The notes under the pieces: model-generated | Told to the model about the DNA's origin: nothing | Seen by the model: the letters and a program-made list of their open reading frames with translations, nothing else | Database searches by the model: none | NCBI RefSeq assembly: GCF_024298765.1 | Contig: NZ_CP101210.1 | Reading direction: 5' to 3' (one strand) | Length of the DNA stretch: 64,000 nucleotides | Source of the DNA: Escherichia coli | GTDB lineage: Bacteria; Pseudomonadota; Gammaproteobacteria; Enterobacterales; Enterobacteriaceae | Position numbers and translations under genes: made by a program | Shown: positions 1 to 64,000 of the stretch, in pieces | Layout of the letters: each line of letters begins with the position of its first letter | How positions within the stretch are numbered: the stretch's first letter is position 1

Positions 1-58
1 CTATAGTACGTTGCCATAAGGCCCTCTGAAATTTGTTAATTGGTAGCTAAGCCACAAA

Positions 59-1087
59 ATGGCGCATATTGTAACCCTAAATACCCCATCCAGAGAAGAT
101 TGGTTAACGCAACTTGCCGATGTTGTGACCGATCCTGATGAACTTCTGCGTCTTTTGAATATAGACGCGGACGAAAAACTGTTGGCCGGACGCAGTGCTA
201 AAAAGCTGTTTGCCCTGCGTGTGCCTCGATCATTTATTGAACGCATGGAGAAAGGTAATCCTGATGACCCTCTTTTGCGTCAGGTGCTTACATCGCAAGA
301 GGAGTATATTGTAGCGCCGGGATTCTCCACCGATCCGCTGGAAGAACAGCACAGCGTGGTGCCTGGTTTGTTGCATAAATACCACAACCGAGCGCTATTG
401 CTGGTAAAAGGCGGCTGTGCGGTAAATTGCCGCTATTGCTTCCGCCGCCACTTCCCGTATGCCGAAAATCAGGGCAATAAACGTAACTGGCAGACGGCAC
501 TTGAGTATGTTGCTGCGCATCCGGAACTGGACGAGATGATTTTCTCCGGCGGCGATCCGCTGATGGCGAAAGATCACGAGCTGGACTGGTTGCTCACACA
601 ACTGGAAGCCATCCCGCATATCAAACGTCTGCGGATTCACAGCCGTCTGCCGATTGTGATTCCGGCACGCATCACAGATGCGCTGGTTGAACGTTTTGCT
701 CATTCTACGCTGCAAATCTTGCTGGTGAATCACATCAACCATGCCAATGAGGTAGATGAAACATTCCGCCAGGCGATGGCTAAATTGCGCCGTGTCGGCG
801 TCACCCAGCTTAACCAGAGCGTTCTGTTACGTGGCGTGAACGATAACGCGCAAACGCTGGCAAATTTGAGTAATGCACTGTTTGACGCCGGTGTGATGCC
901 CTATTACCTGCACGTGCTCGATAAAGTGCAGGGCGCGGCGCATTTCGTGGTGAGCGATGATGAAGCACGGCAGATTATGCGTGAGTTGTTGACGTTAGTA
1001 TCGGGATATCTGGTGCCAAAACTGGCGCGCGAAATTGGTGGCGAACCCAGCAAGACTCCGCTGGATCTCCAGCTACGCCAGCAGTAA
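59..1087 (+). CDS. epmB: EF-P beta-lysylation radical-SAM enzyme (lysine 2,3-aminomutase-like)
   Basis: 342-aa ORF with radical-SAM Cys cluster (CAVNCRYC); matches remembered E. coli EpmB/YjeK and the conserved epmB-yjeJ-yjeI-groESL neighbourhood. Confidence 0.9.
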   Translation: MAHIVTLNTPSREDWLTQLADVVTDPDELLRLLNIDADEKLLAGRSAKKLFALRVPRSFIERMEKGNPDDPLLRQVLTSQEEYIVAPGFSTDPLEEQHSVVPGLLHKYHNRALLLVKGGCAVNCRYCFRRHFPYAENQGNKRNWQTALEYVAAHPELDEMIFSGGDPLMAKDHELDWLLTQLEAIPHIKRLRIHSRLPIVIPARITDALVERFAHSTLQILLVNHINHANEVDETFRQAMAKLRRVGVTQLNQSVLLRGVNDNAQTLANLSNALFDAGVMPYYLHVLDKVQGAAHFVVSDDEARQIMRELLTLVSGYLVPKLAREIGGEPSKTPLDLQLRQQ

Positions 1088-1117
1088 CTGATTAAACAGG
1101 GAAGTTAAACATTAAAA

Positions 1118-1228
1118 ATGCCTGATGCGCTACGCTTATCCGGCCTACATCGTGCTTTGAAATTGAATGAATTTTCTATGAACTGTAGGCCAGATAAGGC
1201 GTTTACGCCGCATCCGGCAAGAGCAACG
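1118..1228. repeat. REP/BIME-type extragenic palindromic repeats
   Basis: Two inverted copies of the enterobacterial REP consensus (gcctgatgcgctacgcttatccggcctac ... gtaggccagataaggcgtttacgccgcatccggc) in the epmB-yjeJ intergenic region. Confidence 0.8.
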
Positions 1229-1478
1229 AACACGAGTACAGCAACCTGCATTAAACTGGAAAGTTTAATCTTTGCCCGTTGCATTAGCCTTAAATATTCG
1301 TTTGATATGTTTTTTATTACTTACATAATTAACATCAATAATTATCCATTCTTTTCTGTTTATCTAGAGTGAGCCCCCTAAATTGTGTTATTTTAACAAC
1401 TATTACTACCAAGCCCATTTATCTGGCTTATAAATTAAAATTAATTATTTAATTGAGAAATGGTTAGGGAGAACCTAC

Positions 1479-2348
1479 ATGGCCATAAGCATCAAGGGTG
1501 TTAATACTGGTGTTATTCGCAAGAGTAATAATTTCATTGCGCTGGCGCTGAAAATAAAAGAGCCTCGCAATAAAGAATCGTTGTTCTTCATGTCTGCGAT
1601 GGAACTGCGCGACCTTTTGATAGCACTGGAAAGCCGTCTGTATCACAAGCATAAACTCGACGCTGAGGCTCGTCTTCAGTATGAGCAGGCGCGCGATAAA
1701 GCCATGAAAAAGATGGCAGAAAACATTCCAGAAATACAGATTGAAGAGCTTAAAAATGCCGATATTAATCGCCGAGTTAATATGCTGGAACTTACCGATA
1801 ATCAGGGCGAAAATCTTAGCTTCGTATTAACGTTACATGACGGTAGCAAATGTGAGTTAGTCGTCAATGAGTTGCAGATTGAAATGCTGGCGCGAGCAAT
1901 CATTCATGCAATTAATAATGCGGAAATGCGTGAACTGGCATTACGTATTACCTCACTGTTAGATTTCCTGCCGTTATACGACGTTGACTGCCAGGACAAT
2001 GGCAATCTGGAATATGACACCTATTCCCAACCGGAATGGAAACATAACTTGTTCAACCATTATCTGGCGGTGCTTTACCGCTTTAAAGATGAAAGTGGCA
2101 AAGAACAATTTAGCGGCGCAGTGGTGAAAACACGTGAAGCAACGCCGGGTAAAGAAGTGGAGGCGATCACTCGCCGAATGCTTGATTTCAGCCCACGACT
2201 GAAAAAACTTGCGGGTGTACCATGTCAGGTCTATGTTCGCACCGTAGCGGCAAATAACGCCCAACCGCTAACCCAGGATCAATGCTTACGCGCGCTGCAT
2301 CACTTACGTGTTCAATCCACCAGCAAAACTGCACCACAGGCGAAATAA
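1479..2348 (+). CDS. yjeJ: conserved protein YjeJ
   Basis: 289-aa ORF; position between epmB and groL locus matches K-12 synteny; length matches remembered YjeJ. Confidence 0.75.
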   Translation: MAISIKGVNTGVIRKSNNFIALALKIKEPRNKESLFFMSAMELRDLLIALESRLYHKHKLDAEARLQYEQARDKAMKKMAENIPEIQIEELKNADINRRVNMLELTDNQGENLSFVLTLHDGSKCELVVNELQIEMLARAIIHAINNAEMRELALRITSLLDFLPLYDVDCQDNGNLEYDTYSQPEWKHNLFNHYLAVLYRFKDESGKEQFSGAVVKTREATPGKEVEAITRRMLDFSPRLKKLAGVPCQVYVRTVAANNAQPLTQDQCLRALHHLRVQSTSKTAPQAK

Positions 2349-2397
2349 TCCCATCTGTTTTACTACGAGGCTGGAAGTATCCAGCCTCTGGATCACA

Positions 2398-2751
2398 TCA
2401 GTTCGGGCACTTATATACCTGGCCGATAATCTGGCTATCCGTCGGGACAAAACTGGACAACATTCCCTGCGACGGGCTGCTGATGCCATAAATCACGTTA
2501 CCGCCCATTGCAGCCGCCTGGTTGCGCAGATCATTTGCTGCGCCGCGCATAGAACCGCCCTCTTCACCGTGTTGCCCGGAAAGCCAGTTGCTTTGCTTAC
2601 CTGTCGCAGTACCAATCAGCTGGCACTCTGCGCCTGGCTGCTCGTCCACAATGCGTACACTCTGACCGGCAGCACTCAATTCGTTGCTGGAGCTACAACC
2701 CGCCATCAGTAGCGCGGCACCGACAATCCCTGCTAAGTATTTTACGTGCAT
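2398..2751 (-). CDS. yjeI: lipoprotein YjeI (DUF4156-like)
   Basis: ORF 2398..2784; likely start at internal Met giving lipoprotein signal peptide MHVKYLAGIVGAALLMAGC (lipobox LMAGC); synteny downstream of groL. Confidence 0.75.
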   Translation of the reverse strand: MHVKYLAGIVGAALLMAGCSSSNELSAAGQSVRIVDEQPGAECQLIGTATGKQSNWLSGQHGEEGGSMRGAANDLRNQAAAMGGNVIYGISSPSQGMLSSFVPTDSQIIGQVYKCPN

Positions 2752-2830
2752 GTTATTCCCCATAATCAATGAGCTGGACGCCACTCGCGTCGTCCGTGTC
2801 TGAATCTTATACTAGAAAGATGACCAAAAG

Positions 2831-2870
2831 AAAAACCCCCAGACATTTCTGCCCGGGGGTTTGTTTATTT
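2831..2870 (-). terminator. rho-independent terminator downstream of groL (hairpin usable in both orientations)
   Basis: GC-rich inverted repeat ccccc...ggggg flanked by A-run and T-run immediately 3-prime of groL stop. Confidence 0.65.
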
Positions 2871-2888
2871 CTGCGAGGTGCAGGGCAA

Positions 2889-4547
<1,659 letters not shown>

Positions 4548-4578
4548 TTAAATTCGTATGTTCAGTGTCGTGCGCGGA

Positions 4579-4923
<345 letters not shown>

Positions 4924-4929
4924 TTACGT

Positions 4930-4995
4930 GGTTTCCCGGCTGGTGACCAGAGAAATGGGGATGAGGCTTCGCCCCTTCAAGGGGGAAAAAGAAAA
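4930..4995 (-). promoter_or_regulatory. groESL heat-shock (sigma-32) promoter region
   Basis: Reverse complement reads tttcccccttgaaggggcgaagcctcatccccatttctc, matching the remembered sigma-32 -35 (CCCTTGAA) and -10 (CCCCATTT) elements of the E. coli groE promoter. Confidence 0.7.
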
Positions 4996-5147
4996 AAAAT
5001 TCTGATCAGCACAAAATCGGGTGAAAACCCTGATTCACCTCACATTTCATCGCTATTTCTTCATCACCGTCATAAGCGAATCTGATTGTGCTACCATCGA
5101 AAATCTACGCAGTTGCCCAAAATTTGGGCGCAATCGGACATCAACCC

Positions 5148-6404
5148 ATGAGTGGACTCAAACAAGAACTGGGGCTGGCCCAGGGCATCGGCCTGCTATC
5201 GACGTCATTATTAGGCACCGGCGTGTTTGCCGTTCCTGCGTTAGCTGCACTGGTAGCAGGCAATAACAGCCTGTGGGCGTGGCCCGTTTTGATTATCTTA
5301 GTGTTCCCGATTGCGATTGTGTTTGCGATTCTGGGTCGCCACTATCCCAGCGCAGGCGGTGTCGCGCACTTCGTCGGTATGGCGTTTGGTTCACGGCTTG
5401 AGCGAGTCACCGGCTGGCTGTTTTTATCGGTCATTCCCGTGGGTTTGCCTGCCGCACTACAAATTGCAGCCGGATTCGGCCAGGCAATGTTTGGCTGGAA
5501 TAGCTGGCAACTGTTGTTGGCAGAACTCGGTACGCTGGCGTTGGTGTGGTATATCGGTACTCGCGGTGCCAGTTCCAGTGCTAATCTACAAACCGTTATT
5601 GCCGGACTTATCGTCGCGCTGATTGTCGCTATCTGGTGGGCGGGCGATATCAAACCTGCGAATATCCCCTTCCCTGCGCCAGGAAATATCGAACTTACCG
5701 GGTTATTTGCTGCGTTATCAGTGATGTTCTGGTGTTTTGTCGGTCTGGAAGCATTTGCCCATCTTGCCTCGGAATTTAAAAATCCAGAGCGTGATTTTCC
5801 TCGTGCTTTGATGATTGGTCTGCTGCTGGCAGGATTAGTCTACTGGGGCTGTACGGTAGTCGTCTTACACTTCGACGCCTATGGTGAACAAATGGCCGCG
5901 GCAGCATCGCTTCCAAAAATTGTAGTGCTGTTGTTCGGTGTAGGAGCGTTATGGATTGCCTGCGTGATTGGCTATCTGGCCTGCTTTGCCAGTCTCAACA
6001 TTTATATACAGAGCTTCGCCCGCCTGGTCTGGTCGCAGGCGCAACATAATCCTGACCACTACCTGGCACGCCTCTCTTCTCGCCATATCCCGAATAATGC
6101 CCTCAATGCGGTGCTCGGCTGCTGCGTGGTGAGCACGTTGGTGATTCATGCTTTAGGGATCAATCTGGACGCACTTATCATCTATGCCAATGGCATCTTT
6201 ATTATGATTTATCTGTTATGCATGCTGGCAGGCTGTAAATTATTGCAAGGACGTTATCGACTACTGGCGGTGGTTGGCGGGCTGTTATGCGTTCTGTTAC
6301 TGGCAATGGTCGGCTGGAAAAGTCTCTATGCGCTAATCATGCTGGCGGGGTTATGGCTGTTTCTGCCAAAACGAAAAACGCCGGAAAATGGCATAACCAC
6401 ATAA
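5148..6404 (+). CDS. yjeH: APC-family amino-acid (methionine/branched-chain) exporter YjeH
   Basis: Multi-pass membrane ORF (track 5088..6404); start chosen at MSGLKQELGL to give a 418-aa product as in K-12 YjeH; synteny next to groS. Confidence 0.8.
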   Translation: MSGLKQELGLAQGIGLLSTSLLGTGVFAVPALAALVAGNNSLWAWPVLIILVFPIAIVFAILGRHYPSAGGVAHFVGMAFGSRLERVTGWLFLSVIPVGLPAALQIAAGFGQAMFGWNSWQLLLAELGTLALVWYIGTRGASSSANLQTVIAGLIVALIVAIWWAGDIKPANIPFPAPGNIELTGLFAALSVMFWCFVGLEAFAHLASEFKNPERDFPRALMIGLLLAGLVYWGCTVVVLHFDAYGEQMAAAASLPKIVVLLFGVGALWIACVIGYLACFASLNIYIQSFARLVWSQAQHNPDHYLARLSSRHIPNNALNAVLGCCVVSTLVIHALGINLDALIIYANGIFIMIYLLCMLAGCKLLQGRYRLLAVVGGLLCVLLLAMVGWKSLYALIMLAGLWLFLPKRKTPENGITT

Positions 6405-6419
6405 TCCGGCGTTTCGGCA

Positions 6420-6896
6420 TTAATCCTGGCGATCGTCTTTATGATCAAGGCGGTCGTGGTCATCATCCTTTCGCTGGTACTCACCATCAAAAGTATTACC
6501 GCCACCGGTCCCGGCGCTAAAACCGCCGCCTGGCATGCGAGAAAAGCGCAAATGCGGCATCAACTTCACTGTCAGATGCTTTTGCACCGGCGGCAATAAA
6601 AGCAGAAGACCGAGGAAGTCGGTGAAAAAGCCCGGTAATAAAAGCAGCAAACCGGCAATGATCAGCGAAACACTTTTAATCATCTCCGCCGCTGGGTTTT
6701 CACCCGCCGCCATTTTTTGCTGCATCAGCACGAAATTCTTAAAGCCCTGGTTGCGTACCAGTGACATACCGATAACTGACGTGAATATAACCAGCACGAG
6801 GGTCAGCAATACCCCCAATACATGGGCAACCTGAATAAAGATTGAAATCTCAATATAGACATAAAGGAAAATGGCAATAAAAGGTAACCAGCGCAA
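6420..6896 (-). CDS. fxsA: inner-membrane protein FxsA
   Basis: 158-aa ORF with N-terminal TM helices and acidic C-terminal tail (KDDDHDRLDHKDDRQD); located between yjeH and aspA as in K-12. Confidence 0.85.
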   Translation of the reverse strand: MRWLPFIAIFLYVYIEISIFIQVAHVLGVLLTLVLVIFTSVIGMSLVRNQGFKNFVLMQQKMAAGENPAAEMIKSVSLIIAGLLLLLPGFFTDFLGLLLLLPPVQKHLTVKLMPHLRFSRMPGGGFSAGTGGGNTFDGEYQRKDDDHDRLDHKDDRQD

Positions 6897-7232
6897 AGGT
6901 TTCTCCTGTAATAGCAGCCGGTTAACCCCGGCTACCTGAATGGGTTGCGAATCGCGTTCAGCTTATATTGTGGTCATTAGCAAAATTTCAAGATGTTTGC
7001 GCAACTATTTTTGGTAGTAATCCCAAAGCGGTGATCTATTTCACAAATTAATAATTAAGGGGTAAAAACCGGCACTTAAAGTGATCCAGATTACGGTAGA
7101 AATCCTCAAGCAGCATATGATCTCGGGTATTCGGTCGATGCAGGGGATAATCGTCGGTCGAAAAACATTCGAAACCACATATATTCTGTGTGTTTAAAGC
7201 AAATCATTGGCAGCTTGAAAAAGAAGGTTCAC

Positions 7233-8669
7233 ATGTCAAACAACATTCGTATCGAAGAAGATCTGTTGGGTACCAGGGAAGTTCCAGCTGATGCCTACTA
7301 TGGTGTTCACACTCTGAGAGCGATTGAAAACTTCTATATCAGCAACAACAAAATCAGTGATATTCCTGAATTTGTTCGCGGTATGGTAATGGTTAAAAAA
7401 GCCGCAGCTATGGCAAACAAAGAGCTGCAAACCATTCCTAAAAGTGTAGCGAATGCCATCATTGCCGCATGTGATGAAGTCCTGAACAACGGAAAATGCA
7501 TGGATCAGTTCCCGGTAGACGTCTACCAGGGCGGCGCAGGTACTTCCGTAAACATGAACACCAACGAAGTGCTGGCCAATATCGGTCTGGAACTGATGGG
7601 TCACCAGAAAGGTGAATATCAGTACCTGAACCCGAACGACCATGTTAACAAATGTCAGTCCACTAACGACGCCTACCCGACCGGTTTCCGTATCGCAGTT
7701 TACTCTTCCCTGATTAAGCTGGTAGATGCGATTAACCAACTGCGTGAAGGCTTTGAACGTAAAGCTGTCGAATTCCAGGACATCCTGAAAATGGGTCGTA
7801 CCCAGCTGCAGGACGCAGTACCGATGACCCTCGGTCAGGAATTCCGCGCTTTCAGCATCCTGCTGAAAGAAGAAGTGAAAAACATCCAACGTACCGCTGA
7901 ACTGCTGCTGGAAGTTAACCTTGGCGCAACAGCAATCGGTACTGGTCTGAACACGCCGAAAGAGTACTCTCCGCTGGCAGTGAAAAAACTGGCTGAAGTC
8001 ACTGGCTTCCCATGCGTACCGGCTGAAGACCTGATCGAAGCGACCTCTGACTGCGGCGCTTATGTTATGGTTCACGGCGCGCTGAAACGCCTGGCTGTGA
8101 AGATGTCCAAAATCTGTAACGACCTGCGCTTGCTCTCTTCTGGTCCACGTGCCGGCCTGAACGAGATCAACCTGCCGGAACTGCAGGCGGGCTCTTCCAT
8201 CATGCCAGCTAAAGTAAACCCGGTTGTCCCGGAAGTGGTTAACCAGGTATGCTTCAAAGTCATCGGTAACGACACCACTGTTACCATGGCAGCAGAAGCA
8301 GGTCAGCTGCAGTTGAACGTTATGGAGCCGGTCATTGGCCAGGCCATGTTCGAATCCGTTCACATTCTGACCAACGCTTGCTACAACCTGCTGGAAAAAT
8401 GCATTAACGGCATCACTGCTAACAAAGAAGTGTGCGAAGGTTACGTTTACAACTCTATCGGTATCGTTACTTACCTGAACCCGTTCATCGGTCACCACAA
8501 CGGTGACATCGTGGGTAAAATCTGTGCCGAAACCGGTAAGAGTGTACGTGAAGTCGTTCTGGAACGCGGCCTGTTGACTGAAGCGGAACTTGACGATATT
8601 TTCTCCGTACAGAATCTGATGCACCCGGCTTACAAAGCAAAACGCTATACTGATGAAAGCGAACAGTAA
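7233..8669 (+). CDS. aspA: aspartate ammonia-lyase (aspartase)
   Basis: ORF track 7188..8669; start at [30 protein letters not shown] gives 478 aa; fumarase/aspartase signature [12 protein letters not shown] present. Confidence 0.97.
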
Positions 8670-8692
8670 TCGTACAGGGTAGTACAAATAAA

Positions 8693-8722
8693 GAAGGCAC
8701 GTCAGATGACGTGCCTTTTTTC
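8693..8722 (+). terminator. rho-independent terminator after aspA
   Basis: Hairpin ggcacgtcagatgacgtgcc followed by ttttttc. Confidence 0.7.
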
Positions 8723-8786
8723 TTGTGAGCAGTAACTTAAAAATAACAATCTAATATCAACTTGTTAAAAAACAAGGAAGGCTAAT

Positions 8787-10088
8787 ATGCTAGTTGTAGA
8801 ACTCATCATAGTTTTGCTGGCGATCTTCTTGGGCGCCAGATTGGGGGGAATAGGTATTGGTTTTGCAGGCGGATTGGGGGTGCTGGTTCTTGCCGCTATT
8901 GGCGTTAAACCCGGTAACATCCCGTTCGATGTCATTTCCATTATCATGGCGGTTATCGCCGCTATTTCTGCCATGCAGGTTGCTGGCGGTCTGGACTATC
9001 TGGTTCATCAGACAGAAAAGCTGCTGCGCCGTAACCCGAAATACATCACGATCCTCGCACCGATCGTGACCTATTTCCTGACTATCTTTGCTGGTACTGG
9101 CAACATCTCTCTGGCGACACTGCCAGTTATCGCTGAAGTTGCGAAGGAACAAGGCGTTAAACCTTGCCGTCCGCTGTCTACTGCAGTGGTATCCGCGCAG
9201 ATTGCGATCACCGCATCGCCAATCTCAGCAGCAGTGGTTTACATGTCTTCCGTGATGGAAGGTCATGGCATCAGCTACCTCCATCTGCTCTCCGTGGTCA
9301 TCCCGTCCACCCTGCTGGCGGTTCTGGTGATGTCCTTCCTGGTCACTATGCTGTTCAACTCCAAACTCTCTGACGATCCGATTTATCGCAAGCGTCTGGA
9401 AGAGGGCCTGGTTGAACTGCGCGGTGAAAAGCAGATTGAAATCAAATCCGGTGCAAAAACGTCCGTCTGGCTATTCCTGCTGGGCGTAGTTGGCGTGGTT
9501 ATCTATGCAATCATCAACAGCCCAAGCATGGGTCTGGTTGAAAAACCGCTGATGAACACCACCAACGCAATCCTGATCATCATGCTCAGCGTTGCAACTC
9601 TGACCACCGTTATCTGTAAAGTCGATACCGACAACATCCTCAACTCCAGCACCTTCAAAGCAGGTATGAGCGCCTGTATTTGTATCCTGGGTGTTGCGTG
9701 GCTGGGCGATACTTTCGTTTCCAACAACATCGACTGGATCAAAGATACCGCTGGTGAAGTGATTCAGGGTCATCCGTGGCTGCTGGCCGTCATCTTCTTC
9801 TTTGCTTCTGCTCTGCTGTACTCTCAGGCTGCAACCGCAAAAGCACTGATGCCGATGGCTCTGGCACTGAACGTTTCTCCTCTGACCGCTGTTGCTTCTT
9901 TCGCTGCGGTGTCTGGTCTGTTCATTCTGCCGACCTACCCGACGCTGGTTGCTGCGGTACAGATGGATGACACGGGTACTACCCGTATCGGTAAATTCGT
10001 CTTCAACCATCCGTTCTTCATCCCGGGTACTCTGGGTGTTGCCCTGGCCGTTTGCTTCGGCTTCGTGCTGGGTAGCTTCATGCTGTAA
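8787..10088 (+). CDS. dcuA: anaerobic C4-dicarboxylate transporter DcuA
   Basis: 433-aa polytopic membrane ORF immediately downstream of aspA (aspA-dcuA operon arrangement). Confidence 0.95.
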   Translation: MLVVELIIVLLAIFLGARLGGIGIGFAGGLGVLVLAAIGVKPGNIPFDVISIIMAVIAAISAMQVAGGLDYLVHQTEKLLRRNPKYITILAPIVTYFLTIFAGTGNISLATLPVIAEVAKEQGVKPCRPLSTAVVSAQIAITASPISAAVVYMSSVMEGHGISYLHLLSVVIPSTLLAVLVMSFLVTMLFNSKLSDDPIYRKRLEEGLVELRGEKQIEIKSGAKTSVWLFLLGVVGVVIYAIINSPSMGLVEKPLMNTTNAILIIMLSVATLTTVICKVDTDNILNSSTFKAGMSACICILGVAWLGDTFVSNNIDWIKDTAGEVIQGHPWLLAVIFFFASALLYSQAATAKALMPMALALNVSPLTAVASFAAVSGLFILPTYPTLVAAVQMDDTGTTRIGKFVFNHPFFIPGTLGVALAVCFGFVLGSFML

Positions 10089-10094
10089 TGACCA

Positions 10095-10123
10095 ATCGCG
10101 GGGCTTCAGGCCCCGCTTTCTTT
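10095..10123 (+). terminator. rho-independent terminator after dcuA
   Basis: Hairpin gcggggcttcaggccccgc followed by tttcttt. Confidence 0.7.
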
Positions 10124-10202
10124 CCCGCCGACTAACATCCTTCCCCCGTCCGTTGTATAGTGACCTCTCTCTTGCGGTTCCATCTGTTCTTGCGAGGTGT
10201 TT

Positions 10203-10541
10203 ATGCTTGATGAAAAAAGTTCGAATACCGCGTCTGTCGTGGTGCTATGTACGGCACCGGATGAAGCGACAGCCCAGGATTTAGCCGCCAAAGTGCTGGC
10301 GGAAAAACTGGCGGCCTGCGCGACCTTGATCCCCGGCGCTACCTCTCTCTATTACTGGGAAGGTAAGCTGGAGCAAGAATACGAAGTGCAGATGATTTTA
10401 AAAACTACCGTATCTCTCCAGCAGGCACTGCTGGAATGCCTGAAGTCTCATCATCCATATCAAACCCCGGAACTTCTGGTTTTACCTGTTACACACGGAG
10501 ACACAGATTACCTCTCATGGCTCAACGCATCTTTACGCTGA
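10203..10541 (+). CDS. cutA: divalent-cation tolerance protein CutA
   Basis: ORF track 10197..10541 (GTG); ATG at 10203 gives 112 aa [55 protein letters not shown]; precedes dsbD. Confidence 0.9.
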
Positions 10542-12214
10542 TCCTGCTACTTTGCAGCACTTCCGTTTTTGCCGGATTATTCGACGCGCCGGGACGTTCA
10601 CAATTTGTCCCCGCGGATCAAGCCTTTGCTTTTGATTTTCAGCAAAATCAACATGATCTGAATCTGACCTGGCAGATCAAAGACGGTTACTACCTCTACC
10701 GTAAACAGATCCGCATTACGCCGGAACACGCGAAAATTGCTGACGTGCAGCTGCCGCAAGGCGTCTGGCATGAAGATGAGTTTTACGGCAAAAGCGAGAT
10801 TTACCGCGATCGGCTGACGCTTCCCGTAACCATCAACCAGGCGAGTGCGGGAGCAACGTTAACTGTCACCTACCAGGGCTGTGCTGATGCCGGTTTCTGT
10901 TATCCGCCAGAAACCAAAACCGTTCCGTTAAGCGAAGTGGTCGCCAACAACGAAGCGTCACAGCCTGTGTCTGTTCCGCAGCAAGAGCAGCCCACCGCGC
11001 AATTGCCCTTTTCCGCGCTCTGGGCGTTGTTGATCGGTATTGGTATCGCCTTTACGCCATGCGTGCTGCCAATGTACCCACTGATTTCTGGCATCGTGCT
11101 GGGCGGTAAACAGCGGCTTTCCACTGCCAGAGCATTGTTGCTGACCTTTATTTATGTGCAGGGGATGGCGCTGACTTACACGGCGCTGGGTCTGGTGGTT
11201 GCCGCCGCAGGGTTACAGTTCCAGGCGGCGCTACAGCACCCATACGTGCTCATTGGCCTCGCCATCGTCTTTACCTTGCTGGCGATGTCAATGTTTGGCT
11301 TGTTTACTCTGCAACTCCCCTCTTCGCTGCAAACACGTCTCACGCTGATGAGCAATCGCCAACAGGGCGGCTCACCTGGCGGTGTGTTTATTATGGGGGC
11401 GATTGCCGGACTGATCTGTTCACCATGCACCACTGCACCGCTTAGCGCGATTCTGTTGTATATCGCCCAAAGCGGGAACATGTGGCTGGGGGGCGGCACG
11501 CTTTATCTCTATGCGTTGGGCATGGGCCTGCCGCTGATGCTAATAACCGTCTTTGGTAACCGCCTGCTGCCGAAAAGCGGCCCGTGGATGGAACAAGTCA
11601 AAACCGCGTTTGGTTTTGTGATCCTCGCACTGCCGGTCTTCCTGCTGGAGCGAGTGATTGGCGATATATGGGGATTACGCTTGTGGTCGGCGCTTGGTGT
11701 CGCATTCTTTGGCTGGGCCTTTATCACCAGCCTACAGGCCAAACGCGGCTGGATGCGCGTAGTGCAAATAATCCTGCTGGCAGCGGCATTGGTTAGCGTG
11801 CGCCCACTTCAGGATTGGGCATTTGGTGCGACGCATACCGCGCAAACTCAGACGCATCTCAACTTTACACAAATCAAAACGGTAGATGAGTTAAATCAGG
11901 CGCTCGTTGAAGCCAAAGGCAAACCAGTGATGTTAGATCTCTATGCCGACTGGTGCGTCGCCTGTAAAGAGTTTGAGAAATACACCTTCAGCGACCCGCA
12001 GGTGCAAAAAGCGTTAGCAGACACGGTCTTACTTCAGGCCAACGTCACTGTCAACGACGCACAAGATGTGGCGCTGTTAAAGCATCTTAATGTCCTTGGC
12101 CTACCGACAATTCTCTTTTTTGACGGACAAGGCCAGGAGCATCCACAAGCACGCGTCACGGGCTTTATGGATGCTGAAACCTTCAGCGCACATTTGCGCG
12201 ATCGCCAACCGTGA
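10517..12214 (+). CDS. dsbD: thiol:disulfide interchange protein DsbD (DipZ)
   Basis: ORF track 10436..12214; start at [19 protein letters not shown] (signal peptide) gives 565 aa; central TM domain with CxxC pairs and C-terminal thioredoxin fold (WCVACK). Confidence 0.95.
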
Positions 12215-12250
12215 ACGACACTTGCAGTGGGAAAGACGGAGGAAAATAGC

Positions 12251-12826
12251 GTGCAACGTGAAGATGTACTGGGAGAAGCCCTGAAATTATTAGAATTACA
12301 AGGGATTGCCAACACCACGCTGGAGATGGTTGCTGAACGTGTGGATTATCCACTGGACGAGCTACGCCGCTTCTGGCCAGACAAAGAGGCAATCCTCTAC
12401 GATGCGCTGCGTTATCTTAGCCAACAGATAGATGTCTGGCGTCGTCAGCTGATGCTGGACGAAACGCAAACCGCCGAACAAAAGTTGCTGGCACGTTATC
12501 AGGCGTTATCGGAGTGCGTTAAAAACAACCGCTATCCGGGCTGTCTGTTTATCGCTGCCTGTACGTTTTATCCCGATCCTGGCCACCCTATTCATCAACT
12601 GGCCGATCAGCAAAAAAGCGCGGCCTACGATTTCACCCACGAACTGTTAACCACGCTGGAAGTTGACGATCCGGCGATGGTAGCAAAGCAGATGGAACTG
12701 GTGCTGGAAGGCTGTTTAAGCCGAATGCTGGTGAATCGTAGCCACGCGGATGTCGACACCGCACATCGGCTGGCAGAAGATATCCTGCGCTTCGCTCGCT
12801 GCCGCCAGGGTGGCGCACTGACCTGA
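12251..12826 (+). CDS. yjdC: TetR-family transcriptional regulator YjdC
   Basis: ORF track 12227..12826; GTG at 12251 gives 191 aa starting (M)[30 protein letters not shown] (TetR HTH); synteny dsbD-yjdC-pheU. Confidence 0.8.
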
Positions 12827-12932
12827 CAGAAACACAGAAAAGAAGCGATTTGCCGCAATCTTAAGCAGTTGAATCGCTTTTACTGAAATTAGGTTGACGA
12901 GATGTGCAGATTACGGTTTAATGCGCCCCGTT

Positions 12933-13008
12933 GCCCGGATAGCTCAGTCGGTAGAGCAGGGGATTGAAAATCCCCGTGTCCTTGGTTCGATTCCGAGTCC
13001 GGGCACCA
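12933..13008 (+). tRNA. pheU: tRNA-Phe (anticodon GAA)
   Basis: 76-nt sequence GCCCGGATAGCTCAGTCGGTAGAGCAGGGGATTGAAAATCCCCGTGTCCTTGGTTCGATTCCGAGTCCGGGCACCA; anticodon loop ATTGAAAAT; identical to remembered E. coli tRNA-Phe; pheU assignment from yjdC neighbourhood. Confidence 0.97.
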
Positions 13009-13020
13009 AATTCATATAAA

Positions 13021-13050
13021 CGGACCTCCACGGAGGTCCGTTTTTCGTTT
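13021..13050 (+). terminator. rho-independent terminator of pheU
   Basis: Perfect hairpin cggacctccacggaggtccg followed by tttttcgtttt. Confidence 0.85.
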
Positions 13051-13205
13051 TAGGACGCCACGATTTAAGCGTCCTGCCGCCAAATCAATTCTACCGAACT
13101 CAACCAGACTCCCCCCACATCAACCCCATTGTGTGGGTATAATTGCGGGTATACCCCAGTTCGACAGAATTTGTACCCTCTTTAACGCATTCAGAAGGCT
13201 GAACT

Positions 13206-14468
13206 ATGGCACTGACTGACGCAAAAATCCGGGCTGCAAAGCACACTGACAAGGCTTATAAACTCACTGACGGGGCTGGCATGTTCCTGCTGGTACATCC
13301 TAATGGTTCCCGTTACTGGCGTCTCCGTTATCGTATTCTGGGTAAGGAGAAGACTCTGGCACTTGGTGTGTATCCAGAAGTTTCTCTCTCCGAAGCTCGT
13401 ACAAAACGGGATGAGGCCCGAAAACTGATTTCAGAGGGGATTGACCCTTGCGAACAGAAAAGAGTTAAAAAAGTAGTCCCTGATTTACAGCTCTCTTTTG
13501 AACATATTGCACGACGCTGGCATGCCAGTAATAAACAATGGGCACAATCACACAGCGATAAAGTACTCAAAAGCCTCGAGACACACGTTTTCCCCTTTAT
13601 CGGCAACCGGGATATCACAACACTCAATACCCCGGACCTGCTTATCCCTGTTCGTGCTGCAGAAGCAAAACAAATTTATGAAATCGCCAGTCGTCTGCAG
13701 CAAAGAATATCTGCTGTAATGCGTTACGCCGTACAGTCTGGCATCATCAGATATAACCCGGCTCTGGATATGGCTGGTGCATTGACCACGGTAAAACGCC
13801 AGCATCGCCCCGCTCTGAATCTTTCACGTCTGCCTGAACTTCTGTCGCGTATTAACAGTTATAAAGGTCAGCCTGTCACCCGGCTTGCTGTTATGCTGAA
13901 TTTACTGGTTTTTATTCGCTCCAGTGAACTCAGATATGCCCGCTGGGCTGAAATTGATATTGACAATTCAATGTGGACTATTCCAGCCGAACGCAAACCT
14001 CTGCCAGGGGTAAAATTCTCACACCGGGGCTCCAAGATGCGAACACCACATCTTGTGCCACTCAGCAAACAGGCTGTAGCCATACTGACAGAACTTCAGA
14101 CATGGGCTGGTGAAAATGGTCTGATCTTTACGGGAGCACATGACCCGCGTAAACCAATCAGTGAAAATACCGTAAATAAGGCCCTCAGAGTGATGGGGTA
14201 TGACACAACCAAGGAAGTCTGTGGCCATGGATTCCGGGCGATGGCGTGCAGTGCATTGATTGAATCAGGTTTGTGGTCCCGCGATGCTGTGGAACGTCAG
14301 ATGAGCCATCAGGAGCGTAATGGTGTACGTGCTGCGTATATCCATAAAGCAGAACATCTGGAAGAACGTCGACTGATGCTACAGTGGTGGGCAGATTTTC
14401 TGGATGCGAACAGAGATAAGGGTATCAGCCCGTTTGAATATGCAAAGATTAACAATCCATTAAAATAG
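13206..14468 (+). CDS. int: P4-type tyrosine integrase (genomic-island integrase)
   Basis: 420-aa ORF immediately 3-prime of tRNA-Phe; N-terminal MALTDAKIRAAKHTDKAYKLTDGAGMFLLVHPNGSRYWRLRYR typical of P4/CP4-57-type integrases; C-terminal catalytic region with H-x-x-R and terminal Tyr region. Confidence 0.9.
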   Translation: MALTDAKIRAAKHTDKAYKLTDGAGMFLLVHPNGSRYWRLRYRILGKEKTLALGVYPEVSLSEARTKRDEARKLISEGIDPCEQKRVKKVVPDLQLSFEHIARRWHASNKQWAQSHSDKVLKSLETHVFPFIGNRDITTLNTPDLLIPVRAAEAKQIYEIASRLQQRISAVMRYAVQSGIIRYNPALDMAGALTTVKRQHRPALNLSRLPELLSRINSYKGQPVTRLAVMLNLLVFIRSSELRYARWAEIDIDNSMWTIPAERKPLPGVKFSHRGSKMRTPHLVPLSKQAVAILTELQTWAGENGLIFTGAHDPRKPISENTVNKALRVMGYDTTKEVCGHGFRAMACSALIESGLWSRDAVERQMSHQERNGVRAAYIHKAEHLEERRLMLQWWADFLDANRDKGISPFEYAKINNPLK

Positions 14469-14919
14469 TAAGCAGTCCGGGCTGATTGCCCGGACTGCTT
14501 TAACTGATTATTTTTCTTTGTAAATGATGACGAAGATTGATGTTCTGGCAAGTTACTCCGGCTTCCATTAAAGTCCCTTCGTCATGTTCTTCAGGCTATT
14601 TATGACTGTGATTAGCACCAGGAATATCTGGTTTCCATGAGAGCAGGTAATACCCCCCGGTGTTTTCGGCTGTTCTGGTATCCTTGTCCAACGCAGGCAG
14701 TCATTATAAACGGTAAAAAATGTATTCACTGTTATGAAATCAATAGTCCTGACGTACTGTTGAATGTGCTTGCGTTCTGAACCTTGTACAACCAGTACAT
14801 TTGATACCGAATTATAAACAAAACATTGCATCCAACTTTTTCAATATGGACAATAGTTGTCCATATGGTGGTTTTATATTCGATAAATCAATGGATTTCA
14901 TTGAGTCATAGGACTGGTA

Positions 14920-17900
14920 ATGGATGAAAATGCTTTAGGGTTTGCCTCATACTGGCGCAACTCGCTTGCGGACGCTGAGTCAGGAAAGGGCAGTTTTGAA
15001 CGGAAAGACGCCAAAAATTTCACTCATTGGCATGGGATAGCGGCGGGACGTCTTGACGAAGCGATTGTCAGTAAATTTTTTAAGGGAGAAAAAGACGATG
15101 TCGAAACGGTCGATGTCATCTTGCGCCCAAAAGTTTATTTCCGGTTACTGCAGCATGGTAAGGACCGTTCTGCAGGTGCGCCTGATATTGTTACCCCGAT
15201 AGTGACGCCAGCCTTGCTAAGCCGTGAGGGTTTTTTATATCCGACGCCAGCGACCTCCATTCCCAGAGACCTGCTTGAACCTTTGCCAAAAGGAGCATTT
15301 TCGATTGGTGAGATTGGGCAGTATGACAAATACAAGACGACCCATACCACGTTCTCTATCAACTTTGATGACAGCGTTGATAAGACTGCCGAAACGGATG
15401 AAGAACGGGAAGAACGATATGCAGCCTTGCAGCAGGAGTGGCGTCAATATCTGGATGATTCAGAGAGGCTGCTGAAGAACGTTGCCGGCGACTGGATTAA
15501 AAATCCTGAGCAATATGAACTCGCTGAGCACGGTTATATTGTTAAAACGGCGCAATCTGGCGGTGCCAGTTTCCATATCCTTTCTCTTTATGATCACCTG
15601 CTTGTTTGCAATAAGGATGTGCCGCTCTTCAATCGATTCGCCTCGCGAGAGGTTCATGCTGCAGAGTCTTTGCTGGCCCCTGGAGCAAAATTCAGCGACA
15701 GGCTTGGACACTCCGGAGATAAGTTTCCGCTGGCAAAGGCTCAGCGCGATGCCTTAAGCCATTTTCTGGATGCTAAACATGGCGATATCCTTGCTGTTAA
15801 TGGCCCTCCTGGAACCGGAAAAACCACGCTGGTGCTTTCTATCATCGCCACGCAGTGGGCCAGAGCGGCTCTCGAAAAATCTGAGCCTCCGGTTATTATC
15901 GCGACTTCAACGAATAACCAGGCTGTAACGAACATTATTGAGGCATTCGGGAAAGACTTTTCGCAAGGTTCAGGTGCGATGGCCGGGCGATGGTTGCCAG
16001 AGCTGAAAAGCTTCGGCGCTTATTTTCCCTCAGGCAGCCGTAAAGCTGAAGCAGCCAAAAAATATCAAACTGAAGATTTCTTCAACCAGGTTGAGTCAAA
16101 AGAGTATGTAGAAGATGCACTGCTGTTTTATCTGGAAAAGGCTAAGGCAGCCTTTCCTGAAAAAGAGTGTTCATCCCCTGAAAAGGTCATTGAACTCCTG
16201 CATGGTCAGTTGGCAGCAAAATCCGAGCAACTGATAAGACTGAACGCAACATGGCAAAAGTTAAGCCAGATTCGGGCTGCGCGTGAGCTTATTGCTAATG
16301 ATATTGAGCAATATCTCAATAATTTAAATAAATTACTTTCCGGACAAGAACAAAAAATCACTCTACTGAAGAGTGCTAAAACGGAATGGAAAAAATATCG
16401 CGCCGGTGAATCACTGATCTATTCATTATTTTCCTGGCTTCCGGCGGTTCGCAGTAAGCGACAGTACCAAATACAGCTGTTTCTCGAAGATAAATTAGGT
16501 GCGCTGATTGCAGGAAATCAATGGTCTGATCCTGAAACTATCGAACGTAATATTGATGGGCTGCTCAATTCCGCTGAGCGCGAGCAAACAACATACCGGC
16601 AGCAGATTGACTCCGCCCATGAAATCATTCTTAAAGAACAGCAGGCGGTTCAGGAGTGGCAGAGACTGGCTCTTGATTTAGGGTATGAGGGCGACGAGGA
16701 ACTGAGCTTCTCACAGGCCGATGAACTGGCTGATACGCAGATTCGCTTCCCTGCATTTTTACTGACGACTCACTACTGGGAAGGTCGTTGGCTGATGGAT
16801 ATGGCCAGCATTGATGATCTGCAGGAAGAGAAGAAGAAAAAAGGCGCTAAAGGGGTAACCGCCCGTTGGCAACGTCGAATGAAACTCACTCCATGTGTGG
16901 TGATGACATGCTATATGCTGCCCGGCAATATGCAGATAAGTGAGCACAAAGGACAGCGTAAATTCGAGAAAAGTTATTTGTATGATTTTGCCGATTTACT
17001 CATTGTCGATGAAGCCGGGCAGGTGCTTCCTGAAGTGGCTGCTGCCTCGTTTGCATTAGCTAAGAAGGCATTAGTGATTGGCGATACGGAGCAGATCCCG
17101 CCAATATGGAGTATTGCTCCTGCGATTGATATCGGTAACATGCTGGCGGAAAAAATTCTGTCTGGCAGTACGCAAGAAGAGATTACCGAGAAATATACGG
17201 CAATCGCAGACCTTGGTAAAAGTGCCGCATCTGGCAGCGTTATGAAAATAGCGCAGTTTGCTTCGCGCTATCAATATGATCCCGAACTGGCTCGTGGTAT
17301 GTACCTATATGAACACCGCCGGTGCTACGACAATATTATTGGATACTGTAATACGCTCTGCTATCACGGTAAGTTGTTGCCTAAAAGAGGGCGTGAAGAG
17401 AGCAATTTAATGCCCGCAATGGGGTATCTCCATATTGATGGTAAAGGAGAGCTGGCAAGTAGTGGAAGTCGATATAATTTGCTTGAGGCTGAAACGATAG
17501 CGGTCTGGTTGGCAGAGAACCAGCAAAATATTGAAGCGCATTACGGTAAATCGCTTCATGAAGTTGTCGGTATTGTGACGCCTTTTAGCGCTCAGGTATC
17601 CACTATCAAACAGGTGCTGGGCAAACAAGGTATCAGTACGGGCACGAATGAAAAGTCGCTCACAGTGGGCACCGTGCACTCTCTTCAGGGAGCGGAAAGA
17701 GCGATTGTGATATTCTCGCCAGTCTATTCAAAACATGAAGACGGCGGGTTTATTGATAGCGATAACAGCATGCTGAATGTTGCAGTCTCCCGTGCGAAGG
17801 ACAGTTTTCTGGTCTTCGGCGATATGGACCTGTTTGAGGTCCAGCCAGCCTCATCGCCACGGGGATTACTGGCAAAATACCTCTTTGAGTCAGAGAAGAA

Positions 17901-18435
17901 TGCGCTCTCTTTTGATTATAAAGAGCGTAAGGATTTAAAAACCGCCGGGACCAAAATCTACACACTTCATGGTGTGGAGCAACATGATAATTTCCTGAAT
18001 CAGACATTTGAAAATACCAGTAAACACATCACGATAGTTTCTCCATGGCTGACCTGGCAAAGGCTGGAGCAAACCGGTTTTCTTGATTCCATGATTGCGG
18101 CGTGTTCACGTGGAATTAACGTCACGATAGTCACTGACAGAAGCTACAACACTGAACATAATGATTTTGAGAAGCGAAAAGAGAAGCAGCAGAACTTTAA
18201 AGCGGCGCTGGAGAAACTGAATGCGCTGGGTATTGCTACAAAGCTGGTAAACCGTGTTCATAGCAAAATTGTTATTGGTGATGATGGTTTGCTGTGCGTG
18301 GGATCGTTCAACTGGTTTAGTGCGACACGGGAAGCGCGATATGAACGATACGATACATCAATGGTTTATTGCGGTGATAACCTGAAGGGTGAGATTGAGG
18401 CTATTTATAATAGTCTTGAGAGGCGGCAGGTTTAG
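14920..18435 (+). CDS. large SF1 (Upf1/DNA2-like) helicase fused to C-terminal PLD-family (HKD) nuclease; candidate single-gene anti-phage defence protein (Mokosh type II-like)
   Basis: 1171-aa ORF; Walker A GPPGTGKT at 15802..15825; Walker B-like LIVDEAGQ; motif VI-like [17 protein letters not shown]-terminal HxKxxxxD motif HSKIVIGDD at 18259..18285; first cargo gene after integrase. Confidence 0.7.
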
Positions 18436-18543
18436 AGCAGGAATGGTGAGTAGCCATCTTACCGATCGTTTTCGAGCGTAAGATGGCTGAATGGAATGGC
18501 TATTATTGCACAGTCCTTAATTATAACATTCATACCGACATGA

Positions 18544-20043
18544 TTATCTTCTGTCCGGAAGAATCAGAGGCTGTGGTTTCAGACTGTCTGCCGGTACATT
18601 CCTGTCTCCGTTAAAAACAATAACGGGTTCATTATCTTCGTCTGTCAGCGGATTGAATGGCGGTATATTTTCAGTACGAATGCCGGTCAGCCACTGAAAA
18701 ATACCTGCGAAATGACGGGCACTGATTTTTCTGCTGACGGACTGATGAGACGTGATGTCACTGGCGGTAATAATCAGGGGAACGCTGTAGCCTCCTTGTA
18801 TATGGCCATCATGATGAACAGGATTAGCACTGTCGCTGACCGACAGACCATGGTCAGAAAAGTAAAGCATGGCAAAATGACGGGAGTGCCGGCGAAGGAT
18901 ACCATCAAGCTGACCGAGAAAGTTATCCAGTTTACTGATGCTGGCGAGGTAACAGGCAATCTTTCGGGGATACTGCTCCAGGTAATGATTCGGCCAGGAG
19001 TTAAGTCGGTCACACGGATTCGGATGAGAGCCAATCATGTGCAGGAATATCACCTTCGGAGAGGATTTATCCGCCAGTGCACGTTCTGTTTCCTGTAACA
19101 ACAACATGTCATCCGTTTTACGGGAAGCAAAGCTGCCTTTCTTGAGGAAAACGGTATGCTCCGCATCAGAAGCAATAACAGAGATGCGTGTATCATGCTC
19201 CCCCAGTTTTCCCTGATTGGATATCCACCATGTGCTGTATCCTGCTTTTGCTGCCAGCGCCACCACGTTGTTGCCGGAGTCAGGGTTCTGCTCATAGTCA
19301 TAAATCAGTGTCCGGCTCAGGGAAGGTACGGTACTGGCTGCTGCCGATGTATAGCCGTCAATAAATAAACCGGGAGCCGTATTCAGCCATGGTGTGGTTG
19401 GCACGGGATAGCCATATACCGACATATAATCCCTGCGCACACTCTCACCAGTAACGATAACAATCGTGTCATACAACGGTGTTCCCGGCAGGATTTTCCA
19501 GTTGTCAGCCCCGTGCTGACTCAGTTGTTTATAACGCTGCATTTCACGCAATGTGTCAGTTGTTCCCACAACAATTCCTTTAACCATCCGCAACGGCCAG
19601 CTGTTTACAGAGCATAATACGAACAGCAGCAGTGCCAGCCAGTTACGGTGACCGCGGTGGTGTGTCCGCCAGAAAATCACCATGAATACCAGAATCGCGG
19701 CACTGACCAGAAAATGATAAACAGGAATCATCCCGGTAAACTCTGCAGCCTCATCAGCCGTGGTCTGCAGCAACGCGACAATAAAACTGTTGTTGATTTT
19801 ACCGTACGTCATACCCGCAGGCGCATACAGTGCACAACAGAACAGAAATAACAGCGTTGTAATGGATGTGAGGGTATTTCTGTGTGCAAGGAGCAGAAGG
19901 AGAAACAGAAGCAGCACATTTCCTGTGGCATTCTTCTCAGTGTATCCGCATGCAATTGTGGTTATCACAGAAATAACAAAAAAGAATAAAAACAATAAAA
20001 TCCGGGGTGTGTCGCCCGGACAAAACAGTTTTCTGATATTCAT
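18544..20043 (-). CDS. phosphoethanolamine transferase / sulfatase-superfamily inner-membrane protein (EptA/MCR-like family)
   Basis: 499-aa ORF; N-terminal multi-TM region then periplasmic domain with VTGESVRRDYMSVYGYP (cf. GE[T/S]AR nucleophile motif of EptA/MCR), HMIGSHPNP and FSDHG metal-site motifs. Confidence 0.7.
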   Translation of the reverse strand: MNIRKLFCPGDTPRILLFLFFFVISVITTIACGYTEKNATGNVLLLFLLLLLAHRNTLTSITTLLFLFCCALYAPAGMTYGKINNSFIVALLQTTADEAAEFTGMIPVYHFLVSAAILVFMVIFWRTHHRGHRNWLALLLFVLCSVNSWPLRMVKGIVVGTTDTLREMQRYKQLSQHGADNWKILPGTPLYDTIVIVTGESVRRDYMSVYGYPVPTTPWLNTAPGLFIDGYTSAAASTVPSLSRTLIYDYEQNPDSGNNVVALAAKAGYSTWWISNQGKLGEHDTRISVIASDAEHTVFLKKGSFASRKTDDMLLLQETERALADKSSPKVIFLHMIGSHPNPCDRLNSWPNHYLEQYPRKIACYLASISKLDNFLGQLDGILRRHSRHFAMLYFSDHGLSVSDSANPVHHDGHIQGGYSVPLIITASDITSHQSVSRKISARHFAGIFQWLTGIRTENIPPFNPLTDEDNEPVIVFNGDRNVPADSLKPQPLILPDRR

Positions 20044-20224
20044 CGGAGTATATCGACAACATTATTATGAAGAGAACAGGATAATAAAAATCAGAAATTA
20101 TCTGTAAAACAGATAACAGACAACCCTGCAGCAATAGACTGCAGGGTGTTTCTGTTTAATTGCAGAAGATATACAATTATATTAATTACAGAATATTCGT
20201 GATTATCTCTCGGGAACAGTGTTG

Positions 20225-20965
20225 TCAGAAGTTATAAGTCACACCAAGCATGATGTCATGACTTTTAACATCAACTTCTGACTTATATTTATCGCCCCAC
20301 TCGTCCTTGTAACTCACACTGCTGTCACCTGCATCAAGATAGCGATAGCTGAGGTCCAGAGCGATATCCGGGGTTACGTCATAGCGGACACCCGCGCCAA
20401 GGTTCCATGCGAAGTTGTCAGCAGAGCCTGAACGTGACAACGATTCGCGACCACTGCTTCCGTACTCATAATCCCAGGTACTGATACCGGTTGTTTTCTG
20501 GTGAATTCTGGCGTAGCCAATCCCTGCAGATATCCAAGGTGTGAATGCGCTGTCATTCCGGAAGTCATAGTACGCATTCAGCATTAGTGTGTTGACTGAC
20601 ACCTCATTCTTCAGGTCATCACGCCAGTAACCACCTGACCAACTGTCTTTATCTACGTTATACTTCGAATCAGCTTTTCCACGAGCGTAAAACTCCAGTT
20701 CTGTACGAACCGGAATACTGAACTGCGGATAAAAATCATAACCAGCCGCGATACCACCACTGAATACCGTATCATGGTCATCGCCGCCTTTATACTTTGA
20801 CGTTTCTTCCTCATCTCCTGACAGGAAACGCTGGTCTGAAAGTGACACCACAGAGGTACCGGCTTTACCGGTCAGATAAAAACCGCTTTTACCTTCCTCA
20901 GCACCTGCATTTGCTGCAAATACACAGGCTGCGGCCACCACTGAAACAGCAAAAACCTTTTTCAT
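20225..20965 (-). CDS. outer-membrane beta-barrel protein (OmpA-like transmembrane barrel family)
   Basis: 246-aa ORF; Sec signal peptide MKKVFAVSVVAAACVFAANA; alternating amphipathic beta-strands; C-terminal aromatic residue (GVTYNF) typical of OMPs. Confidence 0.7.
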   Translation of the reverse strand: MKKVFAVSVVAAACVFAANAGAEEGKSGFYLTGKAGTSVVSLSDQRFLSGDEEETSKYKGGDDHDTVFSGGIAAGYDFYPQFSIPVRTELEFYARGKADSKYNVDKDSWSGGYWRDDLKNEVSVNTLMLNAYYDFRNDSAFTPWISAGIGYARIHQKTTGISTWDYEYGSSGRESLSRSGSADNFAWNLGAGVRYDVTPDIALDLSYRYLDAGDSSVSYKDEWGDKYKSEVDVKSHDIMLGVTYNF

Positions 20966-21452
20966 TTCAATTATCTCCGTTATTGCTCCGTTGCTGCAAG
21001 CAGTACTCAGTGCATTTTAAAACCCGCCATGCTATAGCCTCAATCGAATAAAATCGATCGAATCGATCGATGATATCGATCGTCATTAACCAGAAATTTT
21101 TATCGTATTCAGTCAGCACAGACACAACAAATGCATGCCATGCAGGCAGCCATGCCCCGTCGCGACAGATGGTAGCAGTGGGCTGGCGAAGAGCAGAATT
21201 AATAAAATTTGTTTATTCTGTCAGGAGATAAGGTGTCACCTGTTCATGAACACAATTAAGGAAGAGACATACATGAGCTGACTGGCAGTCCAGAGTGCAT
21301 GCGGTTACAAGCCGGAAAGGTGAACCGGTATAACCAGTGAGCAGAGTTTGTGAAGGGGGGATATAAAAAAGCCCACTGCATGGCTGCGGGTAAAGAGTCA
21401 GTTATTTCCGGCGTTTTTCAAGGTAGTTGTCGCCTGATGTAATAAAATTACG

Positions 21453-21790
21453 TTATGCCGCTTCTTTTTCTGGATTCAGATAAACTGCCTGAATGAGTTC
21501 CCAGTCACGCAACTGTTTGCTCCAGCGCTCAGGATGACGCTTGCGAGCTTCGCGATAAACTTTTTTTCTGGCTTCCAGTATTTGTGCATCAATTCCGCGA
21601 TGGCGTTCATCCGGAGTAACATACTTAATACCGCTGTGCTTGTGTTCCAGGTTGTACCATTACGTGAACTTGCTTAACCAACTTCTGGCTTCATCTATGG
21701 TTCGAAAACCATTCTCCGGCCACCATGAACAATACTTAATCGTCCGGAAGAGCGATTCGGAATAAAGAAGTGTTACTGGCAGTTCTTTCA
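21453..21790 (-). pseudogene. remnant of IS3-family transposase OrfB (C-terminal part, in-frame stop)
   Basis: Minus-strand translation gives ...GFRTIDEARSWLSKFT*WYNLEHKHSGIKYVTPDERHRGIDAQILEARKKVYREARKRHPERWS..., typical integrase-core C-terminus, interrupted by a stop; no intact ORF. Confidence 0.5.
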
Positions 21791-21820
21791 TCGCATCAGT
21801 GAAAACCAGCAGGGCACTGC

Positions 21821-22162
21821 TCACCAGAGCAACACAGGAAAGTGAACCCGAACAAAAGTTCCTGTACCATTTTCTCCCAGCAGACGTGAGGCTTGTTCCA
21901 GTGACGCTGGTATACGTCCCAGCCGGACATCAAGTGCGCCGATGGCTATTGCCTGAAATCGCATCGTACAGCAAATCACCAACAGGACACCGACAGACAT
22001 TAAAGGTAACCCCCTGTAATCCAGTAGTTCCGACAGCCAGCGGTCATTTAGGGAGTCAGAAAACCAATCGCCAGAATCGTGCCCGGAAAGGCATAACCCA
22101 GCGACGCCCCTCTCATCACACCGCGCCTGAACAGTGGCATAGCGTTGAGGAATTCCGGGCAT
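21821..22162 (-). pseudogene. possible fragment of an ABC-transporter permease gene
   Basis: 113-aa ORF contains permease-like EAA-loop-type segment (IPASLEQASRLLG) but is far too short and lacks context. Confidence 0.25.
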
Positions 22163-22291
22163 TCCAGACTACGAGCAGACTGACAAAAATTACGACAAAG
22201 CGTTGAAGGAAGCCAGCGCGCGGACTGACAGGACTTTACCATAAAAACACAGGCTAACCGCGCCTGCGTTTTTAATGACGGATAAACAGAA

Positions 22292-24271
22292 TCAGGTGCC
22301 GATTATGCCGCCGTCGGCTTTTACGATAACGACAGTTGAGGAGCGCGGACGACCAGCCTTATCGCCGTCAGGCCAGCTTGATACTGCCGTCGGATGCTGC
22401 GGATCGCTAAGCCCTTCGCTTGGCTCGCCAGGGTGCTGGATGTTAATAAACAGCGTCCGGTTATCCGGAGTGAACGCGATGCCGGTGATTTCGCAGCCGC
22501 GCGGGCCGGTCAGGAAGCGGCGGAACTCATTGGTACCGGGGATCGTCGCCACCATCTGGTTGTTGCCCATGCCTTTGTAATCTTTACTATTGATGGTTGA
22601 TGACGACACGTCGGTCTGGATCCATAGCACGCCGCGGTGATCGAAGCTCAGGCCATCGGCGCTGCCGAATTCCGCCCCCTTCATGCTGCCTTTGGTTTCC
22701 GGTTTGTCCGTATCGGTGCGACCGCCCATCACAAGAATATCCCAGGCAAACTGCAGCGCGGTCGGGTCACCGTTATGCTCCAACCAGTGAATGATGTGGC
22801 CGTAAACGTTTTTGGCGCGCGGGTTGGCCGCATCCACTGGCGCTTTTCCTTCCTTACCGCGATCGCTGTTGTTGGTGAGCGTGCAGTAAACGCTGCCGGC
22901 GTGATATGGATCGACCGCAATCCACTCCGGGCGGTCCATTTTAGTGGCCCCCACGGCGTCTGCCGCCAGACGGGTTTTAATCAACAGGTCGCCCTGGTTT
23001 TCAAACCCTTTACTGGCGTCGAGCCCATTTTGTCCGAACACCAGCGGTAGCCACTCGCCTTTGCCGTCGTCGTTAAATTTCGCCACGTACAGAGTGCCTT
23101 TTTCCAGCAGGTGCATGTTGGCTTTGCGATCCTGCGGGTTGAATTTTCCTTCCGAGACAAATTTATATATGTATTCGAATTTCTGGTCATCGCCCATATA
23201 GACCACAACGCGGTTATCCGGGGCAATTGTCACCGCTGCGCCTTCGTGTTTGATGCGACCAAGCGCGGTGTGCTTGCGCGGCACTGAATGCGGATCGTAT
23301 GGATCGATTTCCACCACCCAGCCGAAGCGGTTCGGCTCGTTCGGCGTGGCGTCGACGCTGAACCTTTTATCCACTTCGTTCCAGCGGTAAGAGTCGTCGC
23401 TCCCGCTGATACCGTAACGTTTTTCCAGCGGGTTCATCTCTGCTTTTTTTACGAAAATATCGGACCAGTTCTCTTCACACGTCAGATAGGTGCCCCACGG
23501 CGTAAATCCGTTGGCACAGTTCTGCATGGTGCCGAGAATGATTTCGCCTTTCGGATCGTCAACTGTTTGCATCAGTGGGTTATGCAGCGCCGGACCGGTG
23601 ATTTTCATCGGCGTGTTAACGGTGATGCGGCGTGCGAAAGATGACGGGCGCACCACTTCCCAGCCCAGGGGCACTTTTTTTACTTCAATGACCGACACGC
23701 CCATCGCGTTCTGGCCTTTAAGAGCTTTATCGGCGCTCCAGTTGGCATCGCCATCTTTAAACAGTAGACCGTTATCGATGTATTCATGGTTTATGGCAAG
23801 CAGGCCGTGATCGGAGCTGTTCCCGCCCTGCGGCAGGCTAAACCACGCCATGCCGTCGTGGTGCATCCCGGCCTGCGCCGCCTGTTCTTCCGTGGTGTTG
23901 CTACCGTCGGTTTTAAAAACCGGCAGATTTCCGGCAATCCCGGTGGCGTCGCCCCATTTGTAGAAGGGCTTCGCGATGTATCCTTCCGGCACGATAACGG
24001 TATCTTCCGTGGAAACCGGCAGGCTGGTGAAACCGAGCGTCGTCGCTTTGCCGAGGTTACCGCTTGCTTTGGAGACCACTTTCGCCAGCGCGTTTTCCTG
24101 TTTCAGCAGAAATGGGAACGCTGCCGCGGCACCGGCGACCGTGCCTGCCTGTAACAGACGGCGGCGTGACAAATAGACTTCCGCCACCTGCGAAAACGCG
24201 CGGTTATCGCTCGGGTTACTGATTTCTTCACTATGCTCACGTTTGAATAAAGTTTTTAACGGTCTGCCCAT
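22292..24271 (-). CDS. phoX: Tat-secreted PhoX-family alkaline phosphatase (DUF839-like)
   Basis: 659-aa ORF; twin-arginine signal (SRRRLLQAGTVAGAAAAF); overall resemblance to PhoX family by memory. Confidence 0.6.
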   Translation of the reverse strand: MGRPLKTLFKREHSEEISNPSDNRAFSQVAEVYLSRRRLLQAGTVAGAAAAFPFLLKQENALAKVVSKASGNLGKATTLGFTSLPVSTEDTVIVPEGYIAKPFYKWGDATGIAGNLPVFKTDGSNTTEEQAAQAGMHHDGMAWFSLPQGGNSSDHGLLAINHEYIDNGLLFKDGDANWSADKALKGQNAMGVSVIEVKKVPLGWEVVRPSSFARRITVNTPMKITGPALHNPLMQTVDDPKGEIILGTMQNCANGFTPWGTYLTCEENWSDIFVKKAEMNPLEKRYGISGSDDSYRWNEVDKRFSVDATPNEPNRFGWVVEIDPYDPHSVPRKHTALGRIKHEGAAVTIAPDNRVVVYMGDDQKFEYIYKFVSEGKFNPQDRKANMHLLEKGTLYVAKFNDDGKGEWLPLVFGQNGLDASKGFENQGDLLIKTRLAADAVGATKMDRPEWIAVDPYHAGSVYCTLTNNSDRGKEGKAPVDAANPRAKNVYGHIIHWLEHNGDPTALQFAWDILVMGGRTDTDKPETKGSMKGAEFGSADGLSFDHRGVLWIQTDVSSSTINSKDYKGMGNNQMVATIPGTNEFRRFLTGPRGCEITGIAFTPDNRTLFINIQHPGEPSEGLSDPQHPTAVSSWPDGDKAGRPRSSTVVIVKADGGIIGT

Positions 24272-24693
24272 TGCGGTTTCCTTTCAAAAAATCGATTTCA
24301 AGGGGAATCATTTTTATGCACGTGAGTCTACGGAAAGATTGTTACGGAAATATAACAATTGTCATAAAAAACCGGCGATAAAATCATCTATGGTCGGGAC
24401 GCGGTTTCAGGTATGATGTGAGGCTAGAATTCTGAACGCTCTCTTTTGTTGAGCATATATGGACGTCCCAGATGAGGCAAGTACTGGTTCGATGCGGTTT
24501 GCGACCATATATCCGGCGTCGTTAGTAGGTTCAATGACCTGCGCCATGATGTTATCCGGGCCCTATTTCCTAATCACTACACCGGTATTTGATTACCCAG
24601 GTCAACTTCAGACTGTTACAGGGGCGGTAGCCGTTATCTCATCAGTGAATGTAAACTCAGTTAAAAATATTTTCTATAACTTACTGTTTTTCT

Positions 24694-24877
24694 TTAATTC
24701 ATCACAACGGCCTTCTGCATATTAAAATCAATACTATCGCTCAAAACACGCCAGATGATTCTTGTCAGCTTATTCGCCAGCGCACCAGTGGTTTTCAGGA
24801 ACCCTCGACGGGCTTCCATCCTTTGCAGACAAATACTCAGACTGTCAGTGAGCTTTTTCACACAGCGCATTACAGAC
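24694..24877 (-). pseudogene. possible IS110-family transposase C-terminal remnant
   Basis: Segment GALANKLTRIIWRVL resembles conserved C-terminal motif of IS110-family transposases; ORF N-terminus runs into IS911 end so it is chimeric. Confidence 0.3.
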
Positions 24878-25252
24878 TGAAATGGCACACTGAATTTGGT
24901 CACCTGAACAGAGGTGATATGCTCACCTCAGAACAAGACTGGTGCCCTAATGAAAAAAAGAAATTTTAGCGCAGAGTTTAAACGCTAATCCGCCCAACTG
25001 GTTGTTGACCAGAACTATACGGTGGCAGATGCCGCCAAAGCTATGGATATCGGCCTTTCCACAATGACAAGATGGGTCAAACAACTGCGTGATGAGCGTC
25101 AGGGCAAAACACTAAAAGCCTCTCCGATGACACCAGAACAAATCGAAATACGTGAGCTGAGGAAAAAGCTACAACGCATTGAAATGGAGAATGAAATATT
25201 AAAAAGGCTACTGCACTCTTGATGTCAGCCTCCCTGAACAGTTCTCTATAAT
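24878..25252 (+). mobile_element. IS911 (IS3 family) left end with orfA, frameshifted and truncated
   Basis: Terminal sequence tgaaatggcacactgaatttggtcacctgaacagaggtg; orfA product matches remembered IS911 OrfA (MKKRNFSAEFKR...[37 protein letters not shown]...) but has a TAA after codon 12 and a one-A deletion in the A6G slippery run; element is cut about 25252. Confidence 0.75.
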
Positions 25253-25361
25253 AGGGAAACTCAGGACACGTTATCCTTTGGTCACTCTCTGTGTAGTGGA
25301 TCGGTAATTCAGGACACCTCATTTTCACTGTTAATGTTAAAAAGTGAAAATGAGGTGATGC

Positions 25362-26161
25362 ATGATCAAAACTCGTCGGACTAAACGTACCTTTTCCCCG
25401 GAGTTCAAGCTTGAAGCTATCGAACAGGTGGTTAAATACCAGCGTGATGTCAGAGAAGTCGCGCTGGCACTCGAGCTCAACCCTGACCATTTGCGTAAAT
25501 AGATACGGTTGTATAAGCAGGAACTTCAGGGTATTGAGCCCGCTGGTAATGCTATTACTCCTGAACAACGCTAAATTAAGCAGCTTAAAGCGCAGATAAA
25601 GCGCCCTGAGATGGAAAAAGAAATACTAAAGCAGGCTGCCGTGCTGATGAGCGAAATCCCCGGGGAAACTGTCGCGCTAATCACACAGCTGAAAGCAAAG
25701 TGGCCAGTGCGGGTTCTTTGTCATTTATTCGGTATTCACCGTAGCATTTATTACGCGCAGGTGAAGCGTCCTGTTAATGTGCAAAGAATTGAATTACGAA
25801 GTCGGGTGAGGGCTGTCCATGCTCTCAGTCGTGGCGCAGTCGGTAGCCGGGCAATCAGTCAGATGTTGCGCCATAGTGGCGTTGATGCAGGCCGGTGGCT
25901 GGCACGACGACTGATGCGGGAATGCGGGCTGACAAGTCGACAGCCAGTTAAACATCACTACCGGGTAAACGAAGACAAAAGTCCGCCATTGCCAAATTTA
26001 CTGAACCGGCAATTTCACCCCGCCGCACCAAACCGCGTCTGGTGCGGCAACATCAGTTTTATTCGCCTGCAGGACAAATGGTGTTATCTCGCACTCGTTG
26101 TTGATTTATATTCACGGCGGATTATCGGTTCAGCCCTCTCATTAACCGCTGATGCTGAGTT
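25362..26161 (+). mobile_element. IS3-family element fragment (orfA with two in-frame stops; orfB truncated by IS66 insertion)
   Basis: orfA-like MIKTRRTKRTFSPEFKLEAIEQVVKYQRDV...LNPDHLRK*; orfB-like 25611..26165 (WPVRVLCHLFGIHRSIYY...) stops at the IS66-family terminus at 26162. Confidence 0.6.
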
Positions 26162-26198
26162 GTAAGCGTACAGCGAGGGCCGTATTGACGGGGATGTG

Positions 26199-27461
26199 TT
26201 ATTCAGCTGGCAGTGCTATGCGCCACGGAAGCAGTTCGCTGACCCGGTTGACCGGCCAGTCTGCTATGACGCCAAGCACATGGCGAAGGTAACTTTCTGG
26301 ATCCACGTCATTCAGTTTGCACGTCCCTATCAGGCTGTACAGTAGCGCTCCCCGCTCACCACCATGGCCAGAGCCGAAGAACAGGAAGTTTTTACGACCC
26401 AGACTTACCGCCCGCAGGGCATTTTCAGCGATGTTGTTGTCGATTTCCACCCAGCCATCGTTCGCATAGTACGTCAGTGCCGGCCACTGGTTAAGTGCGT
26501 ACGCGAACGCCTTCGCCAACTCTGAGTGTCGCGACAGGGTCTTCATCTTTTCACGCAACCAGCTTTCCAGGGATTTCAACAGCGGTTTCGTTTTTCGCTG
26601 ACGTTCAGCAAGCCGCTGCTCTGCCGGCATTCCCCTTATATCCGCCTCTATGGCGTACAACTGACCGATCTGCTCCAGGGCTTCTTCCGTCAGTGCTGAC
26701 GGGATGCGGACGTGCACATCGTGGATCTTTCGGCGGGCATGAGCCCAGCAGGCAGCTTCCGTTATCCCACCATTGCGATACAGCTCGTTGAACCCGGCGT
26801 ACGCATCCGCTTGCAGCACACCGCTGAAGCAAGCAAGATGAGTCTGCGGATGGATGCCTTTTCTGTCCGGGCTGTAAGCGAACCACACTGCAGGTGCCAA
26901 CGCTGACCCGGCATTGCGGTCATCACGAACATACGCCCACAACCGCCCGGTCTTCGTCTTCTTATTACCCGGCATCAGTACCTGGACCGGGGTATCATCG
27001 GCATGGAGTTTGCCGTCAGTCATGACATAGCCATGAAGCGCCTCTTCCAGCGGAGACAGCAGCCGGCAGCATGCATCCACCCAGCCCGACAGCAGTGAAC
27101 GGCTCAGCTCCACACCTTGCCGGCCGTATATTTCTGACTGGCGATACAGCGGGGTGTGCTCTGCATACTTCGAGGTCAGCACGCGGGCCAGCAGCCCCGG
27201 TCCGGCGATACCCCGCTCGATGGGCCGCGAAGGTGCAGGTGCCTGCACGATGGCATCGCACTGAGTACAGGCATGTTTTTCCCGTACCGTCCGGATAACC
27301 CGGAAGGCGCTACGCATCAACTCCAGCTGTTCGGCGGTATCCTCGCCCAGATAGCTCAGTGAACCGCCGCAGTTCGGGCAGCACGGCGCCGCAGGCAACA
27401 GTCGCTTTTCGTCACGGGGTAGTGATTCAGGGAACGGCTTACGGATGCGGGTCTGACGCAA
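26199..27461 (-). CDS. tnpC: IS66-family transposase TnpC (C-terminal 420 aa; N-terminal part in another frame)
   Basis: Zn-finger-like CCPNCGG...CTQC and DDE region; N-terminal leucine-zipper part is in ORF 27356..27736, implying a frameshift. Confidence 0.7.
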
Positions 27462-27736
27462 CGGACGCTGTACTGCGGGTCATACACCCTACCAGTCAGC
27501 GTATCGCTCTCTTTCTGAAGCCGGTTCAGATCGGCTTCCATTTGTGCGATACGGCGGGAGACTTTTTCGGAACGACTGCCGAAGTTCATCCGGCGGAGTT
27601 TATCCAGCTGCGCCTGCAGATGGTCTATTTCGCGCTCCCGGTTGCTCAGCTTTTCCTGCAGGGCGTGGATCAGCGCTTCCTGTTCGGCCAGGCGCTGTTT
27701 CAGCAGGAAGATGTCGTCAGAAGAGATGTCGTTCAT
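27356..27736 (-). pseudogene. IS66 TnpC N-terminal segment (frameshifted relative to the C-terminal part)
   Basis: 126-aa ORF with coiled-coil region (LLKQRLAEQEALIHALQEKLSNREREIDHLQAQLDKLRR); overlaps 26199..27461 in a different frame. Confidence 0.6.
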
Positions 27737-27785
27737 AAGCCCGTATTTTACCGGGCTTATTCTGTGACAACCAGGATAAAGAGAT

Positions 27786-28133
27786 TTACAGCATGGTCAG
27801 GGAGGTCAGCAGCCGCTTAGGCTGTCGCCAGTCGATACCTTCCAGCAGCATCGCCAGCTGCGCCTGTGTAAGGAACACTTTGCCATCACGGGCTGACGGC
27901 CAGGCGAAGCGCCCACGCTCCAGCCGTTTGGTCAGGAGGCACAGTCCGTCACCGGTGGACCACAGCAGTTTAACCTGACTGCCGCTGCGGCCCCGGAAAA
28001 TGAAAACATGGCCGGACATGGGATCGTCTTTCAGCGCCGTCTGTACTTTCGCAGCCAGGCCGTTGAAGCCATTTCTCATATCGGTGATACCGGCAACCAG
28101 CCAAATTTTGGTCCCGGAAGGTAACGGGATCAT
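27786..28133 (-). CDS. tnpB: IS66-family Orf2 (TnpB)
   Basis: 115-aa ORF MIPLPSGTKIWLVAGITDMRNGFNGLAAKV; canonical IS66 Orf2. Confidence 0.85.
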   Translation of the reverse strand: MIPLPSGTKIWLVAGITDMRNGFNGLAAKVQTALKDDPMSGHVFIFRGRSGSQVKLLWSTGDGLCLLTKRLERGRFAWPSARDGKVFLTQAQLAMLLEGIDWRQPKRLLTSLTML

Positions 28134-28531
28134 CGCTTCAGTTCCTGTATCAGCAGAGTCAGGAGCTTTTCGCTGACATTGCCATTGAAGCGGAGCGTCC
28201 CGTGCCGGAACGTTACCTCACAGCTGATACTGAGGGTTTCCGGGTCCTCTGCGAGCGATTCTGGCTGTTCGGCAGCTGCATCGAGAGTCACAGGAAGTAG
28301 CTGGGGGCTCTCTGAAGAAGGTAATATCAGCTTTCCCTCGCGCCATTGTTGTCGCCATTTGAACAACAGATTGGCGTTAATGCCATTTTCAAGAGCAAGT
28401 TTTGAGATGTATATCCCGGGTTCACAGGAGGCAGCAACGAGCTGCTGTTTAAATTCGGGAGGATAATTAGGGCAGCCTTTTCGCCTGCCGGGAGTCACAT
28501 TTTTCTGCATATCTGACACTTTGGTTCCCAC
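28130..28531 (-). CDS. tnpA: IS66-family Orf1 (TnpA)
   Basis: 133-aa ORF overlapping tnpB by 4 nt; typical IS66 Orf1. Confidence 0.8.
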   Translation of the reverse strand: MGTKVSDMQKNVTPGRRKGCPNYPPEFKQQLVAASCEPGIYISKLALENGINANLLFKWRQQWREGKLILPSSESPQLLPVTLDAAAEQPESLAEDPETLSISCEVTFRHGTLRFNGNVSEKLLTLLIQELKR

Positions 28532-28587
28532 TACTTATTTGAAGTGCGCCCCAATAGTTAGACACCAGATCTGTAACTGAGGAGCGT

Positions 28588-28943
28588 ATGAGCAAATTTT
28601 CATTAGAATTCAAAAGGGAAGTATCAGAAAAATACCTGGAAGGTGAGCTGAGTTTGAAGTCTGTTGGAAAAATGTACAATATTGACCCCAGCACGGTAAG
28701 GAAATGGGCTTATGTTTACCGTAAGCACGGATTAAAAACACTGACTGGGCAAAAAAGACGTTATGACGATAACTTCAGATTGAATGTGGTCAGAGATGTT
28801 ATTGATAATTCTCTTTCTATAAGGGAAGCTGCAGTGAAGTATGGGATCCCTGCTTTTAACACCATATCCAAATGGATTAAAAAATACAGTGAGGTTGATT
28901 TTTCGATGAAGGGACAAAAGGAAGATTTGAGGCCGAAAACTCC
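28588..28943 (+). pseudogene. HTH transposase-like OrfA gene, 3-prime end replaced by IS1
   Basis: 125-aa ORF with two HTH-like segments; last codons are encoded by the IS1 terminal repeat beginning at 28944. Confidence 0.5.
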
Positions 28944-28998
28944 GGTGATGCTGCCAACTTACTGATTTAGTGTATGATGGTGTTTTTGAGGTGCTCCA

Positions 28999-29274
28999 GT
29001 GGCTTCTGTTTCTATCAGCTGTCCCTCCTGTTCAGCTACTGACGGGGTGGTGCGTAACGGCAAAAGCACCGCCGGACATCAGCGCTATCTCTGCTCTCAC
29101 TGCCGTAAAACATGGCAACTGCAGTTCACTTACACCGCTTCTCAACCCGGTACGCACCAGAAAATCATTGATATGGCCATGAATGGCGTTGGATGCCGGG
29201 CAACAGCCCGCATTATGGGCGTTGGCCTCAACACGATTTTACGTCACTTAAAAAACTCAGGCCGCAGTCGGTAA
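28999..29274 (+). CDS. insA: IS1 InsA
   Basis: 91-aa [46 protein letters not shown]... Confidence 0.95.
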
Positions 29275-29696
29275 CCTCGCGCATACAGCCGGGCAGTGAT
29301 GTGATTGTCTGCGCTGAAATGGACGAACAGTGGGGCTACGTCGGTGCTAAATCACGTCAGCGATGGCTGTTTTACGCGTATGACAGGATACGGAGGACGG
29401 TTGTGGCGCACGTCTTCGGTGAACGCACTCTGGCCACACTGGAGCGTCTTCTGAGCCTGCTGTCGGCCTTTGAGGTCGTGGTATAGATGACGGATGGCTG
29501 GCCGCTGTATGAATCACGCCTGAAGGGAAAGCTGCACGTTATCAGCAAGCGTTACACTCAGCGCATTGAGCGACATAATCTGAATCTGAGACAACATCTG
29601 GCAAGGCTGGGACGGAAGTTACTGTCGTTCTCAAAATCGGTGGAGTTGCATGACAAGGTCATCGGGCATTATCTGAACATAAAACACTATCAGTAA
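29193..29696 (+). pseudogene. insB: IS1 insB with internal stop (TAG at 29484..29486)
   Basis: insB reading frame split into 29193..29486 and 29487..29696; canonical ...FEVVMWMTDGW... reads ...FEVVV*MTDGW... here. Confidence 0.8.
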
Positions 29697-29837
29697 GTTG
29701 GAGTCATTACCTCCTCCCGAACTCAAAGCTATCATACAGATAATTACTGGTTAACCCTATATAGGGCATTTTAAAGTGTTGTGATCTTACCCAGCAATAG
29801 TGGACACGCGGCTAAGTGAGTAAACTCTCAGTCAGAG

Positions 29838-30143
29838 GTGACTCACAAGACAAAACAGTTTCAACCAGTAAAAAAACGTAAACAGCATTCGCCTGAATTT
29901 CTCAGTGAAGCCCTGAAACTTGCTGAACGCATCGGTGTTGCTGCCGCAGCCCGTGAACTCAGCCTGTATGAATCACAGCTCTATGCGTGGCGCAGCAAAC
30001 TGCAGCAACAAATGAGTTCGTCAGAGCGTGAAAGTGAACTGGCCGCTGAAAATGCCCGCCTGAAGCGGCAACTGGCGGAGCAGGCAGAGGAACTGGCTAT
30101 CCTCCAAAAGGCCGCGACATACTTTGCGAATCGTCTGAAATGA
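29838..30143 (+). CDS. IS3 OrfA (GTG start)
   Basis: 101-aa HTH/leucine-zipper ORF ...[42 protein letters not shown]... Confidence 0.85.
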
Positions 30144-31006
30144 AGTATGTCTTTATTGAAAAACATCAGGCTGAGTTCAGCATCAAAGCAATGTGCCGCG
30201 TGCTCCGGGTGGCCCGCAGCGGCTGGTATACGTGGTGTCAGCGGCGGACAAGGATAAGCACGCGTCAGCAGTTCCGCCAACACTGCGACAGCGTTGTCCT
30301 CGCGGCTTTTACCCGGTCAAAACAGCGTTACGGTGCCCCACGCCTGACGGATGAACTGCGTGCTCAGGGTTACCCCTTTAACGTAAAAACCGTGGCGGCA
30401 AGCCTGCGCCGTCAGGGACTGAGGGCAAAGGCCTCCCGGAAGTTCAGCCCGGTCAGCTACCGCGCACACGGCCTGCCTGTGTCAGAAAATCTGTTGGAGC
30501 AGGATTTTTACGCCAGTGGCCCGAACCAGAAGTGGGCAGGAGACATCACGTACTTACGTACAGATGAAGGCTGGCTGTATCTGGCAGTGGTCATTGACCT
30601 GTGGTCACGTGCCGTTATTGGCTGGTCAATGTCGCCACGCATGACGGCGCAACTGGCCTGCGATGCCCTGCAGATGGCGCTGTGGCGGCGTAAGAGGCCC
30701 CGGAACGTTATCGTTCACACGGACCGTGGAGGCCAGTACTGTTCAGCAGATTATCAGGCGCAACTGAAGCGGCATAATCTGCGTGGAAGTATGAGCGCAA
30801 AAGGTTGCTGCTACGATAATGCCTGCGTGGAAAGCTTCTTTCATTCGCTGAAAGTGGAATGTATCCATGGAGAACACTTTATCAGCCGGGAAATAATGCG
30901 GGCAACGGTGTTTAATTATATCGAATGTGATTACAATCGGTGGCGGCGGCACAGTTGGTGTGGCGGCCTCAGTCCGGAACAATTTGAAAACCAGAACCTC
31001 GCTTAG
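30140..31006 (+). CDS. IS3 OrfB (integrase core, DDE)
   Basis: 288-aa ORF with rve-type catalytic core (WAGDITYL...[15 protein letters not shown]...[10 protein letters not shown]...). Confidence 0.85.
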
Positions 31007-31036
31007 GCCTGTGTCCATATTACGTGGGTAGGATCA

Positions 31037-31685
31037 CTAAGCCAGGAATTAAGTCATTTAAAGATATTTCAAATTCACTGGCAATCGTATCTAATCCTTC
31101 CTTATCAATAGATTCAAGCCATAAATTATAATCAATAGGAAGAAGCAACGGATGAGTAAAGTTCAATCTATTTACTAAAGATGATTTAGTATACTCATCA
31201 TTACTTAGCTCTCCAATAAATTCATTATTTATAGAAACAGCATAGTTCTTTATATATGCTGCTCTGTGCAATTGTGACCATGCGATTTTAAACTCTACAT
31301 AAACCTTTTCAGTTTCATCTGCAATGTCTTTCATTTTTATAAAATGAATATCGAAAATATCACCAAGTTCTTCTAAATATGTTTTATATTCTACACCTAT
31401 TGTTTGTTCAGGATCGAAACCGATACCAATAGTAATTACATTATTCAGATCCCCATTATGGACTAGAGATCTAAATCCATCTATGCGCCTGTTCCCCATA
31501 GCTTCTAAATATATAGGATCACACTGCTCACGGTCTAATATTTGTTGAAGATAAAATAATGCAATTAAAATAGTAGTCTTGCCCGCGCTGTTTGGCCCCA
31601 ATAGTAATGTTACAGGTGCAAAATCAATTTCCTGCCGCTCTCTAACAGATCTGAAATTTTCAAGTACAAGTTTAGTTAATTTCAT
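31037..31685 (-). pseudogene. AAA/ABC-type ATPase gene (OLD/Abi-like N-terminus) truncated at 3-prime end by IS3
   Basis: N-terminus MKLTKLVLENFRSVRERQEIDFAPVTLLLGPNSAGKTT (Walker A); ORF runs into the IS3 terminus after about 215 codons. Confidence 0.65.
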
Positions 31686-31693
31686 AATGAACC

Positions 31694-32800
31694 TTACATG
31701 AAATATTTATTCGATAGGTTTGATGCTAAAAGTTGAAGTTGCATTGCGCTTTTATCATAAATGCTTAGTCCTTTTTTTATTTTTTTATAAATAATCTCAT
31801 ACTCATCTTGTAGATGCTTAGGTGGGATTAATATCTCTATATTCTGCAATTCCTGTGCATTAATATTAGCCATGCCAACAATACTTTTACACATATTCAT
31901 CAATGTGATTTTGCCATGGATGGAATTAAGATACCCTGAAATATAGTAGTTATTTCCGATAGAATTAGGTCTAACGCGGATTAAATATCCAGCAAATGCC
32001 ATAGGCCTGTCTTCTTCATACACAGCTGTTTTACCAACAAGTTCCTTACTGTTAGTACGATTGAAAAGAAGATCGCCTTCTTTAACCAAATATTTATCCT
32101 TTTCTTTTACACTGAGATCAAGATATTTTAAATCTGTAAAATCCCACCTACCTTGATATGTTATATTACCCATCCGTAATATAGGATATTCACCAGAATC
32201 AATAGAGGCTTTTGCTGAAGTTCCATAATTTACTGAATCAACCAAGTCGCGAATCGTTCCTTTCGGGAAACGATGTATGTTGTTTGCAGGAGTTCCAAAC
32301 ATCTCTAGAAACTTAGCCCGCAAAAAATCATCAGCCAGTTTGATGGCTTGTTCGCGTTTTTGGCGTATACCCTCAGCTTTATCGAGAAGATCCACAATTC
32401 GTTTCTGCTCTTCAAAAGGTGGTAATTTAATAAATGTATCATAGAGATCGTCTCTATTTAATCCAGGAATACTTGTGGTAATCGTTTTCTTAGTGAGATC
32501 AATTCCGCTCAGAATATAAAACAAGTATCGGAGATCTAACTTATTATTATCTTTGATCTCAACGTAATAAGCAGTATCAATGATCCAACCTCCGTCAGGA
32601 GCCCAGGTAATAGCACCAACGCTGCCTTTGCGACCAATAATTATCGTGGGATAGCTGCAAAGCGTTTTATCGTGGTTGCCGACAATTCCTGAACTACCAA
32701 AAACATGGACACTTCCATTCGATACTCGCTGATCAGCTTTTAATGCTTTTCCGTAGTGAACATTAATAACATCCCCTAACTTCACCATCGCCGAACTCAC
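31694..32800 (-). CDS. hsdS: type I restriction-modification specificity subunit HsdS
   Basis: 368-aa ORF overlapping hsdM stop by 4 nt; two target-recognition-domain-like halves; operon position. Confidence 0.8.
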   Translation of the reverse strand: MSSAMVKLGDVINVHYGKALKADQRVSNGSVHVFGSSGIVGNHDKTLCSYPTIIIGRKGSVGAITWAPDGGWIIDTAYYVEIKDNNKLDLRYLFYILSGIDLTKKTITTSIPGLNRDDLYDTFIKLPPFEEQKRIVDLLDKAEGIRQKREQAIKLADDFLRAKFLEMFGTPANNIHRFPKGTIRDLVDSVNYGTSAKASIDSGEYPILRMGNITYQGRWDFTDLKYLDLSVKEKDKYLVKEGDLLFNRTNSKELVGKTAVYEEDRPMAFAGYLIRVRPNSIGNNYYISGYLNSIHGKITLMNMCKSIVGMANINAQELQNIEILIPPKHLQDEYEIIYKKIKKGLSIYDKSAMQLQLLASNLSNKYFM

Positions 32801-34431
32801 AGCATACCCTCCAGCTCATCCAGATCCGCCAGAATTTCTTTTTCCAAATCTTTTAAGCGCTTTAGTATCACCTTCGGATCTTCATATTCCTCCGCCTGAT
32901 ACACCACTTCTTTATAACGATTGATAGAGAGATCGTATTTCTGCGCAGCAATATCCGCTTTCGGTACAACAAACGCCGCCTGCGTGCGATCTTTAAAATC
33001 AACGCCAGCATCAATCCCTTCCGGGTACTGCTGTTTAAGCAACGAGGCTAACTTCTCACCCATAAAGTTATCAACCGGTAGCCCGCGTAAAGTACGGTAA
33101 TGCTTCCAGCTTGCCAGCAGATGCGGCAGATCGTTGTCTTTTATCGGGTTGCGCTTATCATCCAGGCTGTAGCCATCATTTTGCAGATCGTAGAACCAGA
33201 CCTCATCCGTTTGACCGCCTTTGGTAAAGATCAGGATCGCCGTCGCCACGCCAGCGTAAGGTTTAAATACACCAGAAGGCAGATTGATCACCGCTTCCAG
33301 TTGGTTATCTTCCACCAGCGTTTTGCGAAGTGACTGGTGCGCCTTGCTGGAGCCAAACAGCACGCCCTGCGGCACGATAGTGGCACTGCGCCCGCCCACT
33401 TTCAGCATTTGCAGAATACGCGCCAGGAACAGCAGTTCGGTTTTTTTGGTTTTCACCATTGCCGACAACGTGGAGTCGATATCTTCCTCGTCCAGTGAAC
33501 CGGTAAAAGGCGGGTTCGCCAGAATCAGATTGAAAGCGTTTTTACTGGCCTGAGGGAAGTTAGTGCTGAAGCTCTGGCTCATGGTGTCCTGATAGTGAAT
33601 ATCCGGCGCTTCCACACCGTGCATAATCAGGTTCATAGCGGCGATACGCAGCATGGTGGTATCAAAATCGTAACCGTGGAACATATTGTTATCTACATGG
33701 TTACGCCACGGTGTCAGCAGATCGCCGGTAAAGATTTTTTGCTCTTCCAGTTCGCCACGTTCGTTGGTGCCAATCTCAGTATGGATGGATTCCAGCGAGC
33801 TGTACTTCTCCAGAAGATATTCATAGCTGGTTGCCAGAAAACCACCGGTGCCACAGGCGGGATCACAAATCGTCTCGCCGCGGGCCGGGTTCGGCTCCAT
33901 CATTTCAACCATCGTGCGGATAATGTGGCGCGGCGTGCGGAACTGACCGTTGATTCCGGCAGTGGTCAGCTTGCTTAACAGGTATTCGTAAAGGTCGCCT
34001 TTGGTGTCGCCACGATCCAGCGGCAGGTTTTTGATCACCTCAACCGCTTTGGTCAGTAATGACGGCTTAACAATCTCCAGACGAGCATCTTTCATAAAGT
34101 TGCCCAGCAGCGTCACCTTCGACGCATCGGCCTGGCCAAGCTGACGAAAATGCTGGAATACGCCATCGCGCACCACTTCCATCATCTCATCCGAGCCAAG
34201 ATTGCTATAGTGACTGAAACGGAACTCCTGCTGTTCTGGCGCAAAACGCGGTTTAAAATCAATTCCCGCGATTTGTTTACGCTTCTCGTCGCGTTGTTCC
34301 TGGGTATCCAGCATCCGGGAATACATCAGATAGGTGATCTGTTCGATTACGGTCAGCGGGTTGGTGATACCACCCACCCAGAAATCTTCCCACAGGCCGT
34401 CGATTTTACTTTTTAAGTCACCAGTGATCAT
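32797..34431 (-). CDS. hsdM: type I restriction-modification N6-adenine DNA methyltransferase HsdM
   Basis: 544-aa ORF; SAM-binding [10 protein letters not shown] and catalytic NPPF motifs. Confidence 0.9.
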
Positions 34432-34494
34432 TGTTAGCGTTTATATCCTGTTTTAAATACAAAAGCCCCGCTGTCGGGGCTTGTCATGTGCGTA

Positions 34495-37400
34495 TTATAC
34501 CGTCGCTGCGTCGGTCACAACACCCAGCTCTTCGACTATCTTTTGCAGGCGGGCGATCTGCTCTATATCCGGGAACACACCGGTAACGCCTTCGTTGTGG
34601 ATATGCGTAAAAGGCTGTTCAAAGAGCTGCCGCATTTCAATGGTGCCGTAATCGCGAATGTGGTTTTTCAGCAATGACAGGAAGCGCAGTTGTTGGCTGG
34701 TCAGACTGTTATCAGCGGCGAACTGAGCAAAGCGCACTTCCACCGCGTCGCTGTCCATCCCGATGATGGTACGCAAAAGTTTATCCAGGCTGGCAGTTGC
34801 CTGCGGATAGAACTCTTTCAGTGCCCGGATATCAACGTTGGGGTTCTGGATCAGCACCAGCTTCGCCAGCTCATCCAGCTCGTTTTGCGTGACTGGCTCA
34901 CCGTTGCGGATTTTCTTCAGCACCGGATTTTGCTGGAACAGCGGCTCCAACGCTCCCTGAACCTGCTGGCGATAGAGTTTGAAATCAATCGAGCGGATAT
35001 TAGTTTTGCGGGTCTCTGTCTGGATCAGGTTCGCATCTTCGGTAATATCTACCTGTATCGAACCAAATTTTGGCGTCGCGTCTTTTTCCATCAGGTGCAT
35101 GATGCCGCGCAGATGAATGCGGATATCTTCCAGCTCTTCCAGGCTGGCCTGCTTCCACCAGCCTAAATCACGAAGCTGATTGATCCGCGGTCCTTGCTGT
35201 TGGACCTGCGCCAAATGCGGCGGCAGGCGCTCCACTTTTTCGACGATGACCGGCCAGAGCACATCCAGCTCTTCCGGGTTGGTATAACGGGCAGTTTGCG
35301 CCGCCAGAATATCCATATCAAAGCGCATAGCGTCGCTTTGCCCGCGCACGTCCAGCCACTGCATCAGCGGGGCCAGGACAGATAGCAAATCCTGCTGTGT
35401 TTTCGGGGAAAGCTGGCGCAGCACTTTTTCATCGCTGTACTGCGCTTTTTGATGCCACTTTTCCTGGACGGCAATCGACTTTTCATCCAGTGCATTGATT
35501 TGCTCGCGTAGCTGGTGAGCAACTAAATCCACCGCCTGTTTGTCGAATTTACGTTGCGCAGCGGCCCCCAGCATAACCCACGCTTCGAAGCGTTTTTGTG
35601 CAAGCGATTTTGTCGCTGTGACTTCGGCCTCTTCGGTATGCAGTTCGTGATACTCAAAATTGCCCCAGTGATCGAAAATGCGGAATTTCTGTTTATCCAG
35701 AGGTTTGCCGTTATCGTCGTAACCGTACAACCCCGGACAGAGGCGCGTACCACGGCCAATCATCTGCCAGAACTTCACTTTTGATTTGACCGGTTTGGCA
35801 AAGACCAGATTCACAATTTCCGGGACATCAATACCGGTATCGAGCATGTCAACGGAGATAGCGATGGTCAGCTCTTTGTTGGTGCTTTCATCCAGCCCTT
35901 TAAAATCATCAATCAGTTGCTCGGCGCGGGGATCGTAATTGTCGATGACCTGGCAGAAGCGCCCGGCAAACTGCGGGTACATATCGTCGAATAATTCATT
36001 CAACAGCAGCGCGTGTTTGTGGTTACGGGCGAAAATGATGGTTTTACCTGGCAACTGGCCGTCCCGATCTTTCAGGCCATTTTCCATCAGGTTACGCAGG
36101 ATATAGCGGTTGGTGTCTTTGTTGTAGATCGCCTCATCCAGCGCCTTGCCATCAAACTCCAGCGTATTGGGATCTATGCCTTGTTCTTCCAGCTCGCGGA
36201 TTTGTGCGTCGCTTAATTTCTCCCGTTTGATGCCTTCGCGCAGGAATTCTGTGGTGTGCGTGACAACCTCATAGGGAACCAGATTGTTATCGGCGATGGC
36301 ATCTTCCAGGCTGTAGTTGGCGGTAGGAATACGTCCTTCACAACCAAACAGGCCGAAAGTGGTTTTACTCACCATGTCAATCGGCGTGGCCGTCAGGCCA
36401 ATCTGGAGGGCATCAAAATACTTAAACAGATCGCCGTAAACGTTGTAGATAGAGCGATGGGATTCATCGGCGATGATCAAATCGAAATAACCAACATCGA
36501 AATGGTCCATGATTTTCATCATACCAGGATAGGTGGCGATGTAGATCCTAGCATTCTGCCTGTCTGCTTTTTTCGATTTCCCGACCACATACAGCGGCTC
36601 ATTGGTGAATTGATTAAAGGCATTCGCCGCCTGTTTACGTAGTTCCTTGCGGTCGCAAAGAAACAGGACGCGTTTTACCCAGCGGGCATCAATCATCAGT
36701 TTGCTTAGCGCTATTGCCACGCGGGTTTTGCCTGTACCCGTAGCCTGAACAATTAGCGATTGCCGGTATTTGTTGGTAAACCGCTCGCTGACACGGGCAA
36801 TGGTTTCAAGCTGGTACAAACGTCCGGCAACGGCCTTACCTTCGTTATCTTTTACGTGCGGCACACTGTTCAGCGGAAGACGGGTTTCACGCTGTTGAAT
36901 AAGATATTGCAGGCTTTCCTTGCTGTAGAAGCCAAACACCCGACGCGGGGGATAACCATGAGTTTTATGGTCATCCCACAGCCAGATATCATAGCCGTTG
37001 GTGTAGAAGATGATCGGACGCTGGCCGTATTCTTTTTCCAGCCAGTCTGCATACAGCCGGGCCTGAATTCGTCCTTGCTCGGCATTGACGCTGGTTTTTT
37101 TTGCTTCCACCACCGCCAGCGGTTTGTGTGCCTCATCCCACAAGACATAGTCCGCATAACCGTCTCCGGTCGCGGTAGGTTGTTCTTTAACGGGATGTTC
37201 CTGCGTAACCTGATCGGTATTTTTAAGGCCTTCGCCTACATTCCAGTCAGCAGCAAGCAGGCGAGAGTCAATCAGGCGACGGCGGGTTTCCGCTTCATCA
37301 ATAGAGAGAATATCGGCAACATGCTGGTTACGCGCTCTGGCTTCATTCAGGCGTTGAGTGAGGTGTTCGGCCTTTTCCTGTTCTTGCTGTAGTGCGCGTT

Positions 37401-37911
37401 GCAGCGCCAGTTCGCGCTCACGGCTTTCATCCTGAGCCCTGATTGCATCTTCCAGACGTTTTTCATCTGCACGACCTGAAGATTGTGTTAATGGAGGGAG
37501 TGTAAATTTGGGGCAGTCATCAACATTACCGTGGGCGTAGCGAACATACAGCCAAATTCCCAACAAATACGCTTCTTTGAGCAGCCAGTAAGTATCTTTA
37601 GCTTTGATACGTCCGCCGTGCGCGGCACGGTTGCCATGGATACGCAGCGCATCCATTTTCATGATGATGGCTTCCGGCATCATGCTGGTAAAGACATCAG
37701 CATTCATTAAATCGTAAAGATTAGCCTTAATACCTTCCGGCAACCGCTCCTGACGATACAACCAGCGCACCATCAATTCGGTGTAGTTGCGCAGCTTGAC
37801 CAGACAGCTTTCCGGATCGGAGTGAACATAGCGTTCCGCCATACACGCGAGTTCAGCCAGTTCCGGCCACTGGCTGCGCAACATTTCAAAATTGAGAGAC
37901 TGCTCCATCAA
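34495..37911 (-). CDS. hsdR: type I restriction enzyme endonuclease/helicase subunit HsdR
   Basis: 1138-aa ORF; PD-(D/E)xK-like segment (DYVLWD...VVEAKK), SF2 helicase motifs (ATGTGKT, DESH); upstream of hsdM on same strand. Confidence 0.9.
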   Translation of the reverse strand: MMEQSLNFEMLRSQWPELAELACMAERYVHSDPESCLVKLRNYTELMVRWLYRQERLPEGIKANLYDLMNADVFTSMMPEAIIMKMDALRIHGNRAAHGGRIKAKDTYWLLKEAYLLGIWLYVRYAHGNVDDCPKFTLPPLTQSSGRADEKRLEDAIRAQDESRERELALQRALQQEQEKAEHLTQRLNEARARNQHVADILSIDEAETRRRLIDSRLLAADWNVGEGLKNTDQVTQEHPVKEQPTATGDGYADYVLWDEAHKPLAVVEAKKTSVNAEQGRIQARLYADWLEKEYGQRPIIFYTNGYDIWLWDDHKTHGYPPRRVFGFYSKESLQYLIQQRETRLPLNSVPHVKDNEGKAVAGRLYQLETIARVSERFTNKYRQSLIVQATGTGKTRVAIALSKLMIDARWVKRVLFLCDRKELRKQAANAFNQFTNEPLYVVGKSKKADRQNARIYIATYPGMMKIMDHFDVGYFDLIIADESHRSIYNVYGDLFKYFDALQIGLTATPIDMVSKTTFGLFGCEGRIPTANYSLEDAIADNNLVPYEVVTHTTEFLREGIKREKLSDAQIRELEEQGIDPNTLEFDGKALDEAIYNKDTNRYILRNLMENGLKDRDGQLPGKTIIFARNHKHALLLNELFDDMYPQFAGRFCQVIDNYDPRAEQLIDDFKGLDESTNKELTIAISVDMLDTGIDVPEIVNLVFAKPVKSKVKFWQMIGRGTRLCPGLYGYDDNGKPLDKQKFRIFDHWGNFEYHELHTEEAEVTATKSLAQKRFEAWVMLGAAAQRKFDKQAVDLVAHQLREQINALDEKSIAVQEKWHQKAQYSDEKVLRQLSPKTQQDLLSVLAPLMQWLDVRGQSDAMRFDMDILAAQTARYTNPEELDVLWPVIVEKVERLPPHLAQVQQQGPRINQLRDLGWWKQASLEELEDIRIHLRGIMHLMEKDATPKFGSIQVDITEDANLIQTETRKTNIRSIDFKLYRQQVQGALEPLFQQNPVLKKIRNGEPVTQNELDELAKLVLIQNPNVDIRALKEFYPQATASLDKLLRTIIGMDSDAVEVRFAQFAADNSLTSQQLRFLSLLKNHIRDYGTIEMRQLFEQPFTHIHNEGVTGVFPDIEQIARLQKIVEELGVVTDAATV

Positions 37912-38004
37912 TCATCGCCTTATGTCGTGGATACAACAGCATTTCTGGAAAGAATATCACACTAATTTGGCCGACGAAGTGAGCCGGAAAGGGCGGAATT
38001 ACCA

Positions 38005-38337
38005 TTAATTCTCATATTTAAAGTCGATGTTTATTTTGAGTGTTTCAATATTCACAGTGACTTCGCAACCATGCCAGAATGGCTTTTCTTGTGATTTAAA
38101 GTTATCCACAAACAAATTTCTTAGTTCCACCAAAAGATCTAAAAGTCTTTCACTGGCATCTGCGGTTTCAGTGATCCAATGTTGATTGCCCTGTTTATCT
38201 ACATAGTCATAAGTAAACTCACCACAGTCGCTTTCCGGTTCTAACTTTGCACACAGAATGATTTTGACTGCATCACTAGGAGTGATCGATAGCAACACCG
38301 AACCAATGTCATTATAAATATCCTGATCAGAACGCAT
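38005..38337 (-). CDS. cdiI: putative CdiI immunity protein for the adjacent CdiA-CT toxin
   Basis: 110-aa ORF whose ATG overlaps the cdiA stop (TAATG); position immediately downstream of a VENN-delimited CdiA-CT. Confidence 0.6.
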   Translation of the reverse strand: MRSDQDIYNDIGSVLLSITPSDAVKIILCAKLEPESDCGEFTYDYVDKQGNQHWITETADASERLLDLLVELRNLFVDNFKSQEKPFWHGCEVTVNIETLKINIDFKYEN

Positions 38338-41300
38338 TATTTACCTCCGGGTGCATTGTTAAATACTTTTTCAATCGGGCGACCTCCATCTATCGAATAT
38401 ACTACTTTAAATTTAGCAGGTCTGACACTATCCCCAATATACGATGGCTGAATGTTGACCTTAACCTCTTTTCCTTCACCCAATGCTTTTGCCCAAGTAT
38501 TTTCCATCTGCTTCCAGGCTCCTTTGTTCAGATTTCCATCCATTGGAACAAGGTTCAATTTTTCACCAGGACCATTAAAAATACTGGCTATTAAATGACC
38601 ACCCTCATCTCCATCAAGGCCACACTTACCTGCTTTACATTGTTGATAGCCATTTCTATCCTTTACATTAGGACTAAGAGTTGCTTCAACCTGGCTTGGC
38701 CTTGCCTGAGCATCAGTTTTATAAATTTTATCACCATCTACATGATAAACTTTATTCGGCTGTGGGTTATTTAGCTCTTTGCTCCAGTTCCCTTTACCAC
38801 CTGAGTCTAGCATCAGCTTTTCAAGTGACTCCGCACTGATTTTCTGACCTGTCTGTTTTTCAACAGCCATTAGAGCCTTCAACTCTGACAACTCGCTGGC
38901 AGACATTTTACCAACCGCCGCTACTGTCAGGCCCGCTGGAAGAGCATCGCCAGCGACCATTTCCGCAACCCAGATACTAACTTCATTTGCACACAGCACA
39001 GTATTCGCACCACAGGCACTGACTGCTGCCTGGGCGGCTGCAATTGCTTCCGGAGTCAGAGCAATCACTACCCCACCTGTAGCCCCCCCAACAAGCGCTG
39101 CTGCAATCGCTTTGTTTACAGCCTCACCGCGTTTACATTCAGCCCCGCCAGGGTTAGTCGAGCAGGACGCAATATCTTTGCCATGCTCCTGCACGAACTT
39201 GGTCTGAGTGTCTTCATTACCACCCAGCAGGTTATTCTCAACAACATTCTTCCCAGCAGCAGCTCCGGTAGCCACACCCGCAGTATTCCCACCTGCAACA
39301 CCACCCGCCATACCTGCTGAGATACTCGCCAGCGTACTTAGCGTCTGCTTCTGGTCCTCGGTCAGCTTCGACAGGTCTTTCTCATCCGGATATAAAACCT
39401 TCGCGATTGCACCTGCGATAAGTTCACCGCTCACCGCACCGACTGAACCTGCTGCGGCATTATTTCCCTGAAGAGCCGCAGTCACACCGCCGAGAATGGC
39501 ATGAGCAATGGCTTTCGCTGCATCGTTATCATTAATTCCAGCATTGTGCCCTATGAAGTTTGCCAGTTCCGGTGCAGAAGCTCCGGCCAGAGCACCCGCT
39601 AAATTCCCCCCAGCCAGTCCCTGAAGCGCGGCTGTCGCGGCCTGGATACCCCGCTGCATATCGCTACCGGTACCATACTTTTCCTGTTCCTTTTTGTATT
39701 CCGGCGTATCACGCAGTTTTGCCAGATATGCCTGCCGCTGTTCTTCCGTCGTATCCGCCGGAACAGGCCCATATTTATCCTGCGCAGCCTTCAACGCATT
39801 CAGTTCACCCTGCGTCCGCGCGATATCCGCCACCTGACTGCCTATGTCACTGATAAGCCCCACTGTCTGCAGACGCCTCTGCTCTTTCTCCTTGTCAAAT
39901 ATCGGGCTGATACTGTCGTTGGCGTGTTCCGGGTCACGGCTCAGGTTCGCCAGATTCTGCTTCTGATTGTCCCTGTCCCGGATGGTGATAGTGCCTTCTG
40001 CCACTGCGGCCTGAGTCGTTCCTTCCGCATGTCCGCTGTGACCTCCGGCGGATATCATGCCACCCGGCATGTTACCCTGAAATTTATCCCCGAAGCTGCC
40101 ACCACCGCTCAGACTGATTCCACTGTGACTGACTTTATAATCCGCTTCGTTGTGAAGGTCACTGAACCCCAGCGTTCCGGTATCCAGGTGGTTTTTATCC
40201 GGTGTGGCAGTGGAGGCAATCACCGCACCATCCAGTTGGGTATGTTTACCCACTGTGATGTCGAAGCCGCCGTCACCGGCAAACATTCCGGTTTGTTCAG
40301 CAACGGAGTCAAAGCGGCTCTTCATCTTATCCCGGGAGGCAGCGATGTAACCTGAGCCGGTCATGGAGCCAAAGGTAAAACTGCCGCCGGCAGCCACGCT
40401 GGTCTGTTTACTGTCGTACTTACTGGTGTCCTGCTGGCTGCTTATCAGCAGGTCGTGGCCCACATCGGCGATAATCCTGTTGCCGTTGACCTGAGCACCG
40501 TTCAGTACCGTATCCCGACCACTGTTGATGGTGACGGTTTTACCGCTGTCTATTGTGGTTTCAGTCCACTCAGTACCGTTACCTTTCTCGCTGCCTTTTG
40601 CCGCATTAACGCTGGCAAAGACACTGATACCGGCACCGTTACCACCGGCACCGATACTGACACCCACGCCACCGCCACTGCTGCTGTTCCTGCCCGTTGT
40701 TTTTTGTGTGTTTGCCGCGCCACTCAACAGAACATCATTCGCAGCATCCAGGTTTGTGTTACCACCGGCCTTAAGCTGGCTTCCGGCAATCACAATATCT
40801 CCGCGGTTATCGCCCCTGTTTTTACCGGTTGCGACAACAGACAGATTATTCCCGGCATTCAGCGTACTGCCGGATACTGTGTCACTTTCAGAATGTTGTT
40901 GTGATTTCGATTTCTGGGTGGTGAGCGACAGGCTGACTCCCATCGCATTCGGGTCACCGGTTGCGGAGGCCATTGCCGCAGCCTGTCCGGCCTGCACACC
41001 AGACAGCGCTGTCTTTGTAGCCTGCAGGGTTTTCAGACGGCTGTCACTGCTCTCCTTCGTCTCCTGTGCACTGGTGACCGCATTATTGATGGCACTGCCC
41101 ACTGTGCCGGAAAGGGCAACCGTCAGCCCGCTTTTCTTCTGCTCAAATTTTTCGTCCACAGTACGACGGTCATGCCCCGGGTCAACCACCACACTGTCAC
41201 CGGTAATGCTGATATCCCGGTTCGCAATCACATCCGAACCGCTGATATGAGCCTGTTTGCCCGCGGTAATACTGACATTACCGGCAGTGGAGCCGATGGT

Positions 41301-41801
41301 ACTGGCACTCTGACTCTGCGTTGTCCCGGCCTCGCGGCGGTCGTGCGTTGTCTTACTGCTGCCAATGGTGAAGCCAATACCGCCGGTACCCATCAGACCG
41401 GATTTCTTCGTTTCCTTAAAGCGCCAGGACGTATCTGTACTGGTGGCAGCAAGAACATCAACATGGTTACCCGCCGCCAGTGACACATCCCGGTCAGCCA
41501 CCACATCCGAACCCTCTACCGTCAGGTTATCACCGGCGTTAACGGTCACGCGGTTCCCCGACAGCAGGGAGCCTGCTTCACGGGAGGCACTGTTCTCACT
41601 GATGGTGTGGGTGGTTTTCTTACTGAGAAAACCTCCGCTTTTTTTCTTCGTTTCCAGATAGTGATAGTCACTTTCTGTCGCCGTGGTCAGGGCGACATCA
41701 CGACCGGCATTCACACTGATATTGCCGGTTGCGGTAACGGATGACGCAACAGCGGTGATACGCATACTGAAGAGCATTCCGTATAAAGATTCAGCTGGCA
41801 A
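38337..41801 (-). CDS. cdiA: 5-prime-truncated contact-dependent inhibition toxin CdiA fragment (FHA-repeat region, pretoxin VENN, variable CT toxin domain)
   Basis: 1154-aa ORF rich in Gly/Ser/Thr beta-helical repeats; VENN motif ([11 protein letters not shown]) encoded at 39231..39242; about 298-aa CT after VENN; no TPS domain or cdiB upstream. Confidence 0.8.
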
Positions 41802-42032
41802 AACTTTATCAGTCCATAAAAATCAACGGAAGCGCAGATGGTTCACACGTCCATTACCAACTGATTGTTGTCACAACCGGTAACACAAAGTACTGAACGA
41901 CTGTTTTTAACAGCGGTGTTGCGTCATCCACCACCGTGAAACAACGCTGTGCAGGGAATCGTCCGCATCCCCATAACGGTCAAACATCGTGGCGTTGACA
42001 GAATGACCGACGAAAAGCCAGAAAGCGCTGAT

Positions 42033-42581
42033 TCACTGAGCTGTAATCAATGTACAGCGCTGTACCGGACGATGGGTAATGGCGGTCACAACCGGTAACC
42101 CCAGAGACAATGCGACTGTTTTTAACGCAACATACTGACCGGATGTATCACCCCGGGCAACCCGAAAACACCTTTCCACCCGGCATTGTCCGCCAGCACT
42201 TATCACCTGCCAGCTATGTTGCAGTAAATCCACCACTTGCGAACATTGTTCATCAACTGTGACACAGGCTCGCGGGTGACAAATACTCGTCTGGCTGAGC
42301 AGCAACAGGCATCGAATTGTTGCTCCTCCATGTTGTTCCCGCAACCAGCGTAATACCACCGACGATGATGGACTGGCAGTGTGATTGCTCTCAGTAATAC
42401 GTTCATGCAGTTGTCGATAAAAGGAAGTACAGAATGCATGAATCTGTTGCCCGTTGATATTTCCTTCTGCCGAATGGAGTGTGAAGTAAAATGCCAGCAA
42501 ATGCGGCCAGTGGTCCACCGCCTGCTGAACAAAACGCCGGATGTCTCCCGGCTCTGAAATTAAGGCTTCGGTTATTTGCAC
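42033..42581 (-). CDS. YfjJ/YagK (inovirus Gp2-like) family protein, possibly degenerate
   Basis: 182-aa ORF; pattern ...RWLREQHGG..IRCLLLLSQ... parallels ...FWCREFGKMYGRKHYHVILLLNKD... of the paralogue at 61862..62593. Confidence 0.4.
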   Translation of the reverse strand: MQITEALISEPGDIRRFVQQAVDHWPHLLAFYFTLHSAEGNINGQQIHAFCTSFYRQLHERITESNHTASPSSSVVLRWLREQHGGATIRCLLLLSQTSICHPRACVTVDEQCSQVVDLLQHSWQVISAGGQCRVERCFRVARGDTSGQYVALKTVALSLGLPVVTAITHRPVQRCTLITAQ

Positions 42582-43026
42582 GAAATGTTCCTTTTCAAAC
42601 CCTGTTGGATTTTGTCAAGACGGTACAGACACAGTAAAGCGCGCATCAACACCTGAAAGGTACGATACAAACACAAGTTACAAACAATAAGAACGGAAGG
42701 ACAATTAATCAGTGAGGAATAATAACTAAATTAACCAAAAGAATGTTACTGACAATACCACCAATACTTAAATAGCAATATATTAATTAATGTAAGAACA
42801 GATGCCCGGTAAGACATATACACAATACATCCACAAACACACTCTTTTCATTAAATAAATCACCTGATTAAACCATGAAAGTGTGATGTAAGTCAAAATT
42901 ACTGACACAATCAATTGATAATGATTATCTCTATCATTATCGTGAAATTCGAGAATGAAAGGAGAAGTAGTCATTATAAGTCTTTTATAAATCGTCATCA
43001 TCATAGTAAAGTAGAACACTTTTTAT

Positions 43027-43485
43027 ATGAGTTACTATATGAAAATATACTGGACAAGAAAAAACATTCCTGAACTTTCAGCACTTCCACCTTCATTAAG
43101 AAAGAAAAATTTTACTGACGCATATAATGCTGCATCTTCCCATATCGAATACTGGATAGGTGCTGGCGTCTCATTTATCTCGATGATGATTTTATTCAAA
43201 GTATATGACTTTCTTTTACCCGCCCAAGATACTTTCCCGGGTGATATCATAAGAAGTTTATGTGTTGTGTGTCCATCCATATTAATCTGGTTTCAGTTTT
43301 CGGTATATGTCATGAGGAAATATTACAGACATATTCTGGAACGAGGTAAGGAAACCGAAACCATTTCAGAAAGGTTGATACGTGAGGCTGATACACGAGA
43401 ATATGAATTATGGCGTCCGGCCCATCGCTTTTTCTCCATTATTCTATTAGTTTGCATTCATTCACTGATAACAACTATAAAATAA
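43027..43485 (+). CDS. hypothetical small membrane protein at edge of microcin cluster
   Basis: 152-aa ORF with 2-3 hydrophobic helices; no recognizable family. Confidence 0.4.
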   Translation: MSYYMKIYWTRKNIPELSALPPSLRKKNFTDAYNAASSHIEYWIGAGVSFISMMILFKVYDFLLPAQDTFPGDIIRSLCVVCPSILIWFQFSVYVMRKYYRHILERGKETETISERLIREADTREYELWRPAHRFFSIILLVCIHSLITTIK

Positions 43486-43584
43486 AAGTTATGGCTGTTC
43501 TGATACAGGAAAATAAACGTTCATTCTATGGTTACCTCTTCCTGTTATATAAAAGAATTTTAAACAACAAGTAAGGGAATATAA

Positions 43585-44271
43585 ATGGAAATAACAAAAA
43601 ATAAAAATGCAACTATAAAAAAACAGTCATCAGCCGGCTGCTTTTCAATGTTTACTTTATCATTTTCCATTACCTTTATTCCTGCATTTCTTACAAACAG
43701 GCAGGAACTTATATCCAGGGGGCTTCTTGTTCCAGCATTATTTCTTGCTGAATTTCTAATTCTTGTTCCACTGTATTTTATTTTCTTCCGAAAAAGAGAA
43801 GGATTAGGAAGAGGTTCTTTTCGACTGGATGTTTTTTTTACTCTTTTCTCTTTAATAATGATTATTCAGTTATTTGTCCCTTATCTGCTGGCAGTGAGGA
43901 AAACGGAAGAATGGATGATCTCGCAAATGTCTTTTTCCGGGGCCATTTTATGGATTAATATATTTTCTTCCGTACTTCTTGTTCCTGTATATGAAGAGAT
44001 TGTATTTCGAGGGTGTCTTTTTAACTCTTTTAAATTCTGGTTTAATGACAATATTTACATCTCTGCTATTGTAACATCAGTCATATTTTCTGCATTACAT
44101 CTACAATATACTGACTTTCGTACATTTTTGATGCTCTTTCTGATATCGTTAGTTCTTATCAGTGCAAAAATAAAGTCGAATGGCCTGTTAATGCCCATAT
44201 TACTTCACATGGCGATGAATGCAGTCATAACAGGAATACAATATACGTTACAATATCACATAACAGTCTGA
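43585..44271 (+). CDS. CPBP-family (CAAX protease/Abi) intramembrane protein, MceF/McmM-like microcin accessory protein
   Basis: 228-aa polytopic ORF with CPBP motifs EEIVFRG, FSALH and HMAMN; such genes accompany class II bacteriocin/microcin loci. Confidence 0.7.
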   Translation: MEITKNKNATIKKQSSAGCFSMFTLSFSITFIPAFLTNRQELISRGLLVPALFLAEFLILVPLYFIFFRKREGLGRGSFRLDVFFTLFSLIMIIQLFVPYLLAVRKTEEWMISQMSFSGAILWINIFSSVLLVPVYEEIVFRGCLFNSFKFWFNDNIYISAIVTSVIFSALHLQYTDFRTFLMLFLISLVLISAKIKSNGLLMPILLHMAMNAVITGIQYTLQYHITV

Positions 44272-44644
44272 AATTGTTATTATGAGATATCTATAACACC
44301 TGAAGTTGGAAAAAGAAGCAAATAATTCCTTATAAGGAATCGTTTACTAATATATTTAGATGATCTCATATTTGTTTATGATATACATCTGATTAAGATA
44401 TAATGGATTATAAATTACTCAAAGGTGAACAAATATCTTCGCCTTTTCTCGTAGAAAGAGACTTGAAACTTATAATACATCTATATAAACGTGATTTAAA
44501 TCACGATTTGCAGTAAAAGCAATTGGTATAATTCATTGGTATTACTATTATTTCATCTATTGCACGAACTATTTTACAACAATAAAAAAGATATACAAAC
44601 AGCAAGAAGTAAAAATATTCGGATAAATAAAAATTTTTGCTACC

Positions 44645-44881
44645 TTGGTTTCTATAGTCTTTATTTCTAAGTTTTTCATAAGCACTCAAAGACTCATGTA
44701 TAGGGACGGTTTAATAATGAAACTATTTTTTTATTTCTCGTTGTTCTTTATAATACAACTTATAAATTCAGACTTAGACACATTAACCCTTTATCTTTTC
44801 ATAAAGAAAATAATTCTTTCGTTACTTGCGAGTGTACTGTTTTTATTTGTTTTATCTTTCTTTAATAAAAAGAGGAAATAA
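44645..44881 (+). CDS. small hydrophobic protein, candidate microcin immunity protein
   Basis: 78-aa ORF (alternative start at 44717 gives 54 aa) ending 1 nt before the microcin-like precursor gene; two predicted TM helices. Confidence 0.45.
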   Translation: MVSIVFISKFFISTQRLMYRDGLIMKLFFYFSLFFIIQLINSDLDTLTLYLFIKKIILSLLASVLFLFVLSFFNKKRK

Positions 44882-44882
44882 C

Positions 44883-45206
44883 ATGAGAAATATAACAACC
44901 GATGAACTTGCTTTAATACATGGTGCAGGATTAGATAAAGATGCATCCGTTGCAATAGGTACTGCGGCTGGTGGTTTTTTAGGTAAAGCAACAAAAATCC
45001 CTGGTGCGGATATAGCAGGAAGTGCAATTGGAGGATATATTGGAGGAGTTATTGCTGATGGTTCAAATAGGACAATAACAATACCATCAAACGGTATTAA
45101 CTATAATCCGGGTATAGGACTTGGAAGTTTTAATCCAAACTACAATGGAGGTTTATTAAACTCAGGATTTAACTCATCAACATCCTCTTCTAGTAGTGGA
45201 AGTTGA
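44883..45206 (+). CDS. double-glycine-leader class IIb (siderophore-type) microcin precursor, identity unassigned
   Basis: ORF track 44826..45206; start at ATG 44883 (RBS aagagg) gives 107 aa; leader MRNITTDELALIHGA-G parallels MchB leader; Gly-rich core; Ser-rich C-terminal tail NSSTSSSSSGS. Confidence 0.65.
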   Translation: MRNITTDELALIHGAGLDKDASVAIGTAAGGFLGKATKIPGADIAGSAIGGYIGGVIADGSNRTITIPSNGINYNPGIGLGSFNPNYNGGLLNSGFNSSTSSSSSGS

Positions 45207-45266
45207 TTAATTTCTAAAGCAGCATAGCTTATTATGCAGCAATGCTGCTTTTAGTGATATATTATC

Positions 45267-47369
45267 CTAATTTGTAATTCTAAAAATCCGATCAACTGTT
45301 CTTAAAGTTGTCTCTCTATGTGCAATAATCACCCGGGTGATATTCATCTTTTTTATAGCAGCATTCACGAAACGTTCACTTTCTGTATCAAGAGAACTTG
45401 TAGCCTCATCCATAAATAATATTCCAGGTTTCCGGTATAAAGCTCGGGCAATGAATATACGCTGTTTTTGACCGCCGGAAAGACCTTCCCCCAGTTCACC
45501 TATTAACGTTTCATACCCCATTGGCATTTTCATTATCACATCATGAATATGACTTGCTCTGGCACATTCTGTCATCCATTCGTCGTCTGTTTCTTCTGCA
45601 AACCCACAGATATTTTCACGAATTGATCCTGAAAATAGCCGGTCGTCCTGCATAACACAGGCTATCATACGGTGATAATTATTTATTCCAAGTTGACGTA
45701 TATCCGTGCCATTAACCAGTACTTTTCCACTATCTGGTTCAAACAGTCCACATAATACTTTCATTAATGTGGTTTTTCCGGCACCGGAGGCACCAGTTAT
45801 AGCCACACTTTCTCCCGGAGCCACAGACAAATTCAGACCACTGAATACCTGTGCTGACTGGCTGTCATACCGGTAGCTTAAATCAGTGGTTTCCAGTGAA
45901 ACCGGGCTCATGTCAGCAACGATTTCAATTTCCGGTTTCTTTTCTTCCTTTTCATGTAGTGCAATATCTGCAATGCGCTCATTATGCAGACTCATTATTC
46001 TCAGTTGAAGAAGAAAACTGGTCAGCGAAGCAACCCGATCCGAAAACTGCCCACGAAAAGAACCAAATGCCACAAACATCCCTATTGTCATCTGATTATC
46101 GATCACAAGGCTTGCACCCAGCCATAAAATCGCCACCTGATCACAGGCGGCAACAAAAGTATTTATCCCCCCGAAGAGCAAATCCATCCTGGTTAACTTA
46201 ATACCTGAATTGATCGCATCTATTTTCAGGTTAAGCCAGTGTGTTCCCCGAATCCCAGCCATACCCTGGATTTTTACCGTGGCAATACCATACAGGCTTT
46301 CCATAAAATAGGAGCTGGCCCGGGCCCCCCTGACAAGAGTTTCTTCCGATATTTGCCGGTAATAGCCGTATGTCACCAGACGAATAAGAACGTAAACCAT
46401 GGTAAAACCGAGCACTATCCAGGTAAGATATCCTCCATATAACAGCATCATCACAAAAACACCCACAACCATAATACTGTCCATGATTGCCCCAACAACA
46501 CAGGTGGTAAAGGTGGCCCTCAAAGTGTCAAGGGAGCCAAAACGCGACTGGATATCACCTAATTTACGGCGTTCAAAAAACGCCAGCGGCAGTCTGAGAA
46601 GATGGTTAAACAGACCCGACTGCCACTGTATATTGATGAGCGTGCTCATAACCAGTGAGGACCATGCACGCAGCATACTCACCGCGGCCCTGAGCAATAT
46701 AAAGAACATCAGGCCAGCAGAAATAAGCGTCAGCAGCCCTCTGTCCCCCGCCGGAATCGCATGATCCATAACCAGCTGAGTTCCCACCGGCATTACCAGA
46801 TTGATTGCTTCAATTACAACTGACAGACAGAAAATTTTCGCCAGTGTTCTTTTAATACCGTAAATACTGTTAATCAGTGAACGGAGACTTATGCGGGTCT
46901 GCTGGGTTTCCGCCAGGAATTCACTTCCGGGCCAGACCTCAAGTGCAATGCCCGTAAAATACCGGCTCATTTCCTCCCGACCGAGATATCTTCTGCCTCT
47001 GGCCGGATCATGCAGTACATAACGGTTACGCTTTACGCTGACCAGCACGACGAAGTGACTGAAATCCCAGTGGAGAATACACGGCATTTTGAGGGCACCA
47101 AGTTCATCCAGCTCCAGTGAAAGAGCCCGGGTGACCATCCCCAGCTGCTCCGCTATTCCATTGATTCCTGCAAGGTTTGCTCCACGGGCCGAGAGATTAA
47201 ACTTCCGGCGAAGAGATATCAGGTCAATATTCTTACCAAAATGACCGCATATCATTGCCAGGCAGGCCAGTCCACATTCAGCGGTCTCCGTCTGATGAAT
47301 AACCGGAACACGACGTCGCCAGCGCATATCAAGCTGATTTATAATTTGTCTGAAATTCCCGTTAGTCAT
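45267..47369 (-). CDS. mchF: microcin export ABC transporter with N-terminal C39 peptidase domain (CvaB/MchF family)
   Basis: ORF track 45267..47387; near-identical over long stretches to remembered CvaB ([32 protein letters not shown]...); Walker [10 protein letters not shown], signature LSGGQKQR. Confidence 0.9.
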
Positions 47370-48636
47370 TGAGCGGTCCTGTTGCACTGTGTTTCATGTC
47401 ATAGAAAGGAGAAAGCATCCACTGGTAAATACGCCTTTTTTCCAGAAATAGTGTACTTTCGGCTTTCATTCCATTTTCCAGAGGGAGGTATTTTTCGTCA
47501 TATCTGATAATCTGCTTTTCAGGCATCGCAATGACTTTATACCAGGGAACAGAGTCGCCCGGCGTATTCTGTGGTGCTCCCTTATAGGTCAACATTTCCT
47601 GTGTTGACGCAGGAGTCCTGGATATAGTTTTAACCGTAGCAGAGAACTGCCCAAATTTTTCTGCCGGAAAGGCTTCATAACGAATATTCACTTTGTCACC
47701 AGCCGAAATATAAGGAACAGCATCATTCGGGACCCAGAGAATAAGATAATAGTTTTCAATGTTCTCAGGAATAACCTGCAGAAGGCTGTCTCCGGTATTG
47801 ACCATTTGCCCGACAGTGACACTCAAGGAGTCAACTTTCCCGTCAGTCAACGCCCGGATAATGATTTCGCCCTCCACATCAGTGTTAACCAGTTCTTTCT
47901 GTAACTCATACCGTTGCAGTTCCATCTGGTAGATACGGTTATCAAAATCTGCAGCCTGAGTCTGAATCTGACTCTCCAGAGTGGTTATCTGCAGGGCATT
48001 CTGTTCGTTCTGTCCGCTCAGGCTGAGAAGATTGTTTTGTTGCTGATAATATAATGCCACCTGGTTAGTTAACTGATCTTTATTAATCAGCCCTTTTGCC
48101 TGATAGTTTCTGTAATTCTCCATATTGTTTTTCATTATTTTTATCCCTTCCTCTGCACGCTGTATAATATCTGATGAGCGACGAAACGCATCTGTGTATT
48201 GCAGGCGTTGTTTTTCCAGGGTATCTAGCGTTATTTTTTTACTTTCTTCCAGACGGGAAATAATGTTGTCCACACGAACCAACTGGTTTTCTATATCCCG
48301 ACGATGATTATCAGTGACAATACCACTACGTGTACTTTTACTGATGTCAATCAGATAAACAGGATCCCCTTTTTTTATCAACTGTCCTTCATGAACAAAC
48401 TGCCTGACAACAAATCCCTGTACACCTGAATATATATTGACAGCTCTTGGCCAGGTTGTGACCTCACCACTGACATTAACACGGCGGCTATAGGTACCAA
48501 CAATAATGAACATCAGAAATGCCGTAATAAACACTATGCTTCCCAGCATGATTAACCATAGTGGTATTCCGGGAAGTAATATTGCCCGTCCCTGCCACTT
48601 CATTTTTCTGTTTTCTAAAGCATCCTGACGAAACAA
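47362..48636 (-). CDS. mchE: microcin secretion membrane-fusion protein (CvaA/MchE, HlyD family)
   Basis: 424-aa ORF; N-terminal TM anchor, coiled-coil region; matches remembered CvaA. Confidence 0.9.
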
Positions 48637-48788
48637 AATAGCTCCTCTTACTCACACTTTTCCTGTAATACCTTCACTGGTTAACCGAAATGCTATAATC
48701 AAAGCCAGAAAATATAGAGTCCTGTTAAAATAGTATCAGCGATGCATTTACCCCGTAATTTACAATTATCTCTGTATCTTCAGAGGTA

Positions 48789-49241
48789 CTACGTTTTATG
48801 CAGCCGCTCAGGGATGTATGTCACAATTTTCTTTCGCCTGCTTAACCATCGTACTTCTCCTTCTCCCCATGGCTGAAGCTGTATGAGATAGTCAATAACT
48901 TTTCGACCAAAGCCTGGTTTACAACAGAAATCCAGAATCCAAATCCTTCCATCTTCATTCCATTCAGACGGATGCAACCTGAATTCTGGATCCCTGAGCA
49001 GGCGCGCTTCTGTATCAGCCTCAAGATATGCCCAGGTAATATACGCCAGTGGAAAACCTCGTGAATCAAACAGGAATTTAATCTGATTATGCTGTATCGC
49101 ATATTCAGTCCAGTATTGAATGGTTAACACCGGATACAGACTGTAATTACGATTGTAGAGCATACAACTGACCGCAAAACCGATCTGTTCATAAACAGTC
49201 CATTCATCTTTTCCTCTGATGTTTTCCCTTATATAAGACAT
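48789..49241 (-). CDS. mchD: microcin maturation accessory protein (MchD/MceI-like)
   Basis: 150-aa ORF between mchE and mchC; assignment by synteny with the H47/E492 systems as remembered. Confidence 0.55.
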   Translation of the reverse strand: MSYIRENIRGKDEWTVYEQIGFAVSCMLYNRNYSLYPVLTIQYWTEYAIQHNQIKFLFDSRGFPLAYITWAYLEADTEARLLRDPEFRLHPSEWNEDGRIWILDFCCKPGFGRKVIDYLIQLQPWGEGEVRWLSRRKKIVTYIPERLHKT

Positions 49242-49266
49242 GATTACTATTTCCCTTATATATTTT

Positions 49267-50817
49267 TTACACTGTGTTTCTTATCGGTTCAAGATATCCA
49301 AATGCATCTCTGGAAAACTTAAGCATAAAATTTTTCATATCAGAAATTGCTTCTTGTAAAAAAAGGGGATCATCGCCATGATTATCCAGCAGGATGGCAA
49401 TTTTTTCGCACATATTCTCTTTCCTCAGCTCTTCCCTGGGTTGCAGCCTTTTCATGGTATGATGTTCAATTTCTTTCAGGAGTAATGAGGCATTTATCTG
49501 ACGTCTGGTACTGCCTTGCGTCAGCCAGTGGATGGCCTGGGAAAAACACTGTTGTGCAACGGTGAAATAAACATCATTCTTGATGCTACTATTCAGTGCC
49601 TGCTTTTGATTATGCCTATGATGGATTAGCGTCACAACCAACTTTTGCAATGGTGAACCATCCTGATTGACAATATCTTGGGCATGTGATTTCTCGCAGT
49701 ATTGATTGAGTAATGCAACAAAACTGTTAACCAGTTCTTTCAATATATCAGGTATCTCTTTTTGTGTTATAAATTCTCCAGGAATACCCAACAGTTCTAG
49801 ATAACAGTAATAACATGCTTCATGAAAAGTTTTCTGAAATATCTCCTCAACCTTCAAACGGGCTGCAAGAGTGAAGTCAGGGTCAAACATATATTTTCCG
49901 ATATACAAGCAGAGATCAGACAGCCCTTGCATAAGTACCATCGGTTCTTTTGCCAGTTCAGCTAATCTTAGTTTATACCCAAAATCAGCTGGGGAATCTC
50001 CCGGAAACAGACAACTGAGTCCGCTAAAATCCATTAATCTGCCATCCATTGCAATATTAGAAGGAGAAGTTGTCAATCTCAGGAAACGTGTTCGACAAAA
50101 TGCCATTTGCCAGGCCTCACGACGTGCCAGTTCACATAACCCCTCAATGCAATAAATCCGGGGATCAGTTCGTGCTTCAGCATCAATTTCTTCCGGTGGT
50201 ACAGGTAGATATCCTGGCAGCTTGTGGATCACAGATCTAACCCGACAGGCATCGTGAATTAACAGACTGGAATACTCCGGTTTTACTTGGAAGTAAGGTG
50301 CCCGTTCAAAATGCGCCGGACGAACAACAGGCTCACGTACCAACAGGGCTCTTCGTGATTTCCTACCGGAGCGCTCAAATGCCTTTTCAGTATAGAGATC
50401 TGTAAGTAAAACCGCCCGAACCCGCACAGCACTATAAGGTAATATTTGAGCCAGTACTTCTCCCCACAAAGCCTCATATATTGCATGAACAGCGCCGAGT
50501 GCACCATTAGAATGACGTTCGTCAGTACCTTCGCCAACCAACGGATTACTTCCTATTCCTTTAACCTGGTAGTTACCATCAAACCCACAACGTGCACCAC
50601 CTCCATTACGCTGAATACCACTGCCACCATAGCGCTCTGCATGGAACACTTTGGCAGAAGCTGTACTGCCAGGATCGATAATATAACTGCAGGCATTTTG
50701 CAGCTCGTCTGGATTTCTGACATCCTCTGCACACCAGATTAATGAGGCCTTGATCTGCCTGGCAGTGAAAGGCACCAGGTTTTCATTCAGTTCAGAAAGT
50801 GAACACTGATGACTCAT
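49267..50817 (-). CDS. mchC: microcin maturation protein (MchC/MceJ-like)
   Basis: 516-aa ORF immediately downstream of mchB; size and position match remembered MchC. Confidence 0.6.
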   Translation of the reverse strand: MSHQCSLSELNENLVPFTARQIKASLIWCAEDVRNPDELQNACSYIIDPGSTASAKVFHAERYGGSGIQRNGGGARCGFDGNYQVKGIGSNPLVGEGTDERHSNGALGAVHAIYEALWGEVLAQILPYSAVRVRAVLLTDLYTEKAFERSGRKSRRALLVREPVVRPAHFERAPYFQVKPEYSSLLIHDACRVRSVIHKLPGYLPVPPEEIDAEARTDPRIYCIEGLCELARREAWQMAFCRTRFLRLTTSPSNIAMDGRLMDFSGLSCLFPGDSPADFGYKLRLAELAKEPMVLMQGLSDLCLYIGKYMFDPDFTLAARLKVEEIFQKTFHEACYYCYLELLGIPGEFITQKEIPDILKELVNSFVALLNQYCEKSHAQDIVNQDGSPLQKLVVTLIHHRHNQKQALNSSIKNDVYFTVAQQCFSQAIHWLTQGSTRRQINASLLLKEIEHHTMKRLQPREELRKENMCEKIAILLDNHGDDPLFLQEAISDMKNFMLKFSRDAFGYLEPIRNTV

Positions 50818-51088
50818 CTGGCAGTATTCTCCGTTTCAATTTTCATAAAAGAGTGTTCATAAAAGAGCAAGTAAGTGTCCTGACAGCTTCTTCCTTATTA
50901 CAGTAAAACTCTATTAATTACACATAAATTAAAAAATTATTTATCAACGACTGTAAATCATATCTTCATCAGTAAAGTGTTGAACATAAAAACACACTTA
51001 TAAATGGATCTTCTATCTGTTTTAAACAAAAAGGATATATTTTACAGGTACTACCGAAAAAGTGCCTGTAAAATAAATAAAAATATAA

Positions 51089-51316
51089 TTAGCTACCGCC
51101 ACCAGCAGAAGAACTGGCACTACCACTTCCCACGGTCGAGCCAATTGCTGTTGTCAAACCGGCAGATACGGCTCCAACTACAACCCCAAGTGGACCACCA
51201 GGTATTCCGGCGAGAGCTCCAACAATAGCTGCAGCACCTGCAGCATTAGCTGAAGTCGCTGGCGCACCTCCCGCCCCGGAAATATATCTTAACTGTGATT
51301 CTGTTATTTCTGGCAT
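51089..51316 (-). CDS. mchB: microcin H47 precursor
   Basis: 75-aa ORF M(P)EITESQLRYISGA-GGAPATSANAAGAAAIVGALAGIPGGPLGVVVGAVSAGLTTAIGSTVGSGSASSSAGGGS; core matches remembered MccH47 sequence. Confidence 0.9.
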   Translation of the reverse strand: MPEITESQLRYISGAGGAPATSANAAGAAAIVGALAGIPGGPLGVVVGAVSAGLTTAIGSTVGSGSASSSAGGGS

Positions 51317-51343
51317 ATAAACTGCATATAAACTCCATCATAT

Positions 51344-51553
51344 TTAACTTCCGTTTTTCCAGTCTGACCAGACCAGAATCCTTCGAATCCCATGAATCAG
51401 CTCAATAAAACCAAGAAATATTATAAAGCTTAGAAAAACGTCAACATAAGAATTCCCTTCGCCAACAATCCGAAGGGATGAAAGTGAAACCAATAAGATA
51501 GTAATAGGTAAACTGAATATAGCCGTCAATTGGGACAGTTTTTTATAACTCAT
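51344..51553 (-). CDS. mchI: microcin H47 immunity protein
   Basis: 69-aa hydrophobic ORF immediately upstream of mchB on same strand; size matches MchI. Confidence 0.75.
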   Translation of the reverse strand: MSYKKLSQLTAIFSLPITILLVSLSSLRIVGEGNSYVDVFLSFIIFLGFIELIHGIRRILVWSDWKNGS

Positions 51554-51964
51554 TAATCCCTACCTGTTGCTTTATTTTCATTATGAAAAGTTACCAAATC
51601 TTAGCACCTCAGTCAGGAGAGTCAGGTCATCGATAAAGAATATTCCAGTAGAGTGGCGCTCATGATCAAAGATAACAGCAAAGTTGATGACAGTGCTGAC
51701 CGACTGTCATTTACAGAAACCCTGTTTGTAGCAAATTCCATCTTACCTGACCTCACCCAGACAAAGACAAAAGAGAATGATTGTTATTTACTTTTCAAAA
51801 AAAGTGTCATATTGTCCATATAAAGTCAAGAGGTATTTTACGTTATGTCACTGATGCAATTGTTAGTCAGGATCTCATGGTTGTCGCTCATGTATAACCT
51901 GAGACTTGAACGCACACTAATAGCGCTGACGGTCATACATCGGGAAATGTGAGGAGGCATAAGA

Positions 51965-52210
51965 ATGAATTGTGATAATAATCACAGAAATGAAGAATTC
52001 ATTGTTACCTTTGATAAAGGCAACAAGCAAGACAATTCAAGACGAAAACACGATAATTTTCCTATAGAGGTAGAATCCTCCGTAGAGCAGGAGACACACT
52101 GTATCACAAATAATAAGTCAGCTTCCGGTATAGTAACACATGACTATGATGCCGATTATATTTGTGGTTGTGGTGAAATTATGTGTCCTGGTTGCGGTCA
52201 TGACCTATAA
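51965..52210 (+). CDS. small Cys-rich hypothetical protein
   Basis: 81-aa ORF with C-terminal CGCGEIMCPGCGH cluster; no family assignable; coding status uncertain. Confidence 0.3.
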   Translation: MNCDNNHRNEEFIVTFDKGNKQDNSRRKHDNFPIEVESSVEQETHCITNNKSASGIVTHDYDADYICGCGEIMCPGCGHDL

Positions 52211-52365
52211 CAAACATTTTTGCAAACTGATACCTGATCAGGTACAAGCCTGTTGATTATTATGCTGAATATTTCATGTTATAAAACCATCGATATAAAC
52301 ATTAACAAGAAAAAACATATATTGTTTATCTGAACATTTATCGATGGAAAACCAAAGGGGAAAGT

Positions 52366-52800
52366 ATGTATCTTACGAAAAAGATTATAATAAGTATGAT
52401 GTTTATATTACCATCTGCTGCATTTTCATCAGATCCACCTCCCCTTCAACAATCGTTAGAAAAAACAACCTATTTTTCTATAGGTATGAATGGGTTTATA
52501 GGCTATCAGAGCGAAGGGGAAAAATTATACACACACATTCTTACATTAGATAATCCCGAAGAGATATTTAAAAATATAATAGAAAATAGAAAGTCAACTA
52601 AGGAGTCTAAAATTTATGCTGCTTGTGGGCTATATTATTTAAACGTAGAAAATATAGAGTCATTGTTTAATGAAAATGATAAACAAGAATATATGTCTGT
52701 CTTAAGAGGGGATATTTTAACAAAAATAAAACTGAATGATATTCTGAATTCTGTGATAATAAATGGTTGCAACACCAAATTAATATCTGAACATAAATGA
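52366..52800 (+). CDS. secreted small protein adjacent to microcin-like precursor (possible immunity/accessory protein)
   Basis: 144-aa ORF with Sec signal peptide (MYLTKKIIISMMFILPSAAFS); ends 16 nt before the precursor gene. Confidence 0.45.
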   Translation: MYLTKKIIISMMFILPSAAFSSDPPPLQQSLEKTTYFSIGMNGFIGYQSEGEKLYTHILTLDNPEEIFKNIIENRKSTKESKIYAACGLYYLNVENIESLFNENDKQEYMSVLRGDILTKIKLNDILNSVIINGCNTKLISEHK

Positions 52801-52816
52801 GCAGGAGGTTTTTAAA

Positions 52817-53053
52817 ATGAGAGAAATATCAGATCACATGCTTGATTTCGTGAAAGGAGGGATGAATCTTAATGGATTACCTAGTTCTACTAATGTAATA
52901 GATCTACGAGGAAAAGATATGGGAACATATATTGATGCTAATGGAACATGCTGGGCTCCGGGTACTCCATCCATCATCATGTATCCGGGGGGAAGTGGAC
53001 CTTCTTATAGTATGAGTAGTTCCACATCCAGCGTAAACAGCGGCACATCATAA
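52817..53053 (+). CDS. double-glycine-leader class IIb microcin-like precursor (possibly MccI47-type; identity not confirmed)
   Basis: 78-aa ORF; leader MREISDHMLDFVKGG; Ser-rich C-terminus SMSSSTSSVNSGTS; located next to IroD/IroB homologues. Confidence 0.6.
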   Translation: MREISDHMLDFVKGGMNLNGLPSSTNVIDLRGKDMGTYIDANGTCWAPGTPSIIMYPGGSGPSYSMSSSTSSVNSGTS

Positions 53054-53337
53054 ATACCCTCCGGCATGGCCGGAGGGTATTTATGATGTGCCTGTAAGAC
53101 TCTACTTCTGTCGTCTCTTTACAAAGGCATATGATCTGTCATTTTGTACCAGACATCTTAACGAGAGCCTTTTCATATATTACTTACATACGTGAAATCT
53201 ACAGTATAAAGCAAAAATTTTATTAAACCTGTTTTATATTTATCATCAATACAACAGATTTAATTCCGGAAAGTCACTCATCATCCCTTGAATGAACGTC
53301 ATTTGATGTATTATTCTTACACTTGGATTAATTTAAG

Positions 53338-54612
53338 ATGATACCTATGAAAAACTATCTTTTCCAGACTCCCGAAGATATTTGTGTACAGTTAAAAAAA
53401 ATGACACATCCTGTCACAATAAGAACAACAGATATTGCTAATTTCTGGCACTATCTTGAGTCAGCAACACTTCCAGTGATCACAAAAAGCACCACTACAG
53501 AAAATCGGGAGGTTACATTTCTGTGGCGCTCAGAGAAAGCACTGCAAGGCGTATATCTTCGCCTGAATCGTGTTACAGATAAAAAAGACGTCAAAAAAGG
53601 ACTAATGACTCATATCCCTTCGACAGATATCTGGATGCTGACACTGGTGTTACCAGCTTCATATCGGGGCTCATACTCATTTATAGAAATTCCCACAGAT
53701 ATGACACAAAAAGACATATTTCAACTAGGAAGTCGCTTCTCTCCATTACCCGGTAAATCTGATCCATTTAACAAAACAGCAGAAATAAATATACGAGGAT
53801 TCGGAGAATCAGTCCTTTCTCTTGATATGGCTCCTGAACAAAAGGAATGGGATGATACTTCCCATAAATGTACAGGTATTCTTTCAATATTACATTCCTT
53901 TGTTGCAGGATATCAACGCCGGATTCGTTTATATTTCCCCCTGAATCCAACATCAGTACCTCTTGGATTACTTGTGTTACCTGATGCTGAAACATGGTTT
54001 GACCGGATAGATATTACCCGGGCATTAGATATGGCCATCACCACTGGTCGTATCACGCCAATGGCAATTATGGGGATAGACAATATTAATGAATCTGATC
54101 GTATGAATATACTGGGAGGCAATAAAGAACTCATCTTTGATATAGCGGAAAATCTGATACCCCAGTTATACAGAGACTATCCGGATATCGTATGGGCTGG
54201 TCGCTCTAATACTGTACTGGCCGGGCAGAGCCTCGGTGGAGTGACAGCACTGATGGCAGCTATATATGCGTCGACAACATTTGGTACAATCATTAGTCAC
54301 TCACCTTCAATGTGGTGGAACCCTGACCAGGGCAGCCCGATCTTGTTTACTGAGAATAATACCTCCTGGGTAAGTGAGCAGATACTTTCAGCGCCTCCGA
54401 AAGATGTAAATATCCGACTTGGAGTCGGTTCTTTAGAAGGTACAACCGTCTCACATGTTCAGCGATTGCATCATTCGTTAATCGCAGCTGGTTTGGAAAG
54501 TAACCTCACTGTCTATACCGGTGGTCACGATTATGCTTGGTGGCGCGGAGCAATTATTGATGAATTAGCAAATTATAATTGCAGGAAGGTATCAAATAAT
54601 AACTCTGTGTAA
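53338..54612 (+). CDS. enterobactin/salmochelin esterase homologue (IroD/Fes-like; MceD/McmK/MchS1-type)
   Basis: 424-aa ORF with serine-hydrolase motif GQSLGG. Confidence 0.7.
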   Translation: MIPMKNYLFQTPEDICVQLKKMTHPVTIRTTDIANFWHYLESATLPVITKSTTTENREVTFLWRSEKALQGVYLRLNRVTDKKDVKKGLMTHIPSTDIWMLTLVLPASYRGSYSFIEIPTDMTQKDIFQLGSRFSPLPGKSDPFNKTAEINIRGFGESVLSLDMAPEQKEWDDTSHKCTGILSILHSFVAGYQRRIRLYFPLNPTSVPLGLLVLPDAETWFDRIDITRALDMAITTGRITPMAIMGIDNINESDRMNILGGNKELIFDIAENLIPQLYRDYPDIVWAGRSNTVLAGQSLGGVTALMAAIYASTTFGTIISHSPSMWWNPDQGSPILFTENNTSWVSEQILSAPPKDVNIRLGVGSLEGTTVSHVQRLHHSLIAAGLESNLTVYTGGHDYAWWRGAIIDELANYNCRKVSNNNSV

Positions 54613-54753
54613 AATATCGTTTTATCGTCCGATAACTCTTTCTGCAATATTATTATGGGAGACTGTCTCATTTATTTAGTGATGTCCTTCATTTATGTGA
54701 TGAAGGACATTATATTACTCATAACATTTCTCGTTGAAAATTTCAGCAATACG

Positions 54754-55878
54754 CTACAATTGTTTCCCGTTGTTTTTTAATTTTCTCATCAAAACCTCTG
54801 CGATCTCTGCAGGAGTGGGTTGTTCAGCCATTTCAGCGGCTACCTGATCTGAACAGAAGCGTAGTGAATCATCATAAAGCAGGCGATTTACCAAATCACT
54901 GGTCAGTCCATGCTTGTCCGGAATAATCCCACACCCACGCTTCGCAACAATTTCTGCATTAACAGAGCGATCTGCACCTTCTCCAAACACAATCTGTGGT
55001 ATTCCACTATACAGCGCTGTCAGGGTATTACCTGCGCCACCGTGATGAATAAATCCATCAGCTCCATTAAGGAATACACCCATAGGTATCCAGTCAACCA
55101 GACGTACATTTGATGGTAGTTTTCGTAATCCAGTACGAGCATTTATTGCAAGTTGCAAAATGATATCAGCATCAACTTCATTTGCTGAATCCATAACCCA
55201 TGAAATCAGCTCCAGACCATCAACCATTGGTTTTACAGTGCCAAGGCTGATGAGTAAACGTTTCCGATCAGAATCCCTGTCCCACCATGTTTCCTTTACA
55301 GCACCTCCGTTATAAGGAATATATCGCATTGAGATAATCGGTTCTTCAGCATTTTTAAGAATGCTCATACTTGGGGGAGCAACATCAATCCATGCTAAAT
55401 CACATAGTGGACCGCTGACTCCATGCCGCCTGTAAGCATTGCTTAAAGAACGGTTTAACATCTGAATATGGGCAGATGTATGCGCGAATCCAACAGCCAG
55501 CATCACTGAAGAAATTCTATATTTAGCAGCAACCAATGGGCCTGCCGGACCAAGCGGGGGATAGACTATTAAATCTGGCCTCCATTTTCCTGCAAAATCG
55601 ATGAGGTTATCTGCCATTTCATCGCTAAAAAAAGAGAAATGACCAATAATATTACTTTTTTTCCTCAACTCTTCCTGATGACGATATCCAGCCTCTGAAT
55701 CTAAACTTGGAGCTGCATCAAAAACAACCAGTCCAGCTTCTGCTGCTTTATTCGCGAATTTGCCAGCGCTACTAATTACTACATCATGTCCGATTACACG
55801 AAAGGCCTGAGCCAGAGAAATCAATGGGTATAACAAACCGTACAGCGGAGGGCCAATAAAAAGAATACGTTTTCGCAT
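54754..55878 (-). CDS. IroB-like C-glycosyltransferase (MceC/McmL/MchA-type) for siderophore-microcin maturation
   Basis: 374-aa ORF; GT1-family architecture; C-terminal donor-binding region ...HHGGAGNTLTALYSGIPQIVF... Confidence 0.7.
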   Translation of the reverse strand: MRKRILFIGPPLYGLLYPLISLAQAFRVIGHDVVISSAGKFANKAAEAGLVVFDAAPSLDSEAGYRHQEELRKKSNIIGHFSFFSDEMADNLIDFAGKWRPDLIVYPPLGPAGPLVAAKYRISSVMLAVGFAHTSAHIQMLNRSLSNAYRRHGVSGPLCDLAWIDVAPPSMSILKNAEEPIISMRYIPYNGGAVKETWWDRDSDRKRLLISLGTVKPMVDGLELISWVMDSANEVDADIILQLAINARTGLRKLPSNVRLVDWIPMGVFLNGADGFIHHGGAGNTLTALYSGIPQIVFGEGADRSVNAEIVAKRGCGIIPDKHGLTSDLVNRLLYDDSLRFCSDQVAAEMAEQPTPAEIAEVLMRKLKNNGKQL

Positions 55879-56554
55879 TAAAAAAGTCCGTCTTCTGCTT
55901 ACCTGTTTATTTTTCTATCGCTAAGAAAACATAATTAATATTATTTTTATGTGAGCTTATGCACAAAAATAACAAAGTATCTTATCTTCTGGTAGAGATA
56001 CAGGATACAGTTTGTAGGAGCTTTCTTTTTTTGAACAATGATTTGCAGGACAGTTATGCCAACCTAGCAGAATCAGTATCACAACAATAAATGACAGATC
56101 ATACCTGAAATTTGAATTAACAGGCATCATGAATGTCAATAGTCTAAGCGGTTACTACTTACATCGCTTGCATAAATACTAAACACTGACTAGAAAAGTA
56201 TTGGATAACCCCGTCACTAAAAGTAACACTTCGGTTATTTGCTCGGAATGTATCAACGCCAAGATTGTTAGCCGTTACGCCTTATATCACTGGCGCTGAC
56301 AAATGTTTCTTTTCTAATTTACTGAACCGGCGCAGACTTACAGAAAAACACTCCGGCACCGGTGTAATGCCAGTTATAAACAATGTGAATGGAATGACGA
56401 ATCAGTCAGGAAAGAGCTACAATCTGCTGGCTGACCGGAGAGGGTCAGCAGGAAGATGAACGGTAATGTCGCCAGCACCAGGGGCAGGGCCGGGTTCCAC
56501 AATACCAGCGCCGGCATTTTGCACATTGCCAGCGTACCGGCATCACAACACGTT

Positions 56555-56728
56555 TCATGCAGCTGCTCCTCGTGATTCCTCAATTCGCTGCTGCATCCAC
56601 TGCTCCACTTCACTTTTGTACCAGCGGCTGCTGCGGCCCAGCTTGATGGGTTTCGGGAAATGGCCTTCACTGATCAGCTTGTAAAACCATTTATCTGTCA
56701 TACCGGTGAAACTGGTGATGTAGTTCAT
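56555..56728 (-). CDS. alpA: AlpA-family phage/island transcriptional regulator
   Basis: ORF track 56555..56791; internal start gives MNYITSFTGMTDKWFYKLISEGHFPKPIKLGRSSRWYKSEVEQWM, typical Phage_AlpA HTH. Confidence 0.75.
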   Translation of the reverse strand: MNYITSFTGMTDKWFYKLISEGHFPKPIKLGRSSRWYKSEVEQWMQQRIEESRGAAA

Positions 56729-56859
56729 GTCGATCAGGGGATCGTCGGCACGCAGCAACACGCAGTCGTGGCCTGTCATTGAGGTCAACATGGTCAGAAT
56801 ATCCTCTGTGAGATTTATGAAGGTTGTGCGAATGCGGGGAAAGGTGCTGAGCCGTATTC

Positions 56860-57435
56860 TCAGAACGGTCCTGCAGATCCGGGATAGCCGGGATTACCGG
56901 CGAGGCAACGGGCTTCCGGATCGCACACACCACGACGATCGCGGGCGAAATCACTGAACGCCCAGATCAAATCTTTGAGGATGTCTTCGCAGTCCGGTGA
57001 ACGACTGTCCAGCACCACATCCCGGGTTATCTGTTTCTGGTACGGTGCCGCTTCCCCCGGTGACGCGAAGCCCAGTACGTTGCTCCAGGCATCCAGAATC
57101 AGCCGGTCCAGTTCGGGGCCGTCGAAATACTCCTGTCTGACGCACAGCACCACGTGGTATTCCGGCTTTTCCGGATGACGGGTCAGGAGCCAGCAAAGGT
57201 CGCGTCCGGGTTTCGCATTCATCAGCGCACTGACGGTTTCGATAAAATCCATACCAAACCAGGTCTGTCTGCTGTTGAAGGCGTTGTCATGTTCCCACGG
57301 CAGACGAAGCAGGATCCGCCGTATCCGTGAGCCGGACTGCTCACGCAGCGCACGCTCAAGGACGCCGATGACTTTGTTCTGATAAGATGGCCAGAAGGGT
57401 GCCAGGCTATAGTCGAAATAAGGAATAGCATTCAT
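56860..57435 (-). CDS. YfjJ/YagK (inovirus Gp2-like) family protein
   Basis: ORF track 56860..57567; start at MNAIPYFDYSLAPFW gives about 191 aa; downstream of alpA as in CP4-57-type islands. Confidence 0.6.
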   Translation of the reverse strand: MNAIPYFDYSLAPFWPSYQNKVIGVLERALREQSGSRIRRILLRLPWEHDNAFNSRQTWFGMDFIETVSALMNAKPGRDLCWLLTRHPEKPEYHVVLCVRQEYFDGPELDRLILDAWSNVLGFASPGEAAPYQKQITRDVVLDSRSPDCEDILKDLIWAFSDFARDRRGVCDPEARCLAGNPGYPGSAGPF

Positions 57436-57681
57436 AAGATATGTTCCGTTATGCGCAGCCCACAATGCGTCCTGCCCGTGAATGAGCTGACGTGTTATGG
57501 CTTGCGGATGAGATTGATGGAATAAGTGAAGAACTGAAGCAGAACGGGAAGATAAGGGACAGAACACCGGATTCAGGTTCAGGATGAATGATCTCCGTTG
57601 ACTTCAGTTCACATCATTAATCAATGCGGTAAGTTTTTACCGACGGAGTGTTTCCAGGAGCGGAGGCTCAGGCCTTAAGCT

Positions 57682-58248
57682 TCAGAAGTGAGGCTTACGA
57701 GGACGCCCTGCAGCAGGACGTTCAGGAACTTCATTGCAGCCGTAGGCACACAGCCCGTCTTTTTGTTCTTCTTTCGCCAGATAATGCAGGGCACCGCGAA
57801 TATTATCGATGCTTTCAGGATCGTTGTGGCGCACAGGAATGTTGATGTTGTATGCATAATGCGGCTGATATGTACAGCGGTGCGCCGAACCACAGTTATA
57901 CGTAATTGCCTGCCAGCATTCCGCTATCCGCTCCGCAAAGGGATATATTTTTTTAACCCTCTGACGATCGATCCAGAAAACGACATGCGCATGAAAACCA
58001 TGATCAGCCGTCCATTCAATCACCCAGAAGAAACCAACGATATTTTCAAATTGTTCCACCTGCTCCAGCAGCATACGCAACTGTAATTCAAGCCAGCGAT
58101 GATCAGGTTGTAAGAAATCGGGCGTATCTTTCCTGTAGAAGAAATCCATCCGTAAGGCCCGCAGGCAGGAATAGCGTGCCATCATTTGATTGATGTGATT
58201 GTCAAGTAAAGCGGTAAAAAACCAGTTTGGTGTGTAAGATTTAGGCAT
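57682..58248 (-). CDS. YfjJ/YagK (inovirus Gp2-like) family protein
   Basis: 188-aa ORF MPKSYTPNWFFTALLDNHINQMMARYSCLRALRMDFFYRKD...; paralogue of 56860..57435 and 61862..62593. Confidence 0.6.
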   Translation of the reverse strand: MPKSYTPNWFFTALLDNHINQMMARYSCLRALRMDFFYRKDTPDFLQPDHRWLELQLRMLLEQVEQFENIVGFFWVIEWTADHGFHAHVVFWIDRQRVKKIYPFAERIAECWQAITYNCGSAHRCTYQPHYAYNINIPVRHNDPESIDNIRGALHYLAKEEQKDGLCAYGCNEVPERPAAGRPRKPHF

Positions 58249-59665
58249 GTTGATGACTCCTGAAAGTTAATGATGTTTTAAGCTCTGTGAGCGAATTAAT
58301 GCTTTCGCTCATAATCAGATCTAAAACGGTAATAACTTACAGATGGTATTTATCAGGCATGCTGTAACAGAATGGATACGACGGATTATTAACGACACAC
58401 AGCGTTGTGCTGAAGGGTATGAGTTATCTGATGGCATTGTCTATAGAGATGAGATAAACGAGGTGCGAAGAAAATACAGATTCAATACAACACAGTGAAA
58501 TACAGAAAAATACGAACTGTAATCCCGCTGCCAGGCGGTTAGGAAACATATTACAACTATAAGCTCATGATTTGTAAATTTGCTCTCAGTGAGTCTGAAA
58601 AAACGTTTATAAGGTCACCACAATAAACTCACACGCGCTTATTCAATCTGTTTTCCAGGATATGAACGTTAACGACACACGATAGCATAAGACAACATAC
58701 AATGGATGAATAATTTTCACCCAGTACCTTAAACAATACAACCGGCAACAAATATAATCAGAAATTCACTCTGTTAATTCTGTTGTTTATCCTGCGCTGT
58801 TAAACATGACGGAATCATGGATACCTTATCAAAGAGTAAACATTCAGTTAATCTGTGATGACAGAGAAATTGTTTCCAACCAGAATAGTTAAAACACTTC
58901 AGATAAACAATCATTGTTAAGCAAATACAGTTCATGATGGATAAGATTAAAATCAATTGCTGTTTCACTGAAAATGAGAACAGATGGATATCAGCAATAG
59001 CGTAGTAGAGAATAACTTATCCGAACATCATATGAGTTACAGTAATTATGATTGAGGGGGATGGAGTGGATACGATAACAAGAGTAAATAAAGACAGAGT
59101 AAAAGTAAAGGGCAAGTGTAATAATAGTAATAAACCTAAATTAAAATTATCCATGTTTGATGTAAAAATAATAATATACTGACAACCATGAAGGTAAGAA
59201 AAAGAGAGTGCAGGTATCAGGAAGATCTCAGGATATGAAGATTCCCACAGCACAGATTTAAAATTAGTCGAATATAATAAATTTAAAAACCTTAATTAAA
59301 ATGTAATCTCATCCATGGTTAACATGCTCCTGAAAAGGAAAGTTACAAATACCGTATGCTACCAACTAATTACAACAATGATATATGTACATTCAGTAAG
59401 AATACAGATAAAATATTAATACCAACTTCCAGTATCAAGATCGTATCGCGAACTTCAGATGCGCTATGAGGCAGTTCAATTTTTAACTTTCGTTTTCCTC
59501 TTCCTCCCTGGCTTCATATGCATAAGCGACTTGAAAGACCCGATGATAGTTACAATTTCAGGTTGTGGCATGACGATCAATTTGTAACTGAAACAATGAA
59601 CGGTAACGCTGCCATATAAACATCAAAATGCGAGCATTACAGCGACATTGAACCGATTAGATGTA

Positions 59666-60406
59666 TCACTCATAATCAGAACAAGATGATGTATCCTGAG
59701 ATATAAGAAAATCATCAAGAGAACCTCCGGCTTTTATTGCTTCTGCAATAACATTAGGCCGACGACCTTGTCCACTCCAGTACATTGTTTGACCGTTATA
59801 CTCATATCTGTATTTATGCCCTCCTGACACACTTTTTCTGCCTGCCTGTAATTTTTTGCCAAATTCACGTTCGTCGATCATGGTAATGATATAGCGACGC
59901 ATTTCACCCATTCTGAGCTCAATGGCGTCCATCCCAATGAGCTCACCGGTCTTTACCAGACGGTAGTGCTTTGGCCGGTGGGGTTTGGCGGTTCGCTTTT
60001 TGACAAGCAGAGCCTTACCCCGCGAGCTCAGACGTACTGGTACCATCCGCATTTTATCGTGTGCGGTGGCGATCATTCTGCCGATGGTGGAAACACTCGG
60101 GCAGGTCAGATGGCGCTGTGCGCACCAGGGCTTCAGGCGAACAAAAATCTGCTCTTTACCGAGGTTTGGCAGCTCTGTCCTGAGGCGTCGAATCTCTTTC
60201 AGCACATCGGGATGCCAGTGCTTTTTTCGTCGCACCAGAGGTGCCTTACTGTGCGGGATTAGCCCCTCAGGTCCTCCCTTGTTCAGTAACTGACGCCACC
60301 AGTAAAGCGTGCGGCAGGACACGCCAAAGGCTTCAGAAGCCGCAGAAATACCGTGTTTATCCCAGAAGTGCAGAGCCTTCATTCTCATTGTTGCTATATC
60401 AGCCAT
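59666..60406 (-). pseudogene. transposase-like gene fragment (HTH plus start of integrase core), probably degenerate
   Basis: ORF track 59666..60421; HTH region (FGVSCRTLYWWRQLL) then partial rve-like start (GMDAIELRMGEMRRYIITMID) but no complete catalytic core. Confidence 0.4.
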
Positions 60407-60899
60407 CACTGAAAGCCTCAACGCATAATCGGCCGTTTAGGATAGCCAACCATCAGATGCTGCATTTGCATAGTGCAATCTCCCCTTACTTATCCGGAGG
60501 CAATTGCAATATCTCTGTGAACTTACACACAGGTATAATCAATAAGGGCGTACGGAGATTGCCCGTTATTGCTGCAGGATCGGCAGACTGGTTCCCGTCC
60601 TTGCGCATATAACTGTACAACCACAGAGAAAAGCATCAATGCACGCTTTATGTTGCGTCAGGGCAGCGAACGACTCCTTTTGTTGACGACACATATCACC
60701 TTCTGTACTGCCAATTATGGCATTCAGCGTCTCCCCGAGTTTTAAGCTCCTGCTCTTACGAACCAGCGACAAGCAATAAATAACTATGGCAATGAATCTA
60801 ATAACAGCATAAATATGAGACTCATCGATACTCATCGTGATTAGTATAATCGGGGCAGAATTATATTCACTGTCTGATTTATTATTGAGTTAAATATAA

Positions 60900-61352
60900 T
60901 TAAAGTGTTCTCAAAAGTCTGGCTGGATTACCGGCATACACGCCTTTTACCAGCACGGGCTTTGTAACCACACTACCAGCACCAATCACTGCTCCACTGC
61001 AAATTTCTGTGGTTAAAATGGTCGCTCCGCTACCCACTGTTACAGTGTTACCTAATACGATGCGTATCCAGCTTTCTGCAGAGGCATCGGGACCACCACA
61101 CTTAAAAAGATCATTAGCAAAAGTTACGCCATGACCGATGAAACAGCCATCACCTAAAATGACGTTCTCACAGATGAAACTGTGGGACTGAATTCGGCTC
61201 CGGTTGCCAATGATACATCCCTTCTGTATTTCCACAAAGGGACCGATAAAAACATCATCCCCCAGTTCACATTCATAGAGGTTTACTGGCATGACGACTT
61301 TCACATTTTCACCAAATTTCACATCACGAATGCGGCTGTCAATAACGTTCAT
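60900..61352 (-). CDS. hexapeptide-repeat (left-handed beta-helix) acetyltransferase
   Basis: 150-aa ORF with tandem [LIV]-G-x-x-x-x hexapeptide repeats (IGDGCFIGHGVTF, LGNTVTVGSGATI, SGAVIGAGSVV). Confidence 0.75.
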   Translation of the reverse strand: MNVIDSRIRDVKFGENVKVVMPVNLYECELGDDVFIGPFVEIQKGCIIGNRSRIQSHSFICENVILGDGCFIGHGVTFANDLFKCGGPDASAESWIRIVLGNTVTVGSGATILTTEICSGAVIGAGSVVTKPVLVKGVYAGNPARLLRTL

Positions 61353-61861
61353 ATCCGTTGTATCCTCCCTCAGGATGATTCTTATCAGAACATTTCACCT
61401 GTCAGAATATTCCCGGTAATGTGATACAAGAGCCAGTCTCACCGGGTACCATGTGTTATTGCTCGTATCCTTTTGCCCGTTACGAGTGTACAACCGGTTT
61501 TATATTTTGCAATCCAGGCCTGTTACACCAGAGCATCCTCTCACTGCCCCCTCACTGGTCAATCCGGGATTCAAAGTCATCCTCCAGCACTAAACCCCAT
61601 ACCAGTCCTGAACCTTCCCTCGCCAGCAGCCAGACTCCTACTGTTCACCACAATCCTCTTCCGTGAATGGCCGTAAGTGCGCAGCACCAAAATAAATCGG
61701 TACTTCCGATGACAGACAGTGAAAGCGTCAGAGAAATATGAACATGAGAATGGAAGCAGATACATGACTTCAGGACGACTTTTTCAGAAAACGAGCTAAG
61801 GGCGTCAGCCAACGACCTTACCGTGGTATACGCTCAGGCGCCGGATGCCGTTTTACCCGGT

Positions 61862-62593
61862 TCACCTGCCATCCAGCAAACGCCCCGGCCCACGACTGCA
61901 ACCATAATTACGTTGCCCGGAACCGTCATGCTGCTTCGTCTCATATTTCACGAGATAACTGGCTCTGTTCCGGGCTTTCTGCATCGCTTCCACATCACCA
62001 CGCTTGATCCAGAGAACAGCGGCTTCACCAGACTTTTTGTCTGAAGCCTTCCAGGTATCAGAACATCCACCCGACAAAGGCGTGTCATCGGAAGAAGGGC
62101 GAACATCAGACGATGCTGGTTTACGGGAAGGCGTCCACCTGGAAAAATGGACCAGGCCATCGCCTTGCCAGGGCTCAAGATGCAGGGCGCTGCACCATGC
62201 CTCCTGGATCATCGTCGCCAGCGAAGACGGTTCGCTGAAATCCCCGAGCGAGCACCAGGTATCTTTGTTGAGCAGTAATATCACGTGATAATGTTTCCTG
62301 CCATACATCTTGCCGAACTCCCGGCACCAGAAATAACCCAGGCTGGTTGCATGCACACGCTGATTGGCACATCTTTTTTTCCGCTGGTAAGCCTGAATTT
62401 TGGCTTTCAGGGATGCAAAAAAACGAGAAATCACCGCTGAATCCGGATCGGGATCCATGATGGTGACAGGCATATACTCAGGGAAACGTAAATCCACCCG
62501 GATTAACGAGACGGCACGGTGCTGCGCCAGGGCACTGTCGAGAAGGCTGTCAAAACGGGATAACCAGTAAGCATTGTGTATTGGTTGATTCAT
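61862..62593 (-). CDS. YfjJ/YagK (inovirus Gp2-like) family protein
   Basis: 243-aa ORF MNQPIHNAYWLSRFDSLLDSALAQHRAVSLIRVDLRFPEY...; CP4-like island backbone family. Confidence 0.6.
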   Translation of the reverse strand: MNQPIHNAYWLSRFDSLLDSALAQHRAVSLIRVDLRFPEYMPVTIMDPDPDSAVISRFFASLKAKIQAYQRKKRCANQRVHATSLGYFWCREFGKMYGRKHYHVILLLNKDTWCSLGDFSEPSSLATMIQEAWCSALHLEPWQGDGLVHFSRWTPSRKPASSDVRPSSDDTPLSGGCSDTWKASDKKSGEAAVLWIKRGDVEAMQKARNRASYLVKYETKQHDGSGQRNYGCSRGPGRLLDGR

Positions 62594-62984
62594 GATGAGA
62601 GATCTCCGTTGATTTGGATTGACTTCACATCATTAATCAACGCAGTAAAACTTTACGGCATCCGACATTGAGCAATACTACAACTCTCTGATTAAGAGTG
62701 ATTGAAACGGAACAAACCATCCCGGAACGAAAAGATAATCCTGCACACAGCAGCAAAATACGCAACAACAGCATGAATGGATTTAAAAACGACATGGACG
62801 ACGAGAAAAGTCTGAAGGGAAAAGGAGCCACAGAACATTCGAACAAAACACCAGAAATGCAACCAGAACGCTTCCTGGCAATGCAAATCAACAACAACGC
62901 CAAAACCTACAACTTAATCACACAACTCAATCACGGATGCGAATGACACGCTTAAAACCTGTTTACAGATAACGCCGTAACACG

Positions 62985-63026
62985 ATCATCACCATCACCA
63001 TCACCATCACCATCACCATCACCATC
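62985..63026. repeat. hexanucleotide microsatellite (ATCACC/CATCAC) of about 6.7 units
   Basis: Perfect tandem atcacc repeats 62988..63023 with partial flanking units; not in any long ORF. Confidence 0.9.
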
Positions 63027-63460
63027 AGAATCGATTTTCTCATCCCGAAAATGTTACGTTTCACTACGCACCATAAAAACGATTAACCATCGATAACGTA
63101 AATCTCATCTGAATCAAAACACCAAAACCGTTCATCACACTTTCGCAATGCAAGAAGAAACCTCATGACAAAAAGAATGACCTTACACGGAAAAGAAAAA
63201 CGTCAGGAATCGTTAATGCCTCAATCTGATTGTTATCAAAACATCCAGAAAGTCGTTTAACAGAATCGTCGTAAGCACATCGAAAAGAACGTCAGATTAC
63301 TTCAGGAAAGTTCGGGTTGATTTAGCGTAAAGATACTTTTCTCAAGCTAACGTCGAAACTCGAAATCTCAGGAAAGGTTAAACGTAACATCAGTAAAATC
63401 GAATAGCAGATTGATTGCTTAAACAGAAAGGTTTTACAGCAGCATTAAACTGATTTAGTT

Positions 63461-63494
63461 AACGTAAAGATTTACTAAACGTAAAGATTTACTA
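63461..63494. repeat. two perfect tandem copies of a 17-bp unit (acgtaaagatttactaa)
   Basis: Direct tandem duplication; related copies (ttagcgtaaagatac, ttagttaacgtaaagat) nearby at about 63316 and 63455. Confidence 0.85.
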
Positions 63495-64000
63495 AACTGG
63501 ATGTGTATCAGATCAAACAATGTGTACAGCAATGCTTAATGAAAATACTTGTAGAATTGTTTATGAGAAAGCGTGTATAACACTTACTGAAATGCTTAGT
63601 TAAATACGTGTATGTTTGGTAAAACACTTAAGTAAAATACGTGTATAGTACCATTCCCGACATTCTCAACATCTTCAGACATCCATGCAGACTGAGTGTT
63701 GATTTCAGTTTTTCACGGCCAGCATGGATCTTTACTGTTTAAAAAACATACAGATTTACTCTGAAATTATTTACCCAGGCCTCCCTGAAAAGACCATCCG
63801 GAGCATCCCGTTCGTCAGCTTCCATGTTGTCTTTTACCCCGGAAAGTGATCGCATTTTCCAGCCAGAATGACAGCCATACTGATTATGACGTCTCTCCGG
63901 CCCCTTCACATATAACATTCATGTCAGTCATTTCTTACTGCCTCACTCACCGGAATTCTCCATGCCGGATGAAGCAATTGTTCTGAACTGAGCAGAAGCA

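Follow-up and report, generated by a model that had tools for sequence, protein, structure and literature searches.

Sequence analysis of a class IIb microcin island, assigned to the Ec W type, at pheU in Escherichia coli

Identity and integrity of the island

The stretch of E. coli DNA analysed here, referred to as the window, comprises 64 kb. Its region 43027-55878 holds, with high confidence, an intact copy of a class IIb microcin island known from earlier work on E. coli; the copy is of the "Ec W type" and forms part of a genomic island integrated at pheU. We identified 16 intact genes, namely the mcmT-like gene, mcmM, EcWI, EcWA, mchF, mchE, mchD, mchC, mchB, mchI, mchX, mchS4, mchS3, mchS2, mchS1 and mchA, between the start of the mcmT-like ORF at 43027 and the start of mchA at 55878; the locus probably also includes the Fur-box-like promoter region at 42911-42941. 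The initial annotation had described a complete siderophore-microcin island, and this description holds, as the IroB- and IroD-like enzymes, MchCD, the MchEF exporter and three precursors are all present. The whole 12.85 kb is 100% identical at the nucleotide level to E. coli ACN002. Among 5426 complete E. coli genomes, 155 cover at least 80% of the 12.85-kb locus and 116 (about 2%), O104:H4 among them, carry the Ec W cassette. Judged by its sequence, the island is real but ordinary and previously known, with the iron-chelator-tagged microcins H47, I47 and Ec W as its predicted products.

The tRNA-Phe gene at 12933..13008 (+), which is the attachment site, is pheU according to its flanking genes: one flank consists of yjdC(dicD)-dsbD-cutA-dcuA-aspA, and on the other a P4-type integrase gene (13206-14468) follows. 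The microcin locus lies approximately 30 kb inside this island, in agreement with its earlier placement in a pheU island.

No internal stops or frameshifts were found in the 16 ORFs at 43027-55878, the lengths of which all agree with those of their orthologues, and no IS elements are located inside the microcin locus of the window. This includes mchC, mchD and the IroB-like gene, for which frameshifts or truncations had been considered initially; every tailoring gene is full length. These results bear on the possibility that the locus has decayed to a remnant, as did the islands of Nissle 1917, CFT073 and 536, and is either inactive or reliant on iroA-like loci. Truncated islands are common (PMC7472721), the related loci L007 and L008 have IS insertions in or beside mchS1, and in ACN002 an IS2 lies just beyond mchA. 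However, with 16 of 16 ORFs full length, an IS-free locus and both mchA and mchS1 intact, such a remnant is scarcely credible and is refuted at the sequence level.

Precursors and immunity genes

The 64-kb window was scanned in all six frames with the regular expression M-x12-G-[GA] combined with a Ser/Gly-rich tail ending in Ser. Exactly three ORFs were obtained, at 44883-45206 (+), 51089-51316 (-) and 52817-53053 (+), each with a 15-residue GG/GA leader and a Ser-terminated, Ser/Gly-rich tail, which matches the three double-glycine precursors counted in the initial annotation. A lack of homology to microcins had been considered there; all three are microcins. The MccI47 and MccH47 precursors are 94-99% identical to alleles of other islands. 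That the second precursor is MccI47 and the third Ec W, for which EcWI is the immunity gene, had not been stated in the initial annotation.

The Ec W cassette (44245..45281) is 1037 bp long with 30% GC. It contains EcWI (44717..44881, +), encoding the 54-aa immunity peptide of Ec W, and EcWA (44883..45206, +), encoding the 107-aa Ec W precursor with the leader MRNITTDELALIHGA and the tail ...STSSSSSGS. EcWA is 100% identical to WP_001390454.1 (NCTC10444_03266; NCTC10444 3367929-3368252), the gene of which was named Ec WA and activity-tested in 2025; Ec W was active, and EcWI was required for immunity (PMC12999681). A single base separates the end of the 165-nt EcWI ORF from the ATG of EcWA, and the NCTC10444 copy likewise encodes 54 aa with a 1-nt gap to EcWA (PMC12999681); the two peptides are 96% identical, differing in 2 of 54 residues. 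EcWI has a predicted hydrophobic TM segment and is unannotated in RefSeq records. Between the convergent EcWA and mchF lies a terminator-like hairpin, identified by consensus match only (GCAGCAATGCTGC followed by TTTTAG; 45236..45248, +).

Similarity to cluster 1 of NCTC10444 ends at 44244 and restarts at 45282; one break point falls within the final 9 codons of mcmM, the other within approximately the final 4 codons of mchF. The cassette has no similarity to MccM-type islands and stands in place of their 742-bp mcmI-mcmA cassette. This exact replacement bears out the modular character proposed for the locus, and judged by its sequence context, the Ec W immunity-toxin pair occupies an exchangeable cassette where the 3' ends of mcmM and mchF converge.

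The third ORF has no match to any NCBIfam model and is a "hypothetical protein" in RefSeq, so it might be asked whether it encodes not a siderophore-microcin but microcin M or an unmodified class IIa microcin, or is a Gly/Ser-rich ORF that arose by chance in AT-rich spacer DNA. This is very improbable. The ORF matches Ec WA at 100% identity, and Ec WA proved active on expression, with a cognate immunity peptide (PMC12999681); all four published class IIb criteria (PMC11634061) apply to EcWA. The Ec W and mcmI-mcmA cassettes share zero nucleotide similarity, and McmA read from L010 looks unrelated. Two homologues of EcWA, each 66% identical, were found, one on a Salmonella plasmid and the other in metagenomic sequence, and the plasmid homologue adjoins mchCDEF homologues. 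In favour of the alternative readings, the homologue P0005 has no Ser-rich tail and no adjoining mchCDEF on its short contig. Microcin M and the chance ORF are refuted as readings.

The MccI47 precursor is encoded by mchS2 (mciA; 52817..53053, +), which is unannotated in ACN002 and in cluster 2 of NCTC10444. The 78-aa allele ends in ...SVNSGTS and is 95-96% identical to a 77-aa allele ending in ...SANSGS; the C-terminus is -GTS as opposed to -GS in the other Ser-tailed precursor sequences read. The exact 78-aa sequence occurs on at least 1000 contigs versus 277 for the single 77-aa member listed. A perfect 23-bp inverted repeat forming a terminator-like hairpin (53042..53092, +) covers with its 5' arm the mchS2 stop and the last three codons, and its predicted folding energy is -47.2 kcal/mol compared to -37.1 kcal/mol for the 77-aa allele, in which the stem is interrupted. 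The 144-aa MccI47 immunity protein is encoded by mchS3 (mciI; 52366..52800, +; PGAP name mchS3) and scores 137 bits against the NCBIfam model NF041432 MchS3 (cutoff 100). Further upstream, mchS4 (51965..52210, +; 81 aa) is 100% identical to the NCTC10444 copy, and its 90% cluster includes "MchS4 protein Q712P8".

The MccH47 precursor gene mchB (51089..51316, -; 75 aa; PGAP "microcin H47") is accompanied by mchI (51344..51553, -), encoding the 69-aa MccH47 immunity protein with two predicted TM segments. MchB differs from the allele of 8 other loci by a single residue, R2P in the leader (CGA to CCA at codon 2), which among 10 loci read is restricted to the window and ACN002; position 2 is Arg in every other leader read (MchS2, EcWA, McmA, P0005 and P0007). 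In addition, the stretch from the GGAG ribosome-binding site to the mchB ATG contains an 11-bp tandem duplication (AGTTTATATGC x2; 51313..51334, -). As a result, the position optimal for the Shine-Dalgarno sequence is taken by a decoy ATG, and the true ATG is 16 nt from GGAG. As the duplication displaces the mchB ATG and R2P alters a conserved leader Arg, MccH47 output may be reduced in the window allele.

Taken further, the island could be intact on paper and yet deliver functionally only two microcins, with MccH47 poorly translated, since the duplication moves the mchB ATG away from its ribosome-binding site and introduces a decoy ORF of 7 codons, and maybe poorly processed because of R2P. 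The duplication is found in L001-L008 and in all EcW-type loci read, and is missing from the MccM-type L010, ATCC 25922 and Nissle, the last of which is documented to produce MccH47 (PMC7472721). However, the mini-ORF and mchB overlap, with the mchB ATG 8 nt upstream of the mini-ORF stop, so that ribosomes finishing the mini-ORF could start again at this ATG, and the duplication is common and stable (approximately 103 of 292 mchB-positive records) while mchB and mchI stay intact, which argues for retained MccH47 function. To our knowledge, leader position -14 is no hydrophobic or GG position of C39 recognition, which counts against a processing defect caused by R2P. We therefore regard an output of only two microcins as unlikely, albeit worth considering, and retain the reading of an island encoding three.

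Tailoring, export, regulation and proposed mechanism

The genes mchI-mchB-mchC-mchD-mchE-mchF were found on the minus strand at 45267-51553, as initially annotated. MchF (45267..47369, -; 700 aa) is a C39-peptidase ABC exporter with the domains Peptidase_C39, ABC_membrane and ABC_tran; its alignment with PCAT1, ComA and HlyB structures spans the full length of the protein, and its translation shows the catalytic-Cys motif AECGLAC, a Walker motif and the signature LSGGQKQR. MchE (47362..48636, -; 424 aa, TTG start) is a HlyD/CvaA-type membrane-fusion adaptor of the HlyD family and 100% identical to NCTC10444 MchE. The CvaB-like exporter and CvaA-like membrane-fusion protein reported earlier are thus confirmed.

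The mchD gene (48789..49241, -; 150 aa) encodes a HlyC-family acyltransferase-like MceI homologue (PF02794 HlyC, PGAP name), and the intact mchC (49267..50817, -; 516 aa) encodes a MceJ homologue, the exact sequence of which is named "MchC protein" and has no match in NCBIfam or in precomputed Pfam records. The role of MchD and MchC is to link the siderophore to the peptide (PMC7472721). The esterase with the motif GQSLGG and the glycosyltransferase seen initially correspond to mchS1/mcmK (53338..54612, +; 424 aa), an IroD-like enterobactin esterase, and mchA/mcmL (54754..55878, -; 374 aa), an IroB-like GT1 enzyme, with homology to IroD and IroB, respectively (PMC7472721). MchS1 contains the domains Enterochelin_N and Esterase, matches Fes structures at E 2e-24, and reaches 193 bits (E 8e-57) with the Fes-built enterochelin esterase model NF007758, which is under its curated cutoff of 222 bits.

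McmM (43585..44271, +), a MceF homologue, belongs to the CPBP/Rce1-like intramembrane protease family (PF02517 Rce1-like, CPBP NCBIfam matches, PGAP name), and its 228 aa and multi-TM profile agree with the published protein (PMC6795089). The intact mcmT-like gene (43027..43485, +; 152 aa) is a candidate accessory microcin-resistance gene kept upstream of mcmM in EcW-type and MccM-type islands alike. Its product has no NCBIfam match, and its orthologues have no precomputed Pfam match on record; with predicted TM helices at 46-66, 74-96 and 133-152 it fits McmT, which has 156 aa and 3 TM (PMC6795089), the window allele lacking, by a deletion, 4 aa of the 156-aa form. Both genes, as well as mchX, mchS4 and mchS3, were missing from the initial annotation.

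Six Fur-box-like sites of at least 14/19 were found within 42-57 kb, compared to 0.9 expected from shuffles. The best match, GATAATGATTATCTCTATC (42917..42935; 17/19 to consensus), precedes the mcmT-like ORF by approximately 90 nt, coincides in part with a -35/-10-like pair (42915-42943) and is kept in 10 of 10 related loci read; the scan for promoter-like sites in general was at chance level (45 versus 45.1 expected). Another site (51773..51791; 14/19) lies 32 nt upstream of mchX, in agreement with the position of the published functional mchX Fur box (PMC7472721, PMC6071977). The small regulatory ORF mchX (51622..51741, -; 39 aa) is identical to UniRef Q83ZA9 "MchX", and its regulatory role is taken from the literature (PMC6071977).

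From the homologous systems H47, M and E492, we infer the following mechanism, with the enzyme roles, uptake and Fur control as published (PMC7472721, PMC6071977). Iron limitation would lift Fur repression at the sites upstream of mchX (published) and of the mcmT-like gene and mcmM (the stronger consensus match), and the three precursors MchB (MccH47), MchS2 (MccI47) and EcWA (Ec W) would be translated. Host-made enterobactin would be C-glucosylated by MchA, ester-linked by MchC and MchD to the carboxylate of the C-terminal serine of the precursor, and its trilactone linearised by MchS1. The C39 peptidase domain of MchF would then cut the 15-residue leader after GG/GA, and MchF and MchE would export the product with chromosomal TolC. 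Target enterobacteria would import the siderophore-peptide via catecholate receptors and TonB. For MccH47, the likely target is the F0 part of ATP synthase; the core of Ec W, which is Gly-rich and GxxxG-like, suggests an action at the inner membrane. The producer would be protected by the small membrane proteins MchI, MchS3 and EcWI, each encoded directly upstream of its precursor, with McmM and the McmT-like protein as putative accessory factors.

Comparison with known systems

The island resembles CvaAB in its C39-peptidase ABC transporter and HlyD-type adaptor cleaving a double-glycine leader, and iroB/iroD in its GT1 C-glycosyltransferase and Fes-like esterase acting on enterobactin. Unlike iroB/iroD, the window enzymes would serve peptide tailoring instead of siderophore supply and are linked to MchCD, a pair for which we know of no counterpart in iroA or cva loci. 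The MccE492 cluster of Klebsiella pneumoniae RYC492 (mceABCDEFGHIJ, mceX) follows the same logic with the same enzyme set: MceC corresponds to MchA, MceD to MchS1, MceJ/I to MchC/D, MceG/H to MchF/E, MceF to McmM, and MceX, with a Fur box, to MchX. However, its precursors and immunity proteins are unlike those of the window; with the E492 microcin model, MchB remained sub-threshold (18 bits, cutoff 50) and EcWA was unmatched.

The Nissle 1917 and CFT073 islands have the mchXIBCDEF core and mcmM in common with the window, but are 5' truncated without MccI47 genes (PMC7472721); they carry MccM in place of Ec W and no mchB duplication, and the mchI-mchB junction matches the window at approximately 91%. 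The CA46-type island (MccH47, MccI47 and MccM), represented by cluster 1 of NCTC10444, shares the mcmT-like gene, mcmM, mchF/E/D/C/B/I/X and mchS4/S3/S2 at 95.6-97.5% identity. It differs in having no 11-bp duplication ahead of mchB and, between mcmM and mchF, mcmI-mcmA on the minus strand, whereas EcWI-EcWA of the window are on the plus strand.

The second class IIb cluster of NCTC10444 (H47/I47/Ec W; Bhattarai, Bucci & Mortzfeld 2025, PMC12999681) has the same gene order from the mcmT-like gene to mchA and 97.97% nucleotide identity across 14.9 kb. In contrast to this cluster, the window has an intact mcmT-like ORF, which is frameshifted in NCTC10444, MchB R2P, and the 78-aa MccI47 allele with GG in the leader instead of VKRG. 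Of 15 kb of left flank compared, approximately 0.9 kb aligns, and the NCTC10444 cluster (L002) has no tRNA gene or integrase nearby, unlike the window island. The reported closest relative of Ec W is microcin Gq W of Gibbsiella quercinecans (PMC11634061), which defines the W clade (PMC12999681).

Gene content and genomic context of the microcin locus

The stretch at 43027-55878 contains 16 uninterrupted ORFs, all intact and full length, which rules out a truncated remnant. The dedicated export pair is encoded on the minus strand and consists of the C39-peptidase ABC exporter MchF (45267-47369), which combines the domains Peptidase_C39, ABC_membrane and ABC_tran and, along its entire length, aligns with the structures of PCAT1, ComA and HlyB, and the membrane-fusion protein MchE (47362-48636), an HlyD-type adaptor with a TTG start. 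The tailoring set is also intact and comprises the MchC/MchD (MceJ/MceI) pair, i.e., MchC (49267-50817, minus strand; named as in the sources) and the HlyC-like MchD (48789-49241, minus strand), as well as an IroD-like esterase, MchS1 (53338-54612, plus strand), and an IroB-like glycosyltransferase, MchA (54754-55878, minus strand). MchS1 contains Enterochelin_N and Esterase domains with the nucleophile motif GQSLGG and matches Fes structures, and MchA belongs to the GT1 enzymes, with natural-product glycosyltransferases among its relatives; the homology of MchA to IroB and of MchS1 to IroD has been described (PMC7472721). Between these genes lie mchB (51089-51316), mchI (51344-51553) and mchX (51622-51741; exactly the sequence of UniRef Q83ZA9) on the minus strand, and mchS4 (51965-52210; clustering with Q712P8), mchS3 (52366-52800; above the curated NCBIfam MchS3 cutoff) and mchS2, also named mciA (52817-53053), on the plus strand.

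At the other end of the locus, mcmM (43585-44271, plus strand) encodes a 228-aa CPBP/Rce1-like protein homologous to MceF. It is preceded by an ORF for a 152-aa membrane protein (43027-43485, plus strand) with three transmembrane segments in a hydropathy scan. McmT is a 156-aa protein with three transmembrane segments, for which a thesis reported resistance to MccH47 and MccM (PMC6795089), and the predicted product of this ORF fits a McmT-like protein. NCBIfam scans gave no match for EcWA, EcWI, MchS2, MchX, MchS4, MchC, MchD, MchI and the mcmT-like ORF, which is uninformative rather than negative evidence, and for MchB nothing other than a sub-threshold match to the E492 model.

The initial annotation had described a complete siderophore-microcin island embedded in a pheU island. 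The observation is confirmed and its interpretation supported: the gene content is borne out, the domain evidence agrees with the gene names, and no frameshift or truncation interrupts mchC, mchD or the IroB-like gene. The single tRNA in the window, a tRNA-Phe (12933-13008), has yjdC-dsbD-cutA as neighbours towards the core and an integrase gene (13206-14468) towards the island. Since positions 1-14981 are collinear with the segment epmB...groSL...aspA-dcuA-cutA-dsbD-dicD(yjdC)-tRNA-Phe-integrase of E. coli ACN002, the tRNA is pheU, and these flanks place the integration at this gene.

About 30 kb of island DNA separates pheU from the microcin locus and contains IS elements, a type I restriction-modification system and a gene for a CdiA-like toxin truncated at its N-terminal end. 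The restriction-modification block (31020-37911), situated between pheU and the microcin locus, contains hsdS (31694-32800), hsdM (32797-34431) and an hsdR-like gene (34495-37911) together with an AAA ATPase gene, named according to the collinear ACN002 annotation. The toxin gene (38337-41801, minus strand) encodes hemagglutinin repeats and a nuclease-like C-terminal end, and is followed in ACN002 by a YezG-family immunity gene; with its adjacent ORF it resembles an orphan module for contact-dependent inhibition next to the microcin genes. The segment 14981-28024, which is not present in ACN002, encodes a 1171-aa SF1 helicase-like protein with weak matches to anti-phage helicase models, a 499-aa protein of the phosphoethanolamine-transferase family, a 246-aa protein with a sub-threshold match to an adhesin (Adr) model, and IS66/IS3 transposases.

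Three class IIb precursors and the identity of the third

All six frames of the whole window were scanned for a Met followed by 12 residues, a Gly and a further Gly or Ala, and then a tail rich in Ser and Gly with a terminal Ser. Exactly three ORFs matched, EcWA, MchB and MchS2, in line with the three double-glycine precursors counted in the initial annotation. Mortzfeld et al. defined class IIb microcins by a leader of 15 residues with GG or GA at its end, no more than one Cys, a Ser-rich C-terminus with Ser as the last residue, and an ORF with a transmembrane segment, the immunity gene, at a distance of at most 200 bp (PMC11634061). All four features were found for each of the three precursors. 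The C-terminal tails are ...FNSSTSSSSSGS in EcWA, ...SGSASSSAGGGS in MchB and ...SSSTSSVNSGTS in MchS2, the allele of the latter having Thr instead of Gly at position -2; the Cys counts are 0, 0 and 1, and the leaders read MRNITTDELALIHGA, MPEITESQLRYISGA and MREISDHMLDFVKGG. EcWI, with a predicted transmembrane segment, has its stop codon 1 nt upstream of EcWA; the corresponding distance is 27 nt for mchI, with two predicted segments in its product, and mchB, and 16 nt for mchS3 and mchS2. A crude 19-residue hydropathy window called no transmembrane segment in MchS3, which matches the NCBIfam MchS3 family. MchB is the MccH47 precursor, and the second precursor is that of MccI47 (mchS2/mciA), with mchS3 as its immunity gene.

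The third precursor, left unnamed in the initial annotation, is that of microcin Ec W, a 107-aa peptide described by Bhattarai, Bucci and Mortzfeld (2025) in E. coli NCTC10444. Its gene is located there between mchF and mcmM in opposite orientation; the peptide lacks Cys, its 15-aa leader has GA at the end, and it is accompanied by an immunity ORF of 165 nt, the stop codon of which lies one nucleotide upstream of Ec WA (PMC12999681). The EcWA of the window (44883-45206, plus strand; 107 aa) is identical in 107/107 positions (tblastn) to WP_001390454.1 (NCTC10444_03266, NZ_LR134092 3367929-3368252) and shares with it the location between mchF and mcmM and the opposite orientation. WP_001390454.1 is the RefSeq protein at the coordinates published for Ec WA, and ACN002 carries this accession too, at the position with 100% identity to the window. 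The 54-aa hydrophobic ORF EcWI (44717-44881, plus strand) is 96% identical to the NCTC10444 copy and has the published length and spacing. The identification used the coordinates and description of Ec W (PMC12999681), checked against the RefSeq record; a full-text literature search with EcWA sequence strings and WP_001390454 found no paper. Ec W is active on E. coli, Klebsiella, Salmonella and other genera, and its immunity peptide is required (PMC12999681).

MccM as the third precursor was ruled out by comparison with cluster 1 of NCTC10444, an MccM-type island, which carries mcmI-mcmA at this position without nucleotide similarity to the cassette of the window. Its McmA, compared with EcWA by eye and without alignment, looks unrelated beyond the leader and the Ser tail. 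The window is 95.6% similar to this island up to 44244 and 97.5% from 45282 on, with no similarity between, and therefore a 1037-bp EcWI-EcWA cassette (44245-45281, plus strand) with 30% GC replaces a 742-bp mcmI-mcmA cassette on the minus strand. Similarity breaks off within the final 9 codons of mcmM and resumes within the final ~4 codons of mchF, and the swapped cassettes thus lie between two convergent gene ends. This exchange supports the modular competition locus suggested in the initial annotation and agrees with a remark in the Ec W paper.

Homologues of EcWA were also found elsewhere. The Salmonella enterica plasmid CP191517 (299 kb) encodes, directly downstream of mchC/D/E/F homologues, a 109-aa homologue with 66% identity and a Ser/Gly tail ending in GGGS (10001-10330 of the extracted locus L011), which may represent an undescribed 'Se W' microcin. 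Another homologue, P0005, comes from short metagenomic contigs without mchCDEF and has no Ser tail. The sequence P0006 resembles a low-quality or edited read and was ignored.

Predicted regulation and allele variants

A scan of 15 kb for the Fur consensus revealed six sites of at least 14/19, compared with 0.9 expected from shuffled sequences. The best match, a predicted site with 17/19 at 42917-42935, lies about 90 nt upstream of the mcmT-like gene, overlaps a -35/-10-like pair (region 42911-42941) upstream of this gene and mcmM, and is conserved in all ten loci read, in islands of both the EcW and the MccM type; no mention of it was found in the literature searched. A 14/19 match lies 32 nt upstream of mchX, the position of a published functional Fur box (PMC7472721; PMC6071977). 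Several matches of 13-14/19 inside the mchE and mchF coding sequences were put down to chance in AT-rich DNA. A generic sigma-70 scan was not above chance, with 45 sites as opposed to 45.1 expected, and therefore no promoters are claimed from it apart from the overlap with the Fur-like site.

By analogy with homologous, experimentally studied systems (PMC7472721; PMC6071977), iron limitation would relieve Fur repression, MchA would glucosylate enterobactin, MchC and MchD would couple the product to the C-terminal Ser of all three precursors, and MchS1 would linearise the siderophore. MchF would cleave the leader and, together with MchE and TolC, export the peptides, which would enter competitors via catecholate receptors and TonB, the producer being protected by MchI, MchS3 and EcWI.

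The alleles of the window show three peculiarities. Firstly, an 11-bp tandem duplication (AGTTTATATGC x2; 51313-51334, minus strand) separates the GGAG ribosome-binding site from the ATG of mchB. The ATG of its first copy takes the optimal spacing and opens an out-of-frame overlapping mini-ORF of 7 codons (MQFICQK, then stop), and the true mchB ATG is 16 nt from GGAG. The duplication is present in all EcW-type loci read and in ~103/292 mchB-positive records, and absent from the MccM-type cluster, Nissle and ATCC 25922. Secondly, codon 2 of mchB (51311-51313) is CCA instead of CGA, which results in the substitution R2P in the leader of MccH47. Of the 10 loci read, only the window and ACN002 have this change, the lost Arg being conserved in all other leaders read. 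Its frequency, roughly 11-20 of the 292 mchB-positive records, is a rough estimate from the identity bands of a 129-nt search, because the exact sequence of the R2P MchB, like that of EcWI, is absent from the protein collection used for exact look-up; the alleles were sampled in the 10 loci and these bands. Thirdly, the MccI47 allele has 78 aa and ends in -SGTS, not -SGS. Its last codons (GGC ACA TCA TAA) contribute the 5' arm to an inverted repeat with a perfect 23-bp stem (53042-53092), made complete by the changed codons and interrupted in the 77-aa allele, and the change looks like a hairpin-templated one reaching into the ORF. The 78-aa allele is the commoner of the two listed (at least 1000 contigs vs. 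277). None of these peculiarities interrupts a gene, so the integrity claimed in the initial annotation is unaffected.

Which of the three peptides is made could depend on the duplication, on R2P and on the -GTS tail of MccI47, and in view of these variants the functional output of all three microcins is a prediction. We consider it unlikely overall that in islands of the Ec W lineage the duplication, through its decoy ATG at the Shine-Dalgarno position and the overlapping mini-ORF behind it, acts as a translational attenuator or switch, compounded in the present allele by R2P and shifting the output from MccH47 towards Ec W and MccI47, and that, separately, the mcmT-like gene and mcmM form a Fur-controlled operon for broad microcin resistance; neither proposal was found in the literature searched.

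Distribution and comparison with known systems

Siderophore-microcins shape how Enterobacteriaceae compete with one another in the gut, and work is under way to engineer them into probiotics. The 12.85-kb stretch is covered to at least 80% in 155 of 5426 complete E. coli genomes, and the Ec W cassette occurs in 116 of these 5426, always on the chromosome and including O104:H4 2011C-3493. The exact EcWA protein was found in ~14,000 indexed blocks of a public-assembly collection. The cassette is therefore far commoner than the 29 genomes first reported, with outbreak O104:H4 among its carriers. The standard RefSeq annotation lists Ec WA as 'hypothetical' and omits EcWI and, in the records read here, also the MccI47 precursor, and genome surveys consequently under-count these toxins.

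The whole 12.85-kb stretch is 100% identical to that of ACN002, which differs in an IS2 inserted just beyond mchA (18954-20182 of its locus) that is missing from the window; in spite of the identity, the window therefore does not stem from ACN002. In cluster 2 of NCTC10444, the strain from which Ec W is known, the MccI47 precursor (11864-12094 of its locus) reads VKRG and not VKGG where the leader is cleaved, and its double-glycine motif is thus broken. As the locus is an already published system, this copy is known and represents no new kind of system: besides Ec W, the island corresponds to the classical H47/CA46 system, the description of which dates from 1990 to 2010 (for summaries, see PMC7472721 and PMC6795089).

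Follow-up and report, generated by a model that had tools for sequence, protein, structure and literature searches.

The mcmM–mchF slot of an Escherichia coli H47-type microcin island holds the published class IIb microcin Ec W and its immunity gene

In a 64,000-nucleotide stretch of E. coli DNA (RefSeq contig NZ_CP101210.1; hereafter, the window), we find two small adjacent genes that almost certainly constitute the Ec WI–Ec WA immunity–toxin pair of a class IIb siderophore microcin, housed in the mcmM–mchF slot of a complete H47-type island. Since the precursor is identical in both DNA and protein to the published Ec WA, and the immunity ORF differs from its published counterpart at two bases, the locus is the Ec WI/Ec WA pair; and since Ec W was published and tested in 2025, it is a known toxin and not a new one, so that no discovery value is left in the locus itself. 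The pair and its immediate surroundings comprise the following features.

43585..44271, + strand: CPBP-family intramembrane protease gene (mcmM position), 228 aa; CPBP in RefSeq and by NCBIfam CPBP models
44245..45281, no strand: variable cargo cassette in place of mcmI-mcmA, between mcmM and mchF; delimited by a blastn comparison with the MccM-type cluster of NCTC10444
44717..44881, + strand: Ec WI immunity peptide, 54 aa (MKLFFYFSLFFIIQLINSDLDTLTLYLFIKKIILSLLASVLFLFVLSFFNKKRK), two hydrophobic helices; same length and position as NCTC10444 Ec WI
44883..45206, + strand: Ec WA, class IIb microcin precursor; DNA and protein 100% identical to NCTC10444 3367929..3368252, WP_001390454.1
45214..45254, no strand: hairpin between the convergent Ec WA and mchF stops; from fold energy and a terminator scan
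45267..47369, − strand: mchF, ABC exporter with N-terminal C39 leader peptidase domain; RefSeq 'microcin export peptidase/ABC transporter MchF'

Ec W (Ec WA/Ec WI) was named in April 2025 from E. coli NCTC10444 by Bhattarai, Bucci and Mortzfeld (PMC12999681). That paper describes a 107-aa uncharacterised protein (locus NCTC10444_03266, 3367929..3368252) lying between mchF and mcmM in reverse orientation, with a Ser-rich tail, zero cysteines and a 15-aa signal peptide with a GA end, together with a manually found ORF for Ec WI at 3367763..3367927, one nucleotide from Ec WA (PMC12999681). When WI and WA were cloned under pBAD in a class IIb overexpression host, producer cells expressing Ec W alone failed to grow, whereas those that also expressed the 54-aa peptide grew again (PMC12999681). 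Producers were active on E. coli, Klebsiella pneumoniae, K. aerogenes, Salmonella Typhimurium and Shigella flexneri, as well as on several Brenneria and Gibbsiella species, and were inactive on Acinetobacter, Pseudomonas, Enterobacter cloacae, K. oxytoca, Proteus, Serratia marcescens and Staphylococcus aureus (PMC12999681). In the authors' view, Ec W takes the place of microcin M in the classical cluster and is related to Gq W; they let cluster 2 of NCTC10444 start at the CPBP gene (mcmM) and end at 3378925, and they name mcmK and mcmL within it (PMC12999681).

A base-by-base comparison of the window Ec WA with that of NCTC10444 gave identity at 324/324 nucleotides and 107/107 residues, and the same protein, WP_001390454.1, is the Ec WA of ACN002, NCTC10444 and O104:H4. 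Between the start of the CPBP gene and the stop of mchF, the window and NCTC10444 differ at 16 of 1682 nucleotides, and the window Ec WI matches its published counterpart (NZ_LR134092 3367763..3367927) at 163/165 nucleotides and 52/54 residues. Besides the precursor itself, the two loci share the 1-nt spacing to a 54-aa ORF, the mcmM–mchF position, the orientation convergent with mchF and a flanking island of mchFEDC, mchB, mchI, mchS3, mcmK and mcmL. They differ in that the strain of the window has one island and NCTC10444 two, and in that the window carries V16I and L28F in Ec WI, R2P in mchB, and a MccI47-like gene with an intact GG leader and one more tail residue. A full-text literature search found neither the peptide sequence nor WP_001390454.1. 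The sequence-only reading that preceded this analysis had called the microcin unassigned and perhaps uncharacterised, and had named near-identity to a published precursor as the finding that would overturn this. That is what we found, the precursor being 100% identical to the Ec WA of NCTC10444, which has been named, expressed and assayed.

The Ec WA gene (ATG 44883, stop 45204..45206, from the window sequence and the ORF list) begins with a leader of 15 residues ending in GA (MRNITTDELALIHGA, encoded by 44883..44927), after which the mature part starts at G16 (GLDKD...). By composition count, the 92 mature residues include 20 Gly, 14 Ser and 0 Cys, and they close with ...NSSTSSSSSGS, that is, with the Ser-rich tail SSTSSSSSGS. 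A strong Shine-Dalgarno sequence, AAGAGGA at 44870..44876, lies 6 nt 5' of the ATG. Published criteria for class IIb precursors comprise a Ser-rich C-terminus with a final serine, fewer than two cysteines, a GG or GA leader end within the first 15 residues and, as criterion iv, an immunity gene in the form of an ORF with a transmembrane segment no more than 200 bp away (PMC11634061). All four of these features are present in the window sequence. The leader also lines up with those of MchB, the MccI47-like peptide and McmA, and the gene is linked to an intact set for maturation and export (mchC, mchD, mchE, mchF, a glycosyltransferase and an esterase, all within 45267..55878). Thus the double-glycine-type leader, Gly-rich core and Ser-rich tail that had been picked out from the sequence are all in place, and the assignment to a siderophore-type class IIb precursor with its own immunity gene was right, as judged by these features, by the gene linkage and by the published assays of the identical Ec WA.

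The earlier reading had also found the peptide unlike MccH47, MccE492 and MccM, and our searches bear this out: by BLASTP, Ec WA aligned to McmA at E = 2.5 and to the MccI47-like peptide at E = 17, with no match to MchB, and the E492-group NCBIfam model (E492_microcin) did not match Ec WA even at E <= 10. No NCBIfam family matched Ec WA, Ec WI or the MccI47-like peptide at E <= 10. The Pfam MccV family (PF17508) aligned to residues 1-56 only, with E = 0.057 and a score of 14.4, which is below significance, and residues 1-58 gave subthreshold matches to MccV and to glycine-zipper families. These weak matches fit a membrane-active core but are no proof of one.

The ORF upstream of Ec WA ends with TAA at 44879..44881, leaving the single spacer base 44882 before the Ec WA ATG. 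Read from its mechanical start at TTG 44645 it spans 78 aa; begun at the in-frame ATG 44717 it spans 54 aa, and hydropathy then places two hydrophobic segments at roughly residues 2-16 and 28-49. Of these, the shorter form with the ATG start (44717..44881) is the immunity gene, rather than the 78-aa TTG form. Of the earlier proposal of an immunity ORF of 54 to 78 aa ending 1 nt upstream, the spacing therefore stands, as does the shorter size, this being the form that was cloned and found protective; the 78-aa size does not. Two alleles occur among the genomes compared, I16/F28 in the window and in K56-43-un, and V16/L28 in NCTC10444, O104:H4 and NCCP15648. The published immunity assay used the V16/L28 allele (PMC12999681), while the window carries I16/F28. 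The mature Ec WA is identical across the four genomes examined, and one strain has a leader change, N3H.

On its two sides, the pair is flanked as the sequence-only reading had described. The CPBP-family gene precedes it on the + strand; its product is annotated as such in RefSeq, matches NCBIfam CPBP models down to E = 9e-13 (under the curated cut-offs) and shows EEIVFR and HMAMN motifs in translation. Since mchF lies on the − strand with its stop at 45267, Ec WA and mchF are convergent across a 60-nt gap. This gap holds a hairpin with a minimum free energy of -19.3 kcal/mol (z = -2.8 against shuffles) and a terminator-like scan match at 45236..45248 followed by TTTT, and is likely to act as a bidirectional terminator. 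The window MchF differs from that of NCTC10444 at 3 residues and has no internal stop. A 37-aa ORF at 44403..44516 (+), in the AT-rich spacer 5' of Ec WI, is probably no gene, since in a related Salmonella locus the short stretch that separates mchF from the immunity-like ORF contains no counterpart of it.

The remainder of the island extends from mchF as follows.

47362..48636, − strand: mchE, exporter component of the HlyD family (membrane fusion protein); same protein as in NCTC10444
48789..49241, − strand: mchD, maturation gene; intact
49267..50817, − strand: mchC, maturation gene; intact
51089..51316, − strand: mchB, microcin H47 precursor, R2P variant; intact
51344..51553, − strand: mchI, immunity gene for mchB; intact
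52366..52800, + strand: mchS3; intact
52817..53053, + strand: MccI47-like precursor, 78 aa; absent from the ACN002 RefSeq annotation
53338..54612, + strand: mcmK, esterase-type alpha/beta hydrolase; intact
54754..55878, − strand: mcmL, glycosyltransferase; intact

In the established MccH47 and MccE492 systems, MchC and MchD serve to attach the siderophore moiety. All partner genes in the window are present and without internal stops, so that three class IIb precursors (H47, I47-like and Ec W) are accompanied in the window by a full set of maturation and export genes. An IS2 element lies 3' of mcmL. The window mchB starts MPEITESQ, with the leader change R2P relative to both NCTC10444 and O104:H4 (WP_071780941 versus WP_001375214). 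The MccI47-like precursor (MREISDHMLDFVKGG...SSTSSVNSGTS) sits directly 3' of mchS3 and, compared with the cluster-2 copy of NCTC10444, has a GG leader (KRG there), A44T, A73V and one added tail residue.

The steps by which Ec W would be made and would act can be proposed from the established MccH47, MccM and MccE492 systems. By this analogy, the IroB-type McmL would glucosylate enterobactin, the IroD-type McmK would linearise the product, and MchC and MchD would join the siderophore moiety to the C-terminal serine of the Ec WA tail. The C39 domain of MchF would cut the leader after Gly14-Ala15, a step for which the conserved 11-letter motif is present in the ORF translations, and MchE, MchF and TolC would export the 92-residue Ec W. 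Target cells would presumably mistake it for a siderophore and import it through TonB-dependent catecholate receptors, whereupon the Gly-rich, glycine-zipper-like core may act on a putative inner-membrane target; the two-helix Ec WI would protect the producer at the same membrane.

Compared by blastn with the MccM-type island of NCTC10444, the window loses homology at 44244, which is 27 nt before the CPBP stop, and regains it at 45282, within mchF and 15 nt from its 3' end; the flanks are 95.6% and 96.5% identical, and 44245..45281 gave no alignment to this cluster. This break and restart indicate a 1037-bp cassette in place of the 742-bp mcmI-mcmA, in the opposite orientation. The GC content of the cassette is 0.28-0.37, against 0.42-0.50 for mchF, and falls to 0.28-0.29 over 44000..45000, making the cassette the most AT-rich part of the region. 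Microcin M (McmA/McmI, as in CA46, Nissle 1917 and cluster 1 of NCTC10444) thus lies in the same slot, with the CPBP gene on one side and mchF on the other, and shares with Ec W its leader type, the logic of its Ser-rich tail and its maturation and export genes. However, McmA has no significant similarity to Ec WA, and mcmI-mcmA runs co-directionally with mchF, whereas WI-WA is convergent with it. According to PMC12999681, BLASTP relates Ec W significantly to only one other class IIb microcin, Gq W of Gibbsiella quercinecans (PMC11634061), the founder of the 'W' clade, which comes from another species and is far more diverged from the window sequence than the Ec W of NCTC10444. The clade relation of Ec W and Gq W is taken here from PMC12999681. 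Class IIa microcins such as microcin V (PF17508) share with Ec WA the double-glycine leader and a Gly-rich N-terminal region, but Ec WA differs from microcin V in lacking cysteines and a disulfide and in ending with the Ser-rich tail of class IIb, its gene being part of a cluster for siderophore maturation.

Of 5426 complete E. coli genomes, 116 (about 2%) matched a 1-kb query covering the locus, on the chromosome in every case, and the 490-nt WI-WA pair is at least 99% identical in these 116. ACN002 is 100% identical to the window over the 1-kb query. The sources of carriers are human, poultry, calf, cat, dog, deer and water, and carriers include O104:H4 2011C-3493 and HUSEC2011. In O104:H4 2011C-3493 (NC_018658 3184806..3203295), an identical Ec WA accompanies the V16/L28 Ec WI, the CPBP gene is in two pieces, and an IS5-like element lies 3' of mchS3 at the place of mcmK-mcmL; since these two genes would be expected there, maturation in this strain may need genes elsewhere in its genome. 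In K56-43-un, mchF is truncated. The RefSeq records examined label Ec WA a 'hypothetical protein' (as with the 107-aa ORF of ACN002) and omit Ec WI, and there is no NCBIfam or Pfam model for either. Closing this annotation gap is where the value of the locus for annotation lies, given its presence in a carrier group that includes the lineage of the 2011 O104:H4 outbreak.

Beyond E. coli, a homologue of Ec WA with 109 aa, 66% identity over the alignment (73% by local BLASTP) and a Gly/Ser tail ending in Ser is found on a plasmid of Salmonella enterica (CP191517). Its gene lies 3' of, and co-directional with, mchCDEF, whose MchF homologue has the domains PF03412, PF00664 and PF00005, and an immunity homologue precedes it. 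The metagenome homologue P0005 (107 aa, 66% identity over the alignment, 74% by local BLASTP) was recovered from two independent samples (contigs L004 5432..5949 and L005 768..1091) and ends ...SPANAPFRNNR, with no other reading frame of these contigs yielding a Ser tail; it resembles a W toxin that lacks its tail. On L004, a 64-aa immunity homologue overlaps the start of the toxin gene, hicB and a two-component system adjoin, and the 6-kb contig contains no mchCDEF. The immunity ORFs of CP191517 and L004 both align to Ec WI, and both lie 5' of the Ec WA relatives. Measured against the Salmonella plasmid and metagenome homologues, pS was 0.64-0.82 (saturated) and pN 0.20-0.37 for both genes, so that Ec WI and Ec WA are under purifying selection. 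The possibility that the two are chance ORFs was discarded on the strength of these values and of their conservation in 116 genomes.

A profile search of 1.84 billion representatives returned about 15 relatives of Ec WA, mostly without a Ser-rich tail. One of these loci (P0012) is of class IIa type, with a small upstream immunity-like ORF (unaligned) and an MchE/MchF-type exporter only. The relative P0019 (103 aa, 34% identity to Ec WA, E = 9e-11) ends ...SNGQ rather than in Ser, and may or may not be Gq WA. It belongs to a locus at L007 7795..9229 (GCA_011752615.1, VWXF01000002.1) with a 60-aa ORF (unaligned), in a cluster of class IIb type that has a glycosyltransferase followed by mchC-, D-, E- and F-like genes; a second precursor, 3' of P0019, is a typical class IIb peptide of 100 aa ending SSSSSSSSGS. 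The presence of relatives in loci of both class IIa type (P0012) and class IIb type (P0019) suggests a toxin core common to the two. We would tentatively go further and speculate, knowing that the sequences may well turn out to mean otherwise, that the Ec W core represents a wider undescribed family that moves between IIa- and IIb-type loci, that Ec W is a fusion of this toxin with an uptake module, and that the I16/F28 allele may differ in specificity.

Scans for regulatory elements gave little directly upstream of the pair. In the spacer 5' of Ec WI, a scan counted 7 sigma-70-like sites where 7.3 would be expected, the best Fur-box matches in this 445-nt AT-rich spacer were 12-13/19, with shuffles scoring as well, and an Rfam search of 42000..46000 returned only a chance-level match. 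Further upstream, a Fur-box-like array at 42911..42941 includes a 17/19 match to GATAATGATAATCATTATC at 42917, with overlapping matches of 14-15/19. The box at 42917 is about 90 nt 5' of a 152-aa ORF (43027..43485) that is co-oriented with the CPBP gene. This arrangement suggests iron control of the 152-aa ORF and the CPBP gene, possibly with read-through into WI-WA. The 152-aa hypothetical ORF (+), which has hydrophobic segments and precedes the CPBP gene, matched no Pfam or NCBIfam family; it is conserved beside the CPBP gene in islands of the Ec W type and of the MccM type alike, and is frameshifted in cluster 2 of NCTC10444.

Three other accounts of the pair have to be weighed against its reading as a working Ec WI–Ec WA module. 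It is very improbable that the immunity protein is a longer product, of 78 aa from TTG 44645 or of 61 aa from ATG 44696: although the frame is open from 44645, the homologous immunity ORFs have 4-10 more N-terminal residues than the 54-aa form and the Shine-Dalgarno sequence before ATG 44717 is weak, the region 5' of the 54-aa start has no similarity to the homologues, TTG 44645 has no Shine-Dalgarno sequence at all, and in the published test the 54-aa form alone rescued producer growth (PMC12999681). For these reasons, the 78-aa form with its unconserved extension was rejected. That the pair is intact yet silent or unproductive in its native setting, an AT-rich horizontally acquired cassette that goes untranscribed or unmatured so that no Ec W is made, is an unlikely account, if one with more in its favour. 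The low GC content over 44000..45000, the lack of a promoter-like excess or a convincing Fur box in the spacer, and the decay of the island in other carriers (the split CPBP gene and IS5-like element of O104:H4, the truncated mchF of K56-43-un) all fit it, and all published activity came from the pBAD overexpression host rather than from the native locus (PMC12999681). Against this, every accessory gene is intact in the window, the mature toxin is invariant in the sampled genomes, both genes bear the mark of purifying selection relative to distant homologues, the Shine-Dalgarno sequence is strong, WI and WA are only 1 nt apart, and the Fur box 5' of orf152-CPBP could drive read-through.

The third account concerns the role of the tail. 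If the Ec W core were a self-sufficient toxin of class IIa type, the Ser tail would only broaden or sharpen uptake and the siderophore would be unneeded for killing. Relatives with the same core and no Ser-rich tail, among them P0005 with its ...SPANAPFRNNR ending in two independent samples, would agree with this, as would the P0012 locus with its immunity-like ORF and exporter and the subthreshold MccV match. We nevertheless consider it decidedly improbable for Ec W, as Ec WA shows every class IIb feature and lies within a full maturation cluster, and the Salmonella relative, 3' of mchCDEF, retains a Gly/Ser tail with a final Ser. Siderophore modification strongly boosts the activity of other class IIb microcins. 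We retain the reading of the locus as the immunity–toxin pair of a siderophore microcin. The tail-less relatives constitute a small natural test of whether class II microcins combine one module for toxicity with another for uptake, and the modular evolution of the W core is a modest lead.

Adjoining the microcin island in the window is an orphan contact-dependent inhibition module at 38005..41801 (−). Its toxin gene, of the hemagglutinin-repeat (CdiA-like) kind, is truncated N-terminally and has a distinct C-terminal domain; an immunity gene of the YezG family comes after it, at 38005..38337.

Follow-up and report, generated by a model that had tools for sequence, protein, structure and literature searches.

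mchS4 of the Escherichia coli microcin H47/I47 island belongs to a cysteine-tailed family spread across Enterobacterales and probably promotes enterobactin supply

Siderophore-microcins (H47, M, I47 and E492) underlie probiotic and colonisation properties, for example those of E. coli Nissle 1917, and are engineered as narrow-spectrum antibacterials. In the MccH47 system, MchS4 has been reported to promote enterobactin production (Azpiroz & Lavina 2004, Antimicrob Agents Chemother 48:1235, cited in PMC10380612 and PMC6071977), and one citing paper calls mchS4 "the single gene responsible" for the excess of enterobactin made by that system (PMC10380612). A named relative outside E. coli is MceE of the E492 cluster, whose function is given as undefined in two papers (PMC6071977, PMC7680869) and whose C-terminal similarity to MchS4 was noted earlier (PMC6071977). 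According to the same source, mceE has a mapped transcription start site and a monocistronic mRNA, possesses its own Fur box with 68% identity to the consensus, and shares with mceX an intergenic region that binds Fur in vivo by FurTA (PMC6071977). Fur binding at the mceE promoter region therefore ties the MchS4/MceE family to the iron regulon. The gene described below is already known, because it is named MchS4 in UniProt and its phenotype is reported in citing papers, and its family partner MceE likewise has a name already.

The stretch of E. coli DNA that we analysed (64,000 nucleotides, referred to here as the window) holds an 81-residue, Cys-rich ORF between the MccH47 module on the minus strand and the MccI47 module on the plus strand, just where the original prediction had placed it (Table 1). 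The homology search that had been proposed as a check was informative. The ORF is identical at 80 of 81 positions to the UniProt/UniRef entry Q712P8_ECOLX, "MchS4 protein", with which it shares a 90% cluster; the one difference is Q42L. The deposited MchS4 of the E. coli H47 system is equally long and likewise sits between mchX and mchS3; the ORF is an allele of the same gene, and the L42 allele is also present in two further E. coli loci (L003 and L004). The exact 81-residue sequence, seen on at least 1000 contigs, occurs in a collection of 15 billion proteins within a cluster of 221 members, and the annotation at the same place in NZ_CP070071.1 is the RefSeq "hypothetical protein" WP_001327745.1. 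We consider it virtually certain that the ORF is mchS4 and that it encodes a protein. The gene is an accessory gene of the chromosomal E. coli microcin H47/I47 island.

Table 1. Features of the mchS4 region and members of the MchS4/MceE family in other loci
Locus	Feature	Coordinates	Strand	Remarks
Window	mchC	49267-50817	-	
Window	mchB (MccH47)	51089-51316	-	
Window	mchI	51344-51553	-	
Window	mchX	51622-51741	-	39 aa, MEFATNRVSVNDSRSALSSTLLLSLIMSATLLEYSLSMT; exact match to UniRef Q83ZA9 "MchX"
Window	mchX/mchS4 intergenic region	51742-51964		223 nt, divergent
Window	Fur-box-like site GAGAATGATTGTTATTTAC	51773-51791		14/19 to E. coli consensus; mchX-proximal
Window	Shine-Dalgarno GAGGAGG	51951-51957	+	7 nt 5' of mchS4 ATG, read from sequence
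Window	mchS4 ORF	51965-52210	+	ATG start, 81 aa plus stop; MNCDNNHRNEEFIVTFDKGNKQDNSRRKHDNFPIEVESSVEQETHCITNNKSASGIVTHDYDADYICGCGEIMCPGCGHDL
Window	conserved C-terminal motif YICGCGEIMCPGCGHDL	52157-52207	+	residues 65-81; invariant C67 G68 C69 G70 C74 G76 C77
Window	mchS3	52366-52800	+	MccI47 module; immunity/precursor pair with mchS2
Window	mchS2 (MccI47 precursor)	52817-53053	+	
Window	mchS1, enterochelin esterase (IroD-like)	53338-54612	+	annotated "alpha/beta hydrolase-fold protein"; downstream of mchS4
K. pneumoniae-type E492 cluster	MceE			114 aa; tail YICGCGCESCCGCGHDL
Salmonella	family member			112 aa
K. oxytoca	family member			86 aa; tail YICGCGCACCCGCGHDF
Raoultella	family member			94 aa; tail YICGCGCDCCCGCGHDL
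L016	Salmonella 86-aa type			plasmid-like contig
L018	52-aa type	8001-8159		40 nt upstream of esterase gene 8199-9440, same strand
L019	Rouxiella 97-aa type	5724-6017		60 nt upstream of esterase gene 6079-7335, same strand

The original prediction had also expected the small regulator gene mchX in the region of this ORF, and here it has to be corrected. Like MchX/MceX, the ORF is a small gene that lies in the same clusters and in the same intergenic neighborhood, with a Fur-box region common to both. MchX, however, is a hydrophobic 39-residue peptide encoded just ahead of mchI on the opposite strand. It ends in LEYSLSM(T/F), lacks a Cys motif and has no similarity to MchS4; homologues with the LEYSLSM tail were found in five other loci (L007, L009, L013, L015 and L016). 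We therefore rejected the ORF as a candidate for MchX/MceX, given its 81 residues, its opposite orientation and the lack of the LEYSLSM(T/F) end. The 39-residue peptide encoded nearby matches Q83ZA9 exactly, so that mchX and the ORF are separate genes on opposite strands, 224 nt apart.

The mchS4 protein has a mass of 9.1 kDa, a pI of 4.8 and a GRAVY of -0.9. It ends in YICGCGEIMCPGCGHDL, in which the Cys cluster CGCGEIMCPGCGH spans residues 67-79 and is followed by D, L and the stop codon. We found no signal peptide or transmembrane segment (the maximum Kyte-Doolittle value over 15-residue windows is 0.77), and the very low GRAVY of the first 25 residues (-1.63) agrees with the earlier observation that no signal peptide is obvious. 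AlphaFold2, run on a 24-sequence alignment, returned a model without secondary structure at a pLDDT of 52. This result fits a disordered chain in which order might arise only around a bound metal, something that the method does not model. We take MchS4 to be a small, acidic, hydrophilic and probably largely disordered cytoplasmic protein. Ribosome-binding-site and codon scoring had been proposed as checks, and both favor a gene: the Shine-Dalgarno sequence GAGGAGG, 7 nt upstream of the start codon, is a strong one, and GC content declines from the first to the third codon position (GC1>GC2>GC3, 0.46/0.34/0.29), a gradient seen in most neighboring island genes.

Within E. coli, an 801-nt region around the gene was found in 291 of 5426 complete genomes, on the chromosome in every case. 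The reading frame and its start codon are preserved in six of six E. coli loci with 97.8-100% regional identity, where the Shine-Dalgarno sequence is identical throughout, and the three substitutions across these loci (two synonymous, one nonsynonymous) are too few for an informative dN/dS. In CFT073 the gene is intact though an IS element has replaced everything downstream of it. Frameshifted or truncated versions are rare, with 1-17 member sequences as against 221 in the intact cluster. No match to the ORF was found by tblastn among 72,556 plasmids. An exhaustive phmmer search of 1.84 billion representatives returned E. coli fragments only, apart from two repeat proteins that we rejected as spurious, one an out-of-frame repeat translation (P0023) and the other a Bacteroidota HYR-type repeat protein (P0024). 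MceE lies out of reach of single-sequence searches with MchS4. Since such searches stay inside E. coli, we examined the neighborhoods of MchC homologues in other genera.

This approach revealed a small gene with the same tail, at the same place beside the MchC homologue, in four loci from other genera, three of which also have a detectable mchX-like gene; none was detected in the Salmonella locus (L012). A profile built from five sequences, E. coli MchS4 and the members from these four loci, recovered 43 protein clusters, and all clusters with a named organism belong to Enterobacterales (Klebsiella, Salmonella, Raoultella, Cedecea, Dryocola, Rouxiella and E. coli). When 24 members are aligned, the first two thirds of the proteins can hardly be matched up, while C67, G68, C69, G70, C74, G76 and C77 are invariant in 24 of 24 sequences and G78 and L81 nearly so. 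The family thus shares the C-terminal pattern [YN]-[IV]-C-G-C-G-x3-C-x-G-C-G-[HYL]-[DE]-[LF] with which the proteins end, and the E. coli ORF conforms to it. The tail His is usually conserved, with Tyr or Leu in its place in a few members. E. coli MchS4 has four Cys residues in its tail and most relatives have six or seven, that is, two or three extra, which the E. coli protein has lost. As a noncircular test of membership, we searched the 1158 six-frame ORFs of the window with an HMM made from the 22 non-E. coli members; the ORF was the sole significant match (E 2.1e-8, 31.3 bits), the next best scoring an E-value of 5.3.

MceE (P0148) illustrates both the likeness and the distance within the family. 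Its C-terminal 20 residues are 70% identical to those of MchS4 (DDNYICGCGCESCCGCGHDL versus DADYICGCGEIMCPGCGHDL), its gene diverges from mceX as mchS4 does from mchX, and the two genes share an M-N-x start and a Shine-Dalgarno sequence at the same spacing. MceE is, however, 33 residues longer, its N-terminal region cannot be aligned with that of MchS4, and its tail has six Cys. The pairwise BLASTP match (70% over 20 residues, E 1.5) is not significant, so the relationship is easy to miss. Domain resources are equally silent: neither the ORF nor any of 24 family members reached threshold in Pfam or NCBIfam, the best subthreshold Pfam values being an E of about 0.06 for MchS4 and 0.042 (Zn_Ribbon_Topo) for one other member. 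In the PDB the profile gave no hit and both tail peptides nothing significant, the best match (E 5.3) being a small zinc-finger protein. When a degenerate DNA pattern for the motif was run over 100,044 species-representative genomes, the one match, in a Chlorobiota MAG, was rejected as chance; it is not contained in an ORF of 40 aa or more and coincides in part with the start of an acetyltransferase gene encoded on the opposite strand. The species-representative genomes evidently lack microcin islands.

The original prediction had left the coding status uncertain, and the reading to be weighed is that a stretch of AT-rich intergenic DNA merely happens to be open, its conservation stemming from regulatory DNA or RNA. 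Open reading frames of at least 81 aa arise in 5.8% of shuffles of the 812-nt span between mchI and mchS3; ORF length is weak evidence, and the case for the gene therefore rests on conservation. A chance frame would also agree with the lack of a fold in AlphaFold and with the fact that PGAP does not annotate the ORF in many assemblies. The pattern of change argues against it. Twelve tail residues are identical in five genera, and the codons for nine of the 12 vary synonymously (TGT/TGC; GGT/GGA/GGC/GGG), so that the tail DNA differs mainly at synonymous third positions. The two unsaturated pairs give dN/dS values of 0.31 (K. pneumoniae versus Salmonella, with five synonymous and no nonsynonymous changes in the last 17 codons) and 0.30 (K. 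oxytoca versus Raoultella). Conservation extends to the start codon and to the Shine-Dalgarno sequence, for which five homologous loci of other genera have GGAG-like sequences with unchanged spacing. Rfam gave no match in 50800-53400, and the homologue mceE has a mapped transcript (PMC6071977). We regard the chance frame as exceedingly improbable; judged from the codon pattern, the dN/dS values and the match to the non-E. coli HMM, it would already count as refuted. The original prediction had considered that conservation might be lacking or confined to nucleotides with frameshifts; what we find instead is conservation of the protein, with synonymous changes and no frameshifts. Taken with the intact gene in six of six E. 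coli loci, the synonymous codon pattern and dN/dS now make it clear that mchS4 is coding, and the Cys tail is the only constrained part of the protein, with strong protein-level selection there.

What this tail might do was framed earlier as a metal-binding or RiPP-like motif, and the two halves of that suggestion have fared differently. The Cys cluster is the constrained part of the protein and is consistent with a metal-binding motif. CPxCG is the classical knuckle of rubredoxin and zinc-ribbon motifs. MchS4 likewise has a CPxCG (C74-P-G-C77-G), placed after a CxCG, in which it resembles rubredoxin, zinc ribbons and HVO_2753-like zinc fingers; in rubredoxins and zinc ribbons, however, the half-sites are much farther apart than the 4 residues between those of MchS4. 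A C-x4-C-x2-C spacing is also present in the Cys-rich Fe-S loop of FeoC, which we take as a lead only. The RiPP half found no support, there being neither a leader nor a modifying enzyme. On this alternative the ORF would encode a RiPP-type precursor, with a modified Cys/Gly core of a thiazole or metal-chelating kind, or an exported microcin-like peptide. Alternating Cys and Gly have a superficial likeness to azole-forming cores, that of microcin B17 for example, and a variable N-terminus followed by a conserved C-terminus loosely recalls a leader/core layout. In RiPPs, however, it is usually the leader that is conserved and the core that varies, the reverse of the pattern in MchS4. The N-terminus, MNCDNNHRNEEF, contains no double-glycine (GG/GA) leader, and the tail ends in GHDL with no Ser/Gly-rich acceptor. 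The flanking 14 kb on each side yielded no cyclodehydratase, dehydrogenase or radical-SAM enzyme, all neighboring enzymes having an assigned part in the maturation or export of microcins, and a cognate immunity gene is lacking, the adjacent mchS3 and mchS2 being an immunity/precursor pair of their own. The published phenotype is intracellular (siderophore output). Taken together, these points leave a precursor or exported peptide very unlikely, and we proceed with a cytoplasmic protein whose Cys tail may bind metal.

The surroundings of the family offer a second view of its function. An MchS4-like gene was located in eight loci, each of them a class IIb microcin cluster (the window, L007, L010, L012, L013, L016, L018 and L019). 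The gene diverges from an mchX-like gene in five of the eight (the window, L007, L010, L013 and L016); in the other three it diverges from the mchC/microcin operon, and no mchX-like gene was found there. For the distant members in L016, L018 and L019 the divergent operon is microcin-mchC-mchD. An MchS4-like gene is absent from three MchC-containing clusters (L009, L014 and L015), and MchS4 is therefore an accessory and not a universal component, as far as this small sample goes. In L018 and L019 the MchS4-like gene directly precedes the esterase gene, and this suggests an original "S4-esterase" unit into which the MccI47 module (mchS3-mchS2) has been inserted in E. coli H47.

Such an arrangement raises the possibility that MchS4/MceE acts on the enterobactin-modifying module itself, as a small protein that partners, helps to assemble or regulates the esterase (MchS1/MceD), the glycosyltransferase or the Ent enzymes; blocked intracellular hydrolysis of enterobactin or iron release, for example, would raise siderophore output indirectly. 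The short distance to a same-strand esterase gene in L018 and L019 (40-60 nt) speaks for this, as does the presence of an esterase and/or a glycosyltransferase gene in eight of eight loci with an MchS4-like gene, a small sample, together with the lack of all of these genes in L009 and L015. Against it, L014 has both the esterase and the glycosyltransferase and lacks an MchS4-like gene, again in a small sample, and CFT073-type islands retain mchS4 despite the deletion of mchS1 and mchA. An action on the module seems to us rather unlikely as the function of the protein. That the mchS4 protein promotes enterobactin production we consider probable.

The divergent intergenic region bears on how that effect might arise. 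The 223 nt between mchX and mchS4 probably hold both promoters. Our consensus scan found no convincing sigma-70 promoter for mchS4, and a terminator scan at the gene gave a single weak terminator-like hairpin with an RNA fold z of -0.24, no better than shuffles. Aligned across six genera, the region shows a conserved block, about 75 nt long and toward mchX, which contains the Fur-box-like site, 174 nt upstream of the mchS4 ATG. This site, GAGAATGATTGTTATTTAC, is identical to the box of K. pneumoniae mceX (L007 7437-7455), and a Fur-box match of 13-16/19 occurs at the equivalent place in eight of eight loci scanned. Its 14/19 identity corresponds to 74%, in agreement with the value in PMC6071977. 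The K. pneumoniae locus has a promoter-proximal site matching the mceE Fur box (GATTATGTTAACTACTATT, 13/19, L007 7284-7302), which is without counterpart in E. coli; beside E. coli mchS4 we found no mceE-type Fur box, the best matches reaching 12/19, at 51856 and inside codons 2-7.

The conserved Fur box also furnishes the main rival account of the published phenotype. Provided that the original clones included the native DNA ahead of mchS4, enterobactin overproduction could largely be a DNA effect, in which a multicopy Fur box titrates Fur and so relieves the ent genes of repression, and the protein would have a different role. MccH47 studies were reportedly done with cloned systems. The Fur-box-like site upstream of mchS4 and its identity to the mceX box fit such an effect, and plasmids with the mceE/mceX intergenic region de-repress a Fur-controlled reporter in vivo (PMC6071977). 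Several observations stand on the other side: the attribution of the phenotype to mchS4 as the single responsible gene in citing papers (PMC10380612), the strong protein-level selection on the tail, which shows that the protein does something, and the intactness of the ORF in islands such as CFT073, which titration leaves unexplained. On balance we hold Fur titration to be unlikely, both as the main source of the phenotype and as a reason to seek another role for the protein, and we return to enterobactin production as the probable business of MchS4.

One way in which the protein could act can be outlined. C67-x-C69 and C74-P-G-C77-G, with the usually conserved H79, would form one short metal or Fe-S site. 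Through this site MchS4 might sequester iron, or might interfere directly with Fur or with iron sensing. The Fur regulon, including the ent genes, would then be de-repressed, and siderophore supply would be matched to the demand of microcin production; the raised enterobactin supply would secure the building of the siderophore moiety by MchA, MchS1, MchC and MchD. This metal-knuckle/Fur mechanism is a tentative proposal drawn from the sequence of the tail, and we think it has less than an even chance of being right. The explanation as a whole, in which mchS4 serves enterobactin supply and its tail is taken to contain a Cys4 site, is the best that we can offer, and we put moderate confidence in it. 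Counting against it are the lack of a fold in AlphaFold and of any Pfam, NCBIfam or PDB relative, the nonsignificant BLASTP match to MceE, the class IIb clusters that do without the gene, the Cys residues lost from the E. coli tail and the replaced His of a few members.

To the known gene our analysis adds a family delimited across at least seven genera, a definition of the part under selection as four invariant Cys in an 11-residue tail, a fixed position of the family at the head of the enterobactin-modifying module, and a concrete confound for the published phenotype, in that the conserved Fur box next to the gene may titrate Fur. Microcin maturation consumes enterobactin, and an island factor that raises its supply is therefore relevant for production strains. 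Such a factor also exemplifies the tuning of a host's iron metabolism by a mobile element. More speculatively, and with better odds of being wrong than right, MchS4/MceE could represent a novel type of very small anti-Fur or iron-sensing effectors with a Cys4 site (for Fe, Zn or Fe-S), carried on mobile siderophore-microcin islands, which by binding iron or Fur would switch on host enterobactin for toxin maturation. If this were true, few metal-sensing modules known from nature would be shorter than the invariant 11-residue CGCG-x3-C-x-GC site.

The divergently oriented mchX and mchS4 genes are separated by DNA that includes a block of ∼75 nt conserved in six genera (A3, an alignment of this intergenic region), the conserved parts of which read …AAGAGAATGATTGTTATTTACTTTT…TGACATATT…CACAnAAGTCAAnTGTTATTTT. 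The block contains the Fur-box-like site together with TTGACT and TGACAT elements, so the two divergent promoters probably have it in common as their regulatory core. Just within the mchS4 CDS, codons 2-7 carry an inverted repeat, GTGATAATAATCAC, which agrees with the Fur consensus at 12 of 19 positions and is a candidate operator. Conservation of the N-terminal residues C/S-D-N-N-H, found in a Salmonella homologue as well, accounts for part of this repeat. Past the mchS4 stop codon, at a distance of 19 nt, there is a perfect palindrome of 14 nt, TACCTGATCAGGTA. It is not convincing as a terminator because the RNA around it folds no better than shuffled sequences (z -0.24); the palindrome could instead be a protein-binding site. 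When the Fur consensus was scanned against the whole window, the best matches fell at two locations upstream of the microcin export region, where they may mark further iron-regulated genes.

Coordinates of the features discussed (window positions unless another locus is named)
Feature	Locus	Coordinates	Strand	Detail
mchX	window	51622-51741	-	
Conserved intergenic block	window	51760-51835		
mchS4	window	51965-52210	+	
Inverted repeat	window	51968-51986		
Palindrome	window	~52229-52242		
mchS2	window	52817-53053	+	
Cys-rich frame	window	39238-39381	-	stop-to-stop
Fur-consensus matches	window	42911-42941		17/19 at 42917; overlapped by 15/19 at 42923 and 14/19 at 42911
Fur-consensus match	window	41657-41675		15/19
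CFT073-type truncated island	L002	3354-3611 and 3962-5111		
MchS4-like and esterase genes	L018	8001-9440	same	
MchS4-like and esterase genes	L019	5724-7335	same	

A scan for CGCG also returned a second frame in the window, of 47 aa and with a Cys-rich tail. The frame does not score against the MchS4 family profile (E 82) and is thus probably an out-of-frame translation within another gene.

We note that RefSeq/PGAP annotates the H47 island unevenly among the E. coli loci (L001-L006 and L020). Neither mchX nor mchS2, the gene for the MccI47 precursor, is annotated in any of the seven, and mchS4 is called a "hypothetical protein" in some assemblies and left out of others with an identical ORF. 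In truncated islands of the CFT073 type (L002), an IS3-family element stands in place of mchS3, mchS2, mchS1, and mchA. The element lies ∼350 nt downstream of mchS4, which is still intact; identity is 99.6% for the Nissle 1917 region.

Beyond E. coli, the class IIb microcin cluster of two Salmonella enterica contigs (L016 and L017) is complete and includes an MchS4-like gene of 86 aa (tail ...NICGCGSDECCGCGHDLW), the product of which is listed in 641 blocks of the assembly collection. The relaxase, PsiA, and Hok genes also found on these contigs make it probable that the cluster is located on a conjugative plasmid. In two other distant clusters, an MchS4-like gene (52 aa in L018, 97 aa in L019) is followed by a same-strand enterochelin-esterase gene, with a gap within 40-60 nt in each case. 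This gene order suggests that the MchS4-like and esterase genes formed an ancestral two-gene unit, which the MccI47 module interrupts in E. coli H47.

Follow-up and report, generated by a model that had tools for sequence, protein, structure and literature searches.

An exported, periplasm-facing immunity protein is proposed for the known microcin I47 operon of Escherichia coli

Microcin I47 (MccI47) and its immunity gene have been in the literature since 2006, and work to turn the microcin into a live therapeutic against carbapenem-resistant Klebsiella is already under way. A 64,000-nucleotide stretch of the E. coli contig NZ_CP101210.1 (assembly GCF_024298765.1), referred to here as the window, encodes a double-glycine, Ser-tailed microcin-like precursor directly behind a 144-residue protein with a signal-like N-terminus. 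This arrangement raises the question of whether the two genes are the MccI47 pair and, if so, how a protein with an export signal would serve in a class whose immunity proteins have been generalized as small inner-membrane proteins with transmembrane helices (PMC7472721; PMC12219008; PMC12999681). A sequence-only reading of the window had picked out both open reading frames with their leader and C-terminus, had noted IroD and IroB homologues adjoining them and had guessed at mchS2/mchS3. Each of these points is upheld here (Table 1). Our favoured explanation, to which we assign a probability of about 0.75, is that the pair is the known MccI47 operon and that MchS3 is exported, faces the periplasm and is aimed at the toxin core.

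The 144-residue protein matches the NCBIfam family NF041432 along the entire model (positions 1–105 of 105; 137.2 bits against a curated cut-off of 100 bits; E = 2.4e-40), is labelled 'mchS3: MchS3 family protein' in RefSeq and is identical to UniProt Q712P9 at 142 of 144 residues, with E73 and M110 here against K73 and V110. The 78-residue peptide is 91% identical to Q712Q0 ('MchS2 protein') and falls in the same 90% cluster. Reviews citing Poey 2006 describe mchS2 as the gene for the 77-residue MccI47 precursor and mchS3 as the immunity gene, and report that an insertion sequence between the two abolishes production in strain CA58 (PMC7472721; PMC6795089). Mortzfeld et al. renamed the genes mciA and mciI, obtained active MccI47 from mciIA together with mchCDEFA, and used leaderless mciA, which kills its host when mciI is missing, as a lethal counter-selection marker (PMC9542533). 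Judged by sequence, the pair is thus a common natural allele of the mchS3–mchS2 (mciI–mciA) operon, which belongs to the H47/I47/M siderophore-microcin island of E. coli. Since the immunity and toxin assignments of mchS3 and mchS2 are published, the gene pair itself is already known, which is the consequence that the sequence-only reading had attached to identity with MchS2/MchS3.

Table 1. Features of the mchS3–mchS2 locus and its surroundings (window coordinates)
Feature	Coordinates	Strand	Basis and remarks
mchF (peptidase-domain ABC exporter), mchE (HlyD-type), mchD (acyltransferase-like), mchC	45267..50817	-	Annotation of the 100% identical strain ACN002 (offset 43299)
mchS4, 81 aa, island context gene upstream on the same strand	51965..52210	+	Same 90% cluster as Q712P8 'MchS4 protein'
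Candidate sigma-70 promoter for mchS3–mchS2, TAAACA-16-TATATT	52296..52323	+	Weak; consensus match alone
Shine-Dalgarno-like GGGGA, 4 nt 5' of the mchS3 ATG	52357..52361	+	Read from sequence
mchS3 (= mciI), MccI47 immunity gene, 144 aa, start MYLTKKIIISMMFILPSAAFSSDPPP	52366..52800	+	RefSeq annotation; NF041432; comparison with UniProt Q712P9
Sec-signal-like N-terminal segment of MchS3, residues 1–21	52366..52428	+	Hydropathy; comparison of family N-termini
Conserved MchS3 domain, residues 31–135	52456..52770	+	NF041432 span; invariant columns; AlphaFold2
Shine-Dalgarno AGGAGG, 8 nt 5' of the mchS2 ATG	52803..52808	+	Read from sequence
mchS2 (= mciA), microcin I47 precursor gene, 78-aa allele	52817..53053	+	Open reading frame list; comparison with Q712Q0
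Double-glycine leader of MchS2, residues 1–15, MREISDHMLDFVKGG	52817..52861	+	Translation; alignment of 11 homologues
I47-type toxin core, residues 16–59	52862..52993	+	Homologue alignment
Ser-rich C-terminal tail, residues 60–78, last residue Ser	52994..53050	+	Translation; family comparison
Perfect 18-bp stem-loop across the mchS2 stop codon, probable transcription terminator	53048..53086	+	Folding
IroD-like enterobactin esterase gene (mchS1/mcmK), maturation gene	53338..54612	+	Enterochelin esterase match, E 8e-57; annotation
IroB-like glycosyltransferase gene (mchA/mcmL), maturation gene	54754..55878	-	Glycosyltransferase family matches; annotation

The layout of the pair is operon-like, with 16 nt separating the mchS3 stop from the mchS2 ATG, and the two genes have been described as an operon (PMC7472721). 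Sigma-70-like sites are as frequent in the region as expected from shuffling, and we treat the candidate promoter as a lead. At three or fewer mismatches no Fur box lies near the pair (the only site is at 42917), the best upstream match agreeing at 12 of 19 positions. The hairpin that spans the mchS2 stop codon is stable far beyond chance (dG -31.5 kcal/mol; z = -7.07; equally stable in 0 of 200 shuffles). A simple terminator scan overlooked this hairpin 3' of mchS2, and folding revealed it. Both genes are AT-rich (28.5% GC in mchS3 and 41.4% in mchS2, against 46.8% for the whole window), as would suit an islet gained by horizontal transfer.

The neighbourhood is that of a class IIb microcin cluster: an IroB-like and an IroD-like gene (named mchA/mcmL and mchS1/mcmK after PMC7472721), an MchC/MchD homologue, a peptidase-domain ABC exporter and an HlyD-type gene all lie nearby. 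According to the annotation, mchI, mchB, mchC, mchD, mchE and mchF occupy the opposite strand, as in the H47/I47 island. Of these, MccI47 depends on mchF, mchE, mchD and mchC as shared genes for export and siderophore attachment (PMC7472721; PMC9542533).

The MchS2 precursor has three parts. Its leader has the length (about 15 residues) and the GG or GA ending that have been used to recognize class IIb precursors (PMC11634061); G14 is invariant among 11 homologues, all of which carry GG or GA at positions 14–15. The core that follows conforms to the pattern G..S.NV.D.RG.D.G.(Y/W)IDAN..CW.PGT.S..MYP, with 18 columns invariant across the same 11 sequences. The tail, which ends in SMSSSTSSVNSGTS, is the variable and exchangeable part among I47-type toxins, and the peptide contains a single Cys (C45); a Ser-rich end combined with fewer than two Cys is the class IIb pattern. 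Such a tail is the presumed site of siderophore attachment and receptor-mediated uptake in class IIb microcins (PMC7472721; PMC6795089). A Pfam search with the precursor returned no match. A resemblance to the N-terminus of YpfJ (9 of 16 residues identical; pairwise E = 5e-4) is estimated not to be significant across the proteome and serves as a lead alone; the toxin profile search did not retrieve YpfJ.

The two genes have diverged from their canonical forms to different degrees. The window allele of mchS2 encodes N7H, S11F, A23S, A44T, D49G and A73V plus an inserted T77 before the last Ser, so that the tail ends in VNSGTS here and in ANSGS in Q712Q0; two of the substitutions fall in the leader. 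At the nucleotide level this amounts to 6 nonsynonymous and 3 synonymous changes and one inserted codon in 77 codons, compared with 2 nonsynonymous and no synonymous changes in the 144 codons of mchS3 relative to the Q712P9 form, a roughly tenfold difference in divergence per nucleotide. The exact 78-residue sequence occurs on at least 1000 contigs, which makes it a common natural variant. Other E. coli genomes encode the canonical 77-residue form (for example locus L002, 3518–3751), and an intermediate allele is present in locus L004.

At the level of genomes, at least 22 complete E. coli genomes match the 801-bp region with 100% identity, and a search of 5426 genomes found 145 with 80% or more of it, on the chromosome in every case. 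In Nissle, CFT073-like and many other genomes the match is confined to the first 198 bases of the query, in agreement with the published absence of both mchS2 and mchS3 from Nissle-type islands (PMC7472721; PMC6795089). E. coli O104:H4 retains mchS3 beside a truncated mchS2. On a minor practical note, many RefSeq genomes lack an annotation of mchS2, the record NZ_CP007491 among them.

What distinguishes the locus is the predicted topology of MchS3. Using a Kyte-Doolittle average of 1.6 over 19 residues as the transmembrane threshold, we found no segment of MchS3 that reaches it (maximum 1.37), the sole hydrophobic stretch being residues 7–20. The control, MchI, encoded 800 bp away in the same window, has two segments above the threshold. 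MchS3, at 144 residues, thus departs from the canonical description of class II immunity proteins, which have two or three transmembrane helices in roughly 100 residues or fewer. Its N-terminus reads instead as a signal sequence, with K5K6 as the n-region, a hydrophobic core from I7 to F20 that contains P16, and two motifs at which cleavage might occur, SAA|F and AFS|S; the NF041432 model begins only at residue 31. We compared it with the N-termini (30–50 residues) of 54 homologues that are 23–43% identical to MchS3, and their sequences vary while the signal character is kept. Lys or Arg precedes the hydrophobic stretch in 49 of the 54, a strongly hydrophobic 10-mer is present in 50, and every one has a candidate -3/-1 site, many of them canonical AXA (ANA|Q, TQA|S, AQA|N, ASA|A); about six carry a lipobox (e.g. 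LVSC, LIAC, FMAC). By this heuristic test, in which n-h-c character has to be conserved across homologues, MchS3 is a candidate Sec-exported periplasmic protein or lipoprotein.

From these comparisons we infer that MchS3 does not belong with MchI, McmI and MceB among the small polytopic inner-membrane proteins but is made with a Sec-type N-terminal signal, which would be cleaved or would at least place the protein N-in/C-out. To judge by the charge distribution and by a pair of cysteines, of which C87 is invariant and C135 occurs in 53 of the 54 homologues, the domain would lie on the periplasmic side with a cleaved as with an uncleaved signal. The inner-membrane generalization thus seems to misdescribe MchS3. 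The suspicion voiced in the sequence-only reading, that a signal-bearing and probably periplasmic partner would be unusual for class IIb, gains support from hydropathy, N-terminus comparison and cysteine conservation as well as from the predicted structure described below.

An uncleaved signal anchor would make MchS3 a bitopic inner-membrane protein, with the domain tethered at the outer face, where it would protect a receptor or target in the membrane and would not sequester free toxin. Reviews that place class IIb immunity proteins, including MchS3, in the inner membrane and credit them with a putative transmembrane region point this way (PMC6795089; PMC7472721; PMC12999681), as do the cleavage motifs of the E. 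coli protein, which are only moderately canonical; many homologues have a more canonical c-region than its SAA|F or AFS|S with DPPP behind. The hydrophobic core, however, is just 14 residues long, is broken by Pro16 and stays below the 19-residue transmembrane threshold, and the textbook AXA sites or lipoboxes of many homologues imply processing. We therefore regard an uncleaved anchor as possible but rather unlikely. It would leave the domain facing the periplasm anyway and differs from an exported, cleaved MchS3 only in tethering and in what is bound.

The domain that would be delivered to the periplasm appears to be a helical-repeat domain of roughly 115 residues, probably disulfide-bonded. 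An AlphaFold2 model built from the homologue alignment (pLDDT 88.4; pTM 0.79; core above 90) is a globular, soluble arrangement of helical repeats with a beta-hairpin at residues 109–122, from which the N-terminal segment is detached (pLDDT about 65 over the first 20 residues). The fold may resemble the Prp38 N-terminal domain and HEAT-like scaffolds. Pfam searches with MchS3 and the 54 family members gave no match, and PDB sequence searches with the MchS3 and toxin family profiles found nothing. One of the 54 members matched Tai4 weakly (E = 0.01), which we dismissed as chance; neither sequence nor fold homology to the Tai4, Rap1a or Cmi-type periplasmic immunity families was found.

Being predicted to be exported and larger than other class IIb immunity proteins, MchS3 might be imagined to inactivate the microcin enzymatically in the periplasm, for example by peptide cleavage or siderophore removal. 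We consider this the least probable of the explanations weighed here: MchS3 has no catalytic motif in addition to having no Pfam or PDB sequence match, the scaffolds that its predicted fold may resemble are binding modules, and its homologues pair also with toxins that lack a siderophore tail.

We examined how widely the MchS3 family occurs and how closely it is linked to I47-type toxins. A profile search of 1.84 billion representative proteins recovered 237 related clusters at E <= 1e-3, 71 of them at E <= 1e-10, with members mostly 125–160 residues long. The toxin-side search, taken to E <= 10, gave 68 protein clusters, almost all of them with E values far under 1e-10; their hosts are Serratia, Salmonella, Pantoea, Erwinia, Cupriavidus and Burkholderia. 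Genomes were scanned for MchS3 homologues with an alignment of 14 closer sequences, and a hidden Markov model of I47-type peptides was run on all six-frame ORFs of the loci recovered. Six independent loci outside E. coli carry an intact I47-type toxin gene immediately 3' of the MchS3 homologue: L008, L009, L013 (GCA_029335555.1), L017 (Mixta theicola), L018 (Serratia bockelmannii) and L020 (S. proteamaculans). L007, L016 and L026 have truncated remnants of a toxin gene in that position. L018 also encodes a peptidase-domain ABC exporter, an HlyD-type protein and a CPBP protease, and HlyD-type genes adjoin the pair in L013 and L032 (Cupriavidus).

In the reverse direction, four of four toxin-anchored loci with differing tails and contexts have an MchS3-family gene directly upstream (E = 1e-46 to 1e-50), and the same is true of every I47-type toxin gene examined, often with overlap between the two genes. 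Hosts of linked pairs range from Enterobacterales to Burkholderiales. Throughout, a core of about 45 residues is constant while the tails swap among Ser-rich sequences ending in Ser, Cys-containing or MccV-like (PF17508) sequences and short acidic ones. Because the immunity family follows the core whatever the tail and host, MchS3 would be aimed at the core. Our own support for an immunity role is this strict adjacency to I47-type toxin genes, the function itself coming from the literature.

The family is at the same time broader than the toxin. Orphan homologues that have no toxin gene nearby occur in several Serratia species at a conserved chromosomal site and in L014, L025 and L027. Other members reach Verrucomicrobia and Acidobacteria, where no I47-type toxins were seen, AlphaFold-database matches span several phyla, and some proteins carry 3–10 tandem repeats of the MchS3 domain. 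The remote members and tandem-repeat proteins suggest wider uses of the fold, and the domain may have other roles. The sequence-only reading had held that conservation away from microcin genes would count against an immunity role; such copies do exist, but every I47-type toxin gene examined is preceded by a family member.

Taken at face value, the breadth of the family, the Serratia orphans and the fact that we found no paper on MchS3 topology or mechanism in the literature searched would also suit a general periplasmic protein that is unrelated to immunity and merely co-located, the true determinant being an unrecognized small membrane ORF. This is very improbable. Orphan immunity genes are a familiar pattern for bacteriocins, mchS3 persists in O104:H4 with a truncated mchS2, and a family member precedes every I47-type toxin gene examined. 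Published cloning assigns immunity to mchS3 (PMC7472721), mciI is needed alongside mciA for production (PMC9542533), and a homologous pair from Raoultella points the same way (PMC11634061). Nor are the alternative-frame ORFs inside mchS3 conserved; the frame that distant homologues conserve is that of MchS3. The Logan proteins P0031, P0032, P0036 and P0037 were rejected as real variants, being frameshift fusions with an alternative-frame ORF at 52344.

We propose, at roughly even odds, that MchS3 is the founding and experimentally anchored representative of a widespread family of periplasmic immunity proteins, exported by Sec and disulfide-bonded, that are dedicated to a mobile I47 core of about 45 residues. 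In Enterobacterales and Burkholderiales, evolution would have joined this core to uptake tails that accept siderophores, are MccV-like or are of other kinds.

According to the literature, the MccI47 peptide is a class IIb precursor; MchF cuts its leader, MchA, MchS1 and MchCD attach a glycosylated enterobactin derivative to its tail, the mature microcin enters targets via catecholate receptors, and mchS3 protects the producer (PMC7472721; PMC9542533). In the mechanism we envisage for the window, the MchF/MchE exporter would remove the 15-residue leader of MchS2, the Ser-rich C-terminus would receive the enterobactin derivative through the same maturation proteins, and the product would re-enter enterobacteria through catecholate-siderophore receptors. 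The exported MchS3 domain would then neutralize the imported microcin in the periplasm, recognizing the core of about 45 residues and not the uptake tail. Sequence comparison suggests an immunity that acts from the periplasm and has the toxin core as its object.

Two modes of action could be consistent with a periplasmic MchS3. Direct binding or sequestration of the re-imported toxin is the most likely, at something like a coin's toss; more tentatively, and with about half that weight, MchS3 would shield the periplasmic face of an inner-membrane receptor or target. The toxicity of leaderless MciA in the cytoplasm counts against simple sequestration, since it implies that the target is reachable from inside; a periplasmic MchS3 would then protect solely against re-imported toxin, before this crosses or engages the inner membrane (PMC9542533). 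The same lethality suggests a membrane or cytoplasmic target and so lends some weight to the bitopic, receptor-protecting arrangement considered above. An AlphaFold2 model of MchS3 fused to the toxin through (GGGGS)5 gave no confident docking (toxin pLDDT 40–62; pTM 0.59), which would be in line with that arrangement but carries little information with so few pairs (9 paired and 44 unpaired rows). No report of the MccI47 target was found in the literature searched.

Should MchS3 prove to be a soluble periplasmic protein, MccI47 would be the first class II microcin neutralized by such a protein rather than by an integral-membrane one, and co-purification with MchS3 would offer a direct handle on its mode of action. 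If MchS3 binds the core in the periplasm, this would explain how one core can work with a variety of uptake tails, and MchS3 would be a practical reagent for studying the toxin. There are also consequences for genome mining, where transmembrane helices are a search criterion for immunity genes and pipelines look for an adjacent ORF that has them (PMC11634061, methods; PMC12219008). An exported soluble family does not fit this criterion, and the transmembrane assumption could also mislead thinking on mechanism. With the gene pair itself known, the residual interest seems modest and lies in a broad family, predicted to be exported, that bioinformatic evidence links strictly to a modular toxin core.

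A comparison with known systems places the window closest to the MccI47 system of E. coli H47 and CA46, with which it shares the two genes, their order and their spacing (MchS2, Q712Q0; MchS3, Q712P9). The island around them also corresponds, with mchS4 upstream, the esterase and glycosyltransferase genes downstream and mchXIB-CDEF on the other strand. MchS2 of the window has the leader type, toxin core and Ser-rich tail of Q712Q0, from which it differs as an allelic variant by six substitutions and one inserted Thr.

Among the immunity proteins of related microcins, MchI, McmI and MceB resemble MchS3 in being encoded directly upstream of the cognate microcin gene, co-transcribed with it and protective of the producer (PMC7472721). 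They are 69–95 residues long with two or three predicted transmembrane helices, whereas MchS3 has 144 residues, an N-terminal signal-like segment and a soluble cysteine-pair domain. No sequence similarity between them and MchS3 was seen. A published homologous pair from Raoultella ornithinolytica, Ro I47A and Ro I47I, is active when expressed; that study classes the Raoultella immunity gene with those for proteins that have transmembrane domains and says nothing of export (eLife 2024, PMC11634061). Ro I47A/Ro I47I come from another species and are more divergent in sequence, with 64/135 and 37/79 residues identical, matching a 46%-identical Raoultella entry in the AlphaFold database.

A different kind of parallel is provided by the colicin M immunity protein Cmi, the pesticin immunity protein Pim and type VI secretion immunity proteins such as Tai4 and Rap1a, in which a small domain, exported or N-terminally anchored and often disulfide-bonded, neutralizes a toxin arriving in the periplasm. 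We liken MchS3 to these proteins as a working analogy.

Modular class II microcins combine a toxic N-terminal module with a C-terminal uptake module, as described for MccH47 and MccV. The I47 core behaves similarly, recurring with Ser-rich, MccV-like (PF17508) or short acidic tails. Unlike MccH47 and MccV, the constant I47 module is paired with an immunity protein predicted to be exported, not an integral-membrane one.

The structural gene of microcin I47, mchS2, goes without any annotation in the RefSeq records of E. coli strains ACN002, VG38-53E1 and FORC_028 and is labelled 'hypothetical protein' in the E10 and 158274-3 genomes. The adjoining immunity gene, mchS3, carries its name in every RefSeq genome compared. 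An annotation gap also affects an 81-aa ORF that shares the strand of mchS3, precedes that gene, falls in the UniRef cluster named MchS4 and is missing from the ACN002 annotation. This ORF ends at its C-terminus in the four-cysteine motif CGCGEIMCPGCGH, and 3' of it comes a short hairpin whose tail is rich in T.

The microcin H47 precursor MchB begins MPEITES... in the window and MREITES... in other strains; this leader variant is common to the window and ACN002, and the exact MchB sequence of the window was not found in a collection of 15 billion proteins. A 152-aa ORF and a CPBP-type gene at the far end of the microcin island have, ~90 bp in front of them, the sole strong Fur-box-like site in the window (0 expected by chance).

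Coordinates of features in the window and in loci recovered by homology (L-numbers)
Feature	Position	Strand	Remark
MchB, microcin H47 precursor	window 51089-51316	-	leader variant R2P
mchS4 ORF, 81 aa	window 51965-52210	+	UniRef cluster named MchS4 (Q712P8)
Hairpin and T-rich tail	window 52239-52252		3' of mchS4 ORF
mchS2 annotation gap	window 52817-53053; L001 9502-10038; L004; L005		RefSeq annotation
Fur-box-like site	window 42917-42935		2-3 mismatches to GATAATGATAATCATTATC
152-aa ORF	window 43027-43485		downstream of Fur-box-like site
MchS3 homologue and I47-core toxin	L030 3569-4289		
JmjC/cupin-type gene	L032 5354-6265; L013 8711-9297		directly 3' of I47-type toxin gene
I47-type toxins compared with YpfJ	L008 2980-3192; L009 1623-1835		
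E. coli K-12 YpfJ	L015 7875-8738		

Inspection of I47-type clusters elsewhere revealed other genomic contexts. In L030, an MchS3 homologue and a toxin that joins the conserved I47 core to an MccV-like tail (PF17508, weak match) have phage tail genes on one side and a two-partner-secretion (ShlB/TPS) locus on the other, with no exporter gene nearby. In L032 (NCBI assembly GCA_052115665.1; toxin P0225, named from Cupriavidus sp.), a split C39-peptidase/ABC exporter comes after a JmjC/cupin-type gene, whose product, here and in L013, could be a modification enzyme.

In I47-type toxins from outside E. coli (the two tabulated and the protein P0203), the N-terminus of the mature peptide, LNWTGNRESTNVVDLRG, is similar to the very start of the putative metallopeptidase YpfJ, MRWQGRRESDNVEDRR, with 9/16 identity and a pairwise E of 5e-4 that, by our estimate, is not significant proteome-wide. 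YpfJ was not recovered by the I47-type toxin profile.

Some distant members of the MchS3 family (P0077, 511 aa; P0125, 551 aa; P0129, 1351 aa) have an N-terminus that is signal-like or lipoprotein-like, followed by 3 to 10 MchS3-like domains in tandem, an arrangement that suggests that the MchS3 fold is a general extracytoplasmic module.

Orphan MchS3 homologues occupy one conserved chromosomal site in Serratia spp. (L019, L021, L022, L023, L024 and L028), bordered on one side by a LysR-type regulator/carbonic-anhydrase-like gene pair and on the other by an ABC-F ATPase gene. These six loci lack an I47-type toxin gene, and an intact one is present at the matching site of S. proteamaculans (L020). 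Genomes of the E. coli O104:H4 outbreak lineage (NZ_HF572917, HUSEC2011; P0005) keep mchS3 alongside an mchS2 truncated after ~68 nt. What is left is an immunity-only arrangement similar to the one reported for strain CA58.

Follow-up and report, generated by a model that had tools for sequence, protein, structure and literature searches.

The window (the whole 64,000-nt stretch of Escherichia coli DNA that was analysed) carries a tRNA-Phe gene at 12933–13008. The locus of strain ACN002 is 99.9% identical, and the region downstream of the tRNA-Phe gene is a genomic island, which in ACN002 contains an integrase, IS elements, a type I restriction system, the microcin H47 cluster and a yeeU/antirestriction/DUF905-type (yeeU/cbtA-type) module. 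The segment considered here, 58250–59660, is found ≈45 kb inside this tRNA-Phe-associated microcin H47 island, which bears out the suggestion of the first-pass annotation that it was horizontally acquired. No paper on the element described below was found in the literature, where the neighbouring 'inovirus Gp2' gene is mentioned only in passing. The following features were recognized in and around the segment:

57682–58248, minus strand: yfjJ-like gene, 188 aa, 'inovirus-type Gp2 protein' in RefSeq (ORF list and the 99.9% identical annotated locus)
58249–59163, minus strand: non-coding element of ≈915 nt directly upstream of the yfjJ-like gene (megablast and allele comparison)
58249–58395, minus strand: proximal conserved block, 92–95% identity across 13 alleles
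58396–59037, no strand assigned: central mosaic non-coding region, no conserved ORF or RNA structure
59038–59126, minus strand: tract hypervariable in length and sequence, mean column identity 0.39
59117–59156, minus strand: distal conserved block, gene-sense AATTTAGGTTTATTACTAT(T/A)ATTA, 92% identity across alleles, beside hypervariable DNA
59164–59463, no strand assigned: lineage-specific AT-rich filler, 31% G+C, in ≈147 genomes and this island variant only
59464–59665, minus strand: 3′ flanking region of an H-NS-paralogue gene, 88% identity
59666–60421, minus strand: 251-aa open frame on the right flank (ORF list and Pfam)

The yfjJ-like gene is the first gene of its module and is followed by a hypothetical gene (≈190 aa) and a gene for an AlpA-family HTH protein. 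The yfjJ-like protein gives sub-threshold Pfam matches to REP_ORF2-G2P (1e-5) and YagK_YfjJ_C (5e-4), and some sources label the YfjJ family as 'rolling circle replication-associated'. Among 80 yfjJ-family members, conservation reaches at least 90% at residues H86 and H88 (in FHAHVV), K159 and K163, and in the four sequences compared the tyrosines of Y-L-A-K are aligned; the family retains both HUH histidines and the Y-x-x-K lysines. Upstream of a second yfjJ-family gene, the window has a similar unannotated region of ≈1 kb without a C-rich gene-sense tract, so that such a tract is no general trait of these genes.

On the other side, the N-terminal part of the 251-aa frame matches IS481-type transposase HTH domains, while an H-NS linker and C-terminal domain make up its last ≈67 residues (Pfam Histone_HNS, E = 7e-12). 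The H-NS-paralogue gene is truncated here, and its residues 48–116 (59669–59869) are fused in frame to an IS481-type transposase N-terminus. RefSeq treats the frame as two pseudogene fragments. The two flanking genes named in the first-pass annotation do adjoin the segment, but what it called a transposase-like fragment is this in-frame chimera with part of an H-NS paralogue.

The G+C content of 58250–59660 is 34.8%, compared with 46.8% across the window, 47% in the yfjJ-like gene and 50% in the transposase/H-NS ORF. With A, T, G and C at 38.0, 27.2, 18.1 and 16.7%, the segment falls within the lowest 5.4% of 1,411-nt windows. It is AT-rich as first described, but 'very high' is too strong a wording for the A+T content, as other parts of the window go down to 29.6% G+C. 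ORFs with a start codon reach at most 78 aa. The longest frame from stop to stop is 92 aa, as against 86 ± 19 aa in composition-matched shuffles, and the ORF content is therefore that of non-coding DNA. None of the small ORFs of the ≈915-nt element is preserved between alleles because indels of 1, 2, 4, 13 and 14 nt interrupt them. Among the 80 matches listed, of 1,574 matching E. coli records, no RefSeq/PGAP feature lies under the segment. The description of the segment as poor in ORFs thus stands.

The possibility of a decayed gene, also raised in the first-pass annotation, found no support. A Pfam scan in six frames gave one hit only, at chance level (E = 0.042). A relaxed BLASTX-type search with the concatenated six-frame translation against 5.8 billion proteins returned nothing at E ≤ 1e-3, neither an intact ORF nor a degraded gene, and tests with the yfjJ family, the upstream gene and H-NS gave only sub-significant fragments. 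A decayed version of the 197–207-aa gene that precedes yfjJ-like genes in other genera was rejected (best tblastn E = 1.4). The same applies to a decayed H-NS paralogue inside the element, for which only the known fragment at 59669–59869 was matched. A 32-nt direct repeat with 72% identity (58288–58319 and 59649–59680) is near the estimated chance expectation.

A more specific version would see in the bulk of the element a wrecked tandem yfjJ-like paralogue on the minus strand, decayed past easy recognition. The module does contain several yfjJ-family paralogues, and the minus-strand translation of 58523–58564 (AYSCNMFPNRLAAG) is identical in 9 of 14 residues to the C-terminus of the neighbouring protein (AYGCNEVPERPAAG; tblastn E = 0.14), with seven of the codon differences in the match being synonymous third-base changes. 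A second weak hit, over the HUH region, is roughly collinear with the first, but the distance between them is wrong by ≈100 nt. The distal boundary of the element furthermore repeats the start-codon context TCATCAA(A)CATG. In a frameshift-tolerant profile alignment the window allele scored above 98% of shuffles (p = 0.02), whereas four other alleles gave p = 0.09–0.91 (uncorrected for multiple tests), and the C-terminal match is confined to the window/L002 allele. Scores with the yfjJ-family HMM were at most 4 bits, all of them sub-significant, and neither Pfam nor the six-frame search of 5.8 billion proteins pointed to a paralogue. We regard such a wreck as highly unlikely.

Comparison with complete genomes showed that the segment consists of three pieces with separate histories, namely 58249–59163, 59164–59463 and 59464–59665. 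Using megablast, the whole segment was found in only 138 of 5,426 complete E. coli genomes, whereas its first ≈810–920 nt were matched in 1,572 (≈29%). In 12 diverged copies the yfjJ-like start codon was in every case the point where the match began, and the conserved part stopped at ≈59163, beyond which the neighbours vary (a TIR-domain gene, dsdA, a sugar kinase, an H-NS paralogue or a YfjI-family gene). Plasmid copies of the element are island fragments, and no copies were found in the phage collection or in viral contigs. The first-pass annotation treated the segment as one feature; two thirds of it belong to a conserved and widespread element that lies upstream of the yfjJ-like operon.

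The filler at 59164–59463 gave no Pfam or protein match. The full stretch 59164–59665 occurs in ≈147 genomes, and 59464–59665 alone in a further ≈136. This last piece is 88% identical to the 198–200 nt right after the stop codon of an intact H-NS-family gene, which is present with the homologous 3′ flank in O157:H7 86-24 and ≈135 other genomes. The filler and the 3′ flank of the disrupted H-NS-paralogue gene (59164–59665) are rearrangement debris, and the segment as such is ordinary non-coding junction DNA within a mosaic tRNA-Phe genomic island.

To follow the variation within the element, 12 diverged copies were compared alongside the window copy, which gives 13 alleles. Among alleles, the median dS of the yfjJ-like gene is 0.105. 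Against this value, the 135 nt nearest the start codon have changed slowly (K = 0.038), whereas the ≈700-nt core, with K = 0.173, lies above the gene dS and shows clear recombination mosaics. Identity between alleles is 62–90% in the central region while the adjacent gene is 91–100% identical. Clear constraint is confined to the proximal block (58249–58395), and most of the element is not under sequence-specific selection.

The proximal block contains a Shine-Dalgarno sequence, AGGAGT, at 58256–58261 and an inverted repeat, TGAGCGAA-N8-TTCGCTCA (58288–58295 and 58304–58311), which precedes the start codon by 40–60 nt. Two stem positions vary among the alleles (pairs 1074–1095 and 1076–1093), from G to A on the plus strand and hence from C to U on the minus strand, so that G-U pairing is kept only in gene-sense RNA. 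The proximal block is probably a 5′ UTR, an operator or a proximal promoter. In the central region there are conserved islands at 58436–58469, 58817–58843 and 58883–58910, but the indels are not multiples of three and natural variants lack 58378–58700. In metagenome loci the leader varies from 354 to 1,031 nt in length. The hypervariable tract that follows (59038–59126) is pyrimidine-rich, C-rich and G-poor in the gene sense, with CTCCACCTT-type repeats in some alleles (visible in L012).

A small RNA had likewise been suggested for the segment, and the element might encode an unannotated functional RNA, either as a divergent plus-strand transcript from ≈58893 or as a regulatory leader RNA with a role beyond spacing. 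A plus-strand promoter-like sequence, ATGACA-N17-CAGAAT (58858–58886), is found at the homologous place in the window copy and in L003, L009 and L010. Both hexamers are kept in most alleles while the spacer varies, and the conserved island 58883–58910 is located at the predicted plus-strand start. Some islands also have a ProQ/FinO-family gene within the same module. The plus strand shows a persistent excess of purines and of A (A 38%, T 27%) and two of its promoter-like sites recur in alleles, and given this there may be divergent transcription. However, promoter-like sites occur at chance density: promoter prediction, a check proposed in the first-pass annotation, gave 6 sites where 7.3 ± 2.4 were expected. 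Intrinsic terminator-like sites common to the window copy, L003, L009 and L010 were not found, and the putative transcript is broken by large natural indels and by the hypervariable tract.

Searches for a known or structured RNA were also negative. Rfam 15 gave nothing at E ≤ 1 within 58250–59660. The sole Rfam hit in 56000–61000 was a chance snoRNA match at 60397–60460. The consensus that RNAalifold derived from the 13 alleles is weak (−73 kcal/mol over 1,135 columns, of which covariation contributes a term of −4.6), and double changes were seen in 11 of 197 pairs. None of the 120-column windows on either strand stood clearly above column-shuffled alignments (best z = −2.9). Among windows with a high structure conservation index, the top one (0.80, z = −2.7) lies at the proximal end and contains the hairpin at 58288–58311. 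A large structured RNA was rejected on the weak RNAalifold consensus and the shuffle tests, and no conserved structure was found on either strand that would speak for a small one. An RfaH ops element (GGCGGTTAG) at 58535 was discarded as well, being imperfect, on the plus strand and not conserved in other alleles. We consider a functional RNA decidedly unlikely; 58250–59660 is non-coding, with no gene or recognisable RNA inside.

The distal conserved block (59117–59156) carries a −10-like hexamer, which is TATTAT in the window (59126–59121) and TATAAT in most alleles and in all other genera. With nhmmer and alignment, homologues of the block were identified upstream of yfjJ-like genes in Enterobacter, Citrobacter, Salmonella diarizonae, Mixta and a MAG. 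The cross-genus nhmmer matches are weak but consistent in position, at 100–165 nt upstream of yfjJ-like genes with ≈50% protein identity. Alignment across the genera revealed a common block of ≈35 nt, TAATTTAGGTTNATTANTATAATTA, followed by CACTCCCTTTTT. An exact-pattern scan of metagenome contigs placed a yfjJ-like gene downstream on the same strand in 62 of the 80 readable loci; the others were mostly truncated contigs, with five unrelated AT-rich chance matches. As the TATAAT-type hexamer reads toward the gene, the block is most simply a promoter. We found no convincing −35 sequence, a consensus promoter scan did not call the block, and the −10 of the window is TATTAT. The yfjJ-like operon is probably transcribed from this block, which also marks where the conserved element ends on its far side.

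The distance from the block to the gene differs between groups. It is 125–151 nt in relatives at about 47–57% protein identity (this class counts five loci with corrected distance), and 616–1,031 nt for the 81–100% identical proteins of the E. coli clade, with a single variant of 354 nt. The short leaders of Enterobacter, Citrobacter, S. diarizonae and Mixta resemble those of the E. coli clade in having the ≈35-nt block, the sequence following it and then a C-rich tract. They differ in that the block lies close to the start codon and behind the 197–207-aa gene. In some short-leader loci the arms GGGGAGTG and CACTCCCC of an inverted repeat enclose the block and a U run comes next, a terminator-like arrangement; the E. 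coli clade is without this repeat. What is new here is the presence of a promoter-like block near yfjJ-like genes in other genera and far from the gene in the E. coli clade.

Composition after the block is conserved in spite of the lack of sequence conservation. Over the 120 nt that come after the block, every one of the 13 E. coli alleles has a C/G ratio of 2.1–8.2 and 67–78% pyrimidine; in seven short-leader loci, of which six belong to other genera or MAGs, the C/G ratio there is 1.9–3.2. Within the window, the ratio is 2.2–3.5 for 59140–58985 in the gene sense.

A related known setting is found in E. coli K-12, where yfjJ and yagK of the cryptic P4-like prophages CP4-57 and CP4-6 belong to the same YagK/YfjJ family and likewise have an AlpA-family regulator and a YfjI-type DUF3987 protein as neighbours. 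In K-12 the gaps are short (153 nt for yfjI-yfjJ and 272 nt for yagL-yagK), and nhmmer did not detect the element at either locus. The gene order also differs, being alpA-yfjI-yfjJ in K-12 and (yfjI)-[0.9–1.5 kb non-coding]-yfjJ-like-hypothetical-alpA here.

With such neighbours, the element might be a DNA site acting in cis, as an origin of replication, a nick site or an origin of transfer, on which the YfjJ-like protein with its HUH motif and the helicase-like YfjI protein (DUF3987) would work. P4-like satellites and PICIs have their replication origin next to their own primase/helicase gene, downstream of it in the case of the helicase. The element resembles these origins as an AT-rich non-coding stretch in an int/alpA-type island, and it is positioned directly downstream of yfjI, the YfjI-type helicase-like gene, in four loci. 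The HUH and Y-x-x-K residues retained by the YfjJ family would also fit, as would the GC-rich inverted repeat flanking the conserved block in Enterobacter-type loci, but this repeat is missing from the E. coli, Salmonella and L027 copies. The heptamer ATGGATA occurs five times in the element (four times in 58396–59037), at conserved positions and ≈50-fold above the rest of the window, but after allowing for all 7-mers its count has P = 0.11, and it was rejected as an iteron. In contrast to satellite and PICI origins, the element has no iteron array or tandem repeat families, and internal 9–12-mer repeats are as numerous as by chance. DnaA-box-like sites are not enriched (p = 0.3–1.0), and a DnaA-box cluster or origin was rejected on this basis. 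The central region is unconstrained and dispensable, as natural deletions show, its core evolves faster than synonymous sites, and the element was not found in the phage or viral-contig collections. A role as origin, nick site or transfer origin is most improbable.

The reading we prefer, to which we give a probability of roughly 60%, is that 58249–59163 is an expanded and mostly unconstrained leader/regulatory region of the yfjJ-like/AlpA operon, the segment being otherwise filler and H-NS-paralogue flank. In its favour are, among other findings, the linkage of the distal block to the gene across genera, the −10-like hexamer that points toward the gene, the C excess after the block and the hairpin changes that keep pairing in gene-sense RNA only. 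The lack of a good −35, the chance-level number of promoter-like sites, the recurrent plus-strand sites, the H-NS motif count and the second yfjJ-family gene without a C-rich tract count against it. Promoter activity, a sense transcript and the involvement of H-NS or Rho are inferred. In this leader reading the distal block is the conserved cis element of yfjJ-like genes, which in other genera is ≈130 nt from the start codon, and in the E. coli clade ≈500–900 nt of poorly constrained AT-rich DNA now separates it from the gene. If the block acts as a promoter, the operon transcript would have a leader of ≈870 nt with no conserved ORF, of which the first ≈120 nt would be C-rich and G-poor.

In xenogeneic silencing, H-NS silences AT-rich regulatory DNA of genomic islands, together with Rho-dependent termination of foreign transcripts. 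The segment shares several features with regions silenced in this way. It is borne on an island, has 35% G+C as against ≈47% around it and contains no conserved ORF; its location and composition are both as expected of H-NS-silenced acquired DNA. It is also found upstream of an island regulatory operon, has a putative leader with a C-rich, G-poor tract and is adjoined by an H-NS paralogue. In contrast to such regions, the H-NS high-affinity motif TCGATAAATT (≤2 mismatches) is not enriched, with 3 occurrences as against 3.3 ± 1.8 in shuffles, and silencing is here an expectation. Silencing of the segment by H-NS, as proposed in the first-pass annotation, and possibly with Rho, is plausible. The tract 59038–59126 could be a Rho-utilisation-like sequence. 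Its C-rich, G-poor composition, as would be expected where Rho is loaded, fits premature termination acting together with H-NS, without being proof of it. With a leader that starts C-rich and G-poor and is AT-rich, the operon would lend itself to binding by H-NS and to premature termination by Rho, and the combined effect would be foreign-DNA silencing of the yfjJ-like, hypothetical and AlpA-family HTH genes.

It is conceivable, though unlikely, that the ≈915-nt element goes beyond this and forms a clade-specific silencing or switch module, in which a promoter block, a Rho-loading tract and H-NS-binding DNA would keep the operon off until an antitermination or anti-silencing signal arrives. 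If true, such a switch module would gate the excision or replication of an island class that is present in about 29% of complete E. coli genomes.

For annotation, roughly 1,600–1,900 complete E. coli genomes have in conserved form the ≈0.9 kb preceding yfjJ-like genes and the ≈1 kb preceding the paralogue, and both regions can safely stay without gene calls. In several enterobacterial genera, yfjJ-like genes are marked by the short promoter-like block, which offers a handle on the control of uncharacterised modules with an HUH motif and AlpA in tRNA-associated islands.

The products of two genes in the window, at 57682–58248 and 61862–62593, belong with K-12 YfjJ and YagK to the YagK/YfjJ ('inovirus Gp2') family, for which the literature searched apparently holds no characterisation. 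Across an alignment of 80 sequences, the family retains an R-x-D motif, both histidines in H-hydrophobic-H and the Y-x-x-K lysines; the tyrosine of this last motif is aligned in the four sequences displayed. Together these motifs make up the HUH rolling-circle endonuclease signature. The features around the two genes are as follows.

56860–57567, minus strand: 235-aa hypothetical gene
58372, 58817, 58937 and 58984, plus strand: ATGGATA copies in the first element
59066: GTGGATA variant in the first element
59148, inverted: ATGGATA copy in the first element
59666–60421, minus strand: 251-aa uninterrupted open frame with an IS481-type transposase part and an H-NS paralogue part
61862–62593, minus strand: second YagK/YfjJ-family gene
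62594–63650: second ≈1-kb A/C-rich stretch, immediately upstream of the second YagK/YfjJ-family gene
62987–63027: (CATCAC)x6.8 repeat inside the second stretch
63452–63497: 17-nt tandem repeat inside the second stretch

The second stretch has a G+C content of 37.6% and is kept in 1,877 of 5,426 E. coli genomes. Most of the matches listed carry no annotation there, with an occasional 'hypothetical protein'. No similarity to the first element, the ≈915-nt non-coding DNA at 58249–59163, was detected with nhmmer. Reading of the sequences showed that two upstream regions of ≈70 nt, that of the 235-aa hypothetical gene at 57568–57640 and that of the second yfjJ-family gene at 62594–62665, are clearly related, having in common GATCTCCGTTGA...TTCACATCATTAATCAA(T/C)GC. 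This relatedness suggests two paralogous units with a common 5' region.

The first element contains five ATGGATA copies in 915 nt, compared with seven in the remaining 63 kb of the window, an excess that is not significant after correction for all 7-mers. The positions are kept in most alleles of the element, and a natural deletion of 323 nt fuses two ATGGAT copies (58372/58702). At the homologues of its promoter-like far end in six loci from other genomes (L017–L022, of Enterobacter, Citrobacter and Mixta type), a perfect inverted repeat, GGGGAGTG...CACTCCCC, surrounds the block (for example L022 2826–2880) and is followed by a U run. The repeat is predicted to form a long hairpin (-18 kcal/mol) directly after the upstream 197-aa gene, and a terminator and a promoter may be nested here.

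The N-terminal region of the 251-aa frame is an IS481-type transposase HTH, and the other part corresponds to residues 48–116 of an H-NS paralogue, which comprise its linker and its DNA-binding C-terminal domain (Pfam Histone_HNS, E = 7e-12). RefSeq treats the frame as two pseudogene fragments. If it is a fusion protein, the product would lack the H-NS dimerisation domain.

The module, the island gene set around the yfjJ-like, hypothetical and AlpA-family genes, also varies. A small ProQ/FinO-family gene (114 aa) adjoins the yfjJ-family paralogue in L004, L009 and L011, three compared loci, left of the AlpA gene. None is annotated in the module at the near-identical locus of strain ACN002, where the module ends early, beside the microcin glycosyltransferase gene. 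A passage in a study of E. coli Nissle in the mouse gut (bioRxiv 10.1101/364505), which may concern another locus, hints that such modules can be amplified.

Follow-up and report, generated by a model that had tools for sequence, protein, structure and literature searches.

The stretch of DNA analysed here (64,000 nucleotides, referred to hereafter as the window) is E. coli chromosome, and the closest complete genome is that of ACN002, a different strain that is 99.7% identical over positions 55963-64000. An island is inserted at tRNA-Phe (12933..13005), with a cargo of microcin export, contact-dependent inhibition (CDI) and type I restriction-modification genes; its distal end is a CP4-6/CP4-57-type set (GTPase, DUF905, DUF932, antirestriction, RadC-like, DUF987 and YeeU antitoxin). 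The hexanucleotide tract that concerns us had been placed near the island end in the first-pass annotation, which is true only in a loose sense: the distal gene set lies beyond the window end, which leaves the tract short of the end of the island, and in the closest complete genome the island runs on for at least 7.7 kb after the window stops, with GTPase, DUF932, antirestriction, RadC and YeeU genes. The tract sits within a divergently oriented intergenic region of ~2 kb (62594 to about 64608), and the features at and beside it are as follows.

61862..62593, minus strand: YagK/YfjJ-family gene, 243 aa, "inovirus Gp2 family" (Pfam, RefSeq).
62594..63720, no strand assigned: conserved non-coding block of ~1.1 kb around the tract (alignment identity, genome matches).
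62698..62946, plus strand: ORF of 82 aa (57 aa in some genomes), "hypothetical protein", left of the tract (RefSeq/PGAP annotation).
62962..62989, plus strand: sigma-70-like match TTTACA-16 nt-GATCAT (consensus match only).
62963..63064, minus strand: 33-aa ORF with GTG start, running as (VM)n through the tract (ORF list; PGAP annotation).
62978-62980, plus strand: stop codon TAA closing the poly-His frame (frame translation).
62987..63027, no strand assigned: perfect hexanucleotide microsatellite/VNTR (TRF, sequence, shuffle run length, homologue polymorphism).

The YagK/YfjJ-family gene is the nearest gene to the tract, which lies on its upstream side at ~395 bp from the start codon; its product matches PF11726 (E 2.5e-35) and PF23343 REP_ORF2-G2P (E 3.2e-8). 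An inverted repeat (TTGATTcATGATG … CATCATtAATCAA, 62585-62640) covers the Shine-Dalgarno sequence and start codon of this gene, and would pair the AUG into a predicted mRNA hairpin; it alone among the intergenic blocks has a consensus fold that is strong (about -14 kcal/mol), and since its sequence hardly varies, no covariation is seen. A second, more divergent Gp2-like gene (188 aa, ~57680-58250, corresponding to 3083-3649 of the 17-kb locus L001) lies ~4 kb upstream in the island, its product matching PF23343 and PF11726 at scores under the Pfam cutoffs, and a 63-nt stretch at 57583-57640 bears a weak likeness (76% identity) to the start of the intergenic region. To the right, the next plus-strand gene is ~1.6 kb from the tract and encodes 284 aa. 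We could not uphold its annotation as "RepB family": the protein has no Pfam match, and a RepA/CopB-like match to its C-terminal part is weak (20.7 bits vs a cutoff of 87). With this label so weakly backed, a replication-origin reading of the intergenic region stays speculation.

The DNA surrounding the tract is nearly as well conserved as the gene beside it. Mean pairwise column identity (14 loci, 50-nt bins) is 0.77-0.96 over most of 62600-63350, compared with 0.90-1.00 in the gene, and the tract lies at a conservation dip between two well-conserved sub-blocks. The ~1.1-kb block is always linked to the YagK/YfjJ-family gene, in CP4-6/CP4-57-type E. coli islands; a 1.1-kb query matches 1877 of 5426 E. 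coli genomes, nearly always on the chromosome and at as many as 8 places in one genome. E. coli K-12 CP4-57 and CP4-6 lack the module (blastn of 61800-64000 gave a single 32-nt match), and a literature search on YfjJ/YagK/YagJ returned nothing on this intergenic region. The block holds no conserved ORF. The non-coding sequence that surrounds the tract is probably functional; for the block, roles as an unstructured RNA, a replication origin or a regulatory region are all conceivable. About a third of E. coli genomes have it, often more than once, and of block and tract it is the block that holds the greater interest.

The tract itself occupies 41 nt (62987..63027; 6.8 units) with a perfect period of 6. 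Its unit (ATCACC/CATCAC) gives (ATCACC)n when the plus strand is read and (GGTGAT)n for the minus; we write the tract as (CATCAC)6.8, the letters 62984-63028 being GAT-(CATCAC)6-CATCA-G. Tandem Repeats Finder (TRF) recovers this same interval (period 6, 6.8 copies, 100% matches) with a score of 82, the highest among the 20 arrays that it found in the window. A direct scan of the window likewise gives a perfect period-6 run of 41 nt from 62987, and at the other periods from 1 to 11 perfect runs do not exceed 22 nt. In 200 mononucleotide shuffles of the window, the longest period-6 run averaged 13.7 nt and reached at most 18, and runs as long as the tract are expected ~6e-17 times. The repeat is genuine and far beyond chance length, with 6.8 perfect copies of a short (<=6 bp) unit arranged head to tail over 41 nt, where shuffling yields no more than 18. 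The first-pass annotation had recognized this repeat and given its size accurately (about 6.7 units), with coordinates (62985..63026) that are off by 1-2 nt. Gur-Arie et al. 2000 reportedly found long, perfectly pure tracts to be uncommon in E. coli.

We then considered whether the tract could encode protein. None of the three plus-strand frames has a start codon before the tract: the His frame (...TP* HD H13 Q...) runs from TAA through CAC GAT into 13 His codons with no start, and the (IT)n and (SP)n frames each have a stop followed by no ATG, GTG or TTG ahead of the tract. The only ORF that spans the tract is the minus-strand one, with the translation MKRNIFGMRKSILM(VM)6IVLRRYL. This could be taken for a small gene in which the tract is an in-frame repeat, the 6-bp steps keeping frame, and whose product (a basic N-terminus followed by hydrophobic (Val-Met)n) would resemble a small membrane peptide or type I toxin. 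The minus frame is indeed open in nearly all homologs, in repeat-less relatives it also encodes a basic then hydrophobic peptide (VKRNVFRIRTSILILVVFVLVAG…), and PGAP calls it as a gene, "hypothetical protein", only where the allele is long (L002, L007 and L019). Against such a gene stand the GTG start, which has no Shine-Dalgarno sequence, and the variable sites, which fall 4/6/3 across codon positions 1/2/3 without third-position excess. The ORF also occurs in 37 unique versions that differ in C-terminus and range from 18 to 48 aa in length; an in-frame stop breaks one of them just ahead of the KSIL motif and the start is lost from another, interrupted alleles put the frame into (GD)n, and in the commonest metagenome allele the ORF terminates after MGMIV. 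The codon-position pattern and the broken ORF integrity led us to reject the small-peptide hypothesis, whose chances we rate as very slim, and the (VM)n ORF is probably not a gene.

Neither as poly-His nor as (VM)n is the tract thus part of a started ORF under purifying selection, and it is non-coding on both strands, as the first-pass annotation had thought probable from a His frame closed by an upstream stop and a short minus-strand (MV)n peptide, both of which we see. The plus-strand ORF to its left (62698..62946) is broken in homologs by 11-nt and 13-nt deletions/insertions, such that its reading frame is not conserved, and has no Pfam match; these patterns suggest that the 82/57-aa plus-strand and the (VM)n minus-strand annotations are both annotation artefacts.

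Comparison of homologous loci reveals that the number of units varies. In 16 E. coli loci fetched from complete genomes, and in the window, what lies between two conserved flanks, TTACAGAT and CAGAATCGAT, takes the following forms.

L010-L013: allele without repeat, CAAAAACCACCAAYAT.
L009: CATCCCCAT.
L008: CATCCC-CATCAC-CAT.
L005: 4.5 units, imperfect.
L022: intermediate allele.
L020, window, L003, L004, L006 and L019: perfect arrays of 5.8, 6.8, 7.8, 8.8, 9.8 and 13.8 units, respectively.
L002, L007 and L021: alleles with a 2-nt phase-shifting interruption.

The perfect runs correspond to 35, 41, 47, 53, 59 and 83 nt, beside which stand the imperfect or interrupted alleles; homologous loci from complete genomes and metagenomes taken together also show 2.5- and 4.5-unit alleles, and observed tract lengths overall span 9-83 bp. 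Of the ~1080 E. coli genomes that match a 251-bp query, the best 60 have match lengths of 245, 251, 257, 279 and 293 bp, apart from a few at 248-250 bp. Metagenome contigs that retain the conserved right flank (55 in all) divide into 30 with no repeat, 11 with 1.5 units, 5 with 2.5 units and 9 with 4.5-6.5 units, and several of these alleles combine CATCCC and CATCAC units. The first-pass annotation had proposed that length might vary by slipped-strand mispairing, and had named invariant copy number across strains as the observation that would speak against it; copy number is clearly variable, and the graded allele series, with its 6-bp steps between isolates, is as slippage predicts.

Pairwise comparisons inform on the tempo of this variation. 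Over 1800 nt of flank, L002 and L007 show 0 substitutions, yet their tracts are one unit apart; the window is separated from L020 by one unit and 2 substitutions and from L019 by seven units and 6 substitutions. Tract length, in these alignments, turns over faster than flank sequence; the locus thus combines whole-unit length differences between conserved flanks with length changes that outpace flank substitutions, two of the properties of a VNTR. Within the best 60 matches, near-identical isolates share an allele (six isolates in the Res13 pig set, three in the 729_ poultry set, and the GPEC1209/1210 pair), which speaks against very high slippage rates, as far as assembled genomes, in which minority variants are invisible, can tell.

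The distribution of the repeat points to an acquisition within one lineage of the module. A protein-based scan of species-representative genomes returned just two MAG contigs, with 87-91% identical proteins; both are repeat-less, from which it follows that the repeat is derived and has expanded in one module lineage. An exact 27-mer of the conserved flank found no match in the species-representative genomes. The locus is present in a minority of E. coli, and its expanded form is rarer still. One homologous locus (L016, JAEYLX010000008.1), in which this Enterobacteriaceae module is present with 91% protein identity and 76% DNA identity over the intergenic region, is a contig of 6.5 kb that was assigned to a "Bacillota bacterium" MAG; the contig is probably mis-binned.

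These comparisons also dispose of a technical origin, namely that the tract is an assembly error or His-tag vector contamination. The sole point in favour of this is the sequence CATCACCATCACCATCAC, a common His6 coding sequence. The flanks are natural sequence, conserved across hundreds of complete and independent E. coli chromosomes as well as metagenome contigs, and the intermediate alleles form a graded evolutionary series; the comparative data refute an artefact, to which we attach a negligible probability.

Several other repeats lie in the same intergenic region. A 17-bp tandem repeat (GATTTACTAAACGTAAA, 63452-63497, 2.7 copies) has one copy missing in 6/7 other loci of the alignment shown, constituting a second duplication polymorphism, and a related motif, CGTAAAGAT(T)TAC, occurs three times to the right of the tract (including at about 63326). 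AACGTAA is found five times between 63054 and 63485. Further right, a direct-repeat array (63499-63660) places RYGTGTAY (GGATGTGTATC, CAATGTGTACA, AGCGTGTATA, ATACGTGTATG and ATACGTGTATA) inside units of ~33-44 bp whose number varies between homologous loci, giving it an iteron-like look. Just left of the microsatellite there is a 13-bp tandem duplication (ACAACTCAATCAC, 62909-62934, 2 copies, 92% match). With further duplication polymorphisms present, in the form of the 17-bp tandem duplication and the variable ACGTGTAT-unit array, the region appears to be generally slippage-prone.

The first-pass annotation had further suggested that such a repeat might alter promoter spacing, an idea that is not supported here. 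Our promoter and terminator scan (62300-64000) found no terminators and one sigma-70-like site, as against 3.7 +/- 2.1 expected in shuffles. The -10 hexamer of this site adjoins the first repeat unit, which would put the repeat in the transcribed leader and not in the spacer even if the site is real, and in the alignment this -10 is missing from repeat-less homologs. Moreover, tract lengths that span 9-83 bp are too varied for the tract to be a 16-19 bp -35/-10 spacer, and the repeat was found neither in such a spacer nor in an activator-core gap of a phase-variable promoter. An effect of the tract on the spacing between more distant sites is conceivable.

Such an effect would underlie a contingency or tuning locus acting at the level of DNA, in which tract length sets both distance and helical phase (6 bp being ~0.57 turn) between upstream regulatory sites in the right-hand conserved block and either the YagK/YfjJ-family gene's promoter or one on the plus strand, and slippage generates heritable, reversible expression states. 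The location between conserved blocks of a divergent 2-kb intergenic region would suit this, as would the many alleles, the promoter-like element adjoining the tract, and the AACGTAA (x5) and CGTAAAGAT(T)TAC (x3) copies to the right, which are candidate protein-binding sites. We nevertheless hold it to be unlikely: no promoter prediction has the tract in its spacer, the sole consensus match is below chance expectation and confined to this lineage, the lengths spread continuously over 9-83 bp without preferred classes, the near-identical Res13, 729_ and GPEC1209/1210 isolates share alleles, and the majority of module copies have no repeat at all.

The composition of the region raises the alternative that the tract acts in RNA. 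The plus strand of 62650-63250 is A/C-rich, with GC skew to -0.40 and AT skew to +0.48, and base frequencies over 62700-63300 (A 0.41, C 0.26, G 0.15, T 0.18) are unusual for non-coding E. coli DNA. Rho favours C-rich, G-poor, unstructured RNA, and the tract might act in plus-strand RNA as a Rho-loading (rut-like) site at which more units would give stronger termination, silencing transcription that heads to the downstream island genes. On the plus strand the tract is 49% C with no G, it is embedded in a C-rich, G-poor, apparently unstructured stretch of ~310 nt (62834-63145) where the C/G ratio is 2-5.8, the skews near it are about -0.4 (GC) and up to +0.48 (AT), plus-strand consensus folding energies are near zero over the region, and a promoter-like site lies directly upstream. 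Weighing against these points, the role presupposes plus-strand transcription here, the next plus-strand gene is ~1.6 kb away, and repeat-less relatives share the composition, such that the repeat is not needed for it; we regard a Rho-loading role as very unlikely.

Searches for structured RNA were likewise negative. At the gathering threshold, Rfam 15 returned for the whole window only the tRNA at 12933, and a permissive search of 62400-64000 returned only an archaeal C/D-box family (18.4 bits vs a gathering threshold of 42), which we read as chance. Single-sequence fold z-scores are unremarkable (minus strand 0.02, plus strand -1.97), and no conserved structure near the tract emerged from a sliding RNAalifold analysis of 59 unique homologs.

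A broader proposal is that the repeat serves as a tuning knob of the island, in which slippage would heritably adjust either the Gp2-like (rolling-circle Rep-like) gene or downstream read-through, via the length of the C-rich, G-free, unstructured segment or the spacing of the conserved blocks, in the long conserved leader beside that gene. If true, this would be a contingency locus in E. coli, a species that to our knowledge is not known for them; we consider it quite doubtful.

The explanation that we favour, and think likely, is that the tract is a polymorphic non-coding hexanucleotide VNTR, made by slippage and near-neutral. The repeat itself, its polymorphism, its derived state and its lack of coding are shown by the data above; slippage as the mechanism and near-neutrality are what we infer from them. 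Its history would begin from an ancestral site without repeat (…GAACAAAAACCACCAAYATCAG…), at which one module lineage may have gained a proto-repeat, GAT-CATCCC-CAT-CAG. A C-to-A change would have given rise to CATCAC units, gain and loss of 6-bp units would then have grown the tract to at least 13.8 units, and CATCCC unit variants and the 2-nt phase-shifting interruption would have arisen occasionally. Length change along this path would shift the distance between the two conserved sub-blocks upstream of the YagK/YfjJ-family gene by up to ~70 bp, and as the element evidently tolerates spacing changes of this order, we infer that the tract is near-neutral rather than a switch. The surrounding DNA is, however, nearly as conserved as the gene, so spacing changes need not be neutral, and the purity of the tract could reflect selection as well as recent turnover. 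Greater importance would attach to the tract only if unit number alters expression of the Gp2-like gene or of island genes; we know of no expression phenotype for it.

The tract belongs to a well-known class, the 6-bp E. coli VNTRs used in MLVA. These include the generic loci CVN014, CVN015, CVN016 and CVN017 and the O157 loci O157-3, -9, -17, -19, -25 and -37 (PMC8143711, PMC3768571), and their variability has been documented (PMC3877011, PMC3519732). The likeness extends to the 6-bp unit, the multi-allelic unit steps between conserved flanks, the partial location in accessory DNA and the null or absent alleles in many strains; the likeness to the O157-specific loci is by description, rather than by primer or motif sequence. 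Unlike those loci, the present one is found in only a minority of E. coli, and in expanded form in fewer. With as many as 4 mismatches allowed, none of the 20 primers of the ten generic loci (CVN001-004, 007, 014-017 and CCR001; PMC8143711 Table 1) matches near 62987 in the window or in L001 (17 kb), and the locus therefore differs from those ten. A literature search combining the hexamer motif with VNTR and E. coli gave nothing relevant. The locus can serve as a high-resolution marker for typing those E. coli strains in which the island module is present.

Promoter repeats of Neisseria and Haemophilus, such as TA in the hifA/hifB promoter spacer and TAAA upstream of nadA, offer a second point of reference. 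Like these contingency repeats, the tract is an intergenic array of short units upstream of a gene, with slippage as its likely means of length change. Unlike the hifA/hifB and nadA repeats, it far exceeds a -35/-10 spacer and stands ~395 bp from the start codon; it also differs in that no promoter element is shown flanking it and in that clonal isolates share alleles.

The closest parallel to its apparent origin is the "birth" of microsatellites from proto-repeats, a process described mainly in eukaryotic genomes. Here too the alleles are stepwise, from none through 1.5 imperfect, 2.5 and 4.5 units to long perfect arrays, with the difference that the eukaryotic series compare species lineages, whereas the present one is drawn from paralogous/xenologous copies of a bacterial island module. 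In this respect the tract is a clear bacterial example of a microsatellite caught at every stage of its origin.
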